The position numbers and the translations under genes were made by a program. A stretch of 19,983 nt of DNA from a virus (lineage: Duplodnaviria; Heunggongvirae; Uroviricota; Caudoviricetes). The stretch lies in the IMG/VR virus record IMGVR_UViG_2703718843_000007. One strand, written 5' to 3'. The notes under the pieces are model-generated. The model did not search any database, was not told where the DNA came from, and saw nothing but the letters and a program-made list of their open reading frames with translations. Shown here one piece after another: positions 1-19,983 of this stretch (positions within the stretch are counted from its first letter, which is position 1; each line of letters opens with the position of its first letter).

Positions 1-291
1 TTACAACCACGCCCAGTATCTCGATAAGCGCAGAGAAATGATGCAGTGGTGGGCGGATTGGCTTGATGAAAAAGTGGAGTAATCCGGACCGTACTTCTTT
101 ATCCAGGCATAAAGGCTGTGGGTGGTGATATCGAGACGTGTTGCAACGCTGGCAACAGAATAACCGCGATCAACAACCTGTTTGACTGCTTCAGTTTTAA
201 ACTCTTCGGGATAACGCTTACCGCTCATGGGCACCTCTCTTTAAGCCATCTTAAATGACTCTGAGGTGTCTGTTAAACCCGTGGCGATTCA
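1..291 (-). mobile_element. IS3-family insertion sequence, left end plus OrfA N-terminal part (ORF runs off window start); terminal inverted repeat ends at 291
   Basis: Minus-strand ORF starting at ATG 232-234 gives MSGKRYPEEFKTEAVKQVVDRGYSVASVATRLDITTHSLYAWIKKYGPD, a helix-turn-helix OrfA typical of IS3-family elements. Upstream leader on the minus strand reads TGAATCGCCACGGG..., an IS3-type terminus beginning with TG. Family assignment from memory, not searched. Confidence 0.6.
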
Positions 292-744
292 AAACTGCGT
301 GTTACGTTCGCCCTGGACTGTTGCGATCGTGAAGCCATAGACTGGGCCGCAAGCACGGGAGGTTACGATAAAGCGACAGTGCAGGATGTCATGTTAGGAG
401 CGATAGAAAAACGCTTTGGCGATAAAGTACCGGAACAGTCCATCCAGTGGCTGACAGATAACGGTTCAGCGTATAGAGCGCATGAAACATGGCAGTTCGC
501 CAGAGAGTTGAATCTGGAGCCCTGCACAACGGCAATCAGCAGTCCTCAGAGTAATGGAATGGCAGAAAGGTTCGTGAAAACGATGAAGGAAGACTACATC
601 GCGTTCATGCCGAAACCGAATGTAAGAACGGCATTGCATAATCTTGCAGTGGCGATCGAACATTACAATGAAAACCATCCGCACAGTGCGTTGGGTTATC
701 GCTCTCCGCGAGAATATCGACGTCAGCGGGTAACGTTAACTTAA
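292..744 (+). pseudogene. DDE transposase (rve integrase-core) C-terminal fragment, 5' part removed by the adjacent IS insertion
   Basis: Frame open from 277; translation ...[37 protein letters not shown]...[20 protein letters not shown] ends in the characteristic rve C-terminal motif. No N-terminal domain or start codon; abuts the IS end at 291. Confidence 0.6.
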
Positions 745-785
745 GATACACCCCCTGTCTGGAAATAAGGGGGCAAGAACAATGA

Positions 786-1529
786 TCAGATTCCCTGGTG
801 AGTAAGAATTTTACTTTCTGAACTGCTCTGAGAGTATTGACTTGGAGAAACACCAAAATAACGTCTAAATACATAAGTAAAGTATGAGACACTGGCATAA
901 CCACAGACCTTAGCTACTTTACTAATAGGATAACAACGAGTGCTGAGTAAATATTCAGCCATTTGCATCCTCTCATCAAGTATGATCTTACTGAATGATA
1001 CCCCCTCTTCTTTCAATTTCCTCTTTAGTAAACTTTCGCTGAGATATAATCTTGATGATATATCCTTAAGACGCCATGGTGCAGATAAATCCGTATGAAT
1101 AATCGTTTTAACTTTAGCCCCTGTGCTTTTCAAACATTCAAACAGAAATACTCCAAATTGTTTTTCAGAAGAAAATGCAGAGAGACATGTAAAAGCAATA
1201 GACTCATCAAAAATTTCTATGTATTCAGCACAGTGATTAGCCCAACTAATTAATCCTTTAATTAAACTGAAGTCAGCAAAGTTTATTTTTAAATAAGATG
1301 GATATTCCCTACAATCAGAAATATCCCTTAAGTTATTAGCTTTCAAATAGCGACTAATAAACTCAGCGCCAAAATCCGCCACTATCACTCTTTCAGGATA
1401 TGTCAGGAAAAAATCTCTAGAGCTAGAGTCGACAAGTACAGATGAACCTCTCTCCAGAAACACACTCTCTTTTCCGAAATAAACATCAAAGGACTCCAAA
1501 ATCAATATAACTGAACATGTAGTTGCCAT
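786..1529 (-). CDS. AraC-family transcriptional regulator, AppY-like
   Basis: 247 aa from ATG at 1529 (ORF track starts at a GTG at 1538). C-terminal AraC helix-turn-helix WRLKDISSRLYLSESLLKRKLKEEGVSFSKIILDERMQMAEYLL...CGYASVSYFTYVFRRYFGVSPSQY; overall pattern resembles prophage-borne AppY as recalled. AT-rich gene. Confidence 0.75.
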   Translation of the reverse strand: MATTCSVILILESFDVYFGKESVFLERGSSVLVDSSSRDFFLTYPERVIVADFGAEFISRYLKANNLRDISDCREYPSYLKINFADFSLIKGLISWANHCAEYIEIFDESIAFTCLSAFSSEKQFGVFLFECLKSTGAKVKTIIHTDLSAPWRLKDISSRLYLSESLLKRKLKEEGVSFSKIILDERMQMAEYLLSTRCYPISKVAKVCGYASVSYFTYVFRRYFGVSPSQYSQSSSESKILTHQGI

Positions 1530-2113
1530 ATCATCCACCCAACTTAACTGAAACCAGGATGAAGTATATGCATATAAAGTTCACTTTGCCAAACTTCAGT
1601 ATAAAAAACCACATAAAAAATAGGGTGTGATAAAAAATACCGTAACAATAAAGCAAAGGATTATAAATTCCGTTACAGTTACAAATGATACTCAAGAAAC
1701 AATTCCTTAGGAAAAACTTATTTACAGCCAATAAGTAAGACACTTATATGATATCAAGTTTTCATAAAACATAACTAGGCTAAATAGCTGCGCCTAATAC
1801 CGCTACACTTTTGCCAGCCCATGTTTGCCTCCGGGTATTGACCCCTTCTCTACGCAACTTCAGTTCCCACCACCAACTTTGCGGCAGCTTTGTAGGATCA
1901 ATGTCTAAAAGAATAATGGTGACCGATAAGAAAACGACTGAATAACTGCAAATTTTCGCTCAAAACCTTCCTGTCAGATCCATAGCGAATCAAGTGCTGA
2001 ATGTCACAGTATCGAACAGAAAACAGTGACGATCTAACCCTTCAAGAATATTCTACGATTGTTCTGTTTAGGAAAAGCAAGGCGGGAAGTCGGGAGATAA
2101 GTCATTGATAAAG

Positions 2114-2175
2114 TGGCGGAGAGAGGGGGATTTGAACCCCCGGTAGAGTTGCCCCTACTCCGGTTTTCGAGACCG
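2114..2175 (-). other. 3' fragment (about 62 nt) of tRNA-Ser(CGA): anticodon stem-loop, long variable arm, T-arm, acceptor 3' strand and CCA; 5' half absent. Likely attachment-site remnant
   Basis: Reverse complement reads CGGTCTCGAAAACCGGAGTAGGGGCAACTCTACCGGGGGTTCAAATCCCCCTCTCTCCGCCA. Anticodon loop CUCGAAA, T-loop GGTTCAAATCC. Sequence 5' of it does not form a D-arm. Confidence 0.75.
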
Positions 2176-2667
2176 ATGATACAGAGTCGAAAAATCAAAG
2201 AGTTAAAAATTTTTCTTGGAATAAATGTCTTTAAATCGTACACGAAAAATCAATGAATTACATAACATTAAAGAAGAATATTCCAAGCCTTCTTGAGGCT
2301 ACCACCTGTTTTCAGGTGTCATTCAGACGTGATTTGCCCCAGATTGGGAAAGCACGCTTTTTTCTCAGCTATCGTCCTCTTATTTTGCCGTTACATTTCT
2401 TTTTGCACTCTAATGATTAATTTACAATAATAATATCGGTAATTATTGAGTAATAATAAATTGATTATTGCAAATGTAATTTAATTCCATCTTAGCGTTA
2501 TATTCCAATCTTTAATCTCCGCATGGAACAAGTTGCATGCGTGACTATATTAAGACAACTTATAACCACCAAAACATTTGCTTTGCAAGCAAAAACAGTG
2601 ACCATTGACTCTAAGAAAATTCCGATCTATTGTTAGGGTCATCAAAGTTACTTAACAGTATTCCGAA

Positions 2668-2769
2668 ATGAAAATACAAAGCAAGCTAATTGTCTTATTA
2701 AACATTATTATTGCATTTATATTATTTGAGCTTTTAGCTCAAAAATTTGGTTTGAGTACATTATTTTAA
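2668..2769 (+). CDS. Possible small hydrophobic peptide (33 aa, one predicted transmembrane helix); speculative
   Basis: ATG at 2668, translation MKIQSKLIVLLNIIIAFILFELLAQKFGLSTLF. No clear Shine-Dalgarno; AT-rich DNA produces such ORFs by chance. Confidence 0.15.
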   Translation: MKIQSKLIVLLNIIIAFILFELLAQKFGLSTLF

Positions 2770-2917
2770 AGCAAGGTAAACAATATCGGGCACTCTAGTT
2801 TTTATAATTAACAATTAAACGTCCATAAAATGTTATTTACTTTTCTTCGCTATTGTCACATCTTAATATAGTGGCTTACGCCACTCTACTTTCATCACAT
2901 TTTGTACGTTTATGTAC

Positions 2918-2956
2918 TCGCCATGAAGCTCTTTCATGGCGATTTTTATTCTTAAT
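2918..2956 (+). terminator. Intrinsic terminator-like hairpin in AT-rich ORF-poor DNA
   Basis: TCGCCATGAA-GCTCT-TTCATGGCGA (10-bp stem) followed by TTTTTATTCTT. Confidence 0.4.
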
Positions 2957-3033
2957 CCAAGAACATACTCCCTATCTATAGCAAAATCACTTTTTGAACA
3001 AAAGAATAACGTATTTAGGTAATCATTACGAAT

Positions 3034-3705
3034 TTACCCTATAGGTGCTACTGGCCATTCAATATCCTGTGCAGTTGACGTATCAACACGGTTCAGCAAT
3101 ACCCGATACTTTTTCCAGGCTTCCAGCAACAAGGTTTCTTCCTCCGTTGCGATTTCCAGATCCACAGCATCCTGAAGCGGCGCTATATGCTCACTGGCTA
3201 TCAGTTCATCCAGCGCGGCTGCTTTGTTCATGGCTTTGATGATATCCCGTTTCAGGAAATCAACATGTCGGTTTTCCAGTTCCGGAAAACGCCGCTGCAC
3301 CGACAGGGGGATCCCGTCGAGAATACTGGCAATTTCACCTGCGATCCGCGACAACACGAAAGTACAGAATGCGGTTTCCACCACTTCAGCGGAGTCTCTG
3401 GCATTCTTCAGTTCCTGTGCGTCGGCCTGCGCACGCGTAAGTCGATGGCGTTCGTACTCAATAGTCCCTGGCTGGAGATCTGCCTCGCTGGCCTGCCGCA
3501 GTTCTTCAACCTCCCGGCGCAGCTTTTCGTTCTCAATTTCAGCATCCCTTTCGGCATACCATTTTATGACGGCGGCAGAGTCATAAAGCACCTCATTACC
3601 CTTGCCACCGCCTCGCAGAACGGGCATTCCCTGTTCCTGCCAGTTCTGAATGGTACGGATACTCGCACCGAAAATGTCAGCCAGCTGCTTTTTGTTGACT
3701 TCCAT
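3034..3705 (-). CDS. nohD: Terminase small subunit Nu1 homolog; N-terminal ~167 aa lambda-Nu1-like, C-terminal ~56 aa divergent (reads into foreign DNA)
   Basis: [64 protein letters not shown]... matches lambda Nu1 as recalled through ...[12 protein letters not shown] at 3705 preceded by GGAATGAAC RBS. No terminase large subunit follows. Confidence 0.85.
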
Positions 3706-3882
3706 TGTTCATTCCACGGACAAAAACAGAGAAAGGAAACGACAGAGGCCAAAAAGCTCGCTTTCAGCACCTGTCGCTTCCTTTCTTTTCAGAGGGTATT
3801 TTAAATAAAAACATTAAGTTATGACGAAGAAGAACGGAAACGCCTTAAACCGGAAAATTTTCATAAATAGCGAAAACCCGCG

Positions 3883-3894
3883 AGGTCGCCGCCC
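3883..3894 (-). other. cosN cohesive-end sequence (GGGCGGCGACCT on minus strand), flanked by lambda left-end and right-end sequence; cos region spans roughly 3706..3950
   Basis: Reverse complement of 3871..3920 reads ...GGCGATCCGACAGGTTACG GGGCGGCGACCT CGCGGGTTTTCGCTATTTATGAAAATTTTCCGG..., the lambda cos junction as recalled. Confidence 0.85.
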
Positions 3895-4093
3895 CGTAAC
3901 CTGTCGGATCGCCGGAAAGGACCCGCAAAATGATAATAATTATCATCTACATGTCACAACGTGCATCTACGCCATCAAACCACGTCAAATAATCAATTAT
4001 GACGCAGGTATCGTATTAATTGATCTGCATCAACTTAACGTAAAAACAACTTCAGACAATACAAATCAGCGACACTGAATACGGGGCAACCTC

Positions 4094-4288
4094 ATGTCAA
4101 CGAAGAACAGAACCCGCAGAACAACAACCCGCAACATCCGCTTTCCTAACCAAATGATTGAACAAATTAACATCGCTCTTGAGCAAAAAGGGTCCGGGAA
4201 TTTCTCAGCCTGGGTCATTGAAGCCTGCCGTCGGAGACTAACGTCAGAAAAGAGAGCATATACATCAATTAAAAGTGATGAAGAATGA
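4094..4288 (+). CDS. ylcI: YlcI-like small protein (DUF3950)
   Basis: 64 aa MSTKNRTRRTTTRNIRFPNQMIEQINIALEQKGSGNFSAWVIEACRRRL...; same position as in the DLP12 and lambda right end. Confidence 0.8.
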   Translation: MSTKNRTRRTTTRNIRFPNQMIEQINIALEQKGSGNFSAWVIEACRRRLTSEKRAYTSIKSDEE

Positions 4289-4452
4289 ACATCCCGCGTT
4301 CTTCCCTCCGAACAGGACGATATTGTAAATTCACTTAATTACGAGGGCATTGCAGTAATTGAGTTGCAGTTTTACCACTTTCCTGACAGTGACAGACTGC
4401 GTGTTGGCTCTGTCACAGGCTAAATAGTTTGAATGATTAGCAGTTATGGTGA

Positions 4453-4659
4453 TCAGTCAACCACCAGGGAATAATCCTTCATATTATTATCGTGCTTCAC
4501 CAACGCTGCCTCAATTGCTCTGAATGCTTCCAGAGACACCTTATGTTCTATACATGCAATTACAACATCAGGGTAACTCATAGAAATGGTGCTATTAAGC
4601 ATATTTTTTACACGAATCAGATCCACGGAGGGATCATCAGCAGATTGTTCTTTATTCAT
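4453..4659 (-). CDS. ybcW: YbcW-like small protein
   Basis: 68 aa [68 protein letters not shown]; GGAGCG RBS before ATG at 4659. Confidence 0.8.
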
Positions 4660-4944
4660 TTTGTCGCTCCATGCGCTTGCTCTTCATCTAGCGGTTAAAA
4701 TATTACTTCAAATCTTTCTGTATGAAGATTTGAGCACGTTGGCCTTACATACATCTGTCGGTTGTATTTCCCTCCAGAATGCCAGCAGGACCGCACTTTG
4801 TTACGCAACCAATACTATTAAGTGAAAACATTCCTAATATTTGACATAAATCATCAACAAAACACAAAGAGGTCAGACCAGATTGAAACGATAAAAACGA
4901 TAATGCAAACTACGCGCCCTCGTATCACATGGAAGGTTTTACCA

Positions 4945-5355
4945 ATGGCTCAGGTTGCCATTTTTAAAGAAATATTCGATCAAGTGCGAAAAGATTTAAA
5001 CTGTGAATTGTTTTATTCTGAACTAAAACGTCACAACGTCTCACATTATATTTACTATCTAGCCACAGATAATATTCACATCGTGTTAGAAAACGATAAC
5101 ACCGTGTTAATAAAAGGACTTAAAAAGGTTGTAAATGTTAAATTCTCAAGAAACACGCATCTTATAGAAACGTCCTATGATAGGTTGAAATCAAGAGAAA
5201 TCACATTTCAGCAATACAGGGAAAATCTTGCTAAAGCAGGAGTTTTCCGATGGGTTACAAATATCCATGAACATAAAAGATATTACTATACCTTTGATAA
5301 TTCATTACTATTTACTGAGAGCATTCAGAACACTACACAAATCTTTCCACGCTAA
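4945..5355 (+). CDS. ybcV: YbcV-like protein (DUF1398)
   Basis: 136 aa from ATG 4945 ([47 protein letters not shown]...) with GGAAGG RBS. The ORF track's longer 4822 start is a GTG without RBS. Confidence 0.8.
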
Positions 5356-5645
5356 ATCATAACGTCCGGTTTCTTCCGTGTCAGCACCGGGGCGTTGGCA
5401 TAATGCAATACGTGTACGCGCTAAACCCTGTGTGCATCGTTTTTAATTATTCCCGGACACTCCCGCAGAGAAGTTCCCCGTCAGGGCTGTGGACATAGTT
5501 AATCCGGGAATACAATGACGATTCATCGCACCTGACATACATTAATAAATATTAACAATATGAAATTTCAACTCATTGTTTAGGGTTTGTTTAATTTTCT
5601 ACACATACGATTCTGCGAACTTCAAAAAGCATCGGGAATAACACC

Positions 5646-5939
5646 ATGAAAAAAATGCTACTCGCTACTGCGCTGGCCCTGCTTATTACAGGATGTGCTC
5701 AACAGACGTTTACTGTTCAAAACAAACCGGCAGCAGTAGCACCAAAGGAAACCATCACCCATCATTTCTTCGTTTCTGGAATTGGGCAGAAGAAAACTGT
5801 CGATGCAGCCAAAATTTGTGGCGGCGCAGAAAATGTTGTTAAAACAGAAACCCAGCAAACATTCGTAAATGGATTGCTCGGTTTTATTACTTTAGGCATT
5901 TATACTCCGCTGGAAGCGCGTGTGTATTGCTCACAATAA
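5646..5939 (+). CDS. borD: Bor outer-membrane lipoprotein (serum-resistance, lysogenic-conversion type)
   Basis: 97 aa MKKMLLATALALLITGCAQ... with lipobox LITGC; opposite in orientation to the lysis genes, as in lambda. Confidence 0.9.
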   Translation: MKKMLLATALALLITGCAQQTFTVQNKPAAVAPKETITHHFFVSGIGQKKTVDAAKICGGAENVVKTETQQTFVNGLLGFITLGIYTPLEARVYCSQ

Positions 5940-5970
5940 TTGCATGAGTTGCCCATCGATATGGGCAACT

Positions 5971-6432
5971 CTATCTGCACTGCTCATTAATATACTTCTG
6001 GGTTCCTTCCAGTTGTTTTTGCATAGTGATCAGCCTCTCTCTGAGGGTGAAATAATCCCGTTCAGCGGTGTCTGCCAGTCGGGGGGAGGCTGCATTATCC
6101 ACGCCGGAGGCGGTGGTGGCTTCACGCACTGACTGACAGACTGCTTTGATGTGCAACCGACGACGACCAGCGGCAACATCATCACGCAGAGCATCATTTT
6201 CAGCTTTCGCATCAGCTAACTCCTTCGTGTATTTTGCATCGAGCGCAGCAACATCACGCTGACGCATCTGCATGTCAGTAATTGCCGCGTTCGCCAGCTT
6301 CAGTTCTCTGGCATTTTTGTCGCGCTGGGCTTTGTAGGTAATGGCGTTATCACGGTAATGATTAACAGCCCATGACAGGTAGACGATGATGCAGATAACC
6401 AGAGCGGAGATAATCGCGGTTACTCTGTTCAT
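5971..6432 (-). CDS. rzpD: Rz inner-membrane spanin
   Basis: 153 aa [40 protein letters not shown]...; start ATG overlaps the endolysin stop (ATGA). Confidence 0.9.
6030..6212 (-). CDS. rzoD: Rz1 outer-membrane lipoprotein spanin, embedded in the +1 frame of Rz
   Basis: 60 aa [60 protein letters not shown]; lipobox VVGC and proline-rich region. Confidence 0.85.
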
Positions 6433-6926
6433 TGCTGACCCCACAAACAGATTTCACGCTCAATCTCACGACGAGTCATGAGACCTTTCCATTGCTTACC
6501 GCCAGCATATGTCCAGCGACGTAGCTGATCACATGCGCCTTTGATATCGCCCTGGTTTATTTTGCGAAGAAGCGTCGATGTTCTGAAATTGCCAGCACCC
6601 ACGTTGTAAACGAATGAGTAAAGAGCGCCGCGCGTTGTTTCCGGTATATCGACTTTGATGTACGGGTTAATTTGTCTGGCGACAGTGGCAAGGTCTTTAT
6701 TCAAGAGTGCTTTGCATTCTGCTTTGGTATACGTTTTACCGAGCATGATGTCTTTTCCGGTGTGTCCGTGACATACAGTCCATACGCCAACGATATCTTT
6801 GTATGGTACGTAGCTGACACCTTCCAGACCATCGTTACCACTTGGGCCAGTAATTAACACTGATGCTATAGCAATTGCTCCGCCACCAATAGCAGCAGCA
6901 ACGGCTTTTCGTAATGATGGAGGCAT
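6429..6926 (-). CDS. rrrD: SAR (signal-anchor-release) endolysin, phage 21 R type, T4-lysozyme fold
   Basis: 165 aa [30 protein letters not shown]... (Gly/Ala-rich N-terminal SAR domain) followed by lysozyme motifs; start overlaps the holin stop (TAATG). Confidence 0.9.
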
Positions 6927-7141
6927 TATTCACCTCTCGCAGCCTTGCGCTTATCTTCTTTAATCTTGAAATAAAGGTTTGTCAGGTACGTCAGCAGGCC
7001 AAATACCAGGCTACCCAGCACACCTATTGCTGCCCACTGTGAGGGCGTGACTTTATCGAGCAGCTGTAAAAACCAGTAACCGGCACTACCTGCTGAGGTG
7101 CCATAGGCGACACCCGTTGTTAACTTATCCATGGATTTCAT
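6926..7141 (-). CDS. essD: Class II holin, S21 (pinholin) type with dual-start motif
   Basis: 71 aa [71 protein letters not shown]; GAGGTG RBS. The ORF track's upstream extension is unlikely. Confidence 0.9.
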
Positions 7142-7267
7142 AACCCCACCTCGCAGACAAAGCGGGTGTAAATTGAGGGAATACAACGTATCGCAAAAAA
7201 GCAGAAACGTAACAGACTCGGAGTCAGTGAATAACTCAGGTATTGGGTTATCAGCTAATATCGAGAC

Positions 7268-7302
7268 TCAAAAAATGGAAAAACCCGCTCGACGGCGGGT
7301 TT
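7268..7302 (-). terminator. Intrinsic terminator on the late (minus) strand upstream of the lysis cassette; tR'-like
   Basis: Minus-strand RNA reads AAACCCGCC-GUCGA-GCGGGUUU followed by UUCCAUUUUUU. Confidence 0.5.
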
Positions 7303-7728
7303 AAGCTGTGTGACGAAGTAACCACTCTTAACAGCATAACCAATTTTTTACGTACGTAAACCACTAAATGATATTTGCGAGAATGCTACCGAGTATTGAA
7401 AACACCACTACAAATACATAAGCAAATCTCAACAAATAACCAACAAATAATTTCCAGCGTTATTTTTAGCTGGTTTAAATTGAATCTTCAAATTATAGAG
7501 CACTTATAAATAACAGCCATTAATATAAATTGGCTAATAGATTTATTTTTATTCAGCCAAGAGCCATGAATAGGATTCGATAGAAAAAGTTCAGATAAAA
7601 ATAGAGATCTACTTCACAAATCAAATGAGAAACCAAAACTTACATCTTGAAATAATCACATTGATTAGATGAATATTTATCGCGCAGTGACATCATTTTT
7701 TAATAATAGTTCAAAAAAAGGGCTCACG

Positions 7729-8811
7729 ATGAAAAAATTAACAGTGGCAATTTCTGCTGTAGCTGCATCAGTACTGATGGCGATGTCTGCTCAGGCAGCT
7801 GAAATTTATAATAAAGACAGTAACAAGCTGGATCTGTACGGGAAAGTTAATGCTAAGCACTACTTCTCCTCTAATGATGCAGATGATGGTGATACTACTT
7901 ATGCCCGTCTTGGCTTCAAAGGTGAAACCCAAATCAACGATCAACTGACTGGTTTCGGTCAGTGGGAATATGAATTCAAAGGCAACCGCGCTGAATCTCA
8001 AGGTTCCTCCAAAGATAAAACCCGTCTTGCCTTCGCTGGCCTGAAATTCGGTGACTACGGCTCCATCGATTATGGCCGTAACTACGGTGTAGCATACGAT
8101 ATTGGTGCATGGACCGACGTTCTGCCAGAATTCGGTGGCGATACCTGGACCCAAACAGATGTATTCATGACTGGTCGCACCACAGGTGTTGCAACTTATC
8201 GTAACAATGACTTCTTTGGTCTGGTTGATGGTCTGAACTTTGCTGCTCAGTATCAGGGTAAAAATGACCGCACTGACGTAACTGAAGCTAATGGTGATGG
8301 TTTCGGTTTCTCCACTACTTATGAGTATGAAGGATTCGGTGTAGGTGCAACCTATGCTAAATCTGACCGCACTAATAATCAGGTTATCTACGGTAACAAC
8401 AGCCTGAATGCATCTGGTCAAAATGCTGAAGTATGGGCAGCTGGTCTGAAATATGATGCGAACAACATCTATCTGGCTACCACCTATTCTGAAACCCAGA
8501 ACATGACTGTTTTTGGTAATAACCATATTGCCAACAAAGCACAAAACTTCGAAGTAGTTGCACAATATCAGTTCGACTTCGGTCTGCGTCCGTCCGTTGC
8601 TTACCTGCAATCTAAAGGAAAAGACTTGGGTGCGTGGGGTGATCAGGACCTGGTTGAATATATTGATGTAGGTGCAACCTATTACTTCAACAAAAATATG
8701 TCCACTTTTGTTGATTACAAAATCAACCTGATTGATAAGAGCGATTTCACGAAAGCATCTGGCGTTGCTACCGATGATATCGTTGCTGTAGGTATGGTTT
8801 ACCAGTTCTAA
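7729..8811 (+). CDS. nmpC: General porin of the OmpC/OmpF family, NmpC/Lc type (prophage-encoded)
   Basis: 360 aa precursor [23 protein letters not shown]|[17 protein letters not shown]... ending ...VAVGMVYQF. Intact; oriented opposite to Q and the lysis genes. Confidence 0.9.
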
Positions 8812-8947
8812 TTTGATTACTAAAAGATATGTTGCGGGAGGCTTTGCCTCCCCAACATATAAGTGGCTCCCTCAAGCCACTTCCTTTAGGAGCACAACCT
8901 TGCTTCTAACTATATAAACCTTCTGTTATATATTACCCTTTATTTTT

Positions 8948-8976
8948 GGGGGCGTCTCAACGCCCCATTTTTAATA
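8948..8976 (+). terminator. Intrinsic terminator for the porin transcript
   Basis: GGGGCGT-CTCA-ACGCCCC followed by ATTTTTAATAATTTTT; located between the convergent porin and Q genes. Confidence 0.6.
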
Positions 8977-8999
8977 ATTTTTAGTAAACAATTGGCATA

Positions 9000-9383
9000 T
9001 TAATTAGAGTTATTAACAACGATATCCATCTCTAACCGGATATCTAATGCCATTAACATCCCTTCAATTATACCCTCAGCCTTCTGTAACCTTTTCCCGA
9101 TATAACCATCAGAGCAGCAATGCTTACCTGCCAGTGACATGAATGTCATACCGACTACATAATAATCTACTAATAAATCGTGCAAATCGCTGTTGTTCTT
9201 TTTCAGACGGGCCATGCACCCGCAAATGATCATCGCGTCATCGTCACAACATTGCGGGCGAGATTTTACTTTTGAAGTAATTAATCCCTTAAAACCGGCG
9301 GCAATGGACGACCAGGTCACATCTTCATGATTATTAGCCGCCCACGCTCCCCAACGCTCAAGAACCATCTGAATATCACGCAT
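9000..9383 (-). CDS. quuD: Late-gene antiterminator Q (phage 21/82-like)
   Basis: 127 aa from ATG 9383 ([34 protein letters not shown]...[16 protein letters not shown]...). The ORF track offers a start 15 nt upstream at 9398. Confidence 0.9.
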
Positions 9384-9468
9384 CAACTTACTCCACAAAA
9401 ATCAGACCAGAACGCCAATTACAAGCAAAAATCAATAAAACAGTATTAGTTGATTGTTATCTCTGACT

Positions 9469-9591
9469 TCATACTCCTGCTCCTGTCAGGGTTTTGGCGT
9501 AATTCCTCAGTATTCGGTAATCGGTCAAAACAGAACTGGGGAAACGATATAAGCGCAGGCGCATCCAGCGGTGGCGAAGAAGTTCTGCCAT
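9469..9591 (-). CDS. ylcG: YlcG-like small protein
   Basis: 40 aa MAELLRHRWMRLRLYRFPSSVLTDYRILRNYAKTLTGAGV; not in ORF track (too short), translated by hand between Q and rusA. Confidence 0.65.
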   Translation of the reverse strand: MAELLRHRWMRLRLYRFPSSVLTDYRILRNYAKTLTGAGV

Positions 9592-9605
9592 ATTAAACTC
9601 AAACA

Positions 9606-9968
9606 TCATTCATTCCCCATTTCGGTGATGGTCAGTTCCAGCCTCCCACCTTTGGTAACAGGCATCTTCACAACGCGGTAATCAACGACCTGAGCATCAT
9701 CCAGCCAGAAACCTGCTTTGGTGAGTGCGTCAAAAGCGGCTTTTTGCAGATTATCCAGGTCACGGCGACGGCGATCCGGCATGTGGCACTCAATACGGAT
9801 TTTCACTGGCATAGCCAGGCCGATATCCAGCATTGCGTTTTTAATGATTCGGGTGACGTTATCGCGGTATGCCTGCCCTTCTGCGCTGATGTGTGTGCGC
9901 CCGCGATTATGGCGGTAATAGCGATTATTGCTCGGAGGCCAGGGTAATGTGATGCTGTAGGTATTCAC
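9606..9968 (-). CDS. rusA: RusA Holliday-junction resolvase
   Basis: 120 aa [38 protein letters not shown]... Confidence 0.95.
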
Positions 9969-10255
9969 GCCTTAATAACCCCCTCTTTCAGCCAGATAAC
10001 CTGTGTTCTCGCCATACCTTCCAGCGCGCATTCTTTTGCATATGCAGCATCGACAAAATGTGTGCGGCGGTCGATTTCGTCGTGGCAGGCAGAACATGCA
10101 ATGGTGGCAATCAGGTCTGGCGGTTTCGTACCGGTGCCGCACAATCCAGTCAGCCGGATATGTGCCAGTACAGACGTTTCAGGGTTGCCATTACATACGC
10201 CAGGGATTCTTACCTGGCATTCCCGACCACGCGCTGCTTTTCTCAAATCAGCCAT
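9965..10255 (-). CDS. ybcO: YbcO-like protein (DUF1364, predicted nuclease)
   Basis: 96 aa from ATG 10255 ([34 protein letters not shown]...[11 protein letters not shown]...). The ORF track start at 10294 is an upstream extension. Confidence 0.85.
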
Positions 10256-10418
10256 GACTCCTCCTTGCTGCCAGTCGCAACCATTTTTTATCAACCAGGC
10301 TGGCGGTATATCCGAGCAGTGTTGGTATTTCGGAAGGCTTCAGCTCCGGTTTACGCTTACGACGATTTGGTACTCTGTAGATGTGTCCGTTCATGACACG
10401 AATAAGCGGTGTAGCCAT
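10248..10418 (-). CDS. ninE: NinE-like small protein
   Basis: 56 aa [56 protein letters not shown], translated by hand; start overlaps ybcN stop (TAATG), stop overlaps ybcO start. Confidence 0.75.
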   Translation of the reverse strand: MATPLIRVMNGHIYRVPNRRKRKPELKPSEIPTLLGYTASLVDKKWLRLAARRSHG

Positions 10419-10873
10419 TACGCCTCCTGTTTGTCGCGGAGCTGCTGGAACTCGCAGCTCTGCGGAATAGTCAGGTGGCAGCCAATATTCACCGCCCAGG
10501 CTTCAACCTTACACAGGAAGATATACATCTCTCCGGTATCAAGATCGGAGGTATGGCGTAACGACTGGATAGTAGTGATTTCGCCGGTTACGACATCAAC
10601 CAGGTCCTTGGTTTCATAACCGAGGTATGTGTGTTTGAGAGCATCTTTTACCCATGCTGCGGTAGCGAACGATTTCCCCCTGCTGATGAGGTATTCACTG
10701 ATTTCGCTGTACCACATGTGGCTGAGTGCATTCTGGGAAAGACTGCGTTTCTCACGCCACGGTTTAAGCACCATGCGAAAGCATTTTCCGTCCTCCAGAT
10801 AAGGCTGGATCTGCTGGCCGATAGCGGTGAAGTTACCGCGATGCAGTTTGATGCCATCTTGTGGTAGGTTCAC
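10418..10873 (-). CDS. ybcN: YbcN-like protein (DUF1367)
   Basis: 151 aa; GTG start at 10873 preceded by GGAGG; [50 protein letters not shown]... Confidence 0.85.
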
Positions 10874-11063
10874 GCTTCACCTCCGCAGAGGTCAGACGCT
10901 GGATGCAAAAAATCGCAGGTGCATTTCTGCATCTGTGAAGGGAGAAGAGAGTTTGGATTGTATGTGCGCATAAACGTCCCCGTTTAGCGCAGAAGTCACC
11001 GGAGTTGTTCAAGCTCCGATGACTTTATTATTACGAATTGATTTTACAAAATCAAAAGGTATG

Positions 11064-11516
11064 TTAGTGACGCGGGTCTGTTATTATGCGAGAAGGGGTT
11101 CCGTATAAAACAAGGACCTTACTTCCTTGAGTAAATAACGGATCTTTGCCTTGAACAATGGTCATTAAATTCCCATTCTCAGTTTCGACAACATATTCCA
11201 TGCCTGTTTGTTTTGTTGCTGAAGATTCGATTGCTGCCCCGGCAATACCACCAATGACTGCACCACCAACGGCACCAACGATATTAGAACGAACTCCCCC
11301 ACCAAGCGCAGAACCAGCGGTTGCCCCCACGGCAGCCCCAGCAGTCCCGCCTAACGCGGAAGTCCCACTGATATCAACCCCCCTAGCACTAATAACTGTA
11401 CCAGCGATAGTTCGATTAACCATGCCCACAGAGCCAACAGAATAACTATTTGGCGATATATTTTGTGCGCATCCAACCAACACTAAGAGTGGAGCAATTA
11501 CGAATAATCGCTTCAT
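11064..11516 (-). CDS. Lipoprotein with glycine-zipper segment (SlyB/Pcp/17-kDa-antigen-like architecture), function unknown
   Basis: 150 aa MKRLFVIAPLLVLVGCAQ... (lipobox LVGC), Gly/Ala-rich zipper GGTAGAAVGATAGSALGGGVRSNIVGAVGGAVIGGIAGAAI, then C-terminal beta-rich segment. Start overlaps the stop of the upstream lipoprotein gene (ATGA). Confidence 0.8.
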   Translation of the reverse strand: MKRLFVIAPLLVLVGCAQNISPNSYSVGSVGMVNRTIAGTVISARGVDISGTSALGGTAGAAVGATAGSALGGGVRSNIVGAVGGAVIGGIAGAAIESSATKQTGMEYVVETENGNLMTIVQGKDPLFTQGSKVLVLYGTPSRIITDPRH

Positions 11517-12073
11517 TTAGCTACCCTAACAGGAAACATTGGACGAGAAAGATCAACACTTTCTAATGCTTGCAAGAACTGCGTTATGTTGTTTTGCACC
11601 GCGCGATTAACAGATTCGCGTGCTCGAACAATACCGTAGAATGCGTAACTGGCTGGAACAGTACCGGTAGACTCAATATCCTGCGTATATATAATATCAC
11701 CATTCGCACGGTTGATTATTTCATACCTTGCAATTGCTTTAGTTGTCATTGAAACACCAAAAGCAGGAACGTCAAGAGCCAACACTTTAACATTTAAGCT
11801 AACCGTATTTGGTGAACTATCACGAAAAATAGTCATTCGGTCGAGTGCTTCCTGCAAAGATTCACGCCAAATTGGAGTTATAGCCTCCATACCAGCAGTG
11901 ATATCCCCTTTCTGCTCATCTGGACGAGCAAGTGATACCGTTAATGACTTAATTTCAGCATCTATTTTTTTCTGGCTAACTCCCACGTTAGGTGTTGAAA
12001 AATTCAATGGTGGCACACTAGCGCAACCTGTTAAAGAACCAATAATCATGGCTAATAATATTATCTTCTTCAT
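11513..12073 (-). CDS. Lipoprotein, function unknown; first gene of a two-gene lipoprotein operon
   Basis: 186 aa MKKIILLAMIIGSLTGCAS... (lipobox LTGC); AAGGT RBS 8 nt upstream of ATG 12073. AT-richer than the flanking phage genes. No family recognised by eye. Confidence 0.8.
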   Translation of the reverse strand: MKKIILLAMIIGSLTGCASVPPLNFSTPNVGVSQKKIDAEIKSLTVSLARPDEQKGDITAGMEAITPIWRESLQEALDRMTIFRDSSPNTVSLNVKVLALDVPAFGVSMTTKAIARYEIINRANGDIIYTQDIESTGTVPASYAFYGIVRARESVNRAVQNNITQFLQALESVDLSRPMFPVRVAK

Positions 12074-12329
12074 AAATTTACCTTATTGTTATAACCAAAG
12101 GAATTATAAAGTAAAAAAGTTCACTATCACTAGCCATTAACGACATCAATTTCAGAGAAACATGGTACTCATTTCCACAAATTTGACACAAGTCATTTTC
12201 ACCTACATATTCCATCATACTTGATGCATATGTTATTGAAGCCTCTATCCTATCCGTTCATAATAGCAATAGTTACCCGGGTGATAGTACCTCTATGATT
12301 ACTCGTCTTTCTGATTGATTGGATTAAAT

Positions 12330-12521
12330 ATGCGCGCCAAAATTTATCAACTTTCGTTATGGATATTTATTTCGTTTCTAGCGATCTATGCCTTTATTAT
12401 CTATAAAGGTTCTTATATTGGAGTAGCATTGCATCAAATTGCTTGGATCATCATTATTGCCTCTGGCTTGATTGCTAGGCTAACTAAACCAAAGCAAAAA
12501 CCAATTTCGTCCAATAATTAG
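12330..12521 (+). CDS. Small predicted two-helix membrane protein, divergent from the lipoprotein operon; hypothetical
   Basis: 63 aa from ATG 12330: MRAKIYQLSLWIFISFLAIYAFIIYKGSYIGVALHQIAWIIIIASGLIARLTKPKQKPISSNN. Two hydrophobic stretches, basic C-terminus; weak RBS. The ORF track starts at a TTG at 12315. Confidence 0.4.
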   Translation: MRAKIYQLSLWIFISFLAIYAFIIYKGSYIGVALHQIAWIIIIASGLIARLTKPKQKPISSNN

Positions 12522-12680
12522 ACATGTATTAAAAAAATGATATTTTTATGTACATAGTCTATTGAAAATTGCCGCGATAAAATGCCAACACCCGCTTCAT
12601 CGCGGCACTCTGGCGACACTCCTTGAAAATCAGATTCGTGCTCACCTTTCCTTCCCGTTCTTCCCTGGTAGCGAACCGGT

Positions 12681-13127
12681 AATCATCCGATCTGCGTTAC
12701 CGAGTGGATGGATGAATGCCGCCGCGAACCATTCAAAACCCGCGAAGGCAGAGAAATTACGGGGCCGTGGCAGTCGCATCCCAAACGGATGTTACGGCAT
12801 AAAGCCATGATTCAGTGTGCCCGTCTGGCCTTCGGATTTGCTGGTATCTATGACAAGGATGAAGCCGAGCGCATTGTCGAAAATACCGCATACACCGCAG
12901 AACGTCAGCCGGAACGCGACATTACTCCGGTTAACGATGAAACCATGCAGGAGATTAACACTCTGCTGATTGCCCTGGACAAAACATGGGATGACGACTT
13001 ATTGCCGCTCTGTTCCCAGATATTTCGCCGCGACATTCGCGCATCGTCAGAACTGACACAGGCCGAAGCAGTGAAAGCTCTTGGATTCCTGAAACAGAAA
13101 GCCACTGAGCAGAAGGTGGCAGCATGA
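12681..13127 (+). pseudogene. bet: bet (Red-beta single-strand annealing protein), C-terminal ~149 codons only; N-terminal ~110 codons replaced by unrelated DNA
   Basis: In-frame translation from ~12681 reads NHPICVTEWMDECRREPFKTREGREITGPWQSHPKRMLRHKAMIQCARLAFGFAGIYDK...[17 protein letters not shown], matching lambda Bet C-terminus as recalled. Upstream in-frame stop at 12669-12671; stop overlaps exo start (ATGA). Confidence 0.85.
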
Positions 13128-13804
13128 CACCGGACATTATCCTGCAGCGTACCGGGATCGACGTGAGAGCTGTCGAACAGGGGGATGATGCATGGCACAA
13201 ATTACGGCTCGGCGTCATCACCGCTTCAGAAGTTCACAACGTGATAGCCAAGCCCCGCTCAGGAAAGAAGTGGCCTGACATGAAAATGTCCTACTTCCAC
13301 ACCCTGCTGGCTGAGGTTTGCACCGGTGTGGCTCCGGAAGTTAATGCTAAGGCGCTGGCATGGGGAAAACAGTACGAGAACGACGCCAGAACCCTGTTTG
13401 AATTCACTTCCGGCGTGAATGTTACTGAATCCCCGATCATCTATCGCGACGAAAGTATGCGCACCGCCTGCTCTCCCGATGGTTTATGCAGTGACGGCAA
13501 TGGCCTTGAGCTGAAATGCCCGTTTACCTCCCGGGATTTCATGAAGTTCCGGCTCGGTGGTTTCGAGGCCATAAAGTCGGCTTACATGGCCCAGGTGCAG
13601 TACAGCATGTGGGTGACACGAAAAGATGCCTGGTACTTTGCCAACTATGACCCGCGTATGAAGCGTGAAGGACTGCATTATGTCGTGGTTGAGCGGGATG
13701 AAAAGTACATGGCGAGTTTTGACGAGATGGTGCCGGTGTTCATCGAAAAAATGGACGAGGCACTGGCTGAAATTGGTTTTGTATTTGGGGAGCAATGGCG
13801 ATGA
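13124..13804 (+). CDS. exo: Lambda exonuclease (Red-alpha)
   Basis: 226 aa [68 protein letters not shown]...GFVFGEQWR; near-identical to lambda Exo as recalled. Confidence 0.95.
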
Positions 13805-13983
13805 CGCATCCTCACGATAATATCCGGGTAGGCGCAATCACTTTCGTCTACTCCGTTACAAAGCGAGGCTGGGTATTTCCCGGCCTTTCTGTTATCCGAA
13901 ATCCACTGAAAGCACAGCGGCTGGCTGAGGAGATAAATAATAAACGAGGGGCTGTATGCACAAAGCATCTCCTGTTGAGTTAA
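13801..13983 (+). CDS. Lambda orf60a-like hypothetical protein
   Basis: 60 aa from ATG 13801 (ATGA overlap with exo stop): [60 protein letters not shown]. Confidence 0.7.
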
Positions 13984-14147
13984 GAACGAGTATCGAGATG
14001 GCACATAGCCTTGCTCAAATTGGAATCAGGTTTGTGCCAATACCAGTAGAAACAGACGAAGAATTTCATACGTTAGCCACATCCCTTTCACAAAAACTGG
14101 AAATGATGGTGGCGAAAGCAGAAGCAGATGAGAGAGACCAGGTATGA
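13956..14147 (+). CDS. Lambda orf63-like hypothetical protein
   Basis: 63 aa [63 protein letters not shown]. Confidence 0.7.
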   Translation: MHKASPVELRTSIEMAHSLAQIGIRFVPIPVETDEEFHTLATSLSQKLEMMVAKAEADERDQV

Positions 14148-14157
14148 CAACCACTGA

Positions 14158-14439
14158 ATGCATTTTTCTGGCAGCGGGCTTCATATTCTGTGTGCTTATG
14201 CTTGCCGACATGGGGCTTGTTCAGTGACACCTCAGCAGGAAAACGCCCTTCGCAGCATTGCCCGTCAGGCTAATTCTGAAATCAAAAAAGCCAGACAGCA
14301 GTTTCCGGATAAAAACGTCGATGACATTTGCCGTAGCGTACTGAAGAAGCACCGCGAAACGGTAACGCTGATGGGATTCACACCGACTCATTTAAGTCTA
14401 GCAATCGGCATGTTAAACGGCGTTTTTAAGGAACGGTGA
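14158..14439 (+). CDS. Hypothetical protein in the lambda orf61 position; start uncertain
   Basis: 93-codon ORF from ATG 14158 ending ...TLMGFTPTHLSLAIGMLNGVFKER. Length does not fit a 61-aa product, so start or frame relative to lambda is unclear. Confidence 0.4.
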   Translation: MHFSGSGLHILCAYACRHGACSVTPQQENALRSIARQANSEIKKARQQFPDKNVDDICRSVLKKHRETVTLMGFTPTHLSLAIGMLNGVFKER

Positions 14440-14537
14440 ACATGAAAAGCAAAATCATCAGGGAGCTACAGGCTCCTTTTTTATTATTCGCATTCACCCT
14501 CAAGCGTATTAACCAACAATTCAGGGATTAATGAAAG

Positions 14538-14759
14538 ATGGCAGACATCATTGATTCAGCATCAGAAATTGAAGAATTACAGCGCAACACAGCAATAAAA
14601 ATGCGCCGCCTGAACCACCAGGCTATATCTGCCACTCATTGTTGTGAGTGTGGCGATCCGATAGATGAACGAAGACGCCTGGCCGTTCAGGGTTGTCGGA
14701 CTTGTGCAAGTTGCCAGGAGGATCTGGAACTTATCAGTAAACAGAGAGGTTCGAAGTGA
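14538..14759 (+). CDS. TraR/DksA-family C4 zinc-finger protein (lambda orf73 type)
   Basis: 73 aa MADIIDSASEIEELQRNTAIKMRRLNHQAISATHCCECGDPIDERRRLAVQGCRTCASCQEDLELISKQRGSK with CxxC...CxxC motif. Confidence 0.8.
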   Translation: MADIIDSASEIEELQRNTAIKMRRLNHQAISATHCCECGDPIDERRRLAVQGCRTCASCQEDLELISKQRGSK

Positions 14760-15178
14760 GCGTAATTCACTCTCAGGCACTGCGTGAAGCGGCAGAGCAG
14801 GCAATGCATGACAACTGGGGATTTGACGCGGACCTTTTCCATGAGCTGGTAACACCATCGATTGTGCTGACACTGCTGGATGAACGGGAAAGAAACCAGC
14901 AGTACATCAAACGCCGCGACCAGGAGAACGAGGATATTGCGCTAACGGTGAGGAAACTGCGTGTTGAGCTGGAGACAGCAAAAATCAAAACTCAACGAGC
15001 AGCGTGAGTAGAAGGTGTTATCTCGGATGGAAGTAAGCGTATTGCTGAACTGGAGGCCTGGGTTGAATACACAAGAGCTGCATACGTAAGAGCAAAAGAC
15101 AAGGGAGATTTGATCAGAGTTATTACCCGACAACCAACGGGATTTTACGCTTACGTACCATGTAATTAGGAATCCTTG
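14756..15178 (+). pseudogene. ea22: ea22-like gene interrupted by an in-frame TGA (15005-15007) and truncated at its 3' end by an AT-rich insertion
   Basis: GTG start overlapping orf73 stop; 83 codons MSVIHSQALREAAEQAMHDNWGFDADLFHELVTPSIVLTLLDERERNQQYIKRRDQENEDIALTVRKLRVELETAKIKTQRAA, then TGA, then 56 more sense codons in the same frame (VEGVISDGSKRIAELEAWVEYTRAAYVRAKDKGDLIRV...) to a stop at 15176-15178. Confidence 0.6.
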
Positions 15179-15305
15179 AAGTGGCAGCCTAACTGCGGAT
15201 ACACTGAAATGGCGATTTGGTAACATGTTTCGCACAAGGCTGTTACTACGCTTAAAGATAATCAGCCATGATTAAACGCTTTGTAAAAAGTAAAAGGAAA
15301 TTACA

Positions 15306-15920
15306 ATGAAAAAATCAATACTAATTTTAGGGCTTACGTTAATTGTCTCATCTCAAATACCATCGGCAATGGCAAAAAATGAATCAAGACTTTGGGTTGT
15401 TGTTGATCGAACGGAAAGACATACCTGCCCTTCAAGTAAATGTGGAGTGGCTGGGAAACTATTTTTCAGGGAAGGCGTAGATTTTCTAGAAAAAAAAGGT
15501 GAATGGGTTCGTATAACTGAGCCATATTCAGCCTCATGTGTGGGAGGGGAAAGCGAATATATTAAAGAAGGTAATAAATCCTGCACAAGAAAAAACGGAA
15601 TCGTCAATGGCAAGTTTTCAGAATGGGTTAAACTTAGTGATCTTAGCAGTGAAAGGCCATCAGATCCTGCTGAAAATGCGAGCGGAGATGATACTTTAAT
15701 CAAAGGATCTGATGACTACCGTATATACAAAAAAGAGTTTTCTTCGGCAGCTAGGAAGTTAATAAACGAAGGGGTCTGCACGGAAAGCGACTTTAAGGAA
15801 ATCGGAGGGTGGATGGCATCAAGCAATAAGGGTAAAAACATCTATTTCACATATTGCGGAGGAATGACGTTGTCGAACAGAATATACCTAGACGTTAAAA
15901 GTGGAAAGACTTTTAGATAA
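15306..15920 (+). CDS. Secreted/periplasmic cysteine-containing protein of unknown function (moron inserted into the ea22 region)
   Basis: 204 aa; AAGGA RBS 7 nt upstream; Sec-type signal peptide MKKSILILGLTLIVSSQIPSAMA with AxA cleavage motif; 6 Cys in mature part; AT-rich; followed by a terminator. Confidence 0.8.
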   Translation: MKKSILILGLTLIVSSQIPSAMAKNESRLWVVVDRTERHTCPSSKCGVAGKLFFREGVDFLEKKGEWVRITEPYSASCVGGESEYIKEGNKSCTRKNGIVNGKFSEWVKLSDLSSERPSDPAENASGDDTLIKGSDDYRIYKKEFSSAARKLINEGVCTESDFKEIGGWMASSNKGKNIYFTYCGGMTLSNRIYLDVKSGKTFR

Positions 15921-15989
15921 TATGATATTACCAATGACAGTATTAATTTAATGCCTCCATAGAATTATCTCTAGGAAGTATGTATAAGA

Positions 15990-16027
15990 AAAGCCCGCAC
16001 AATGAGCTGCTGCGGGCTTTGTGTTAT
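15990..16027 (+). terminator. Intrinsic terminator after the secreted-protein moron
   Basis: AGCCCGCA-(11-nt loop)-TGCGGGCT followed by TTTGTGTTATT. Confidence 0.55.
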
Positions 16028-16213
16028 TCGCCATATTTTATGAAGCAAATACGACACTATAGATAATTAAGCGTTGCTGGTTGTCGATTCCTCACTCACT
16101 CCTGTTGATGGCTCTCTTCTTGTATGTGCCATTGAAGGGTAATATCGAGTAAAAAGATACCGGAAGTATCCGCGCCGCCATGATTGTCTTTCTCCTAATG
16201 CAGGAAAAGCAGA

Positions 16214-16552
16214 ATGGCTAAATCATCAGCAGAGCGCAAAGTCGATCAGAGAGCCAAGCAAGCATCATCCGGTATGCGTAAGCTGGAGCTTGTACTTGAT
16301 GCTCAGGAAATTGAAATGCTGGATCGTAACTGAGCCACGCGCCGCTTCAGGCATGCGCCTTACGAGTTTGGTGAGTACATCGCGTTACTGAGCCGCCAGG
16401 ATGATGCACGTGTGCGCTGGCGTATAAAATCGATCAGCAGAAAACGTTGCGGTAAGTGCGGCGAGAGAGTTCCTGTTAATTCATGCCCGTGTAATGGTGA
16501 CTCACAATGCTGGGTGACCAAAGGCTGGCACGAAACAAAATTAATGATATAA
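16214..16552 (+). pseudogene. ea8.5-like zinc-ribbon ORF interrupted by a single in-frame TGA (16331-16333)
   Basis: One frame: MAKSSAERKVDQRAKQASSGMRKLELVLDAQEIEMLDRN - TGA - ATRRFRHAPYEFGEYIALLSRQDDARVRWRIKSISRKRCGKCGERVPVNSCPCNGDSQCWVTKGWHETKLMI. The 72 sense codons after the TGA contain no ATG start. Assignment to ea8.5 is by position and cysteine pattern only. Confidence 0.5.
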
Positions 16553-16570
16553 ATCTCTGTGACATGTCAC
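16525..16570 (+). promoter_or_regulatory. Candidate sigma70 promoter (-35 CTGGCA, 17-nt spacer, extended -10 TGaTATAAA) with perfect 12-bp palindrome GTGACATGTCAC (16559..16570) at the predicted start site
   Basis: Hexamers at 16525-16530 and 16548-16553 with TG at 16545-16546; palindrome lies between the -10 and the GGAGG RBS (16571-16575) of the downstream gene. Confidence 0.4.
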
Positions 16571-16580
16571 GGAGGCGGCA

Positions 16581-17009
16581 ATGAAATTAGACCAGCAATA
16601 TCTAAAAGATCTACTTATCGCATTCGAAAAAACTCATGGCCCTGACACGATGCTTAGTGAACTAGAGGATAATGGCTTTAATAGATATGACCAAAATTTT
16701 ATTTTCCATATGCGATTATTATGCGACTACGAATTAATAGTCAGGGTTGATGGAAAACCTGGGTTCGGTCATATAATGTCCAACGAGTTAGGGGAAGGTG
16801 TTGGATATAGTTGGATCGAAGTACCACTGAGGTTGACAGCAAGAGGGCATGATTTTATTGCTGACTTGCGTCAAAAGGAGGTCTGGCAAACTATAAAAAC
16901 AAACTTTAAGGATGAGGGAATTAGTACACTAATAAGTGTTTCAAAATCACTAGCAAAAGGCTTTGCAAGGAAAAAGATAAAAGATATTACAGGAATAGAT
17001 ATTGAATAA
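16581..17009 (+). CDS. Hypothetical cytoplasmic protein, 142 aa (moron between ea8.5-like gene and orf55)
   Basis: GGAGG RBS 5 nt upstream of ATG; MKLDQQYLKDLLIAFEKTHGPDTMLSELEDNGFNRYDQNFIFHMRLLCDYELIVRVDGKPGFGHIMSNELGEGVGYSWIEVPLRLTARGHDFIADLRQKEVWQTIKTNFKDEGISTLISVSKSLAKGFARKKIKDITGIDIE; no signal peptide or transmembrane segment; AT-rich; own terminator. Confidence 0.8.
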   Translation: MKLDQQYLKDLLIAFEKTHGPDTMLSELEDNGFNRYDQNFIFHMRLLCDYELIVRVDGKPGFGHIMSNELGEGVGYSWIEVPLRLTARGHDFIADLRQKEVWQTIKTNFKDEGISTLISVSKSLAKGFARKKIKDITGIDIE

Positions 17010-17051
17010 TTCTTAGCATCAGCAACTACTGCCTTTGGTGGAAATTATATC

Positions 17052-17080
17052 TGAACTCGCTACGGCGAGTTTTGTTTTAT
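17052..17080 (+). terminator. Intrinsic terminator after the 142-aa moron gene
   Basis: GAACTCGC-TACG-GCGAGTT stem-loop followed by TTGTTTTAT. Confidence 0.55.
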
Positions 17081-17091
17081 GGAGATGATAA

Positions 17092-17259
17092 ATGCACTTC
17101 CGAGTCACAGGTGAATGGAATGGAGAACCATTCAACAGAGTTATCGAAGCAGAGAACATCAATGACTGCTATGACCACTGGATGATATGGGCGCAGATAG
17201 CACATGCAGACATAACCAATATTCGAATTGAAGAACTGAAAGAACACCAAGCCGCCTGA
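17092..17259 (+). CDS. Lambda orf55-like small protein
   Basis: 55 aa MHFRVTGEWNGEPFNRVIEAENINDCYDHWMIWAQIAHADITNIRIEELKEHQAA; GGAGA RBS; translated by hand (below ORF-track cutoff). Confidence 0.65.
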   Translation: MHFRVTGEWNGEPFNRVIEAENINDCYDHWMIWAQIAHADITNIRIEELKEHQAA

Positions 17260-17274
17260 TGGCGGTTTTTTCTT
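17251..17274 (+). terminator. Terminator-like hairpin between orf55 and xis (tL-type)
   Basis: GCCGCC-TGAT-GGCGG followed by TTTTTTCTT; overlaps the orf55 stop codon. Confidence 0.45.
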
Positions 17275-17298
17275 GCGTGTAATTGCGGAGACTTTGCG

Positions 17299-17517
17299 AT
17301 GTACTTGACACTTCAGGAGTGGAACGCTCGCCAGCGACGCCCAAGAAGCCTTGAAACAGTTCGTCGATGGGTGCGCGAATGCAGGATATTCCCTCCTCCG
17401 GTTAAGGATGGAAGAGAATATCTGTTCCACGAATCAGCGGTAAAGGTTGACTTAAATCGACCAGTAACAGGTAGCCTTTTGAAGAGGATCAGAAATGGGA
17501 AGAAGGCGAAGTCATGA
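17299..17517 (+). CDS. xis: Excisionase Xis (lambda type)
   Basis: 72 aa MYLTLQEWNARQRRPRSLETVRRWVRECRIFPPPVKDGREYLFHESAVKVDLNRPVTGSLLKRIRNGKKAKS. Confidence 0.95.
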   Translation: MYLTLQEWNARQRRPRSLETVRRWVRECRIFPPPVKDGREYLFHESAVKVDLNRPVTGSLLKRIRNGKKAKS

Positions 17518-18565
17518 GCGCCGGGATTTACCCCCTAACCTTTATATAAGAAACAATGGATATTACTGCTACAGGGACCCAAGGACGGGTAAAGAGTTTG
17601 GATTAGGCCGAGACAGGCGAATCGCAATCACTGAAGCTATACAGGCCAACATTGAGTTATTTTCAGGACACAAACACAAGCCTCTGACAGCGAGAATCAA
17701 CAGTGATAATTCCGTTACGTTACATTCATGGCTTGATCGCTACGAAAAAATCCTGGCCAGCAGAGGAATCAAGCAGAAGACACTCATAAATTACATGAGC
17801 AAAATTAAAGCAATAAGGAGGGGTCTGCCTGATGCTCCACTTGAAGACATCACCACAAAAGAAATTGCGGCAATGCTCAATGGATACATAGACGAGGGAA
17901 AGGCGGCATCAGCCAAGTTAATCAGATCAACACTGAGCGATGCATTCCGAGAGGCTATGGCTGAAGGCCATATAACAACAAACCCGGTCGCAGCCACTCG
18001 CGCTGCAAAATCAGAGGTAAGGAGATCAAGACTTACGGCTGACGAATACCTGAAAATTTATCAAGCAGCAGAATCATCACCATGTTGGCTTAGACTTGCA
18101 ATGGAACTGGCTGTTGTTACCGGGCAGCGAGTTGGTGATTTATGCGAAATGAAGTGGTCTGATATCGTAGATGGATATCTTTATGTCGAGCAAAGCAAAA
18201 CAGGCGTAAAAATTGCCATCCCAACAACATTGCATGTTGATGCTCTCGGGATATCAATGAAGGAAACACTTGATAAATGCAAAAAGATTCTTGGCGGAGA
18301 AACCATAATTGCATCTACTCGTCGTGAACCGCTTTCATCCGGCACAGTATCAAGGTATTTTATGCGCGCACGAAAAGCATCAGGTCTCTCCTTCGAAGGG
18401 GATCCGCCAACCTTTCACGAGTTGCGCAGTTTGTCTGCAAGACTCTATGAGAAGCAGATAAGCGATAAATTTGCTCAACATCTTCTCGGGCATAAGTCGG
18501 ACACCATGGCATCACAGTATCGTGATGACAGAGGCAGGGAGTGGGACAAAATTGAAATCAAATAA
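17495..18565 (+). CDS. int: Tyrosine integrase Int (lambda type)
   Basis: 356 aa MGRRRSHERRDLPPNLYIRNNGYYCYRDPRTGKEFGLGRDRRIAITEAIQANIELFSGHKHKPLTARINSDN... with C-terminal catalytic region (HELRSLSARLYE...LLGHKSDTMASQY); start overlaps xis. Confidence 0.95.
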   Translation: MGRRRSHERRDLPPNLYIRNNGYYCYRDPRTGKEFGLGRDRRIAITEAIQANIELFSGHKHKPLTARINSDNSVTLHSWLDRYEKILASRGIKQKTLINYMSKIKAIRRGLPDAPLEDITTKEIAAMLNGYIDEGKAASAKLIRSTLSDAFREAMAEGHITTNPVAATRAAKSEVRRSRLTADEYLKIYQAAESSPCWLRLAMELAVVTGQRVGDLCEMKWSDIVDGYLYVEQSKTGVKIAIPTTLHVDALGISMKETLDKCKKILGGETIIASTRREPLSSGTVSRYFMRARKASGLSFEGDPPTFHELRSLSARLYEKQISDKFAQHLLGHKSDTMASQYRDDRGREWDKIEIK

Positions 18566-18660
18566 TGATTTTATTTTGACTGATAGTGACCTGTTCGTTG
18601 CAACAAATTGATAAGCAATGCTTTTTTATAATGCCAACTTAGTATAAAAAAGCAGGCTTC
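18566..18660. other. attL (B-O-P' junction) of the lambda attachment site: P' arm with Int arm-type sites, 15-bp core at 18639..18653, then bacterial B arm
   Basis: Reverse complement of 18600..18661 reads TGAAGCCTGC TTTTTTATACTAA GTTGGCATTATAAAAAAGCATTGCTTATCAATTTGTTG..., i.e. bacterial arm + core + P' arm; P' contains AGGTCACTAT and CAGTCAAAAT arm-type repeats. Confidence 0.85.
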
Positions 18661-18699
18661 AACGGATTCATTTTTCTATTTCATAGCCCGGAGCAACCT

Positions 18700-19983
18700 G
18701 TGAACACATTTTCAGTTTCCCGTCTGGCGCTGGCATTGGCTTTTGGCGTGACGCTGACCGCCTGTAGCTCAACCCCGCCCGATCAACGTCCTTCTGATCA
18801 AACCGCGCCTGGTACCTCTTCTCGCCCGATTCTGTCGGCAAAAGAAGCGCAGAATTTCGATGCTCAACACTATTTTGCATCCCTGACACCAGGTGCTGCA
18901 GCGTGGAATCCTTCCCCGATTACCCTGCCTGCGCAACCTGACTTTGTTGTCGGCCCGGCGGGCACTCAAGGTGTAACGCATACCACGATTCAGGCGGCGG
19001 TAGATGCGGCAATTATCAAGCGTACCAACAAGCGCCAGTATATTGCCGTGATGCCTGGTGAGTATCAGGGAACGGTATATGTCCCTGCCGCTCCGGGTGG
19101 AATTACTCTGTACGGTACAGGTGAAAAACCGATTGATGTGAAGATTGGGCTTTCCCTTGATGGTGGCATGAGCCCTGCCGACTGGCGTCACGACGTCAAC
19201 CCGCGCGGCAAATATATGCCAGGTAAACCAGCGTGGTATATGTACGATAGCTGCCAGAGCAAACGCAGCGACAGTATCGGTGTTCTCTGCTCTGCGGTCT
19301 TCTGGTCACAAAACAATGGCCTGCAACTGCAAAATCTGACCATCGAAAACACGCTGGGCGATAGCGTAGATGCAGGTAACCATCCGGCGGTGGCACTGCG
19401 TACTGATGGTGACCAGGTACAGATTAACAACGTTAACATTCTCGGTCGTCAGAACACCTTCTTTGTCACCAACAGCGGTGTGCAGAACCGTCTGGAAACA
19501 AATCGTCAGCCGCGTACGCTGGTGACCAACAGCTACATTGAAGGGGATGTGGATATCGTTTCTGGTCGCGGCGCAGTGGTGTTCGATAACACCGAATTCC
19601 GCGTGGTGAACTCACGTACTCAGCAAGAAGCGTATGTGTTTGCACCGGCTACGCTGTCCAACATTTACTACGGTTTCCTCGCCGTAAACAGCCGTTTCAA
19701 TGCTTTCGGTGATGGTGTGGCGCAACTGGGCCGCTCGCTGGATGTTGATGCCAATACCAACGGTCAGGTGGTGATCCGTGATAGCGCCATCAACGAAGGT
19801 TTTAACACGGCTAAACCGTGGGCCGATGCGGTGATCTCTAATCGTCCGTTTGCGGGTAATACCGGCAGCGTAGATGATAACGACGAAATACAGCGCAATC
19901 TGAATGACACTAACTACAACCGCATGTGGGAATACAATAACCGCGGCGTGGGTAGTAAAGTGGTTGCAGAGGCGAAGAAGTAA
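18700..19983 (+). CDS. ybhC: YbhC outer-membrane lipoprotein (pectinesterase-family fold, acyl-CoA thioesterase), chromosomal flank of attB-lambda
   Basis: 427 aa from GTG 18700 with GGAG RBS; MNTFSVSRLALALAFGVTLTACSSTPPDQRPSDQ... (lipobox LTAC); stop at window end. Confidence 0.9.
   Translation: MNTFSVSRLALALAFGVTLTACSSTPPDQRPSDQTAPGTSSRPILSAKEAQNFDAQHYFASLTPGAAAWNPSPITLPAQPDFVVGPAGTQGVTHTTIQAAVDAAIIKRTNKRQYIAVMPGEYQGTVYVPAAPGGITLYGTGEKPIDVKIGLSLDGGMSPADWRHDVNPRGKYMPGKPAWYMYDSCQSKRSDSIGVLCSAVFWSQNNGLQLQNLTIENTLGDSVDAGNHPAVALRTDGDQVQINNVNILGRQNTFFVTNSGVQNRLETNRQPRTLVTNSYIEGDVDIVSGRGAVVFDNTEFRVVNSRTQQEAYVFAPATLSNIYYGFLAVNSRFNAFGDGVAQLGRSLDVDANTNGQVVIRDSAINEGFNTAKPWADAVISNRPFAGNTGSVDDNDEIQRNLNDTNYNRMWEYNNRGVGSKVVAEAKK

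Follow-up and report, generated by a model that had tools for sequence, protein, structure and literature searches.

The orphan tRNA-Ser fragment located at positions 2114-2175 of the 19,983-nucleotide stretch of DNA analysed here (IMG/VR record IMGVR_UViG_2703718843_000007, hereafter the window) is best explained as the core of a fossil attR of a serU-specific phage, captured into the b region of a lambda-type phage, a reading to which we assign a probability of about 0.85. The structure adds a further example to a known class, that of att junctions which have become fossilised within the b region of another phage, and the 62-nt pseudo-tRNA itself has already been annotated at the native serU locus (KU052038). 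In the window the fragment is inert, with neither a tRNA product nor a cognate integrase.

The sequence TGGCGGAGAGAGGGGGATTTGAACCCCCGGTAGAGTTGCCCCTACTCCGGTTTTCGAGACCG, which is the plus strand of window 2114-2175, matches in reverse complement the 3′ 62 nt of serU, the 90-nt gene for tRNA-Ser(CGA) in E. coli K-12, at 62 of 62 positions, placing the fragment on the minus strand. It comprises the 5′ strand of the anticodon stem, the anticodon CGA, the long variable arm, the T arm, the 3′ strand of the acceptor stem and the CCA end. Only nucleotides 29-90 of serU are found in the window, the 5′ 28 nt (acceptor 5′ strand and D arm) being missing. Alignment, which had been proposed in an earlier note on this DNA as a check of where identity to serU stops, located that boundary at 2175/2176; from 2176 onwards, unrelated and AT-rich phage DNA stands in place of the 5′ part of the tRNA. 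The window contains a single copy of a 30-nt piece of the fragment, the number expected by chance being 0.00. A second check proposed in the same note, the search for a full tRNA, was run with ARAGORN and with Rfam at its gathering threshold, neither of which called a tRNA anywhere in the window, and a permissive Rfam scan of 1950-2350 contained no match to the tRNA family. What that scan did return was a minus-strand match of 18 nt to the tmRNA model and, on the plus strand, a match to a plastid 3′-UTR family. No intrinsic terminator was detected near the tRNA end in a scan of 1400-3100; the two terminator-like sites recorded in that interval, at 2725-2743 and 2918-2942, are both on the plus strand. 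The earlier note had reported, within 2106-2180 and with the strand unstated, 62 nt of the 3′ part of a tRNA-Ser that include CCA and lack the 5′ half, and the serU match bears out this description, the interval containing the true coordinates.

The fragment is the central element of a segment, 1836-2370, which has the full anatomy of an attR, comprising P arm, core and B′ host flank. The core is the identity block of a serU-type att site in its host-type form, extending over the 3′ part of the target tRNA to the end of the gene. On one side it is contiguous with 278 bp of the chromosomal yodB-serU intergenic spacer (1836-2113), which was identified by its match to native loci and constitutes the B′ host flank directly downstream of serU; flank and fragment are arranged exactly as at the native serU locus. 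The resulting 340 bp of host DNA (1836-2175) display 97.4% identity to K-12, with values of up to 99.1% for other strains (97-99% for the 278-bp flank), and the native arrangement of the yodB-serU spacer is observed in 5423 of 5426 complete E. coli genomes. On the other side lies arm A (2176-2370), the conserved P arm of a serU-type attP, which is common to the unrelated serU prophages E2863 and CT30 at the native locus, the match extending over 195 bp in E2863 and through tfa in CT30. Two copies of the 8-mer ATTCCAAG, the only ones in the window, are both located within arm A, at 2215-2222 (minus strand) and 2280-2287 (plus strand), and three copies are present in the P′ arm of CT30 beside int. 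Judged from this one 8-mer motif, the copies in arm A are consistent with putative arm-type Int sites. The rest of the phage b-region DNA, from arm A to tfa (2371-3033), also matches CT30, and other lambdoid prophages commonly have part of it downstream of their tfa genes.

The configuration of the donor is represented by CT30, whose prophage is integrated at native serU and displays, at its right end, 98.1% identity to window 1836-3200. The genes there run from zinT through spacer, orphan fragment, the same arm and tfa to xis, int, intact serU and mtfA at the far end, the integrase next to intact serU being of the tyrosine family; this is the textbook arrangement of a phage that has entered the 3′ part of a tRNA gene. 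In E2863 the order is yodB, spacer, fragment and arm A, and then nleC and tail fibres. E2863 and O157 contain other serU prophages with the same orphan fragment, and in KU052038 (‘phage SerU-LTIIb’) the same 62-nt sequence is annotated as a pseudo-tRNA beside yodB. Phages that target tRNA genes usually supply their own copy of the tRNA 3′ part, rebuilding the gene at attL. In agreement with this, the rebuilt serU at the attL of CT30 contains two compensatory G/C substitutions in the variable arm, which were donated by the phage, and the corresponding bases are A/T, the host type, in the window fragment, in CT30 attR and in K-12 serU. Since the window fragment is host-type in the variable arm, it is the displaced 3′ end of the host gene and not a copy of attP. 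This finding, together with the 278 bp of attached spacer, contradicts the earlier view of the fragment as a partial tRNA carried by an integrative element.

What the window lacks for an active att pair is a cognate integrase with a partner attL at the other end of the same element. The earlier note had suggested searching the genome for the partner att copy and a nearby integrase, and within the window neither a partner copy nor a serU-type integrase is present; the only integrase is lambda-type and the fragment is single-copy, and the junction is therefore a relic and not the boundary of the resident prophage. Nor do its surroundings correspond to those of an attP copy, which would have element DNA on both sides, an adjacent integrase and the variant bases of the element itself; here one side is host spacer, no serU-type int is present in the window and the bases are host-type.

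The window as a whole is a DLP12-like cryptic lambdoid prophage located between ybhB and ybhC, the latter occupying 18700-19983. The lambda att core (attL), an exact GCTTTTTTATACTAA, lies beside ybhC at 18639-18653 on the minus strand, and positions 18635-19983 are 99.9% identical to the K-12 attB-ybhC region. The single integrase, a lambda-type protein of 356 residues encoded at 17495-18565 on the plus strand, contains the Pfam Phage_integrase and lambda Arm-DNA-bind_1 domains, and window 17044-18653 displays 97.9% DNA identity to the int-xis-P′ region of lambda. The other lambda junction (attR, by ybhB) is located just left of base 1 in genomes that match the window at 100%, such as FDAARGOS_1248, and consists of the B′ flank after ybhB, a core with 14 of 15 positions and ~218 bp with 86% identity to the lambda P arm. 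Because lambda att sites flank the prophage, the interval from base 1 to 18653, tRNA fragment included, lies inside a lambda-att-bounded prophage; the location at the lambda site had been recognised in the earlier note and is confirmed by ybhC, the exact core and the lambda-type int. A candidate for a second lambda att in the window, a core-like site at 1596-1610 on the minus strand (13 of 15 positions) with a P′-like extension of ~10 nt, was set aside as probably fortuitous or too decayed, and neither blastn nor Smith-Waterman alignment revealed P-arm or B′ homology at this site. The best of the promoter-like matches found upstream of the AraC gene described below overlaps this core-like site.

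At its left end the host spacer is joined, at 1835/1836 (a joint termed J1), to a 56-bp terminal stub of an IS630-family element (1780-1835), which displays up to 98% identity to the ends of IS copies. The inverted repeat of the stub starts at 1780, where IS homology also begins with a chimeric probe, and the terminal inverted repeat of the IS630-family element was mapped on L012. The stub is broken internally, at 1835, exactly where the spacer starts; J1 is therefore an illegitimate deletion joint and not the product of transposition. The stub adjoins the upstream region of a gene for an AraC/XylS-family regulator (786-1538, minus strand; Pfam HTH_AraC and HTH_18). In O157:H7, the prophage adjacent to thrW has an AraC gene region that shares 99.3% identity with window 308-2176, and OI-8 encodes the AraC-type acid-resistance activator PatE, or z0321 (PMC10877973). 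From the correspondence of loci and this review, the regulator in the window is probably the PatE orthologue. Between the AraC gene and the lambda P arm, positions 1-744 hold two IS remnants recognised with Pfam, both of which are partial in RefSeq, namely a transposase HTH fragment (1-234, minus strand; HTH_Tnp_1) and an rve integrase-core fragment (292-744, plus strand; rve/rve_3). KFu022 and MN06021, considered as AraC contexts that lack the host flank, proved to be copies of the same module into which IS5 and IS1 had inserted secondarily. K-12 DLP12 was likewise rejected as the source of the left end, window 1-3053 having no DNA similarity to the K-12 appY/tfaX region.

On the right, the tail-fibre gene ends in an in-frame Nu1::Tfa fusion ORF (3034-3705, minus strand), in which Pfam assigns residues 1-164 to Phage_Nu1 and residues 170-221 to Caudo_TAP, with a deletion joint at 3199/3200. 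Comparison with phage ev099 defines this joint, as window 1-3200 corresponds to ev099 26738-23538 and window 3199-3851 to ev099 686-34. The ~22.85 kb lost relative to ev099, with an overlap of 2 bp only, cover everything between the end of Nu1 and the last third of tfa; at this joint some close relatives, among them FDAARGOS_1248, have 2676 bp more than the window. A second gap relative to ev099, at 32204-39379, leaves the window without gam, kil, N, cI, cro, cII, O and P, and the two genomes are otherwise collinear.

The module is not confined to cryptic prophages. Window 700-3100 displays 99.0-99.3% identity to three complete lambdoid phages, PhiR70_1, mEp332 and ev099, in all of which it is positioned between tfa and attP-int, and mEp332 has been propagated and quantified on E. 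coli K-12. In ev099 the same module lies in the b region, with all morphogenesis genes in between. Since complete phages hold the module between tfa and attP-int and keep all morphogenesis genes, the Nu1/tfa joint at 3199/3200 is an internal deletion in one phage genome and does not unite two elements. That these three phages carry the module also means that the serU junction was captured in a phage lineage, before the resident prophage existed, so that the chimera arose in that lineage and not in the chromosome of the window. Phages ev099, mEp332 and PhiR70_1 present one of the features of a specialised-transduction (imprecise-excision) scar, having host DNA by att in a packaged phage genome and an illegitimate end, which is the internal IS630 break at J1. 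As regards a second such feature, a reciprocal loss of int-proximal donor DNA at the joint, the int of the donor is absent from the module, but the partner of the spacer at J1 is the IS/moron cassette, followed by lambda attP-int.

Among 5426 complete E. coli genomes, 524 (~10%) cover at least 80% of window 1600-2260, which comprises J1, spacer and fragment, and 1178 cover at least 80% of window 2090-2200, the interval of the orphan fragment junction. An exact 38-mer across J1 was found in 30 viral contigs of IMG/VR and had no match in the 185,579 species-representative genomes of GTDB. At least three different arms are attached to this one joint, diverging at or within ~5 nt of the tRNA boundary: arm A in 8 of the 30 contigs, arm B1 (of O157 type, with a GIY-YIG gene, pinE and genes for tail fibres further along) in 6, and arm B2, in which identity to the tRNA is ~4-5 nt longer, in 15, the remaining contig being disrupted by an insertion. 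J1 is also present, in an arm-B layout, in O157 TT12B and in strain 120899, where another integrase-bearing island adjoins the AraC side. As J1 is a one-off event found with several arms, the arms were exchanged at the fragment after capture. Two routes fit this exchange, the action of a serU-type integrase on attR and homologous recombination in the 340-bp patch against a native serU attR. SNPs at 1951 and 1962 within the patch follow arm class, a pattern that fits plain lineage divergence as well and does not discriminate between the exchange routes.

The possibility that the relic is a working site, that is a portable attR or docking site at which serU-type integrases swap b-region and tail-fibre arms or rearrange chromosomes, is raised by this combination of a single illegitimate J1 with at least three arms, and by the retention of the arm-type motifs and the B′ flank. 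We consider it doubtful, although it is the strongest of the alternatives, because homologous recombination in the patch explains the same pattern, the co-variation of patch SNPs with arm class is uninformative, and some copies of the module carry T-loop mutations, as expected of a decaying relic. That the fragment is a functional or misread complete tRNA gene has a negligible probability; no base is changed in the T arm, the variable arm or the anticodon loop, but ARAGORN and Rfam are silent, and the complete cloverleaf that a functional tRNA-Ser gene must have is precluded by the replacement of the acceptor 5′ strand and D arm, nucleotides 29-90 of serU being all that is left.

The two remaining alternatives place the assembly in the bacterial chromosome. 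According to the earlier note, the fragment would be an attP or att-end copy of a second element specific for tRNA-Ser, which probably supplied the left ~3 kb before a deletion fused it to the Nu1/cos region. Partial tRNA 3′ ends do mark the ends of integrative elements, a ~78-nt tRNA-Ser-like stretch that matches the fragment occurs in some phages of Klebsiella, Citrobacter and E. coli, and the basic proposal of an att relic from a tRNA-Ser-specific element is upheld by the serU match and the attR anatomy. The invoked deletion is also real, in that it joins a tail-fibre end to Nu1 at 3199/3200; it is, however, internal to one phage genome, as the comparison with ev099 established, and complete phages with all their morphogenesis genes hold the same module. 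The extent of the proposed contribution is not supported, the serU-derived DNA being limited to 1836-3200 (~1.37 kb, of which 340 bp are host DNA), whereas 1-1835 is a separate PatE-like AraC/IS cassette. Core chromosomal spacer rather than element DNA on one side, a variable arm with the bases of the host and not those of the phage, and the absence from the window of both a second integrase and a partner copy make this origin improbable. Even less likely is a rearrangement within the strain, in which a serU prophage and an att-lambda prophage would have recombined, by inversion or translocation, to bring the attR end next to ybhB before further deletions. Recombination does occur between lambdoid prophages of one genome, which have long homologies in common (PMC2669165), and serU and att-lambda prophages share tail-fibre modules. 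Such an event is difficult to reconcile with host DNA that measures 278 bp only and stops at an IS630 stub, beyond which lie the AraC gene and the lambda P arm, or with the identical structure in free phage genomes and at other chromosomal sites, for example next to thrW in O157. Matching genomes, moreover, keep a normal native serU locus elsewhere, with at least two places of match per record.

Capture of a serU attR by a lambda-type phage, the reading preferred here, can be laid out as a series of events, whose order and recombination route we infer from the arrangement of the segments. A lambdoid phage with a serU-specific tyrosine integrase would have integrated into serU, its own tRNA 3′ copy rebuilding the gene at attL and the 62-nt host 3′ end being displaced to the far side, where it would come to lie between the P arm, by tfa, and the spacer toward yodB. 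The next step would be an encounter between this serU prophage and a second phage, in which tfa, an IS630 element, the AraC moron and att-int were present. A single homologous exchange within the tail-fibre region, combined with one illegitimate joint between the spacer and the IS630 element, could have transferred tfa, the P arm, the 62-nt tRNA end and 278 bp of spacer as a unit into the dispensable b region. An imprecise excision of the lambda-bio kind, followed by exchange of the int/att module, is an equally possible route of capture. The resulting lineage, represented by ev099, mEp332 and PhiR70_1, uses the Int and att of lambda, and one copy would have lysogenised att-lambda and subsequently lost ~22.85 kb of morphogenesis genes, giving rise to Nu1::Tfa, as well as the immunity and replication region, to become the cryptic prophage. 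Intermediates of capture were not found, either as a phage with a longer host segment or as an AraC upstream region with intact IS630, the chimeric probe for the latter being covered at 80% or more in 0 of 5426 genomes.

The junction shares features with several known systems. Serine-tRNA prophages of EHEC and EPEC integrated at serU, and ‘phage SerU-LTIIb’ (KU052038), present the same 62-nt sequence, host flank and P arm in the same orientation to tfa and tail genes. In contrast with these, the window junction is inside lambda att sites, retains 278 bp of host flank only and has neither cognate int nor attL. In lambda-bio-type transducing phages, imprecise excision gives a phage with attR and adjacent host DNA; as in the window, P arm, core, B′ and host DNA with an illegitimate end are located in the b/att region. 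The host segment in the window is, in comparison, tiny and non-coding, and its joint lies in an IS630 stub by a moron instead of in the early genes. The carrier also uses another integrase and att, those of lambda, which requires at least one further module exchange. The cryptic prophages of E. coli K-12 contain att pseudo-tRNAs, namely pauD in DLP12, ptwF in CP4-6 and pawZ in CPZ-55. These are likewise partial tRNA 3′ ends at prophage boundaries, and the gene content of the window is DLP12-like, but the window fragment differs from them in being internal to the prophage and derived from a different, earlier integration site. A final parallel concerns the neighbouring gene and not the tRNA fragment, as AraC moron cassettes at the tail-fibre/att end of lambdoid prophages (AppY in DLP12; PatE, PsrA and PsrB in O157) also present an AraC gene between tfa and att, surrounded by IS debris (PMC10057817, PMC10877973).

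These observations leave the current understanding of phage integration and evolution unchanged. They are of practical relevance to prophage annotation, as boundary predictors that use tRNA-fragment repeats could misplace prophage ends or infer a false serU element at this locus. The 340-bp host patch provides homology between distant prophages and the serU locus. If the relic did act as a portable docking site on phages with lambda int, thrW int and other lambdoid phages, this would explain the occurrence of one J1 with at least three arms, and serU-type integrases may then swap arms between co-resident phages, or recombine the relic with the attL of a serU prophage, rearranging the chromosome. 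In ~10% of complete E. coli genomes the module adjoins the gene for a PatE-like regulator of acid resistance and virulence, and J1 is a convenient lineage marker for this PatE-like cassette. The feature is a datable scar of lambdoid phage mosaicism, through which a sliver of host DNA is now carried by viable lambda-type phages.

The AraC/XylS-family regulator gene (786-1538, minus strand) is probably an orthologue of PatE, an acid-resistance activator and LEE repressor, since in O157:H7 the prophage region next to thrW displays 99.3% DNA identity to the stretch that holds it (308-2176). Every AraC context examined either carries the joint of the IS630-family stub with the serU spacer (1835/1836) together with the serU relic, or shows that relic with an IS inserted later, and in none of the 5426 complete genomes searched does an intact IS630-family element adjoin the AraC upstream region. 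A core-like site (1586-1610, minus strand) precedes the start codon of the AraC gene by approximately 50 nt; it matches the lambda att core at 13 of 15 positions, has a P'-like AAGTTTGGCA extension and is oriented like the true attL core of the prophage. The best sigma-70-like promoter match, TTGGCA-18-TATACT (1592-1563), overlaps it. A search for arm homology around the site revealed none, and it could be due to chance or be an older, very decayed att relic. In two genomes with the alternative phage arm B, a further island, opened by a tyrosine integrase, directly adjoins the AraC/IS side of the module: in O157 TT12B (locus L006, 6243-7424) this is a P4-like satellite with psu/sid/ogr genes, and in strain 120899 (locus L016, 1817-2986) an island with a SIR2 gene. 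These integrase-led islands suggest tandem insertions at one att site.

Alignment with the complete lambdoid phage ev099 reveals two internal deletions in the window. One, of ~22.85 kb, generated an in-frame Nu1::Tfa fusion ORF (3034-3705, minus strand; joint 3199/3200), in which Nu1, the terminase small subunit, provides residues 1-164 and a tail-fibre assembly protein then contributes its C-terminal third. This joint differs from the nohD-aaaD-tfaD arrangement of K-12 DLP12. The only Rfam match at gathering level, to the "IS009" sRNA family (129 bits; 3074-3262, minus strand), falls in coding DNA across the fusion joint and is aligned with high confidence for the tfa-derived part only (model positions ~76-199); the family itself may be nothing more than conserved coding DNA of tfa. 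The other deletion, at ~12584-12692, brings ren-proximal DNA next to the bet/exo region and corresponds to ev099 32204-39379, comprising gam, kil, N, cI, cro, cII, O and P, leaving the prophage with neither immunity nor replication module. Between Q and the lysis genes, an intact porin gene of 380 residues (7669-8811, plus strand), annotated as ompC/nmpC/ompD-like, contrasts with the IS5-interrupted nmpC of K-12 DLP12.

The rebuilt serU at attL of strain CT30 (L048 31492-31581), when compared with the window fragment (2114-2175), displays two compensatory substitutions in the phage-donated 3' half, which preserve a variable-arm base pair by replacing A-U with G-C; a lysogen thus expresses tRNA-Ser(CGA) in a slightly different form. 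In IMG/VR contigs with the alternative arm B2 (L022, L026, L027, L029, L030, L033, L036 and L039) the T-loop of the fragment has CC rather than AA (GATTTGCC... versus GATTTGAA...), and the length of the C-run varies among other copies. Such variants fit a relic on which no tRNA constraint acts, or else sequencing errors in homopolymer runs.

A stretch of ~78 nt with 91-95% identity to window 2098-2176 was also identified in unrelated temperate phages (records H176-H181), namely Citrobacter phage Chris1, Klebsiella phages KpF5, P7641 and ST101-KPC2phi6.3, and E. coli phages 606R7 and 689R5. These stretches presumably serve the phages as attP sites of their own, directed at tRNA-Ser(CGA), in which case serU would be widely used as an attachment site across the Enterobacteriaceae.

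Follow-up and report, generated by a model that had tools for sequence, protein, structure and literature searches.

We consider it very probable that the region around cos in the window (the whole 19,983-nt stretch of DNA analyzed here) is the packaging end of a lambda-type prophage decaying in the chromosome of E. coli, an ordinary relic rather than a satellite that exploits helper phages. Two illegitimate deletions disabled the prophage. With this element, cryptic prophages of the DLP12/Qin type are seen at the att-lambda site too; as a cos/Nu1 remnant, the region is ordinary.

A cryptic lambdoid prophage at the E. coli att-lambda site

The element is a cryptic lambdoid prophage at att-lambda, located between ybhB/bio and ybhC, and measures 18,880 bp from attR to attL. 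Repeats of the att core bound it and a phage integrase adjoins, its gene order and sequence homology are those of the lambda family, and the essentials of lytic growth (terminase A, head, tail, cI, N, O, P, and ori) are gone. Mapping the window against lambda gave six colinear blocks that are 92-99% identical; window 3199-3894 corresponds to lambda 1-697 and window 3895-6432 to lambda 45966-48502, both at 99.3% identity. Apart from a 3,878-bp deletion, the window and the att-lambda locus of strain PEC1009 agree at 99.98% identity.

Both boundaries could be placed. At one end, attL (18566-18653, minus strand) consists of the 15-bp core GCTTTTTTATACTAA, exact at 18639-18653, and a P' arm identical to that of lambda attP; its B side is host sequence, and the host gene ybhC (18700-19983) follows. 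The adjoining xis (17299-17517, plus strand; Pfam Exc) encodes a protein identical to lambda Xis at 71 of 72 residues, and int (17495-18565, plus strand; Pfam Arm-DNA-bind_1 and Phage_integrase) one identical to lambda Int at 351 of 356, with R212, K235, H308, R311, H333, and Y342 all kept. The comparison with lambda thus agrees with a first-pass annotation of this DNA, which had called int, xis, and attL intact. The opposite boundary lies outside the window: in genomes with the identical Nu1::Tfa fusion (described below), an attR core with 1 mismatch is found 227 bp left of position 1, which defines the left end of the prophage. The first-pass annotation had named terminase and structural genes just past the left end of the window as a finding that would count against its reading, but only attR and then host ybhB-bioA lie there, and phage genes are absent.

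The right-hand prophage end (bio side, positions 1-1538) carries IS3-family remnants (approximately 1-750) and a gene for an AraC-family regulator (786-1538, minus strand), and is followed by AT-rich DNA at 1539-3033. A pseudo-att core at 1596-1610, with 2 mismatches and no arm-like flanks, is probably a chance match in this AT-rich DNA.

On the other side of cos lies a DLP12-type late region (4094-9383), delineated by mapping the PEC1009 RefSeq annotation by offset and by Pfam and PHROG matches. It comprises ylcI (4094-4288, plus), ybcW (4453-4659, minus), ybcV (4945-5355, plus), bor (5646-5939, plus), rzpD (5971-6432, minus), rrrD (6429-6926, minus), essD (6926-7141, minus), a porin gene (7729-8811, plus), and quuD (Q; 9000-9383, minus); essD, rrrD, and rzpD are the holin, endolysin, and spanin genes, all of which are kept. 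The late region, from the nohD counterpart and ylcI through quuD, is 96.5-99.3% identical to that of DLP12 (qsr') of E. coli K-12, and ylcI, ybcW, ybcV, bor, rzpD, rrrD, essD, the porin gene, quuD, rusA, ninE, and ybcN are shared between the two prophages. DLP12 also has a lambda-type cos, a Nu1 homologue, and then a large deletion reaching tfa. It differs from the element, however, in lying at argU with its own integrase, whereas the element lies at att-lambda with lambda-type int and xis, and in keeping a full nohD plus 103 codons of A, where the Nu1 gene of the element is cut at codon 169 and continues in frame into tfa. In addition, the porin gene is intact in the element, while the K-12 AG100 locus has an IS5 where the porin and lysis genes of the element sit, and the cargo beside tfa is different: the AraC-family regulator of the element is not that of DLP12, and is 29% identical to AppY.

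Two deletions and an in-frame Nu1::Tfa fusion

The first deletion removed lambda 698-22387 (21.7 kb), from the tail of Nu1 through the 5' part of tfa, and took with it terminase A, all head and tail genes, and most of tfa. Its junction at 3199-3200 joins lambda 697 to lambda 22390 at a 2-nt microhomology (TA). The second, whose junction lies at 12679-12683 (ren' to bet'), removed lambda 32474-40448 and thereby gam, kil, cIII, N, rexAB, cI, cro, cII, O, P, and ori. Window 12584-12683 corresponds to lambda 40449-40548 and window 12679-15054 to lambda 30094-32473, and pseudogenes of ren and RecT abut in the RefSeq annotation of the PEC1009 locus. Because O and P were deleted, the element has no replication module or origin. 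Immunity, replication, and structural genes were not found by annotation, Pfam, the lambda map, PHROG, or PADLOC. The first-pass annotation had found no gene for a large terminase, portal, capsid, or tail, and annotation, Pfam, the lambda map, and PHROG gave none in the window either; its statement that the element cannot package itself was also supported.

The first deletion created an ORF of 223 codons at 3034-3705 (minus strand), in which residues 1-169 of the 181 residues of lambda Nu1 are joined in frame to the last 54 residues of Tfa. The Nu1 part (small terminase, NohD-type; 3199-3705, minus strand) corresponds to lambda 191-697, matches Pfam Phage_Nu1 over fusion residues 1-164 (E = 1.5e-100), and is identical to lambda Nu1 at 168 of 169 residues, with one conservative change (L132I). 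Pfam and the comparison with lambda indicate that the winged-HTH DNA-binding domain and the central oligomerisation domain are retained, so that the earlier claim of a preserved N-terminal DNA-binding part stands, with residues 1-169 of 181 kept. Of the TerL-binding tail, the last 12 residues are gone and the 54 Tfa residues stand in their place; there is no A gene in the element. PADLOC matched the Nu1 N-terminus to 'mad1', which reflects HTH similarity only.

The remaining codons had been described as some 56 codons reading into unrelated AT-rich DNA. Instead, they are the C-terminal 54 codons and stop of the tail-fibre-assembly gene tfa (3034-3198, minus strand), in frame, with a Pfam Caudo_TAP match over fusion residues 170-221 (E = 9e-24). 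The DNA of this part is 92% identical to lambda tfa 22388-22535 and matches the 3' end of tfa in strain PEC1009 without a difference; its G+C content is approximately 51%, and the AT-rich DNA (31% G+C) begins only past the stop codon at 3034. What had been taken for a foreign C-terminus is therefore the scar of a deletion and not an acquired module. Proteins annotated as 'DNA-packaging protein' or as NohD-like that have odd C-termini are likewise deletion scars.

The exact Nu1::tfa' junction was found in none of 5,426 complete E. coli genomes and on 8 draft contigs only. An artefact of assembly or of the choice of window was rejected as its source, as these 8 contigs, all of them NCBI drafts, encode the exact 223-aa protein, and the three loci shown sit at one and the same locus.

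The cos site

Judged by its sequence, the region at 3730-3924 is a cos of lambda specificity that is almost perfect. The window holds a single exact match to the 12-nt cohesive-end sequence of cosN, GGGCGGCGACCT, at 3883-3894 (minus strand), with the lambda 48502/1 boundary at window 3895/3894 and flanks that are those of lambda and of live phages. This upholds the first-pass description of cosN and the lambda end sequences on both its sides as intact. The subsite for termination of packaging, cosQ (GGGTCCT; PMC4669245), is found at 3918-3924 (minus strand), identical to lambda 48473-48479 and spaced as in lambda; the interval between cosQ and cosN has one substitution relative to lambda (48486 T>C), which is common to live phages.

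The cosB region (3730-3845, minus strand) has R3, the I1-containing spacer, R2, and R1 in the order and orientation of lambda. R3 (3830-3845, minus strand) corresponds to lambda 50-65 (PMC9026076), and R2 (3771-3786, minus strand) and R1 (3730-3745, minus strand) were located as a 16-bp inverted pair in lambda. The cos site had been described as intact, with mutated cosB sites named as a finding that would count against the reading, but cosB is not entirely free of mutation: R3, the I1 spacer between R3 and R2, and R1 are identical to lambda, but R2 carries one A>G substitution, at 3777. Over 261 nt, this is the sole difference from phages Turner and PhiR68_2. The changed position aligns with R3 bp 55, within the segment contacted by TerS (55-63), and the substitution may weaken the initiation of packaging. 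In total, 103 phage records match the cos/Nu1 block of the window.

Packaging by a helper phage

The first-pass annotation had speculated that the element keeps the minimal parts, excision functions and a cos, for packaging by a helper. The parts are indeed there, as a near-intact cos, int, xis, and attL in the window and attR outside it, but the reading built on them was not sustained. In that reading, the element would be a cos-type, PICI-like satellite, excised by Int and Xis of its own or of a helper, recognized at cos by the helper terminase, and packaged into helper capsids for transfer. We regard this as extremely improbable. Apart from the complete set of cos, int, xis, attL, and attR, its precedents are that lambda and phi80 can transfer plasmids into which a cos has been cloned and that EcCICFT073, a PICI of E. 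coli, enters full-size capsids in the form of multimers (PMC6092414). Like the element, PICIs such as EcCICFT073 are chromosomal, have an integrase and a helper-like cosQ and cosN, lack capsid and tail genes, and are in principle packageable by a lambda-type terminase.

The modules on which PICIs depend are missing, however. PICIs have alpA, pri-rep and ori, rpp, and att sites of their own, have no phage cosB and no lysis genes, and replicate after helper induction (PMC6092414, PMC9026076); none of these modules is present in the element. EcCICFT073 is no longer transferred once int or alpA is lost, and without pri-rep its transfer falls approximately 100-fold (PMC6092414). The annotation of a near-identical locus, a Pfam/PHROG scan of the ORFs, and the lambda map gave no pri-rep, ori, or rpp, and annotation and the scanned ORFs gave no alpA-type or other helper-sensing regulator. 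There is also no module for induction, no pL to drive int and xis, and no gene for redirecting packaging. In place of satellite features, the element has an authentic phage cosB and a Nu1 remnant, where PICIs lack a phage cosB (PMC9026076), and it keeps the holin, endolysin, and spanin genes and a Tfa fragment. Its gene order and its 97-99% identity to lambda or DLP12 are those of a plain deletion derivative of a phage, sister strains have other deletion variants of the same prophage, and the junction is rare, with a fixed locus in the three loci shown.

Size argues in the same direction. The lambda packaging window, as determined by Feiss et al. in 1977, reportedly extends from roughly 78 to 105% of the genome length, and 18.9 kb falls far below it. 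The monomer, at approximately 39% of the lambda genome, is too small to fill a lambda head, and a dimer would reach only approximately 78%.

That helpers can package defective lambdoid prophages with a cos in common is nonetheless documented, for Sp4 of E. coli O157, where defective prophages that lack terminase or head genes rely on others for their packaging (PMC2669165). Sp4 and Sp7 of O157 Sakai resemble the element in being defective, with nu1 disrupted or morphogenesis genes missing, and they have a cos like that of a co-resident prophage which is itself competent (PMC2669165). Unlike the element, however, Sp4 retains the greater part of its genome length, and regional replication from its neighbour amplifies it, while the element is 18.9 kb long and has no known co-resident helper. 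Given its intact int, xis, and attL and its 97-99% identity to live phages, the element could still be mobilised occasionally.

Possible fates of the chromosomal cos

In all likelihood, the element is a decaying prophage whose cos should still be cuttable by a helper of lambda specificity, which would mainly feed recombination with incoming phages. The cos would have no function for the element itself. When a phage of lambda specificity grows in the cell, its terminase could bind and nick the chromosomal cos, and the main outcome would be a double-strand break followed by homologous exchange with the phage. Such exchange would proceed across the 99%-identical flanks, the 3.2 kb from Rz through cos to Nu1, and would yield marker rescue or hybrids, as documented for DLP12. 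In DLP12, which recombines with lambda around cos, no stretch of homology with lambda is larger than the cos/Nu1 block, and one in two lambda x DLP12 crossovers adjoins cos (PMC3945230).

Packaging in situ would proceed leftwards into the gene for the AraC-type regulator, attR, and bio-uvrB, and could not terminate, because no second cos follows: a search of PEC1009 over 50 kb in the direction of packaging gave no second exact cosN. A helper terminase does use chromosomal cos sites in situ when two of them bracket a genome length (PMC4669245). In cosmids and in the passive prophages of the Feiss dilysogen assays, a cos in cis is enough for recognition and a chromosomal cos is cut in situ (PMC4669245), but packaging requires two cos sites approximately one genome length apart, where the element has one and no second within 50 kb. 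Excision by Int and Xis of a helper is conceivable, and the resulting 18.9-kb circle, which would not replicate, would be a very poor packaging substrate.

Alternatively, the R2 mutation and the lack of a cognate terminase could mean that cos is never used and is of no consequence. The transition does affect a TerS-contact position and TerL is not encoded by the element, but we consider this unlikely. R3, which is the critical site, I1, R1, cosN, cosQ, and their spacing are those of live phages, altering a conserved base reportedly does less harm in R2 or R1 than in R3 (PMC9026076), and N15 packages with a single R site. Phages of lambda specificity are, moreover, common in E. coli, as the phage records that match the cos/Nu1 block illustrate.

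The importance of a decaying prophage with a usable cos would lie in recombination, as lambda-type phages would find a ready entry point in a chromosomal cos that is nearly perfect and whose flanks are 99% identical. By this route, incoming phages could pick up host-resident late genes and morons, such as the porin gene, bor, and the gene for the AraC-type regulator.

A recurrent breakpoint in Nu1

The Nu1-side endpoint of the first deletion falls at a position where many prophages are broken. Related cryptic prophages occupy the same att-lambda locus in PEC1009, VG48B2, and ABW_A33; PEC1009 and VG48B2 have a backbone in common with the element, with flanks 99.96-99.98% identical to the window. 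In PEC1009, strain C, and ABW_A33, Nu1 is broken at most 3 nt from the break in the element, yet the sequences joined to it are different: lom' in PEC1009, J' in strain C, and non-phage cargo in ABW_A33, while VG48B2 has an A'(81 codons)::tfa junction. Overall, breaks recur at lambda 694-700 with dozens of different partner sequences, and of the 20 distinct junctions found within lambda 694-834, 18 lie at 694-700. On the junctions compared, this is a sharp, one-sided, and recurrent deletion hot spot in many lambda-type prophages. The break falls between ...AACTGATA and CCGGGG, 11-14 nt upstream of the start of terminase A.

A selective advantage of the truncated protein could in principle explain the recurrence. 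Nu1(1-169)::Tfa would then be a domesticated anti-phage decoy, which binds cosB or heterodimerises with incoming Nu1, fails to recruit TerL, and so blocks packaging of lambda specificity. The fusion keeps the parts for DNA binding and oligomerisation whole but lacks the extreme end of the tail that binds TerL (domain map in PMC9026076), dozens of independent Nu1 truncations stop at the same residue, and the Rpp proteins of PICIs are TerS-like partners able to block helper packaging (PMC9026076). We nevertheless deem a decoy very unlikely. The cluster of breakpoints is only 7 nt wide and the junctions have microhomologies, which points to a mutational hot spot, as selection would not be so sharp; the sequences fused at the C-terminal side are arbitrary and frequently out of frame. 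Furthermore, only 12 residues are lost, while poor TerL binding was reported for a 30-residue truncation (PMC9026076), and expression of the fusion requires Q-dependent late transcription.

Several possible causes of a mutational hot spot were considered. The Chi-like sequence GCTGGATG at lambda 682-689 was rejected: at 71 other Chi-like sites the match in lambda is better (7/8), and many of these have the same orientation and lie in the left arm. A hairpin or quasi-palindrome was rejected as well, as the fold is no better than that of shuffled sequence (z = 0.11), and so was a restriction cut at CCSGG/CCNGG, as no breaks occur at a second CCGGG approximately 60 nt downstream. Insertion of an IS with subsequent deletion next to it was not supported: no IS was present at any junction, and no IS-end-truncated Nu1 of 169-171 aa was found among the best 120 homologues. 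Some K-12 strains have an IS1 in nohD, near codon 53. For self-targeting by type I-E CRISPR, no matching spacer was found in the 5,426 genomes with a repeat-protospacer-repeat query for I-E arrays in one strand orientation. Comparison by eye with the consensus sites of Int, invertase, and gyrase gave no convincing fit.

The breakpoint is the only other match in lambda to the left-half pattern of cosN, TAC(C)GGGG[CT][GT]GC. A tentative and rather improbable explanation is that lambda 694-700 is a site-specific hot spot of DNA breakage, which repeatedly disarms lambda-type prophages by rightward deletion and leaves cos and Nu1(1-169) in place. From its anchorage at cosB, terminase might now and then nick this site; the cosB side would be protected, the Chi-free right side degraded, and the ends rejoined at microhomologies of 2-5 nt, so that a prophage would delete its own terminase and morphogenesis genes. 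No report of a deletion hot spot in Nu1 or of secondary terminase sites was found in the literature searched.

The recurrence of the Nu1 breakpoint suggests that decay is not purely random. If one 7-nt site causes a large share of structural-gene deletions, the decay of E. coli prophages would be partly programmed by sequence.

A decaying lambda-family prophage at the lambda attachment site

The window consists of E. coli chromosomal DNA. Among complete genomes, strain PEC1009 comes closest: it is 99.97-99.98% identical on both flanks of a single difference, a stretch of 3,878 bp that is present in PEC1009 and missing from the window. In the annotated PEC1009 locus, a lambdoid prophage lies between ybhB/bioA and ybhC, the classical lambda attachment site. 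Mapping of the window onto lambda gave six colinear blocks: the att core, int, and xis (window 17044-18653, lambda 27724-29333); ea22' to bet' (window 12679-15054, lambda 30094-32473); the 3' end of ren (window 12584-12683, lambda 40449-40548); Rz, bor, and the right end (window 3895-6432, lambda 45966-48502); the left end with Nu1 codons 1-169 (window 3199-3894, lambda 1-697); and the 3' part of tfa (window 3053-3200, lambda 22388-22535). The interval from Rz to ren is a DLP12-type late and nin region, with essD, rrrD, a porin gene, quuD, rusA, ninE, and ybcN. The porin gene (7729-8811, + strand), located between Q and the lysis cassette, is intact, nmpC-like, and annotated as ompC; the DLP12 locus of K-12 AG100 carries IS5 where the window has the porin gene, essD, and rrrD.

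As the first-pass annotation had stated, no gene for terminase A, portal, capsid, or tail is present in the window. Nor do structural genes follow past its left edge, a possibility it had raised: in three draft genomes with the exact 223-aa Nu1::Tfa fusion described below, that side holds attR, then ybhB, bioA, and bioB. The attR site lies 227 bp from window position 1 (2774-2990 of the PEC1009 locus, L003). Its core has one mismatch, ACTTTTTTATACTAA, and its C core-type site reads CAACTTT, as against CAGCTTT; in the P arm, P1, H1, P2, and X1 are retained, while X2, F (Fis), and H2 have diverged. attL has an exact core and the P' arm of lambda. Int shares 351 of 356 residues with lambda Int, including every catalytic residue, and Xis 71 of 72. 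From core to core, the element measures 18,880 bp.

Near attR, adjoining IS3-family remnants (window ~1-750), is a block with an AraC-family regulator gene (786-1538, - strand), which occupies the position of appY in DLP12 and whose product is 29% identical to AppY. Together with 1539-3033, this block has 31-37% G+C and no other convincing gene. Upstream of the regulator gene, an att-core-like 15-mer, GGTTTTTTATACTGA, occurs at 1596-1610 (- strand) with 2 mismatches; its flanks lack arm-like sequence, and it is probably a chance occurrence in AT-rich DNA.

The fusion ORF (3034-3705, - strand) encodes Nu1 residues 1-169, of which 168 are the same as in lambda, joined in frame to the final 54 residues of a tail-fibre-assembly protein (Pfam Phage_Nu1 at 1-164, Caudo_TAP at 170-221). 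The earlier description of this tail as unrelated AT-rich DNA was therefore wrong, since the tfa portion has ~51% G+C and AT-rich DNA starts only past the stop codon. The junction shows a TA microhomology (2 nt) and no inserted bases, and the ORF is a scar left when 21.7 kb were deleted. This junction was found in 0 of 5,426 complete genomes; the 223-aa protein is encoded on 8 draft contigs, and the three of these loci that were displayed lie at att-lambda. An identical Nu1(169)::tfa junction occurs in a cryptic prophage at another site, mdtA to ibs/yegL (L135 and L136, 8001-8675 plus flanks), which has a different integrase (78% nucleotide identity), another tfa allele (a remnant ~10% diverged), and other cargo, namely an AAA_15/AAA_21 ATPase and a reverse transcriptase, a seemingly defence-like pair. 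Here, the junction reflects either independent recurrence or recombinational spread of the cos block.

A second deletion, which joins ren' to bet', has removed gam, kil, cIII, N, rexAB, cI, cro, cII, O, P, and ori, along with pL and pR. Its junction (12679-12683) is illegitimate, with the 3' end of ren head-to-head with truncated bet. As VG48B2 and PEC1009 carry the same junction, this deletion is older than those in the late region. There, one and the same prophage has different deletion variants in sister strains whose flanks are 99.96-99.98% identical: Nu1(170)::lom'-stf-tfa in PEC1009, and full Nu1, then 81 codons of A, then tfa in VG48B2. VG48B2 also lacks int and xis. Because such near-identical strains differ in their deletion, the late region was lost several times independently in a very young lineage. 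The element is a decaying lambda-family prophage, and these sequence comparisons imply rapid, repeated decay within one young prophage lineage.

The cos site and helper packaging

By its sequence, cos is genuine and almost perfect. cosQ (3918-3924), the 12-nt cosN (3883-3894), R3 (3830-3845), the I1 spacer, and R1 (3730-3745) are the same as in lambda, so that the annotation of an intact site was borne out save for a single change: over 261 nt, the isolated phages Turner and PhiR68_2 differ from the window at one base, A>G at 3777 in R2. This position aligns with R3 bp 55, in the segment contacted by TerS (PMC9026076). A transition at a conserved base does more damage in R3 than in the other two R sites (PMC9026076), and in phage N15 a single R site suffices (PMC9026076, PMC4669245); on these grounds, we expect packaging initiation to be weakened at most. 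While cos is useless to the element itself, a terminase of lambda specificity can probably still recognize it.

Published work bears on the consequences. Helper terminase packages repressed prophage chromosomes in situ if a genome length lies between two cos sites (PMC4669245), and the defective O157 Sakai prophage Sp4, with disrupted nu1 and identical cos, is still packaged, most likely by the Sp14 terminase (PMC2669165). Packaging that started at the cos of the window would proceed leftwards, crossing the fusion ORF, the AraC-type gene, attR, and bio-uvrB. No second exact cosN was found in the next 50 kb in this direction in PEC1009, and therefore termination, and hence stable particles, would not be expected. 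The likeliest outcome would be cos-stimulated recombination with incoming phages, giving marker rescue and hybrid formation. In DLP12, the cos/Nu1 block is the largest lambda homology; of the lambda x DLP12 crossovers that were sequenced, half adjoin cos, a pattern ascribed by the authors to breaks at cos (PMC3945230).

The first-pass annotation further suggested, as speculation, that excision functions plus cos would let a helper lambdoid phage package the element, as happens with cos-type satellites. Int, xis, attL, and cos are indeed present. Gram-negative PICIs, however, are marked by an alpA activator, pri-rep/ori, and a cos without phage cosB beside rpp, and lack lysis and structural genes; once int or alpA is deleted they are no longer transferred, and deletion of pri-rep cuts transfer ~100-fold (PMC6092414, PMC9026076). 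No alpA, pri-rep/ori, or rpp module was found in the element, where authentic cosB and the Nu1 remnant take the position of rpp and the genes for holin, endolysin, and spanin are still in place. Size argues against it as well. A non-replicating 18.9-kb circle is ~39% of the lambda genome, and a dimer only ~78%, the lower packaging limit that Feiss et al. reportedly gave for lambda in 1977. Helper Int/Xis could act in trans, so that rare mobilization is possible, but nothing suggests adaptation for it. The satellite interpretation is not supported beyond the trivial sense that a helper can recognize a cos present in cis; the underlying observation was largely right, save for what the C-terminal tail is and for the R2 change.

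A recurrent deletion endpoint in Nu1

Across the sequences compared, Nu1 codon 169/170 (window 3196-3202, lambda 694-700) emerges as a deletion hot spot of lambda-type prophages that is sharp, recurrent, and one-sided (loci L003, L008-L010, L013-L122, L294-L309, and L321). Five att-lambda or related prophages have Nu1 broken within 3 nt of one place, each with a different partner: tfa' in the window, lom' in PEC1009, J' in E. coli C, the 3' end of J' in TUM9812, and non-phage cargo in ABW_A33. A protein search with the fusion found a foreign tail in 79 of the best 120 Nu1 homologues. Similarity to lambda Nu1 ended at residues 168-170 in 59 of these 79, and at 169 in 46 of the 59, with 0-3 breaks at each other position from 144 to 181 among the same 120. 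The 59 proteins carry ~39 distinct tails, with partners that include internal gpA, portal, Nu3/C, E, FI, FII, U, I, J, Lom, Stf, and Tfa, along with an integrase of the P4 type and unknown sequence. An Enterobacter-type Nu1 that shares 85% identity with the query fusion is broken at the same place, and its intact allele conserves the local sequence. In proteins P0005 and P0009, whose Nu1 breakpoints differ (residues 169 and 131), the join falls exactly on the start codon of a full-length tfa (MAFRMSEQ...). A second preferred endpoint may lie at the stf/tfa boundary.

The pattern also held at the DNA level, among contigs carrying lambda 674-694. Metagenome contigs (n=120) showed 11 breaks at lambda 694-700, with 10 distinct junctions, and 4 further breaks at 719 that represent one event; viral contigs (n=119) showed 7 at 697-699 and one at 720. 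Within lambda 694-834, a 7-nt window thus takes 18 of 20 distinct junctions (binomial P ~6e-22), while other alignment ends in lambda 700-5000 are scattered, at 1-4 loci per position. Anchoring on the A side (lambda 706-732) gave 0 of 153 loci broken within 200 nt upstream, compared with 18 of 239 when the anchor lay on the Nu1 side (Fisher P = 2e-4). The junctions use microhomologies of 2-5 nt that end in TA. Nearly all intact partner sites have (G)NTA at their end and show patchy similarity with TGAACTGATACC(G), which makes these microhomology junctions in which one partner is fixed. Separately, exact lambda terminase was found on short or ~48-kb contigs of unrelated genera (L257-L291), including Pseudomonas, Shewanella, Bradyrhizobium, and Paenibacillus, most likely from lambda control DNA contaminating assemblies.

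Besides cosN, the hot-spot site is the sole lambda match to TAC(C)GGGG[CT][GT]GC, a pattern derived after the fact, and the modal break (697) is 2-3 nt left of the predicted terminase nick. Nicking of this cosN look-alike by a terminase anchored at cosB would explain why the cosB side is retained, Chi-free lambda DNA is lost, and A is always deleted; we nevertheless regard this as an unlikely cause of the hot spot. No mention of the hot spot was found in the literature searched, the coverage of which leaves out much of the classical lambda literature.

Overall, the region belongs with the cos/nohD ends of DLP12 and Qin, both cryptic prophages, and functions as they do. It differs from these in its location at att-lambda with lambda int/xis, in the exact deletion, and in its cargo, with an AraC-family regulator that shares only 29% identity with AppY.

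Follow-up and report, generated by a model that had tools for sequence, protein, structure and literature searches.

A pair of translationally coupled lipoprotein genes in the analysed prophage DNA (the window, that is, the whole stretch of 19,983 nucleotides) belongs, on the evidence of homology and gene neighbourhoods, to a strongly conserved and horizontally mobile unit, in which one gene encodes a paralogue of SlyB and the other a member of an undescribed lipoprotein family with a predicted LptE/PqiC/PelC-type fold. Our best reading is that the two products make up a mobile, two-part outer-membrane complex of the SlyB type that temperate phages carry as a moron, an interpretation that we think could equally well hold or fail. 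The coordinates of the features discussed are collected in Table 1.

Table 1. Features of the lipoprotein gene pair and its surroundings (window coordinates)
Feature	Position	Strand	Basis and remarks
186-aa lipoprotein gene, upstream member of the pair	11513..12073	-	ORF; lipobox LTG-C17; unnamed, highly conserved family
150-aa SlyB-family glycine-zipper lipoprotein gene, downstream member	11064..11516	-	ORF; lipobox LVG-C16
ATGA stop/start overlap, coupling element of both genes	11513..11516	-	Sequence
Glycine-zipper segment (residues ~52-100), predicted two-helix hairpin	11217..11363	-	Pfam, AF2, SlyB alignment
AT-rich intergenic region (GC 0.32), pair to small ORF	12074..12329	.	Base composition
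Candidate sigma-70 promoter, GTGATA-16-TATAAT, weak	12103..12130	-	Consensus scan; ends 30 nt upstream of the 186-aa start
Orphan 63-aa ORF with two hydrophobic stretches (68 aa from TTG 12315; ATG 12330)	12330..12521	+	ORF only
Cargo block replacing emrE-ylcJ-ybcK-ybcL-ybcM of K-12 DLP12 between ren and ylcH	11058..12585	.	blastn vs K-12 DLP12; GC
ylcH-like 33-aa ORF	10870..10971	-	ORF, PGAP, K-12 annotation
ybcN/ninB; together with ylcH, conserved left edge of the cargo slot	10418..10873		
ren 3' remnant, 123 nt	12559..12681	-	PGAP annotation, transferred from the identical JNQH498 region
Deletion junction ren'-'bet, 3-bp overlap of two alignments	12681..12683	.	Alignment to L002
5'-truncated bet (recT-type annotation)	12681..13127	+	ORF, PGAP
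exo, after truncated bet	13124..13804		

The initial annotation of this region described two minus-strand lipoprotein genes with overlapping stop and start codons, and the reading frames bear this out: the plus strand reads tcat at the overlap, so that the TGA stop of one gene and the ATG start of the other share ATGA. Both products begin with a lipoprotein signal peptide and a lipobox (..SLTG-C17-AS in the 186-aa protein and ..VLVG-C16-AQ in the 150-aa protein). Under the Lol rule of E. coli, the residue at position +2 governs outer-membrane sorting, and the absence of aspartate at this position from both window lipoproteins and from every scored locus fits sorting to the outer membrane. Both genes are genuine and under strong purifying selection: pN (0.10 and 0.14) lies far below a saturated pS (0.77 and 0.85) when the window pair is compared with its copies in Klebsiella oxytoca.

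A divergent small membrane-protein gene, initially counted with the pair, did not hold up beyond its reading frame. The sole relatives of this 63-aa ORF among 5.8 billion proteins searched are near-identical E. coli copies, copies of the pair outside E. coli all lack it, PGAP leaves it uncalled, and the annotation of phage PhiR30_1 lists it as hypothetical. We rejected it as a part of the module and treat it as an orphan, putatively coding, outside the conserved unit. In the AT-rich DNA upstream of the pair, the one sigma-70-like site scores 10/12, and the regional number of such sites equals the shuffle expectation; no conserved promoter emerged from the upstream regions of four genera, which fail to align.

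The pair occupies a cargo slot of a lambdoid prophage. In the blastn comparison with DLP12 of E. coli K-12, homology stops at 11057 and restarts at 12586, and in the same slot, from ren to ylcH/ybcN, K-12 has the different cargo emrE, ylcJ, ybcK, ybcL and ybcM, comprising an efflux pump, a recombinase, a periplasmic protein and an AraC-type regulator, all unrelated to the pair. The AT-richness that had been reported relative to the flanks was reproduced, with a GC content of 0.40 between 11058 and 12585 versus 0.50 and 0.52 on the two sides. The module shows two hallmarks of a moron in the Juhala/Hendrix sense (PMC3594210), namely, a present/absent polymorphism between conserved genes, evident from the DLP12 cargo and from at least five phage settings, and a base composition unlike that of its flanks (0.40 vs 0.50-0.52). 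For a third, a promoter and terminator of its own, the module offers the candidate sigma-70-like site and no clear terminator after 11064.

The initial annotation had placed the module in the slot of a deleted immunity/replication region and, more generally, beside the immunity region of lambdoid phages, and neither placement survived comparison with intact relatives, which keep both the module and that region. In the intact phage PhiR30_1, the pair lies between ren and ylcH/ninB, with cI, cro, O, P, gam and bet retained, so that the actual slot is ren-ninB, and O, P and ren separate the module from the immunity region. Two prophages (L089 and L090) likewise carry the pair in the ren-ylcH/ninB slot with the repressor, cro, O, P, gam and bet present, and the same location together with immunity/replication genes was found in most of the 280 pair-bearing E. 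coli genomes. The proximity of the cargo to bet results from a 6.4-kb deletion alone. Window positions 9501-12683 correspond to L002 13723-10541 and positions 12681-13958 to L002 4169-2893; relative to PhiR30_1, 6,371 bp are missing, comprising the 5' part of bet, gam, kil, cI, cro, cII, O, P and the 5' part of ren. The right-hand boundary initially drawn at a breakpoint inside bet is therefore real as a junction at 12681-12683, but the breakpoint joins ren' to 'bet, and a ren remnant, located by transferring the JNQH498 annotation (window coordinate = L001 coordinate - 1127), intervenes between it and the module. This junction was detected in only 19 of the 280 pair-carrying genomes. On these alignments, the window holds a cryptic derivative of a prophage that bore the moron between ren and ylcH/ninB and later lost 6.4 kb from bet' to ren'.

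Sequence and modelled structure both identify the 150-aa protein as a full-length homologue of SlyB. With phmmer, residues 2-149 aligned to residues 3-155 of E. coli SlyB (PDB 7ojf; E 6e-14), and a Foldseek search of the model against the PDB, a comparison that the initial annotation had suggested, returned 7ojf_A as the single hit at E <= 0.001 (E 1.8e-9, TM 0.59/0.63), at a sequence identity of only about 27%. The resemblance to SlyB/Pcp proteins and the long glycine zipper recognised at the outset were confirmed, in that the Gly/Ala-rich stretch at residues ~52-100 aligns with the SlyB zipper and the AF2 model places helices at 55-71 and 75-100. The corresponding Pfam profiles score under their cut-offs on the protein itself (Rick_17kDa_Anti, PF05433, residues 55-97, 21.1 bits against 24.2; PF13488, 16.9 bits against 25); many close homologues carry precomputed PF13488/PF05433 hits, JGI names members of the family SlyB, and the PHROG match is phrog_13877. 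The lipobox reads MKRLFVIAPLLVLVG-C16-AQ, and the equivalent cysteine is invariant among 61 family members. Taken together, alignment and model identify a SlyB paralogue that combines a lipid anchor with a two-helix membrane hairpin, built on the glycine zipper, and a small beta domain in the periplasm.

The likeness to SlyB (PDB 7OJF/7OJG; PF05433/PF13488) extends to the length class (155 vs 150 aa) and to the order of parts, a lipobox, an N-terminal strand region, the glycine-zipper hairpin and a C-terminal beta domain. The genes themselves differ. Translational coupling to a partner gene upstream is nearly universal for the 150-aa gene, whereas slyB has, to our knowledge, no such partner; the 150-aa gene is mobile and phage-borne, whereas slyB is a fixed chromosomal gene; and the subfamily of its product is internally far more conserved, with 45-77% identity across phyla. 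Furthermore, slyB is PhoP-regulated, an enterobacterial rather than family-wide trait, whereas no PhoP box was found in 12074-12330, and nearby matches carry 2 mismatches and occur at chance frequency; regulation of the pair by PhoP in the manner of slyB was rejected, the box being absent upstream. SlyB ring oligomers enclose lipid and outer-membrane proteins (10.64898/2025.12.22.696046), and a PDB entry bears the title 'SlyB13-BamA'.

The 186-aa partner matched no curated family (the Pfam search at E <= 0.1 was empty), in agreement with the initial failure to recognise it, and 119 of its 120 best homologues have no precomputed Pfam domain. Its model consists of a two-helix/antiparallel-sheet alpha/beta core on a lipid anchor, with the nearest folds being DUF330/PqiC, LptE, PelC and CsgG, auxiliary lipoproteins of lipid, LPS and polysaccharide export. 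Going by this model, the protein represents an unnamed, undescribed lipoprotein family with a predicted LptE/PqiC/PelC-type alpha/beta fold. Identity to the LptE / PqiC (DUF330) / PelC / CsgG / FlgT class is 8-15%, with no sequence-level kinship, and the gene context differs from that of the LptE, PqiC, PelC and CsgG systems: no Lpt, Pqi, Pel or Csg genes lie near the pair, where the companion is SlyB-like instead, and the neighbour survey found no recurrence of LptD, PqiAB, PelB or CsgEF beside it. Membership in the YajG family (PF03923, Lipoprotein_16), the name given by PGAP in some genomes, was rejected. YajG is similar in size (192 vs 186 aa), and both would be outer-membrane lipoproteins, but E. 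coli YajG scores 3.4e-52 on PF03923, for which the 186-aa protein has no match at E <= 0.1, and the weak hhalign match of the family profile to YajG (probability 82%, E 1e-5, 121 columns) covers only the N-terminal ~130 residues, largely signal peptide, with the C-terminal third missing. The older label 'UDP-N-acetylglucosamine acyltransferase' was discarded as well, being without any family or fold support.

Across species, the two genes travel together. A neighbourhood search placed the 150-aa gene directly downstream of the 186-aa gene in 69 of 75 species loci, which fall into 61 synteny groups (about 61 different neighbourhoods); the 75 hits, among 185,579 species genomes, are a lower bound. 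The gene junction in other species is a -4 overlap in 40 of 59 scored loci, a -1 overlap in 8 and a gap of at most 4 nt in 10, and the two genes diverge in step with each other (r = 0.89). No third conserved neighbour gene was found, the recurrent extra 'ORFs' being antisense shadows of the pair, and longer family members end in unrelated C-terminal extensions. The pair is carried by about 5% of complete E. coli genomes, often in decayed prophages, and by none of 72,556 plasmids. Most copies reside outside recognisable phages, in ordinary or island contexts, and phage-borne and non-phage copies form one tight family with 54-87% identity. At least five different phage settings were identified, including the tail operon of Pantoea-type phages, between the tape-measure and gpM genes; a position beside a cI-like repressor; a position between terminase and Ant; the vicinity of a DnaB-type replicative helicase; and the nin-type region of a Salmonella lambdoid phage, among toxin-antitoxin genes. 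These comparisons indicate a strongly conserved unit that spreads horizontally. The pairing is conserved and the locus is not, unlike the fixed housekeeping pair that the initial annotation had set against its own proposal, and the suggestion that the pair is undescribed as a unit stands, since our literature search found no paper on it.

In the mechanism that we favour, the DLP12/PA-2-like lambdoid lineage would carry the operon as a moron between ren and ylcH/ninB, and expression in the lysogen, with translational coupling, would yield roughly equal amounts of two lipoproteins that act together in the outer membrane as a physical complex. Like SlyB, the SlyB-like subunit would enclose lipid and/or outer-membrane proteins in an alpha-helical ring or nanodomain, to whose periplasmic or inner-leaflet face the 186-aa partner would bind. 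Candidate contact surfaces are an invariant helix at 147-170 (R150, E153, S154, R157, Q160, N162) or a conserved N-terminal segment, PPLNFSVPNVG. The lysogen would probably gain an altered or sturdier envelope, a form of lysogenic conversion comparable to that by Bor, which is encoded by the same prophage, and phage exclusion, if any, would be a consequence of envelope remodelling. Several observations count against this mechanism: there is no clear terminator after 11064, no convincing promoter, no conservation of the upstream DNA and no PhoP box upstream of the pair; the monomer model of the 150-aa protein has a moderate pLDDT of 71, and its glycine zipper scores just under the Pfam cut-off; the 186-aa gene occurs without its partner in 6 of the 75 loci; and no fusions of both domains (Rosetta stone) were found among 150 family representatives. 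In addition, slyB is already resident in E. coli, which leaves the gain from a second copy unexplained.

We consider it rather unlikely, if well worth weighing, that the pair is a dedicated superinfection- or surface-exclusion device, an outer-membrane assembly that masks or corrals a receptor or blocks the passage of DNA, with an effect like that of Llp, Cor or TraT. Its repeated capture by unrelated temperate phages, in one type beside the tape-measure gene and in two types adjoining a cI-like repressor, is compatible with such a function and leaves some benefit to the phage plausible. Outer-membrane proteins, which SlyB encloses, often serve as phage receptors, and the PA-2/DLP12-type carrier prophages in E. 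coli also encode a porin and Bor. There is a precedent in HK97 gp15, a phage-excluding moron that lies beside the tape-measure gene, as does the pair of Pantoea-type phages, and that derives from the bacterial YebO envelope family (PMC3594210). Like gp15, Llp (T5) and Cor (phi80/N15/HK022), both of them FhuA blockers, the pair consists of phage-encoded envelope proteins carried as morons. Llp, Cor and gp15 are, however, non-homologous to the pair, single and small, and specific to a phage or receptor, and receptor-specific blockers are normally confined to phages using that receptor; gp15, moreover, is an inner-membrane protein, whereas the pair is mostly found outside phages and is highly conserved across classes. 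Its phage-borne and bacterial copies form one family, with no phage-specific divergence of the kind seen between gp15 and YebO. Neither protein has a PADLOC hit at E <= 0.1 or homology to known exclusion proteins, and the PHROG hits of the pair are two function-unknown families. Defence genes were not enriched among 150 neighbour ORFs from 27 loci, where the isolated hits were one type IIG restriction-modification enzyme, one BstA and two mad2; identity with a known defence system was rejected on these results. The remaining defence hits among the neighbours are generic helicase or cyclase matches.

A broader version of exclusion, which we regard as unlikely, invokes a two-component, TraT-like or SlyB-like alpha-helical outer-membrane ring that would serve mobile elements generally for exclusion or armour and with which temperate phages from many proteobacterial lineages would seal the envelope of the lysogen or the lysing cell against incoming DNA, perhaps by caging a receptor or a conserved outer-membrane machine. 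TraT, the ring-shaped lipoprotein of IncF surface exclusion and serum resistance, has an LptE-like core and two transmembrane alpha-helices and assembles into a decameric ring with a lipid plug (PMC12658005), and its chromosomal gene has been repeatedly co-opted by mobile elements (PMC11733297). The pair resembles it as a mobile-element lipoprotein and would present the same two building blocks on two chains; neither product unites the LptE-like core, two transmembrane helices and beta-hairpin in a single chain, and the likeness between TraT and the 150-aa model falls short of significance (E 0.07).

That the pair is instead an ordinary accessory that maintains the envelope or handles lipid, LPS or polysaccharide alongside machinery such as LptDE, Pqi/Mla or a secretion pore, hitch-hiking on mobile DNA with no phage role, seems to us quite improbable. 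The closest folds of the partner belong to export auxiliaries (DUF330/PqiC, LptE, PelC and CsgG), E. coli SlyB and YajG are among nine lipoproteins that co-purified with LptDE (PMC12065857), the Xanthomonas nasturtii pair adjoins pgaABCD, and many loci have metabolic neighbours. However, the fold likeness comes without a sequence signal (8-15% identity), no export or transport neighbour recurs and no family occurs more than twice among the 150 neighbours, the patchy distribution (at least 75 of 185,579 species genomes) argues against a core housekeeping role, and chance hitch-hiking would hardly account for five or more independent insertions into phages.

A toxin/antidote, abortive-infection or lysis-related pair, for instance, of the entericidin-like or spanin-like kind, is a very improbable identity. 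Glycine-zipper peptides can form pores, toxin-antitoxin modules surround some loci, and the gene overlap recalls that of Rz and Rz1, but the 150-aa protein, unlike a short pore peptide, is homologous to SlyB from end to end, the PADLOC search was negative, and toxin-antitoxin neighbours are merely typical of flexible regions. A spanin-like or lysis role was rejected, as the prophage encodes its complete lysis cassette at a separate site (essD, rrrD and rzpD, about 5971-7186). Finally, insertion of the module in place of the immunity/replication region, as might be imagined from its being the sole DNA from ninB/ylcH to truncated bet in the window, is almost certainly wrong, being refuted by the coexistence of both in intact relatives, by the ren remnant that parts the module from the junction, and by the mapped, simple deletion shared by a small minority of carriers.

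The interpretation that we prefer, a two-part SlyB-type complex carried as a moron, bears on a group of proteins, the SlyB-type glycine-zipper lipoproteins, that have only recently been seen to form alpha-helical rings organising the outer membrane under stress. The pair adds to them a distinct, very strongly conserved SlyB subfamily with an obligatory, uncharacterised partner of predicted LptE/PqiC fold, and our comparisons correct the widespread misannotation of this lipoprotein as 'UDP-N-acetylglucosamine acyltransferase' or 'YajG family'. Moving as a 1-kb cassette, the pair has found its way into at least five kinds of temperate phage, at differing points of their genomes. If the two-component exclusion ring were real, a SlyB paralogue with an LptE-fold partner would constitute a new class of phage-encoded surface exclusion. 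If the proposed complex exists, it would be the first two-component version of the SlyB-type membrane architecture and would offer a tractable example of how phages remodel the outer membrane, with possible effects on phage susceptibility, serum and antimicrobial-peptide resistance, and vesiculation.

The coupled lipoprotein pair described in the initial annotation is present in the window: plus-strand tcat at 11513-11516 holds the TGA of the upstream gene and the ATG of the downstream gene, overlapping as ATGA, and both products carry a lipoprotein signal peptide and lipobox with Ala after the Cys. The module is also AT-richer than its surroundings, as stated there (GC 0.40 in 11058-12585 versus 0.50 and 0.52 in the flanks). 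In E. coli, lipoproteins without Asp at position +2 are sorted by the Lol system to the outer membrane, and since Asp occupies this position in no member of either family among the scored loci, outer-membrane targeting is predicted for both. Between the window and Klebsiella oxytoca copies of the two genes, synonymous sites are saturated (pS 0.77 and 0.85) whereas non-synonymous differences are low (0.10 and 0.14); thus, both genes are genuine and under strong purifying selection.

Features of the window, with coordinates and strand
Feature	Coordinates	Strand	Remarks
186-aa ORF, upstream gene	11513..12073	minus	lipobox LTG-C17
150-aa ORF, downstream gene	11064..11516	minus	lipobox LVG-C16
Small ORF, 63 aa	ATG 12330..12521	plus	ORF only
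ren remnant, 123 nt	12559..12681		between cargo and truncated bet
Sigma-70-like site GTGATA-16-TATAAT	12130-12103	minus	30 nt upstream of first gene
PhoP box TGTTTAGGGTTTGTTTA	5577-5593	plus	0 mismatches; ~50 nt upstream of bor
bor	5646..5939
Nu1-Tfa fusion ORF, 223 aa	3037-3705	minus	complete terminase small subunit Nu1 domain (1-164), C-terminal tail-fibre assembly part (170-221)
AraC-family regulator, 250 aa	789-1538	minus	at the place of appY, end of K-12 DLP12
Porin gene	7669-8811	plus	downstream of Q antiterminator
204-aa ORF	15306-15920	plus	AT-rich stretch between exo and xis
int	17495-18565
ybhC	18700-19983

The downstream product had been likened to SlyB because of its glycine zipper, and this comparison holds over its full length: residues 2-149 align with residues 3-155 of E. 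coli SlyB (E 6e-14). The AlphaFold model (61 homologues, pLDDT 71) consists, in order, of strands, helices 55-71 and 75-100 over the Gly/Ala-rich zipper, and a small beta domain; its sole significant PDB match is SlyB in a cryo-EM structure titled SlyB13-BamA (E 1.8e-9, TM about 0.6, 27% identity). The family-membership tests place the protein with SlyB, with a marginal Pfam score: the window protein lies just below the glycine-zipper cut-offs, and many close homologues, named SlyB by JGI, lie above them. By sequence, we assign it to the SlyB family as a distinct subfamily, since members across phyla are 45-77% identical to the window protein, compared with about 27% for SlyB. Its gene is mobile and coupled to that of a partner; slyB is not known to have such a partner gene.

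That partner, the 186-aa protein, had gone unrecognised in the initial annotation, and it has no match in Pfam, NCBIfam or PADLOC and falls in a function-unknown PHROG. It has 512 homologues, the best 120 of which are 59-87% identical, and its profile, run against 1.84 billion cluster representatives, recovered 985. Database names for the family are 'UDP-N-acetylglucosamine acyltransferase', 'YajG family lipoprotein', 'lipoprotein' and 'hypothetical'. Nothing supports the first; the second is weak, as PF03923 matches E. coli YajG (3.4e-52) and not the 186-aa protein, with the family profile reaching 82% probability against YajG across an N-terminal two thirds that contains the signal peptide. 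Comparison with known structures scored 13.3 for XCC0632 (DUF330, PqiC-like), 10.4 for PelC, 10.1 for FlgT, 9.8 for LptE, 9.6 for PqiC, 9.2 for CsgG and 7.1 for the TraT core, and the protein can be classified only at the fold level, as LptE/PqiC-type. Conservation peaks in an extended PPLNFSVPNVG segment after the lipid anchor and on one face of the last helix (R150, E153, S154, R157, Q160, N162), which may be interaction surfaces. Three distant relatives of 644, 539 and 264 aa (P0177, P0202 and P0230) lack the lipobox Cys, and the first two bear long C-terminal extensions that are charged and coiled-coil-like; the domain therefore also occurs outside SlyB-paired lipoproteins.

The two genes travel together. 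In 69 of 75 species-representative genomes, a set drawn from exact peptide patterns so that the counts are lower bounds, a SlyB-like gene lies immediately downstream of the 186-aa relative. Among the 59 loci with both starts scorable, the genes overlap by 4 nt in 40 and by 1 nt in 8, and in 10 they are separated by no more than 4 nt. Pairwise divergence in one gene tracks that in the other (r = 0.89, reached in 0 of 2,000 permutations), which shows shared inheritance and does not demonstrate contact; a search of 150 family representatives yielded no fusion of the two. The six loci without the partner include two Photorhabdus species (L051 and L055, ~6870-7600), where the 186-aa gene is followed by a short-repeat array translating as ..VHCRTGSLE.., possibly a repetitive extragenic element replacing the partner gene.

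The hosts include Gammaproteobacteria (Klebsiella oxytoca, Serratia, Edaphovirga, Photorhabdus, Xanthomonas, Stenotrophomonas, Luteimonas), Betaproteobacteria (Bordetella, Cupriavidus, Paraburkholderia, Massilia, Acidovorax), Alphaproteobacteria, and a few Verrucomicrobia, Acidobacteria and Nitrospinales MAGs. The pair recurs as a unit, including in phage contexts, but at no conserved locus: the 75 loci are spread over 61 synteny groups. No third conserved gene adjoins the pair, and each Pfam family occurs at most twice among 150 flanking ORFs, called by a simple script and scanned in 27 of the 61 context groups. Individual loci often contain integrases, recombinases, transposases or toxin-antitoxin pairs. 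A search of 72,556 plasmids did not find the lipoprotein pair. The sole neighbour family other than generic enzymes to occur twice is SRAP (YedK-like SOS-response peptidase), directly upstream of the pair in the unrelated hosts Klebsiella oxytoca (L008, 4927-5658) and an Alcaligenaceae member (L087, 5440-6795), one of the two genes being fused to a serine-recombinase domain.

In E. coli, the pair is prophage cargo. The window is a cryptic DLP12/PA-2-type lambdoid prophage adjoining ybhC, with the order int, xis, ..., exo, 'bet/ren', [cargo], ylcH, ybcN(ninB), ninE, ybcO, rusA, ylcG, quuD, porin, essD, rrrD, rzpD, bor, ybcV, ybcW, ylcI, Nu1::Tfa fusion and an appY-like gene. Contrary to the initial annotation, the pair does not occupy the slot of a deleted immunity/replication region: the E. 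coli phage PhiR30_1 (PV340558), deposited as a complete 47.4-kb genome, carries an identical pair between intact ren and ninB together with exo, bet, gam, kil, cI, cro, cII, O and P, and prophages of strains AMA1167 and GENOMIC22-004 share this arrangement. Window positions 9501-12683 are collinear with PhiR30_1 at 98.6% identity and a second collinear block, 12681-13958, resumes inside bet; the window is therefore a simple deletion derivative lacking 6,371 bp, and the two blocks overlap by 3 bp where they join. The breakpoint in bet thus exists as annotated, but does not bound the module, the ren remnant intervening. The ren'/'bet junction occurs in only 19 genomes; the pair itself is in 280 of the 5,426 complete E. 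coli genomes, always on the chromosome and at 99% identity or more. Homology to K-12 DLP12 ends at 11057 and restarts at 12586, and K-12 carries emrE-ylcJ-ybcK-ybcL-ybcM in this interval. Given the intact relatives, the mapped deletion and the K-12 cargo, the pair is cargo of the ren-ylcH/ninB slot, and it came to lie beside bet only by chance, through a later deletion.

The divergent small membrane-protein gene of the initial annotation is only an ORF. PhiR30_1 has it along with the pair. A search of 5.8 billion proteins retrieved nothing beyond near-identical copies from E. coli, the ORF is not called by PGAP, and it was not found beside non-E. coli copies of the pair.

Elsewhere in the window, the Nu1-Tfa fusion shows that the whole head and tail region was lost in one event, a second large deletion. 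The element is integrated beside ybhC, in the lambda attachment-site neighbourhood, unlike K-12 DLP12 at argU, the int/xis end having been exchanged between otherwise similar prophages. A low-GC stretch around the AraC-family gene (~800-3000, GC 0.29-0.35) otherwise holds only short ORFs without an assignment. The porin gene is intact, with a full-length Porin_1 match; IS5 interrupts it in K-12 (nmpC), and in strain JNQH498 it contains an internal stop. The 204-aa ORF, lacking a Pfam match, is a PGAP hypothetical in JNQH498. In the prophages L089 (AMA1167, 14255-15828) and L090, intact relatives of this one, the place beside the repressor that rexAB has in lambda is taken by a gene for a HipA-family kinase and, after it, a DUF3037 gene; together they appear to be a candidate for a toxin or abortive-infection pair.

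Phages have acquired the pair in other settings. It is present in one of 50,697 deposited phage genomes and in 38 IMG/VR viral contigs, 16 of which are not of the E. coli type. Among IMG/VR and metagenomic contigs, it lies between the tape-measure gene and gpM in the tail operon of a Pantoea-type siphophage, beside a cI-like repressor and DNA methyltransferase in two high-GC phages, between the large terminase and an anti-repressor in another, about 3 kb from a DnaB-type helicase in a further one, and in the nin-type early region of a Salmonella lambdoid prophage among four toxin-antitoxin pairs. In the latter (Salmonella enterica L129/L130, ~6200-12600), PaaA2-ParE, MazE-PemK, Phd-YoeB and HigB-HigA form an unusually dense cargo cluster; in L129 the upstream gene of the lipoprotein pair, called at just 107 aa, is possibly damaged. 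These different settings imply several independent captures and textbook moron behaviour (PMC3594210). Of the three defining features, the cassette shows a slot whose cargo differs between relatives and a base composition unlike that of the flanks; the third is a promoter and terminator of its own.

Upstream of the pair, one good sigma-70-like site was found, at a site density equal to shuffle expectation, and the scan detected no terminator after the second gene. The upstream DNA is unalignable between genera. No PhoP box precedes the pair; the perfect box before bor fits the membership of borD in the PhoP regulon. Because O-P-ren and the pair share one orientation in the intact E. coli phage, pR would drive transcription of the pair at least in the lytic cycle.

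How might the pair act? SlyB forms ring oligomers whose glycine-zipper hairpins span the outer membrane; under envelope stress the rings surround lipid together with proteins that include BamA, LptD and porins (10.64898/2025.12.22.696046). The 150-aa protein may form similar rings, with the 186-aa protein as a stoichiometric partner on the periplasmic or inner-leaflet side, and the complex of two lipoproteins would change or reinforce the envelope of the carrier cell. The unusually high cross-class conservation of both proteins fits multiple fixed interfaces. TraT, a mobile-element lipoprotein, joins an LptE-like core to two transmembrane helices; its decameric ring contains a lipid plug, and its proposed mode of action is physical interference (PMC12658005). 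Plasmids co-opted it from chromosomes several times (PMC11733297). The same two building blocks are in one chain in TraT and in two in the pair, an analogy and not evidence of homology.

We prefer envelope robustness as the selected benefit, at evenly balanced confidence, because the contexts are mostly non-phage, there is no phage-specific divergence and the same DLP12 slot holds fitness cargo. Exclusion of incoming phage or DNA by the pair is rather unlikely: multiple phage captures, including those beside the tape-measure gene and beside repressors, speak for it, as does HK97 gp15, a captured envelope protein that became an exclusion factor (PMC3594210), but the pair has no PADLOC homology and no defence-island signal was seen among the 150 neighbours, where defence matches were sporadic (one type IIG restriction-modification enzyme, one BstA, two mad2, the rest generic helicase/cyclase). 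The PADLOC result likewise assigns the pair to no catalogued defence system. That the pair is a new kind of phage-borne surface exclusion device appears improbable, with a modest chance of being so.

The surmise that the pair was undescribed as a unit agrees with our search of literature without most subscription-journal papers, which found no publication on the pair, WP_000720581, WP_000825400 or PhiR30_1. On present evidence the pair is not a new principle; it is a new partner-dependent, mobile form of the SlyB-type outer-membrane lipoprotein system, carried in E. coli as a lambdoid moron, and provides a clean, experimentally tractable lead.

Follow-up and report, generated by a model that had tools for sequence, protein, structure and literature searches.

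Lambda-like prophages are rich in morons, and those expressed from the prophage include lambda bor, which is oriented against the late operon, and HK97 gp15, which acts in exclusion at the inner membrane. T4 Imm and P22 SieA are small inner-membrane proteins of superinfection exclusion. Another group of small membrane proteins, the class II holins or pinholins, includes S21 of phage 21, a protein of about 70 aa with two transmembrane domains. The prophage small protein DicB inhibits inner-membrane proteins that are used by phages (PMC6832061, PMC10883804). Here we analysed a 19,983-nucleotide stretch of DNA (the window; IMG/VR virus record IMGVR_UViG_2703718843_000007), in which a first-pass annotation made from the sequence alone had pointed to a 63-codon ORF that diverges from a lipoprotein operon. 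From the comparison of homologous sequences we conclude that this short ORF (12330–12521), for which none of the RefSeq records that we inspected has an annotation, is almost certainly a genuine gene under purifying selection. Its evolutionary identity is that of an autonomous, antisense-oriented cargo unit at the junction of the replication and nin modules, and the plausible pairing with the lipoproteins is corrected.

The window is E. coli chromosome with a decayed lambda-like (DLP12-type) prophage adjoining ybhC. In an annotated, near-identical record the gene order starts with tail and packaging remnants, ylcI, ybcW, ybcV, bor, rzpD, rrrD and essD, continues with an ompC-like porin gene, quuD, ylcG, rusA, ybcO, ninE, ybcN (ninB) and two genes for 'hypothetical' lipoproteins, and ends with a ren remnant fused to a RecT/bet remnant, other genes of the exo-xis region, xis, int and ybhC. 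P_R, cro, O and P are deleted from the prophage of the window. A low-GC island (0.33–0.34, compared to 0.51–0.53 in the flanks) is found between ren and ninB, and it holds the ORF and the spacer that separates the ORF from the lipoprotein genes. The same island is present in the intact phage PhiR30_1 (PV340558), with the order cro, cII, O, P, ren, the small ORF on the opposite strand, lipoprotein 1, lipoprotein 2, ninB and onward to Q. Because PhiR30_1 carries the island, the module belongs to the early-right operon of a functional phage. Its position downstream of ren in that operon is marked in the window by a 3′ remnant of ren (12559–12681, minus strand), and intact relatives have a complete ren. 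The prophage small RNA svsR, which was also considered, maps to the 3′ end of cI and has no relation to the small gene.

The ORF extends on the plus strand from an ATG at 12330 to a TAG at 12519–12521, and its 63 codons (MRAK…SSNN) encode the product MRAKIYQLSLWIFISFLAIYAFIIYKGSYIGVALHQIAWIIIIASGLIARLTKPKQKPISSNN, a predicted small membrane protein with two helices. A TTG at 12315 was considered as an upstream start and rejected, because the homologues share the MRAK start and the length that are obtained from the ATG at 12330. Kyte-Doolittle profiles place hydrophobic stretches at about residues 5–25 and 27–50, and AlphaFold2 run on the family alignment predicts a helical hairpin (helices 3–26 and 30–52) with a disordered tail, at a pLDDT of 71. 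The C-terminal tail RLTKPKQKPISSNN contains four basic and no acidic residues. The distribution of charges, with MRAK at the N-terminus, a K/R-rich C-terminal tail and a loop of 3–5 residues between the helices, predicts that both ends of the protein are cytoplasmic. Translation, hydropathy and structure prediction thus uphold the first-pass description of a 63-codon ORF with two hydrophobic helices and a basic tail. As that description also held, the ribosome-binding site is weak; it consists only of GGA at −10 to −8. It is weak in the whole family; a weak Shine-Dalgarno sequence is thus a family trait and no argument against translation.

Searches of Pfam, NCBIfam, PHROGs and PADLOC with the small protein gave no match except phrog_17225 at E 0.096. 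A sequence profile search of the PDB returned only compositional matches to the PsbI transmembrane helix (E ≥ 0.1), and Foldseek found no match at E < 4 among viral structures (BFVD). Likewise, no account of the family was found in the literature on the peptide sequences, PhiR30_1, lambdoid nin regions, morons and small membrane proteins. GenBank submitters label the protein 'hypothetical', and the exact protein is present on at least 1000 contigs.

A word-indexed protein search recovered only near-identical E. coli copies, and the family emerged with an exhaustive HMMER search, which identified three homologues of 60, 75 and 63 aa (50, 49 and 37% identity; E 2e-14 to 6e-6). A profile search gave 17 proteins, about 12 of them distinct, and together with locus scans it brought the family to about a dozen distinct proteins that are 33–52% identical and are encoded in Klebsiella pneumoniae, Klebsiella sp., Citrobacter braakii, Pseudocitrobacter faecalis, P. 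vendiensis and metagenomic viral contigs. Members are 57–63 aa long with one exception, P0127, whose predicted 75 aa include 15 extra N-terminal residues; the internal Met that follows these corresponds to the start of the other members. All members begin with M-R-A-K (MQAK in P0127). Residues M1, K4, Y29, G31, V32 and L34 are invariant and Q36 and G46 nearly so. The conserved features are the motif Y29-x-G31-V32-x-L34-(H/N)35-Q36 at the loop and the start of helix 2, a small S/T-G pair within helix 2, and the basic tail. As far as sampled, this is a small unnamed family restricted to lambda-like prophages of Enterobacteriaceae plus a chromosomal copy in Pseudocitrobacter.

The base composition and length of the ORF, taken alone, would fit an untranslated by-product of T-rich, AT-rich DNA, either a non-coding spacer or an RNA element. 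Its GC content of 0.34 is flat over the codon positions (0.33, 0.37 and 0.33) with T enriched at position 2, and its length is unremarkable: when the 487-bp low-GC segment was shuffled, 11% of the shuffled sequences had an ORF of 63 aa or more and 7% had one of 68 aa or more. The weak Shine-Dalgarno sequence points the same way, as does the fact that RefSeq/PGAP leaves the ORF unannotated in all five records inspected. The conservation pattern argues strongly for the opposite. Homologues at 33–52% identity retain the same start, length and motif, and the ratio dN/dS (Nei-Gojobori, unsaturated pairs) is 0.07–0.19 at dS values of 0.37–0.93. By pair of loci, dN/dS was 0.11 for L011-L045, 0.19 for L016-L017, 0.12 for L040-L043, 0.08 for L040-L046 and 0.09 for L043-L046. 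The window resembles the homologous loci, at the nucleotide and at the translated level, only at 12326–12503, from 4 nt 5′ of the ATG to inside the ORF, and nothing in the spacer or in the regions beyond the ORF can be aligned. No RNA family was detected by Rfam at E ≤ 1 over 10800–12900. Because similarity is confined to the ORF and dN/dS is low, the ORF is read as a translated gene whose start is fixed at the ATG at 12330; the doubt about its coding status that the first-pass annotation had raised is removed by the homologues and by purifying selection, and an untranslated ORF is very improbable.

Within E. coli, the spacer and the ORF occur together, as a single copy per genome, in 280 of 5426 complete genomes (about 5%), always at 99% identity or more, and at that level of identity variation among the copies is uninformative on selection. 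One strain differs from the window by five substitutions, four in the spacer and one in the ORF (Ala3Thr). For the many E. coli copies with a 486-bp match, a frameshifted ORF was considered and dropped; their 1-bp indel is in an A-run at 12531–12537, past the stop codon. An absent or frame-disrupted ORF in otherwise identical modules, named at the outset as the outcome that would speak against the gene, was not observed in E. coli, and all four aligned E. coli copies of spacer and ORF are intact. Strain 203740 has kept the ORF although IS3 destroyed a lipoprotein gene, and the ORF is likewise intact in the decayed prophage of the window despite the loss of P_R, cro, O and P. Among 50,697 phage records, the ORF of the window is found in only one.

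The small gene is located between a replication module (O/P or DnaB/DnaC plus accessory genes) and a nin module (DUF1367, NinB, NinE, NinG, RusA and Q) in seven lambda-like backbones, namely L011, L045, L043, L042/L044, L046, L040 and phage PhiR30_1. In all seven it is the sole gene that faces against the co-directional early-right run. Different backbones share only a 342–404-bp block, in which the ORF is flanked by about 100 nt on its 5′ side and about 60 nt on its 3′ side. On the divergent side, the neighbour is a HolE/theta-like gene in L011, L045 and L046, a remnant of the 5′ end of the theta-like gene in L040 and L043, and a 100-aa gene without assigned role in L042-L044. The chromosomal gene of Pseudocitrobacter lies between a lambda-phosphatase-like gene and a gene for a GGDEF protein beside pspF. 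The small gene is therefore an autonomous mosaic unit of about 340–400 bp, made up of about 100 nt of upstream sequence, the ORF and a hairpin.

The hairpin of the window is AT-rich and imperfect, and its 43 nt (12519–12561) take up the whole interval from the stop of the small gene to the converging ren remnant. As an intrinsic terminator it would be non-canonical, and it has no U-tract, and its two folds of −10.7 and −11.3 kcal/mol have z-scores of −1.7 and −2.3. Most family members have a hairpin after the stop codon, and those of the homologues are GC-rich. The U-tract lies on the gene's own strand in L011 and L045 and on the opposite strand in L040 and L046. Lambda tR2 sits in this region, and by analogy with it the hairpin of L040 and L046 would terminate the incoming early operon.

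Divergent from the small gene are two lipoprotein genes on the minus strand. The first, an independent cargo gene, encodes a 186-aa lipoprotein (11513–12073; phrog_12521) whose fold is of the generic LptE/PelC/CsgG/DUF330 type. The second encodes a 150-aa glycine-zipper lipoprotein (11064–11516; phrog_13877; Rick_17kDa_Anti/Gly-zipper matches below threshold) and overlaps the first by 4 bp, and the two are always found together. PGAP assigns the 186-aa protein to the 'YajG family', and a frequent but wrong label for it is 'UDP-N-acetylglucosamine acyltransferase'. We rejected the YajG identity, as the match to NCBIfam PRK11627 (E 0.17, 11 bits versus a cut-off of 242) covers only the signal peptide; no Pfam domain was found in this protein.

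The first-pass annotation had proposed that the small protein works together with the lipoproteins, as a regulator, an immunity factor or a toxin, and that motifs in the spacer bind a shared regulator. The arrangement itself is constant, since a 256-bp spacer lies between the two divergent units both in PhiR30_1 and in every one of the 280 E. coli copies. E. coli copies are at least 99% identical, which points to one inheritance event and not to repeated association. The check suggested at the time, conservation of the ORF beside the lipoprotein pair in other genomes, failed in both directions. Homologues of the pair are widespread and 59–87% identical, and occur in Klebsiella oxytoca (83%, amino-acid), Edaphovirga, Bordetella, Xanthomonas, Lysobacter, Stenotrophomonas and Luteimonas. 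We fetched eight loci with the pair, and the ORF was absent from all five (5/5) that are outside E. coli. At the loci of Klebsiella oxytoca, Edaphovirga and Bordetella, DNA homology to the window starts exactly at the lipoprotein ATG, and the sequence upstream is unrelated and contains neither a homologue of the small ORF nor a comparable hydrophobic ORF. Conversely, six phage backbones and Pseudocitrobacter carry a member of the ORF family without the lipoproteins, and only in E. coli does any family member that we examined adjoin them. Each unit thus occurs alone elsewhere, which speaks against a functional pairing. The lipoprotein pair forms a cassette of its own that moves horizontally and has evolved independently of the small gene, and the small gene is very probably an independent antisense module that has no lipoprotein partner.

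The spacer itself (12074–12329) agrees exactly with its earlier description, being AT-rich (GC 0.33–0.34) and 256 bp long up to the lipoprotein ATG at 12073 on the minus strand. No relationship was seen between this spacer and the sequences that precede homologues of either gene elsewhere. Two inverted 8-mers are present close to the positions first given for them, ACTATCAC at 12123–12130 and GTGATAGT at 12281–12288, both read on the plus strand. The minus strand of the left 8-mer reads GTGATAGT and includes GTGATA, a −35-like hexamer for the lipoprotein operon. This hexamer is part of a candidate sigma-70 promoter for that operon (12103–12130, minus strand; GTGATA-16-TATAAT, 10 of 12, a consensus match only), which is the best promoter-like site there; the lipoprotein Shine-Dalgarno sequence AAGG is 7 nt before the ATG. 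The right 8-mer lies immediately 5′ of the −10-like hexamer of the small gene, TATGAT (12294–12299, plus strand), a candidate by consensus match only that is located 30 nt upstream of the ATG. A TGAC-N4-GTCA element, TGACACAAGTCA, does exist but had been placed at about 12205; it is found about 20 bp away, at 12184–12195 (plus strand), where it overlaps a perfect TTGACA −35-like hexamer (12183–12188) that the promoter scan extends to TTGACA-17-CATATT (12183–12211; 10 of 12). A 46-aa ORF on the minus strand of the spacer (12078–12218) showed no similarity in any fetched locus and was set aside as spurious.

The 8-mers coincide with or adjoin promoter-like elements, one 8-mer for each of the two units. 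This could be taken as a sign of a shared regulator, as could the four occurrences of ACTATCAC in the window (0.53 expected; a post-hoc count). The frequencies argue otherwise. An exact inverted 8-mer pair occurred in 52% of dinucleotide shuffles of the spacer (mean 1.0), which bears out the caution, voiced from the start, that repeats at such spacing can arise by chance, and the 150-bp spacing of the arms is unlike that of an operator. Palindromes of the 4-N4-4 type numbered 4 against 1.4 expected (p about 0.05), and palindromes with any gap of 0–10 numbered 14 against 15.7, so that there is no excess. The promoter-like sites in 10800–12800 are likewise at chance density (6 versus 4.3 ± 2.0). 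The 8-mers and the TGAC-N4-GTCA element are thus at chance level, overlap promoter-like hexamers and have no counterpart in the homologous loci, and the proposal that they are regulator sites is not sustained. They are best read as parts of, or accidents in, two AT-rich divergent promoter regions and not as operators. Together with the loci in which each unit occurs alone, these counts make a functional partnership between the small protein and the lipoprotein operon highly improbable.

For expression of the independent module, orientation is informative. Because the small gene faces against P_R, the lytic operon cannot express it and a promoter of its own is needed. A −10-like hexamer (TATAAT, TATCAT or TATACT in the homologues) is found 29–33 nt 5′ of the ATG in the window, L011, L045, L016, L017, L040 and L043, with poor −35 elements. 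In the repressed prophage the gene would be transcribed from its own promoter, probably the one with the TATGAT −10 hexamer about 30 nt 5′ of the ATG, and after induction the converging, N-antiterminated transcription from P_R would silence it. Expression in the lysogen is on this basis probable. The protein would insert into the inner membrane and aid the lysogen via some membrane process. On balance we lean towards an autonomous prophage accessory gene, or moron, that would be expressed in the lysogen and act at the inner membrane. Our best guess is that it keeps out superinfecting phage when their DNA enters, or that it inhibits or modulates a host protein of the inner membrane; as a specific role, exclusion or membrane modulation is suggested tentatively, by analogy from orientation, position and architecture.

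The same architecture also raises the possibility of a membrane-damaging toxin, which might be of type I, resemble a holin or act in abortive infection. Weak translation or an antisense RNA would silence it, and upon phage attack or prophage loss it would depolarise the cell or kill it. The small protein resembles the toxins of types I and V (Hok/Gef, Ldr, TisB and GhoT) in being short and hydrophobic, with translation signals that are weak family-wide, and in that antisense transcription of the early operon would cover the whole gene. It differs from them in having two helices where the toxins, GhoT excepted, have one. Searches at E ≤ 1 with Pfam, NCBIfam and PADLOC gave no match to Hok, Ldr, TisB, Ibs or Sho, nor was any found to GhoT, to any holin family or to any PADLOC model. 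The Rfam scan over 10800–12900 showed no antisense RNA family, and no dedicated antisense RNA gene was identified. Resemblance to the class II holins is closer in shape, with about 60–70 aa, two transmembrane helices, both ends inside and a basic C-terminal tail, features that for the small protein are predicted only. The gene, however, lies in the early region, antisense to the phage operons and not upstream of an endolysin gene, and it is outside the lysis cassette, the prophage having its own essD, rrrD and rzpD. There is a single Met start (MRAK) in place of the dual-start motif, and neither a Phage_holin match in Pfam nor a lysis match in PHROGs. L040 encodes nearby a 181-aa membrane-anchored protein, likewise without assigned role, which could be taken in favour of a toxin. 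The ORF is intact in the prophage of the window, from which the source of such an antisense transcript (P_R, cro, O and P) is deleted, and in lysogens in which P_R is off. Since copies lacking this region remain intact, the product is tolerated in the absence of antisense control, which argues against a potent type I-like toxin. Such tolerance in decayed prophages fits a benign or beneficial function in the lysogen. We therefore consider a toxin unlikely.

Less likely still would be a more far-reaching version of lysogenic expression, in which the family forms a class of inner-membrane effectors, specific to lysogeny and so far unrecognised, in enterobacterial lambda-like prophages, and its fixed backward orientation acts as a built-in switch. 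Sited at the replication/nin junction, directly beyond the terminator of the early operon, the gene would be expressed as long as P_R is repressed, and converging N-antiterminated transcription would shut it off upon induction. The product would provide a new protection, for example by blocking genome entry of superinfecting phages, or would modulate a host membrane machine via the conserved Y-x-G-V-x-L-(H/N)-Q face of helix 2. Under the accessory-gene reading that we prefer, as under this one, the small gene is a defined candidate for screens of prophage small membrane proteins, such as those for phage exclusion or for an effect on membrane proteins.

Comparison with the described exclusion proteins remains one of analogy. 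Imm, SieA and DicB block incoming phage at the inner membrane, and the small protein, for which this is purely an analogy, has no sequence, profile or fold match to them; DicB, moreover, is itself no membrane protein. Comparison with morons is more extensive. Like a moron, the small gene is a small accessory unit between conserved phage modules, has an atypically low GC content and is present or absent among related phages, and its boundaries are mosaic, with shared blocks of 342–404 bp set among differing neighbours. Its predicted product, as is common to morons, belongs to the envelope. A hairpin with a U-tract on the gene's own strand is found in L011 and L045, the U-tract is on the other strand in L040 and L046, and the hairpin of the window is AT-rich and has no U-tract. 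The −10-like hexamers and the hairpins are thus suggestive of a promoter and a terminator that belong to the gene. No sequence or profile similarity was detected to Bor, Cor, gp15/YebO-type proteins or any other named moron product. The closest parallel in arrangement is bor, which in the same prophage is also encoded against its neighbours, just as the small gene faces against the lytic operon. The small gene is thus probably of the ordinary moron kind; its antisense placement is unusually rigid, but in no respect does it depart from the known logic of phage genomes.

The lipoprotein genes that diverge from the small ORF, a gene for a 63-aa predicted two-helix membrane protein, occupy positions 11064-12073 on the minus strand of the window and encode proteins of 186 aa and 150 aa, with a 4-bp ATGA overlap between the two genes. 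Homologues that are 59-87% identical occur in Klebsiella oxytoca, Edaphovirga, Bordetella, Xanthomonas, Lysobacter, Stenotrophomonas and Luteimonas; the two genes are a cassette of wide distribution. Database labels on the pair are very often wrong, naming a 'UDP-N-acetylglucosamine acyltransferase' or the 'YajG family', and profile scans supported neither label. The pair matches two PHROGs entries, phrog_12521 and phrog_13877, both of function unknown, and an AlphaFold2 model from it (pLDDT 85) has a predicted outer-membrane-lipoprotein fold of the LptE/PelC/CsgG/DUF330 type. The 8-mer ACTATCAC or its complement is present at positions 1381, 11816, 12123 and 12281 of the window, four copies versus 0.53 expected, and none of 200 shuffles reached four; the count is post hoc and points to no function. 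Three of the four copies, on either strand, fall within 11816-12288, one of them inside a lipoprotein gene. Another accessory gene of low GC (0.37-0.41), annotated as hypothetical, lies on the exo-xis side of the prophage (15306-15920, plus strand); its product, a predicted lipoprotein of 204 aa, matches SH3_3 weakly.

On its other side the small ORF converges on ren, and the gap between them is filled exactly by a 43-nt AT-rich imperfect hairpin, TAGACATGTATTAAAAA…TTTTTATGTACATAGTCTA (12519-12561), within which an A-run (12531-12537) varies between A7 and A6 among E. coli strains. Only a 3' fragment of ren (12559-12681, minus strand) is left here, fused head-on, within ~12559-13127, to a C-terminal fragment of bet/RecT on the plus strand (12682-13127); exo, at full length, comes next (13124-13804). 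This prophage has lost, through deletion or inversion, its entire immunity and replication region (cI, cro, cII, O, P), and other E. coli strains retain ren, P and O beside the same low-GC island. Two RefSeq records of E. coli skip one locus-tag number exactly at the small ORF: RS17095 is followed by RS17105 in NZ_CP031653, and RS13435 by RS13425 in NZ_CP025913. This numbering is the sole basis for suggesting that the gene call may once have been made and later dropped.

Among the other loci that carry the small-gene family, the commonest divergent neighbour is a phage gene of 82-85 aa resembling DNA polymerase III theta (HolE), found at about 4672-4935 in three lambda-like loci (L011, L045 and L046). 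Remnants of this gene lie at about 4900-4937 in two further loci, L040 and L043, where it is reduced to its first codons and joined to the upstream block of the small gene. Because these first codons survive, the theta-like gene and the divergent small gene may be the ancestral unit. The metagenomic lambda-like contig L040 also carries, roughly 300 bp away from the small gene, a minus-strand gene (4148-4693) for a 181-aa protein with an Ala/Gly-rich membrane helix at the N-terminus and a transmembrane segment at the C-terminus. This protein had no match in PHROGs or PADLOC, and could be further membrane-acting cargo at the hotspot of the small gene.

Chromosomal copies of the small gene are found beside pspF/pspA in two Pseudocitrobacter loci (L016 and L017, 4136-6852), flanked by a divergent gene for a lambda-type Ser/Thr phosphatase and a co-directional gene for a 497-aa membrane GGDEF protein. 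The Pseudocitrobacter locus may be a domesticated remnant of a nin region.

Follow-up and report, generated by a model that had tools for sequence, protein, structure and literature searches.

The window analyzed here, a stretch of 19,983 nucleotides (nt) recorded as IMG/VR virus IMGVR_UViG_2703718843_000007, carries a gene for a small protein of 204 amino acids (aa). From its sequence, this gene had been picked out as a self-contained moron that encodes a secreted, cysteine-containing protein and has a ribosome-binding site (RBS) and a terminator of its own. The locus thereby raises the question of how the gene relates to the prophage around it and what its product might do for the cell that carries it. 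For the window alone, the answer is a moderately interesting and unsurprising prophage cargo gene; interest would grow if the core domain of the product proved to be a wall-protecting or hydrolase-blocking module.

The cargo slot and the gene within it

The window is a cryptic (defective) lambdoid prophage, integrated beside ybhC, which is nearly identical to a prophage in Escherichia coli FORC_081 except for two indels. Collinearity (97.8%) with the early-left arm of phage Chlobot, which has been sequenced, spans positions 12675 to 18653. Over this span, the genes follow the order recT', exo, small open reading frames (ORFs), a DksA-like gene, an ea22 stub, the 204-aa gene, a UmuD-like gene, a regulator gene, a DUF2513 gene, a 55-aa ORF, xis, and int. 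The window prophage lacks an immunity region, N, and pL.

The original prediction placed the gene in AT-rich DNA inserted into the ea22 region, and the comparison with other prophages bears this out. The DksA-like/ea22 stretch is common to thousands of E. coli prophages, but their homology to the window ends at position 15054/15055. The left edge is formed by a truncated and frameshifted ead/Ea22-like gene (positions 14756 to 15055, plus strand) that matches PHROG 250/368 in its N-terminal part only; RefSeq lists the equivalent gene as an Ea22-like pseudogene without the C terminus. In a sister prophage of strain F5, which occupies the same att site, homology is back at position 17045, and a different gene, of 93 aa, is found in between. 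As the backbone homology breaks at these points and F5 carries another gene, positions 15055 to 17044 constitute a variable cargo slot. The 204-aa gene is the first gene of this slot, near the xis/int end of the prophage, and has a GC content of 39.0%, compared with 44.2% for the window and about 52% for the adjoining ea22 stretch. The other cargo, likewise on the plus strand, lies outside the 204-aa gene unit. It comprises decayed UmuD-like and small regulator genes (positions 16074 to 16552), which RefSeq lists as an incomplete "DNA repair protein" and a hypothetical protein with an internal stop and which are both intact in Chlobot, and a separate DUF2513 gene (positions 16581 to 17009; PHROG 585), followed by the right edge of the slot at 17044/17045.

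The coding sequence of the 204-aa protein extends from position 15306 to 15920 on the plus strand. It begins with an ATG that is the first start codon past the upstream in-frame stop and ends with a stop codon at positions 15918 to 15920. The predicted RBS was found as AAGGA at positions 15294 to 15298, 7 nt upstream of the ATG, and is kept in the 85%-identical copy of Escherichia fergusonii. The dN/dS ratio of the gene is 0.11 relative to phage Chlobot, 0.075 relative to an IncA plasmid copy, and 0.088 relative to the E. fergusonii copy. With values of 0.08 to 0.11, the ORF is not a chance frame and is under purifying selection. An antisense ORF of 116 aa (positions 15353 to 15703) was dismissed because the substitution patterns match the plus-strand frame. 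The protein is identical to RefSeq entry WP_000748284.1 ("hypothetical protein") and matches PHROG 8310 over its full length (E value of 3.6e-136).

Upstream of the gene lies a noncoding leader of 142 nt (positions 15164 to 15305, plus strand), which is co-transferred with the gene and whose RNA fold is unremarkable (z = -1.3). Between positions 14400 and 17600, no sigma-70 consensus on the plus strand exceeded the scanner threshold of 9. The leader does contain a weak promoter candidate (score, 8/12) composed of TTGAAG (15176 to 15181), a spacer of 18 nt, and TACACT (15200 to 15205). Both promoter-like hexamers are kept in the E. fergusonii copy, as is the RBS, while the spacer between the hexamers varies. 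An own promoter for the 204-aa gene, corresponding to this candidate, is thus plausible.

Downstream of the gene, an intrinsic-terminator-type hairpin is found at positions 15990 to 16029 (plus strand), where an A-tract and a GCCCGC/GCGGGC stem are followed by TTTGTGTTATT. The stem, at approximately 15993 to 16017, starts about 70 nt 3' of the stop codon, and the fold has a z score of -2.9. In the terminator scan, it was called only on the minus strand. In the E. fergusonii copy, a textbook terminator (GCCCGC..GCGGG and TTTTTTTATTTT) lies in the same relative place. Judged by its stem and T-tract, the hairpin is predicted to be the gene's own terminator, in agreement with the original description. 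A search of positions 14900 to 16400 against Rfam yielded no RNA family; the match to Thr_leader (21 bits, against a cutoff of 55 bits) was rejected, as it corresponds simply to the terminator hairpin.

Movement of the gene between mobile elements

Among 5,426 complete E. coli genomes, 133 carry the gene; 128 of its locations are chromosomal and 11 are on plasmids. It was also detected in one deposited phage and in 51 IMG/VR contigs. Copies with 98 to 99% identity reside on IncA-type and other large plasmids of Citrobacter, Klebsiella, Enterobacter, and E. coli, within a captured prophage fragment. A phage-plasmid of E. fergusonii encodes an 88%-identical protein, the gene for which follows an S24 peptidase gene. 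Homology between this element and the window DNA extends from position 15164 to 15922 at 85% identity, and the two diverge right after the stop codon.

Copies with 60 to 69% identity, all of 204 aa, were found in Pseudomonas, Aeromonas, Citrobacter, and P. veronii settings. Those of Pseudomonas lie directly 3' of an integrase gene in small islands, that of an Aeromonas prophage lies between a Q-like antiterminator gene and lysis genes, and that of a P. veronii replicon lies in an ICE-like region. A 5.3-kb ColE1-type plasmid of Citrobacter carries a 64%-identical copy, which is 91% identical at the nucleotide level to the copy in the Aeromonas prophage. In other phages, the position of the gene is unrelated and its orientation is often opposite to that of its neighbors. 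Relatives were found beside a GH19 endolysin gene and umuDC, beside endonuclease I and GH24 lysozyme genes, and between Rz and a likely terminase gene, so called by position only since the ORF has no Pfam match. In a further phage, the relative lies between tail-tube and capsid genes in the opposite orientation. For the three phages with a relative near lysis genes, this position may simply mark a known insertion hot spot.

Across 67 genome loci, no neighbors were conserved, save for vertical synteny in Vibrio, and DUF2513 adjoins a family member in two independent contexts only. The GC content of the gene is below that of its surroundings in six of seven hosts, the exception being the ColE1-type plasmid (50.4% for the gene and 46.1% for the plasmid). 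These sequence comparisons demonstrate that the gene travels as a unit between unrelated mobile elements. The locus fits a horizontally mobile single-gene cassette, or moron, made up of a leader, an RBS, a coding sequence, and a predicted terminator. The characterization as a self-contained moron therefore holds, given the presence or absence of the gene at a discrete junction, its own predicted terminator, its deviant composition, and the co-transferred leader.

Clear homology to a characterized housekeeping periplasmic protein, together with the presence of the same gene at a nonprophage locus, had been named as grounds for abandoning the moron interpretation. No such housekeeping homologue was found. 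The gene does occur outside prophages, on plasmids, in an ICE-like element, and in integrase islands, but these are still mobile elements. More distant relatives occupy syntenic chromosomal loci in Vibrio and are also found among housekeeping genes in one metagenomic contig.

Export, fold, and family of the product

The first 23 residues of the protein (MKKSILILGLTLIVSSQIPSAMA; positions 15306 to 15374, plus strand) constitute a predicted Sec signal peptide, which was called by rule from the sequence and displays the clean layout originally ascribed to it. The n-region is MKK, the h-region is SILILGLTLIVSS, and the c-region is QIPSAMA. According to the -3/-1 rule, signal peptidase I would cleave after A-M-A and before K24, so that the mature protein would begin with KNE. 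The AlphaFold pLDDT over the signal peptide is 51 to 52, as expected for such a segment. The window protein has no lipobox, residues 1 to 40 being devoid of cysteine, and a subthreshold match to LPAM_1 (Pfam) covers the n/h-region only. Among the relatives, N-terminal sequences vary, yet a signal peptide, a lipobox, or a transmembrane anchor is always present.

The mature part contains the expected six cysteines (C41, C46, C78, C93, C158, and C184), each of which is at least 90% conserved in an alignment of 41 sequences. Across 424 relatives, cysteines are gained or lost as the pairs 41 plus 46, 78 plus 93, and 158 plus 184. This paired presence and absence supports three disulfides and hence folding outside the cytoplasm. 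These sequence features lead us to strongly infer Sec export of the product, processing after A-M-A, and folding in the periplasm with three disulfides.

The AlphaFold model, for which the 41-sequence alignment served as input, has a pLDDT of 90.5 and a pTM of 0.73. Its N-terminal domain (residues ~27 to 112; positions 15384 to 15641, plus strand) adopts an SH3b beta-barrel fold with two extra disulfide-closed loops, C41-C46 and C78-C93, the latter in an insertion. Of the two folds hinted at originally, the SH3-like one was thus recovered, whereas the lysozyme-inhibitor-like one found neither a profile nor a fold match. The window protein scores 16.1 bits against Pfam SH3_3 (E value of 0.013, residues 40 to 72), compared with a curated cutoff of 27 bits, while simpler relatives found by the same family profile reach 35 to 88 bits. 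The interdomain linker (residues 113 to 128; positions 15642 to 15689, plus strand) contains an R-P-x-D-P motif, in which R117, P118, D120, and P121 are invariant or at least 90% conserved. The linker has a pLDDT of 94 to 98, and this confidence suggests a fixed arrangement of both domains in the model.

The C-terminal core domain (residues ~129 to 204; positions 15690 to 15917, plus strand) is modeled as two helices (residues 138 to 154 and 160 to 166) followed by three strands. It carries the motifs S-D-D-[YF], GGW, and YFTYCGG and a predicted disulfide, C158-C184. No Pfam or NCBIfam model exists for this domain. For the protein as a whole, Pfam gave subthreshold matches to SH3_3 and LPAM_1 only, NCBIfam gave no match, PHROGs gave the unannotated family 8310 only, and PADLOC-DB 2.0 gave no defense family at an E value of ≤1. 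A sequence search of the PDB returned one chance match, to a head-closure protein (E value of 1.3). The PDB matches of the C-terminal domain profile, which were to designed TIM barrels only and were produced by one amphipathic helix, were discarded as spurious. A fold search of BFVD yielded SH3b and endolysin matches only and no full-length viral homologue.

A word-index search identified 82 homologues at an E value of ≤1e-3, and an exhaustive profile search identified 1,571 cluster representatives at the same threshold and 607 at ≤1e-10. The family spans Gamma-, Alpha-, and Epsilonproteobacteria, Acidobacteria, and Vampirovibrionales. The C-terminal domain is its constant part, with 45 to 55% core identity across phyla. 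On its own, this domain forms lipoproteins or signal-peptide proteins of about 100 to 115 aa, many of them encoded in prophage-like regions of Agrobacterium and other bacteria, and these C-domain-only proteins match PHROG 8310 at positions 130 to 204. Other architectures combine it with a cytoplasmic zinc ribbon and a transmembrane anchor, repeat it in tandem, or place it after one to three SH3b domains or after ankyrin repeats; no catalytic domain was fused to a family member among the architectures found. Because the genome loci of relatives were retrieved by the pattern [IMV]YFTYCG(G), part of the invariance seen for this motif in alignment A5 was built in by the selection; the pattern played no part in alignment A1 or in the exhaustive profile search. 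All retrieved source names were "hypothetical" or "SH3 domain protein," and a literature search found no paper on the protein family. What appears to be new is the C-terminal core domain, which Pfam, NCBIfam, and the PDB do not contain; the gene itself was already in databases, under the label "hypothetical protein" and in PHROG 8310.

Possible roles and comparison with known systems

Prophage genes for exported proteins often alter the dealings of a bacterium with phages, competitors, and host defenses. For the 204-aa gene, a lysogenic-conversion or exclusion factor was the candidate role originally suggested, for which neither PADLOC nor the literature search returned a match. Strong purifying selection on the gene, together with its single-gene movement between very different elements, makes it very probable that the cell envelope gains some portable benefit from it. 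Our preferred reading, to which we tentatively assign a probability of about 0.3, is a moron cassette whose exported product would shield the wall of the carrier by SH3b docking and C-domain binding. The SH3b domain would dock the protein onto peptidoglycan in the periplasm. The C-terminal domain would bind the sacculus or, alternatively, a conserved murein-degrading enzyme coming from outside, with phage tail or virion lysins, lysozymes, secreted or injected amidases and muramidases, and bacteriocins as candidate targets. The outcome would be a shielded wall in the carrier cell. Several points weigh against this reading: not all SH3b domains bind peptidoglycan, the window protein itself falls below the SH3_3 cutoff, PADLOC matched no defense-system model, and this prophage has neither a consensus promoter for the gene nor pL. 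The distant relatives with syntenic Vibrio loci or housekeeping neighbors would suit a general function in the envelope equally well. Binding is favored over catalysis because, apart from a helix-capping S-D-D, no polar residue is invariant, and no conserved His/nucleophile pattern is seen. The small size and the disulfide staple also speak for binding, and the conservation across phyla favors an invariant target. A broader proposal, which we consider rather unlikely, is that the C-terminal domain of about 80 residues represents a new and widespread periplasmic class that binds murein or neutralizes murein hydrolases. Such a class would be spread by phages, plasmids, ICEs, and islands as one-gene protection, at the level of the envelope, against lysis from without (by incoming phage lysins, injected or secreted muramidases and amidases, or lysozymes), and SH3b would be the wall anchor of the 204-aa form.

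The SH3b fold and the weak similarity of the C-terminal domain to a peptidoglycan-binding domain would also suit a general envelope-architecture protein without inhibitory activity. Both domains might bind peptidoglycan noncovalently, or the lipoprotein forms might tether the outer membrane to the wall; the envelope would be stiffened or stabilized, and the gene would be carried as mild fitness or stress tolerance cargo. Bor/Iss and TraT, which change surface properties, would be parallels. This role is possible but doubtful. Many relatives are lipoproteins or membrane anchored, some copies are syntenic on Vibrio chromosomes or lie beside housekeeping genes, and the level of core identity across phyla suits an invariant ligand, such as murein. 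However, repeated capture as sole cargo by phages, small plasmids, and integrase islands is hard to explain by envelope architecture. Furthermore, the E. coli form is soluble and without a lipobox, and it therefore cannot tether membranes.

The location of the gene in that early-left/int-proximal part of lambdoid phages where accessory genes such as sieB and ral reside, and its occurrence as single-gene cargo on several kinds of mobile elements could instead point to superinfection or entry exclusion. The product would then block incoming phage or conjugative DNA in the periplasm by binding the entry machinery or a host receptor, and murein would not be protected. Periplasmic exclusion proteins with signal peptides, such as P1 Sim and T4 Sp, are known and provide a precedent. 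Exclusion factors are usually narrow in range and fast evolving, whereas strong conservation marks this family all the way from E. coli to Pseudomonas, Aeromonas, and Alphaproteobacteria; its dN/dS ratio is about 0.1, and it includes core-like chromosomal copies. As there is also no PADLOC match, and a Cor/Llp-type exclusion lipoprotein was dismissed because the window protein has no lipobox +1 cysteine, exclusion appears improbable. A part in the phage's own lytic cycle, which we consider quite improbable, would consist in tuning endolysin or spanin action or lysis timing or in preventing premature lysis or lysis from without early in infection. Expression would then come from the pL antitermination transcript in intact phages and not in the lysogen. 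Indeed, the gene lies in a pL-direction operon downstream of exo/bet in intact Chlobot, no strong promoter of its own was found, and relatives in three other phages adjoin a GH19 endolysin gene, adjoin a GH24 lysozyme gene, or lie just after Rz. However, the gene remains intact under purifying selection in a prophage without pL, N, and the repressor region, and it is present on plasmids, in an ICE-like element, and in integrase islands without lysis genes. Its varying position among phages, its own predicted terminator, and its co-transferred leader likewise argue against a lytic function. An orphan periplasmic immunity protein directed against one family of peptidoglycan-targeting toxins (type VI effectors or bacteriocins) and spread as interbacterial defense is very improbable. 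No effector gene adjoins the gene in about 80 contexts, the family is spread over more phyla and environments than typical cognate immunity families, and the fold scores are not significant. If wall protection is true, the cassette would represent a new type of one-gene defense; if it is false, a soluble and confidently modeled protein of 204 aa is a cheap target for assigning a function to the C-terminal domain.

Several known systems can be compared with the product. The best structural neighbor of the C-terminal domain is extracellular subdomain 2 of MapZ (PDB 2NDA; 62 residues at 2.7 Å), to which the similarity is weak; in both, helices are followed by an antiparallel sheet. MapZ subdomain 2, a peptidoglycan-binding module of Streptococcus pneumoniae, binds sacculi (PMC4931243). 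The N-terminal domain belongs to the same fold class as SH3b wall-binding domains (PF08239, lysostaphin SH3b, endolysin cell wall-binding domains [CBDs], and NlpC/P60 SH3b). Unlike these, the window protein is without a catalytic domain and has two extra disulfide-closed loops, one of them in an insertion of about 25 residues. PHROG 8310, the family to which the protein belongs, carries no functional annotation. Like Ivy, MliC/PliC, PliG, and T4 Sp (spackle), the product is a stand-alone small exported protein without a partner gene; some of those proteins are lipoproteins, and some are disulfide bonded. Membership in the lysozyme inhibitor families (Ivy, MliC/PliC, and PliG) was dismissed, as neither profiles nor folds matched. 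The likeness to lysozyme inhibitors and T4 Sp would thus be one of action only, and it is on this analogy that the proposed wall-shielding mechanism is based.

Bor, Lom, and Cor are encoded by lambdoid prophage morons for exported envelope proteins. The 204-aa gene resembles these in being a single accessory gene with its own predicted terminator, a deviant base composition, a patchy distribution among related prophages, and an exported product. In contrast, its protein is unrelated to Bor, Lom, and Cor in sequence and fold and is predicted to be soluble in the periplasm rather than a lipoprotein or an outer membrane barrel. The gene also differs in its location, as it occupies an ea22/int-proximal slot and not a site beside lysis or tail genes, and it is common on plasmids, in islands, and across many phyla.

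Content of the cargo slot

The interval running from the ea22 stub, a truncated Ea22-like gene, to the 55-aa ORF/xis (window 15055..17044) is a swappable cargo slot. In the sister prophage of strain F5, which occupies the same ybhC site, the counterpart interval (L103 4519..5279) holds a different cysteine-rich gene encoding 93 aa (L103 4957..5238). The slot of the window also contains a second self-contained cargo gene in addition to that of the 204-aa, probably exported protein (15306..15920, plus strand), namely, a DUF2513 gene (16581..17009; PHROG 585, no assigned function) with a terminator-like site at 17053..17072. Likewise, a DUF2513 gene (L098 6401..6763) directly follows a family member consisting of the C domain only in Marinobacter litoralis. 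These are the only 2 independent cases of the pairing among approximately 80 contexts.

A UmuD-like gene and a small regulator gene lie 3' of the 204-aa protein gene (window 16074..16552). Both have decayed, with a truncation and an internal stop; in phage Chlobot, the corresponding genes (L002 9769..10247) are both intact. S24/UmuD-type genes were also found near family members in an Escherichia fergusonii phage-plasmid (L016 2359..2751) and, accompanied by umuC, in a viral contig (L147 4144..5842). A 116-aa antisense ORF overlapping the 204-aa protein gene (window 15353..15703, minus strand) was rejected as unsupported, as the substitution pattern agrees with the plus-strand frame.

State of the resident prophage

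The window prophage is defective. At and upstream of approximately window position 12675, a truncated recT abuts a ren fragment, and the prophage has no repressor/N/pL region. Relative to its counterpart in strain FORC_081, approximately 2.7 kb of tail/terminase remnants are missing from the window, and an additional 1.26 kb is present in the exo region (13152..14413).

Apparent transfer and disruption of the gene

The gene copies in an Aeromonas hydrophila prophage (L006 10001..10615) and on a 5.3-kb ColE1-type plasmid of Citrobacter braakii (L008 2914..3528) share 91% DNA identity. Such similarity implies that the gene has moved recently both across genera and across kinds of mobile element. 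In three Escherichia coli genomes (1332KP, PSS-16, and EP91B; hits H22, H29, and H45), an IS1 element lies within the 781-bp unit and apparently splits the gene.

Family members in Pseudomonas islands and alphaproteobacterial phages

Small Pseudomonas islands (L003 8402..14411; L009 to L012) share a common order, in which an integrase gene is followed by the 204-aa-type gene and then by three or four conserved genes. No Pfam matches were recorded for these conserved downstream genes. Three of those in L003 also had no PHROG match, and the fourth matches a transcriptional-regulator PHROG. In alphaproteobacterial phage contigs (L144 7752..8546; L152 7569..8225; L145), a membrane-anchored family member is located between the tail-tube and capsid/protease genes, in the opposite orientation; accessory genes are not usually found at this position.

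What the first reader, a model, noticed from the sequence alone, without database searches (positions are those of the whole stretch)
16520..17080. Moron 2: self-contained 142-aa gene with promoter, perfect palindromic operator and terminator next to xis/int
Between the ea8.5-like gene and orf55 lies an AT-rich unit: a candidate extended -10 promoter, a perfect 12-bp palindrome GTGACATGTCAC exactly over the predicted transcription start and just before a GGAGG RBS, a 142-aa soluble protein, and an intrinsic terminator. The palindrome is placed where a repressor would block initiation, which implies the gene is tightly controlled, as toxic or infection-triggered effectors usually are. The integrase-proximal accessory region of lambdoid prophages is a known hotspot for single-gene anti-phage defences, and I cannot place this protein in a family with confidence. 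This is the cleanest candidate here for an undescribed regulated effector.
Basis: partly seen in the sequence, partly recalled or inferred. Interest (0 to 1): 0.55.

Follow-up and report, generated by a model that had tools for sequence, protein, structure and literature searches.

The report
Mobile DUF2513 winged-helix prophage gene cassette
A small, real and conserved prophage accessory gene of unknown function (a DUF2513 winged-helix protein) travels between prophages with its own promoter-like signals and a 12-bp palindrome. The palindrome is a shared phage signal rather than a private switch, and nothing yet shows that the gene is an anti-phage weapon.

Summary
The ORF is at 16581-17009, GGAGG at 16571-16575, the perfect palindrome GTGACATGTCAC at 16559-16570, TGaTATAAA at 16545-16553 and a terminator hairpin at 17053-17072.

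In this window alone the palindrome and the promoter are at chance level. Comparison makes them significant. In nine enterobacterial lineages fourfold sites are randomised (0.33 identity), while the palindrome (0.93), the -10 (0.84) and the -35 (0.81) are kept. The cassette sits in at least six prophage slots, once alone between opposite-strand genes.

The protein is DUF2513/phrog_585: an acidic MarR/PadR-like winged helix under purifying selection, with no conserved partner gene and no PADLOC hit.

The palindrome is not gene-specific. It is the conserved 3' end of the upstream gene, which is phrog_536 (epsilon15 gp49) and not lambda Ea8.5. It is perfect in 70 of 80 unbiased loci. It also occurs three times in epsilon15, each time at an operon end beside a terminator. 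In this window phrog_536 carries a nonsense mutation and pL/N are deleted.

New lead: the same DUF2513 module is fused to TIR, PDC-S60-like and AbiTi-like domains in rare proteins.

Verdict: a genuine mobile accessory cassette. The regulation reading is partly supported. The defence-effector reading is unproven.

The parts
16214..16552 (+). phrog_536 gene (epsilon15 gp49 / phiV10 p55 family), here a pseudogene: TGC to TGA at the invariant Cys40 codon (16331-16333)
   Evidence: There is no Pfam or PDB relative. The gene is intact in phage Chlobot and in IMG/VR prophages, and broken in this window, in ATCC 8739 and in L164. Cys40 is invariant in 27 homologues. RefSeq annotates it 'internal stop'.
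16525..16530 (+). -35-like hexamer CTGGCA, lying in the Gly-Trp-His codons of phrog_536
   Evidence: It lies 17 bp upstream of TATAAA. GGnTGG is invariant in the nine-lineage alignment, mean pairwise identity 0.81. It is kept in lineages where only a remnant of phrog_536 remains.
16545..16553 (+). Extended -10-like element TGaTATAAA; it contains the TAA stop of phrog_536 (16550-16552)
   Evidence: TATA is invariant, identity 0.84. This roughly 11-nt segment is absent from ordinary phrog_536 3' ends, where the stop lies inside the palindrome. The sequence score is weak because the last base is A.
16559..16570 (.). Perfect 12-bp palindrome GTGACATGTCAC at the predicted transcription start
   Evidence: Identity is 0.93 across nine DUF2513 lineages. 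It is perfect at the stop codon of 70 of 80 phrog_536 loci chosen by protein similarity alone. epsilon15 has three perfect copies against 0.0024 expected, all at operon ends.
16555..16574 (+). Extended inverted repeat CTCTGTGA-CATG-TCACGGAG; as RNA it is an 8-bp hairpin that pairs with GGAG of the ribosome-binding site
   Evidence: -10.5 kcal/mol, z = -3.7. By my reading of the sequences printed, the extension beyond the 12-mer varies between lineages (4 to 8 pairs).
16571..16575 (+). Shine-Dalgarno GGAGG
   Evidence: It lies 5 nt before the ATG. The distance from the end of the palindrome to the ATG is 10 nt in 7 of 9 lineages.
16581..17009 (+). DUF2513 / phrog_585 gene, 142 aa: winged helix plus three C-terminal helices
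17044..17300 (+). Start of the backbone shared with lambda and 434 (orf55, t'I, pI, xis): right-hand mosaic boundary of the insert
   Evidence: The megablast matches to lambda begin at query position 645 (window 17044) and those to 434 at 649 (window 17048). The lambda and 434 sequences were read directly.
17053..17080 (+). Intrinsic-terminator-like hairpin GAACTCGC-TACG-GCGAGTTT followed by TGTTTTAT
   Evidence: It is conserved in lambda and 434 just upstream of orf55.
17092..17259 (+). orf55 (phrog_676), the next backbone gene
   Evidence: phrog_676 E = 1.7e-39; annotated in lambda and 434.
17249..17275 (+). Second terminator upstream of pI/xis; it occupies the position of the terminator annotated in phage 434
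   Evidence: -15.4 kcal/mol. The 434 record annotates a terminator here citing PMID 6305007. In 434 an extra gene, ORF114, lies between orf55 and that terminator, so its stem is not the same sequence.

Best explanation
The unit is a horizontally mobile accessory cassette (a moron). It expresses a stand-alone DUF2513 winged-helix module.

Shown:
- The ORF is a real gene under purifying selection.
- About 60 bp of upstream DNA moves with it between unrelated prophage slots. That DNA holds a -35-like block, TATAAA, the 12-bp palindrome and the SD, and these blocks are conserved while neutral sites are randomised.
- The palindrome is a shared phage cis-element tied to phrog_536 (epsilon15 gp49 family) genes and to operon ends next to terminators.

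Inferred:
- Transcription starts from a weak sigma-70 promoter at about 16560, inside the palindrome.
- A palindrome-binding protein gates the start. The most likely candidate is the product of the adjacent phrog_536 gene.
- Transcripts entering from upstream fold the palindrome into a hairpin that partly covers the SD. Locally started transcripts do not.
- In this window the cassette would be deregulated and would depend on its own promoter, because phrog_536 is a pseudogene and pL/N are deleted.

The protein has no catalytic or toxic domain. It is the same module that sits in front of TIR, PDC-S60-like or AbiTi-like domains in a few other proteins. I therefore infer that it is a binding or sensing module, with a nucleic-acid or protein ligand, that acts in phage-phage or phage-host conflict or in regulation. 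It is not itself an effector.
For: Gene and fold:
- Pfam DUF2513 and phrog_585.
- pLDDT 92.7, winged helix plus three helices.
- dN 0.15-0.33 with dS saturated.
- 1,532 clusters at 50% identity, most of them stand-alone proteins of 130-145 aa.

Mobility. The cassette occurs in these slots:
- the lambda exo-xis slot, in E. coli and in phage Chlobot;
- the nin region, in Citrobacter and E. mori;
- next to an integrase, in Serratia and Pantoea;
- before the small terminase gene, in Cronobacter;
- after phrog_536 in a Yersinia prophage;
- alone between opposite-strand genes in Pectobacterium, with 340 nt upstream, where it needs its own promoter.

Footprint:
- Fourfold sites 0.33 identity, against palindrome 0.93, -10 0.84, -35 0.81 and spacers 0.37-0.47.
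- Four lineages keep only the last roughly 35-75 nt of phrog_536 in front of the gene.

Terminators: present after the gene in five of nine lineages. Those of E. mori and Serratia are unrelated, the two Cronobacter loci share one, and the hairpin here is backbone.

Palindrome and phrog_536:
- 70 of 80 perfect.
- Three copies in epsilon15 and three in phiV10, one of them with a mismatch, all at operon ends.
- 22 of 80 loci hold a second copy 2.2-2.8 kb away.

Other points:
- Hairpin of -10.5 kcal/mol over GGAG.
- phrog_536 nonsense mutation; pL/N deleted.
- Fusions to TIR, PDC-S60-like and AbiTi-like domains, with 39% identity over residues 1-133.
Against: - Promoter strength is unproven. The -10 ends in A or C in most lineages, and the score of 6.1 bits is not exceptional.
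- Part of the conservation of the -35 and of TATAAA could be coding constraint or stop-codon constraint of phrog_536 where that gene is intact.
- No evidence shows that phrog_536 binds DNA. Its model is poor (pLDDT 63.6), it has no Pfam or PDB relative, and the PHROG label 'transcriptional regulator' is only an annotation.
- Chlobot and this window hold a single palindrome.
- The winged-helix part of DUF2513 is acidic, net charge -6, which is unusual for a DNA binder.
- The domain fusions are rare: 7 of the 150 listed clusters (P0259, P0359, P0325, P0246, P0334, P0326, P0247). Six have a domain hit at E <= 0.0003. P0247 has a C-terminal tail I did not identify. TIR domains also fuse with many unrelated domains.
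- There are no expression data for any of this.
Confidence: 0.45

Rival explanations
1. First reader's reading. A single-gene anti-phage defence effector, toxic or triggered by infection, is kept silent by a dedicated repressor bound at the palindrome.
For: - A promoter-like element with a dyad at +1.
- A foreign, AT-rich gene in an accessory slot.
- The DUF2513 module is fused to defence-type domains: TIR (PDC-S35, PDC-S66, ThsB-like), PDC-S60-like and AbiTi-like.
- One TIR fusion lies between two DEAD/ResIII helicase genes.
Against: - No PADLOC hit.
- The 142-aa protein matches only the non-effector N-terminal module of the fusion proteins.
- No partner gene that could supply an effector.
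- The palindrome is not dedicated to this gene.
- The gene stays intact in a prophage remnant whose candidate regulator is dead. That is hard to reconcile with a toxic product.
Confidence: 0.15
2. There is no promoter of its own. This is an ordinary early gene read from pL (or the equivalent operon), and the palindrome, TATAAA and GGnTGG are leftovers of the phrog_536 3' end. The palindrome would act as an operon-end or RNA element, for example translational coupling or SD masking.
For: - The gene lies in sense orientation within a flanking operon in all but one context.
- The promoter score is weak.
- The hairpin covers the SD.
- In normal phrog_536 genes the TGA stop sits inside the palindrome, and other genes start 8-12 nt after it.
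Against: - The Pectobacterium copy is flanked by opposite-strand genes and still keeps the upstream blocks.
- The TATAAA segment is specific to DUF2513-linked loci and is conserved where phrog_536 is only a remnant.
- The gene is intact in a remnant without pL/N.
- The arms of the palindrome are conserved in sequence, with no compensatory changes. That points to sequence-specific recognition rather than mere pairing.
Confidence: 0.2
3. An autoregulated transcription factor: the DUF2513 protein binds its own palindrome, and perhaps other targets.
For: - A winged-helix fold like the MarR/PadR repressors.
- A dyad at +1 of its own gene.
- A second DUF2513 subfamily, placed after lysis cassettes, has a different conserved dyad (GGCATTCACTGAGTGCC) in its promoter-like region.
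- The conserved polar residues (H43, R45, R55, R84, T86) lie in helix 3 (38-49) and in the strands that follow it (53-55, 83-85), which I take to be the recognition helix and wing of the winged-helix fold.
Against: - The palindrome is conserved in epsilon15, phiV10 and 70 of 80 phrog_536 loci, few of which carry DUF2513 downstream.
- The recognition-helix motif FHMRLL is nearly invariant across subfamilies whose upstream dyads are unrelated.
- The winged-helix part is acidic.
Confidence: 0.1
4. A counter-defence decoy: a phage copy of the sensor module of DUF2513-TIR/Abi immune proteins, which would titrate their trigger or poison their assembly.
For: - 39% identity across the whole stand-alone protein with the N-terminal module of a TIR protein.
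- In intact phage Chlobot the gene lies in the early leftward operon beside ral and gam, which the record annotates as restriction alleviation and host-nuclease inhibitor.
Against: - The fusion proteins were seen only in metagenomic or environmental contigs, not in Enterobacterales.
- Signs of a promoter of its own, and retention in a dead prophage, fit a function during lysogeny better.
Confidence: 0.08

Closest known systems
Pfam DUF2513 (PF10711) / PHROG 585
   Same: Clear sequence membership: 42.9 bits against a cut-off of 29.6, and phrog_585 E = 2.3e-34 over the full length. RefSeq already names this protein 'DUF2513 domain-containing protein' (WP_000762730.1).
   Different: The family has no assigned function, and no paper in the searchable library mentions it. 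Filing the gene there names it without explaining it.
Morons of lambdoid phages (my knowledge: Juhala et al. 2000, Hendrix et al. 2000; examples are lambda bor and lom)
   Same: A single extra gene lies between genes that are neighbours in related phages. Its base composition is foreign. It has promoter-like signals upstream and a terminator downstream, in the same orientation as the surrounding operon.
   Different: The promoter is only inferred. The terminator used here belongs to the backbone. The left end of the cassette is a piece of another gene (phrog_536) that carries a shared palindrome.
MarR / PadR winged-helix repressors
   Different: No Pfam MarR or PadR match. Only 74-90 residues align structurally. 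The winged-helix part has a net charge of -6. There is no ligand or operator evidence.
TIR-domain defence proteins and PADLOC candidates PDC-S35, PDC-S66, PDC-S60; AbiTi
   Same: Rare proteins carry the DUF2513 module at the N-terminus with these domains at the C-terminus. P0259: PF10137 7.7e-21. P0359: PDC-S66 1.8e-57 and ThsB 1.8e-35. P0325: PDC-S60 2e-28. P0246, P0334 and P0326: AbiTi-like.
   Different: The window protein has no such C-terminal domain and no PADLOC hit. The PADLOC models match only the effector halves of the fusion proteins.
Salmonella phage epsilon15 gp49 / phiV10 p55 (phrog_536), for the upstream gene and the palindrome
   Same: 69.6-85.7% protein identity. The gene ends at the palindrome just as in the window family.
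   Different: In epsilon15 the TGA stop lies inside the palindrome and a terminator follows. Here about 11 extra nt (TATAAA) and the DUF2513 gene are interposed, and the gene is broken.
Mycobacteriophage L5 'stoperators' (my knowledge: Brown et al. 1997)
   Same: A short repeated site placed at gene or operon boundaries around a temperate phage genome.
   Different: Stoperators are asymmetric 13-bp sites bound by the immunity repressor, with about 30 copies. Here there is a 12-bp perfect palindrome in three copies beside terminators. It is distinct from the annotated epsilon15 repressor sites ATTACC-N5-GGTAAT. The binder is unknown.

Membership tests
Pfam DUF2513 (PF10711) | HMM score above the gathering threshold over the whole domain | tested here: met
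   42.9 bits against 29.6; residues 2-115 cover profile positions 1-100 of 100. All 113 close homologues also carry PF10711.
PHROG 585 | Full-length profile match | tested here: met
   E = 2.3e-34, residues 1-135 against profile 1-127 of 128; category 'unknown function'.
Moron (lambdoid accessory transcription unit) | Inserted between genes that are adjacent, or differently filled, in related phages | tested here: met
   Homology to lambda and 434 starts at 17044-17048. Lambda has ea8.5 plus a hairpin at this place, and 434 has other DNA there. Only Chlobot among 50,697 phage records holds the whole unit.
Moron (lambdoid accessory transcription unit) | Own promoter | tested here: inconclusive
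   Conserved -35 and -10 blocks and the isolated Pectobacterium copy argue for one. The sequence score is weak and the standard scan does not report it. There are no transcript data.
Moron (lambdoid accessory transcription unit) | Terminator downstream | tested here: met
   Hairpin at 17053-17072 plus a T tract. E. mori and Serratia have unrelated terminators after the gene, and the two Cronobacter loci share a third. The hairpin here is backbone DNA.
Moron (lambdoid accessory transcription unit) | Base composition different from the neighbours | tested here: met
   36.1% GC, against 49.6% for phrog_536, 44.6% for orf55 and 44.2% for the window.
Moron (lambdoid accessory transcription unit) | Expressed from the repressed prophage | not testable with these tools
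   This needs RNA data from lysogens.
MarR/PadR winged-helix transcription regulators | Winged-helix fold | tested here: met
MarR/PadR winged-helix transcription regulators | Sequence membership (Pfam MarR or PadR models) | tested here: not met
   Only DUF2513 passes. The next hit is wHTH-PRTase_assc at E = 0.1, below its cut-off.
MarR/PadR winged-helix transcription regulators | Sequence-specific binding to a dyad operator | not testable with these tools
   The acidic winged-helix part (pI 5.1, net -6) gives no support. EMSA is needed.
Known anti-phage defence systems (PADLOC-DB 2.0) | Match to any defence-protein model | tested here: not met
   No family at E <= 1. Fusion relatives match through their C-terminal domains only.
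Toxin-antitoxin or two-gene defence module | Conserved adjacent partner gene | tested here: not met
   No neighbour family is shared across 34 genome loci, apart from lysis genes in one prophage type. The contexts are heterogeneous.
Lambda Ea8.5 (label given to the upstream gene) | Sequence similarity to lambda Ea8.5 | tested here: not met
   The upstream gene is phrog_536. The lambda ea8.5 sequence and its 3' flank, read directly, show no resemblance and no palindrome.
LexA box (CTGT-N8-ACAG) | Both half-sites present and conserved | tested here: not met
   The window reads CTGT-N8-ACGG. The flanking bases vary in other loci. True LexA boxes (TACTGT-N8-ACAGTA) occur further downstream in other phrog_536 loci.
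SlmA-binding site (GTGAGTACTCAC, recalled from memory) | Match at the conserved inner positions | tested here: not met
   Only the outer GTGA...TCAC agree. The inner four bases are CATG, not GTAC (read directly). This is a lead from memory, not a test.

The most novel reading that the evidence does not exclude
Two linked novelties remain open.

(1) DUF2513 may be a previously unrecognised sensor module of modular immune proteins, fused to TIR, PDC-S60-like or AbiTi-like effectors. The stand-alone prophage copies would then act in trans, either as sensors or regulators of immunity or as decoys against it.

(2) GTGACATGTCAC, together with the epsilon15 gp49-family (phrog_536) protein, may form an undescribed operon-boundary control system in temperate enterobacterial phages. 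It has three copies per epsilon15-like genome, each next to a terminator, and morons such as this one have captured it as their on/off switch.
Probability: 0.2. Interest if true: 0.7.

Novelty: new member of a known kind. Interest (0 to 1): 0.42.

Why it matters
If the reading is right, it gives a clean, testable example of how a moron is built and moved: a gene, about 60 bp of captured regulatory DNA, and a terminator.

It would give a first functional handle on a family of about 1,500 clusters with no known role. The handle is that the same module sits in front of TIR and Abi-type effector domains.

It would also point to an unannotated 12-bp palindrome that marks operon ends in well-studied phages (epsilon15, phiV10). 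That palindrome may belong to a regulator, gp49, whose function nobody has tested.

If the reading is wrong, this is simply one more hypothetical prophage gene with chance promoter-like signals.

Tried and rejected
- PDB sequence searches for both proteins found nothing.
- Foldseek against PDB and against viral models gave only generic winged-helix or uncharacterised hits. The afdb50 library was unavailable.
- NCBIfam and PADLOC: no hit.
- Rfam on 15900-17600: nothing relevant.
- Literature searches for DUF2513, PF10711, phrog_585, WP_000762730 and the 12-mer returned nothing. The ZX5 paper and the SPC32H search added nothing.
- The AlphaFold2 model of phrog_536 was too poor to use (pLDDT 63.6). 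The ribbon-helix-helix plus zinc-ribbon reading of that protein therefore rests only on my reading of its sequence.
- Neighbour clustering found no partner gene.
- Searching the phage collection with two other palindrome contexts did not identify the phage types.
- Ideas considered and dropped for the palindrome: a CRP site (spacing wrong), a LexA box and a SlmA site (key bases wrong), a sigma-70 -35 in either direction (no usable -10), and a cos or pac site. For cos/pac, the phiV10 record merely begins after the last stop codon, and the other copies lie at operon ends.
- A 6-codon mini-ORF (ATG 16564 to the TGA overlapping the DUF2513 ATG) recurs in other lineages. It follows from the fixed 10-nt spacing and has no SD, so I set it aside.
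Full report
**1. Setting**

The window is a decayed lambdoid prophage at the lambda attachment site, between ybhB and ybhC. The + strand runs in the direction of the lambda leftward operon: truncated recT/bet, exo, ea22 remnant, a 204-aa gene, the unit in question, orf55, xis, int, ybhC.

In strains with this window a ren remnant is joined directly to a truncated recT. The immunity region, N and pL are therefore gone. The same unit sits in an intact lambda-like phage, Chlobot, inside the N-dependent early operon.

The whole 901-nt query (16400-17300) is covered at 80% or more in 167 of 5,426 complete E. coli genomes. It is present in one of 50,697 phage records.

**2. The observation**

| Element | Coordinates |
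|---|---|
| -35-like CTGGCA | 16525-16530 |
| TG + TATAAA | 16545-16546, 16548-16553 |
| Palindrome GTGACATGTCAC | 16559-16570 |
| GGAGG | 16571-16575 |
| ORF (142 aa) | 16581-17009 |
| Terminator-like hairpin | 17053-17072 |

- With a 17-bp spacer, the expected start is at about 16560, inside the palindrome.
- The hairpin at 17053-17072 is followed by a T-rich tract.

Taken alone these signals are not remarkable.
- The window has 5 perfect 12-bp palindromes against 5.3 expected.
- The standard promoter scan skips the site.
- My weight-matrix score is 6.1 bits, against about 13 for the window's best, because the -10 ends in A.

Two details need correcting.
- The terminator lies in DNA shared with lambda and 434, where homology begins at 17044-17048. 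It belongs to the backbone, not to the insert.
- A second terminator at 17249-17268 occupies the position of the one annotated upstream of pI in phage 434.

**3. The protein**

- Family: DUF2513 (42.9 bits against a cut-off of 29.6) and phrog_585, 'unknown function'. RefSeq already calls it a DUF2513 domain-containing protein.
- Charge: the protein is acidic (pI 5.8). Residues 1-100 carry about -6 net charge, and only the last helices are basic.
- Selection: homologues in Enterobacter, Citrobacter, Serratia, Pectobacterium and Cronobacter differ by dN 0.15-0.33 while synonymous sites are saturated. The gene is real and constrained.
- Family size: a profile search finds 1,532 clusters at 50% identity, most of them stand-alone proteins of 130-145 aa.
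- Partners and known systems: no neighbour gene is conserved. PADLOC and NCBIfam give nothing.

**4. The cassette moves with its upstream signals**

Close homologues (54-77% identity) occupy unrelated places:
- the nin region, in Citrobacter and E. mori;
- beside an integrase, in Serratia and Pantoea;
- between phrog_536 and the small terminase gene, in Cronobacter;
- after phrog_536 in a Yersinia prophage;
- alone between opposite-strand genes in Pectobacterium, with 340 nt of upstream spacer.

In nine lineages the 80 nt before the ATG align. Mean pairwise identity by block:

| Block | Identity |
|---|---|
| Palindrome | 0.93 |
| -10 | 0.84 |
| -35 block | 0.81 |
| SD | 0.75 |
| Spacer, -10 to palindrome | 0.37 |
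| Spacer, SD to ATG | 0.47 |
| Fourfold-degenerate sites in the gene | 0.33 |

This is a phylogenetic footprint of discrete blocks.

Four lineages (E. mori, Citrobacter, Serratia, Pectobacterium) have no phrog_536 gene in front. They keep only its last roughly 35-75 nt, from the GGnTGGCA codons onward, that is, from the -35-like block.

Intrinsic terminators follow the gene in five of the nine lineages. Those of E. mori and Serratia are unrelated in sequence, the two Cronobacter loci share one, and the hairpin in this window is backbone.

A more distant subfamily sits after lysis cassettes. It follows a terminator and has its own conserved promoter-like block with a different dyad, GGCATTCACTGAGTGCC.

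Together this supports 'self-contained transcription unit'. Promoter activity itself remains untested.

**5. What the palindrome is**

The gene upstream (16214-16552) is not Ea8.5-like. It is phrog_536, the family of epsilon15 gp49 and phiV10 p55. Lambda ea8.5 and its flank look nothing like it.

I fetched 80 phrog_536 loci from IMG/VR by protein similarity alone. Their 3' ends:

| Palindrome at the 3' end | Loci |
|---|---|
| Perfect GTGACATGTCAC | 70 |
| One central mismatch | 4 |
| None | 6 |

- In nearly all of the 70 the gene's TGA stop lies inside the palindrome.
- The codons before the palindrome vary at synonymous sites.
- The DNA after it varies completely: three kinds of terminator, LexA-box promoters, or other genes.

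The DUF2513-linked alleles differ from these by about 11 extra nt. That segment supplies both an earlier TAA stop and the TATAAA.

The palindrome is also a genome-wide element.
- epsilon15 has exactly three perfect copies, against 0.0024 expected.
- They lie at 2142, 19517 (the stop of gp18 lies inside it) and 39612 (the stop of gp49 lies inside it).
- Each is at the end of a transcription unit and 4-30 nt from an intrinsic terminator.
- phiV10 has the same three positions, one copy with a mismatch.
- These sites are distinct from the annotated epsilon15 repressor sites ATTACC-N5-GGTAAT.
- 22 of the 80 loci hold a second copy 2.2-2.8 kb downstream.
- Chlobot and this window hold one copy.
- The 12-mer appears in no paper in the searchable library, and it is not annotated in the epsilon15 or phiV10 records.

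The palindrome is therefore functional, but it is not a private operator of the DUF2513 gene.

The binder is unknown. The protein that travels with the palindrome is phrog_536, so that is my candidate. By my reading of its sequence it looks like a ribbon-helix-helix followed by a CxxC...CPC zinc ribbon. Its model is poor, so this remains an inference.

As RNA, the window's repeat extends to an 8-bp hairpin of -10.5 kcal/mol that pairs with GGAG of the SD. Transcripts arriving from upstream would mask the SD. Transcripts started at about 16560 would not. The extension varies between lineages. The two arms never show compensatory changes, which favours sequence-specific recognition.

**6. State of the unit in this window**

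phrog_536 carries TGC to TGA at the invariant Cys40 codon (16331-16333). It is intact in Chlobot and in other prophages. The ea22 gene and a 'DNA repair' gene are also pseudogenes, and pL/N are deleted.

The DUF2513 ORF, orf55, xis and int are intact. If phrog_536 is the regulator, the cassette is deregulated here. Survival of the ORF under those conditions argues against a toxic product.

**7. A lead on function**

Among the 150 best cluster representatives, seven proteins carry the DUF2513 module with a longer C-terminus. The seventh, P0247, has a tail that I did not identify.

| Protein | C-terminal domain |
|---|---|
| P0259 | CAP12/Pycsar-type TIR (PF10137, 7.7e-21; PADLOC PDC-S35, PycTIR) |
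| P0359 | TIR_2 (PDC-S66 1.8e-57; ThsB-like 1.8e-35) |
| P0325 | PDC-S60-like (2e-28) |
| P0246, P0334, P0326 | AbiTi-like |

(Sources.)

- The window protein aligns with P0259 over residues 1-133 at 39% identity. The whole stand-alone protein therefore equals the N-terminal module of a TIR protein.
- A relative of P0359 lies between two DEAD/ResIII helicase genes.
- The fusions are rare, and TIR domains combine with many partners. This is a hint that DUF2513 is a sensing or binding module used in conflict systems. It is not proof that the stand-alone gene defends anything.

**8. Verdict**

The unit is a mobile accessory cassette with conserved promoter-like blocks, a conserved dyad at the predicted start, and a terminator.

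The regulatory inference needs revising. The dyad is a shared phage element tied to the neighbouring gp49-family gene and to operon ends. The 'toxic effector' inference has no direct support.

The protein is a member of a known but uncharacterised family. Its best current description is a winged-helix binding module.

Interest is moderate. The gene itself is ordinary. The unannotated operon-end palindrome and the DUF2513-TIR/Abi fusions are two cheap, testable leads.

Noticed in passing
L285 (epsilon15) 2142, 19517, 39612; L284 (phiV10) 2262, 19493, 39101: GTGACATGTCAC occurs three times per epsilon15-like genome, against 0.002 expected. Each copy is at the end of a transcription unit, 4-30 nt from an intrinsic terminator. 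The TGA stops of gp18 and gp49 lie inside it. It is not annotated in either record and is distinct from the ATTACC-N5-GGTAAT repressor sites.
   Followed up: partly
window 16331-16333: The phrog_536 gene upstream of the finding has a TGC to TGA nonsense change at an invariant cysteine. It is intact in phage Chlobot and in several IMG/VR prophages.
   Followed up: yes
window ~12559-13127: A ren remnant on the - strand is joined directly to an N-terminally truncated recT/bet. The immunity region, N and pL of this prophage are deleted. The remnant also carries ompC-like, bor, AraC-family and IS-derived genes.
   Followed up: partly
L213, L215-L217, L221, L232, L234, L235, L240, L256 (about 5-45 nt after the palindrome): In many phrog_536 loci the palindrome is followed directly by a strong promoter with an overlapping LexA box (TTGACT-17-TATACTGTTTAAATATACAGTA). 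This probably drives an SOS-controlled antirepressor, as in SPC32H-type phages.
   Followed up: no
L006, L008, L010, L011, L013, L014, about 30-70 nt before the DUF2513 ATG (locus position 6001): A second DUF2513 subfamily, placed after prophage lysis cassettes, has its own conserved upstream block with a different dyad (GGCATTCACTGAGTGCC) and a TGnTARATT extended -10-like element.
   Followed up: partly
P0259, P0359/P0381/P0382, P0325, P0246/P0334/P0326; L287 3244-4470: Rare proteins fuse the DUF2513 module to TIR, PDC-S60-like or AbiTi-like domains. One of them lies between two DEAD/ResIII helicase genes.
   Followed up: partly
L286 (Chlobot) 17009-17487: The Chlobot record splits the intact phrog_536 ORF (17149-17487). 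It annotates a 'UmuD-like protein' in another frame and a 46-aa 'transcriptional regulator', which looks like a mis-annotation.
   Followed up: partly
window 16747-16777: The fourth best sigma-70-like match in the whole window (TTGATG-19-TATAAT, 11.9 bits) lies inside the DUF2513 ORF on the + strand.
   Followed up: no
window 15306-15920: A 204-aa AT-rich (39% GC) gene has a lipoprotein-like N-terminus and a weak SH3_3 match (phrog_8310, unknown function). It is another accessory gene just upstream and is also present in Chlobot.
   Followed up: no
window 16564-16584: A 6-codon mini-ORF (MSRRRQ) starts at the ATG in the centre of the palindrome and stops at the TGA that overlaps the DUF2513 ATG. 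The same frame relation holds in five other lineages, but it follows from the fixed 10-nt spacing.
   Followed up: no
L064-L183 (viral contigs holding TGTGACATGTCACG): The palindrome also occurs in several further recurring intergenic contexts. Examples are after Cro/YdaS-like genes ending ...HELRPDLYP..V*, and between a structural gene ending ...DAHPIYDAVTQ* and the next gene. Some of these loci hold a divergent phrog_536 gene a few kb away.
   Followed up: partly
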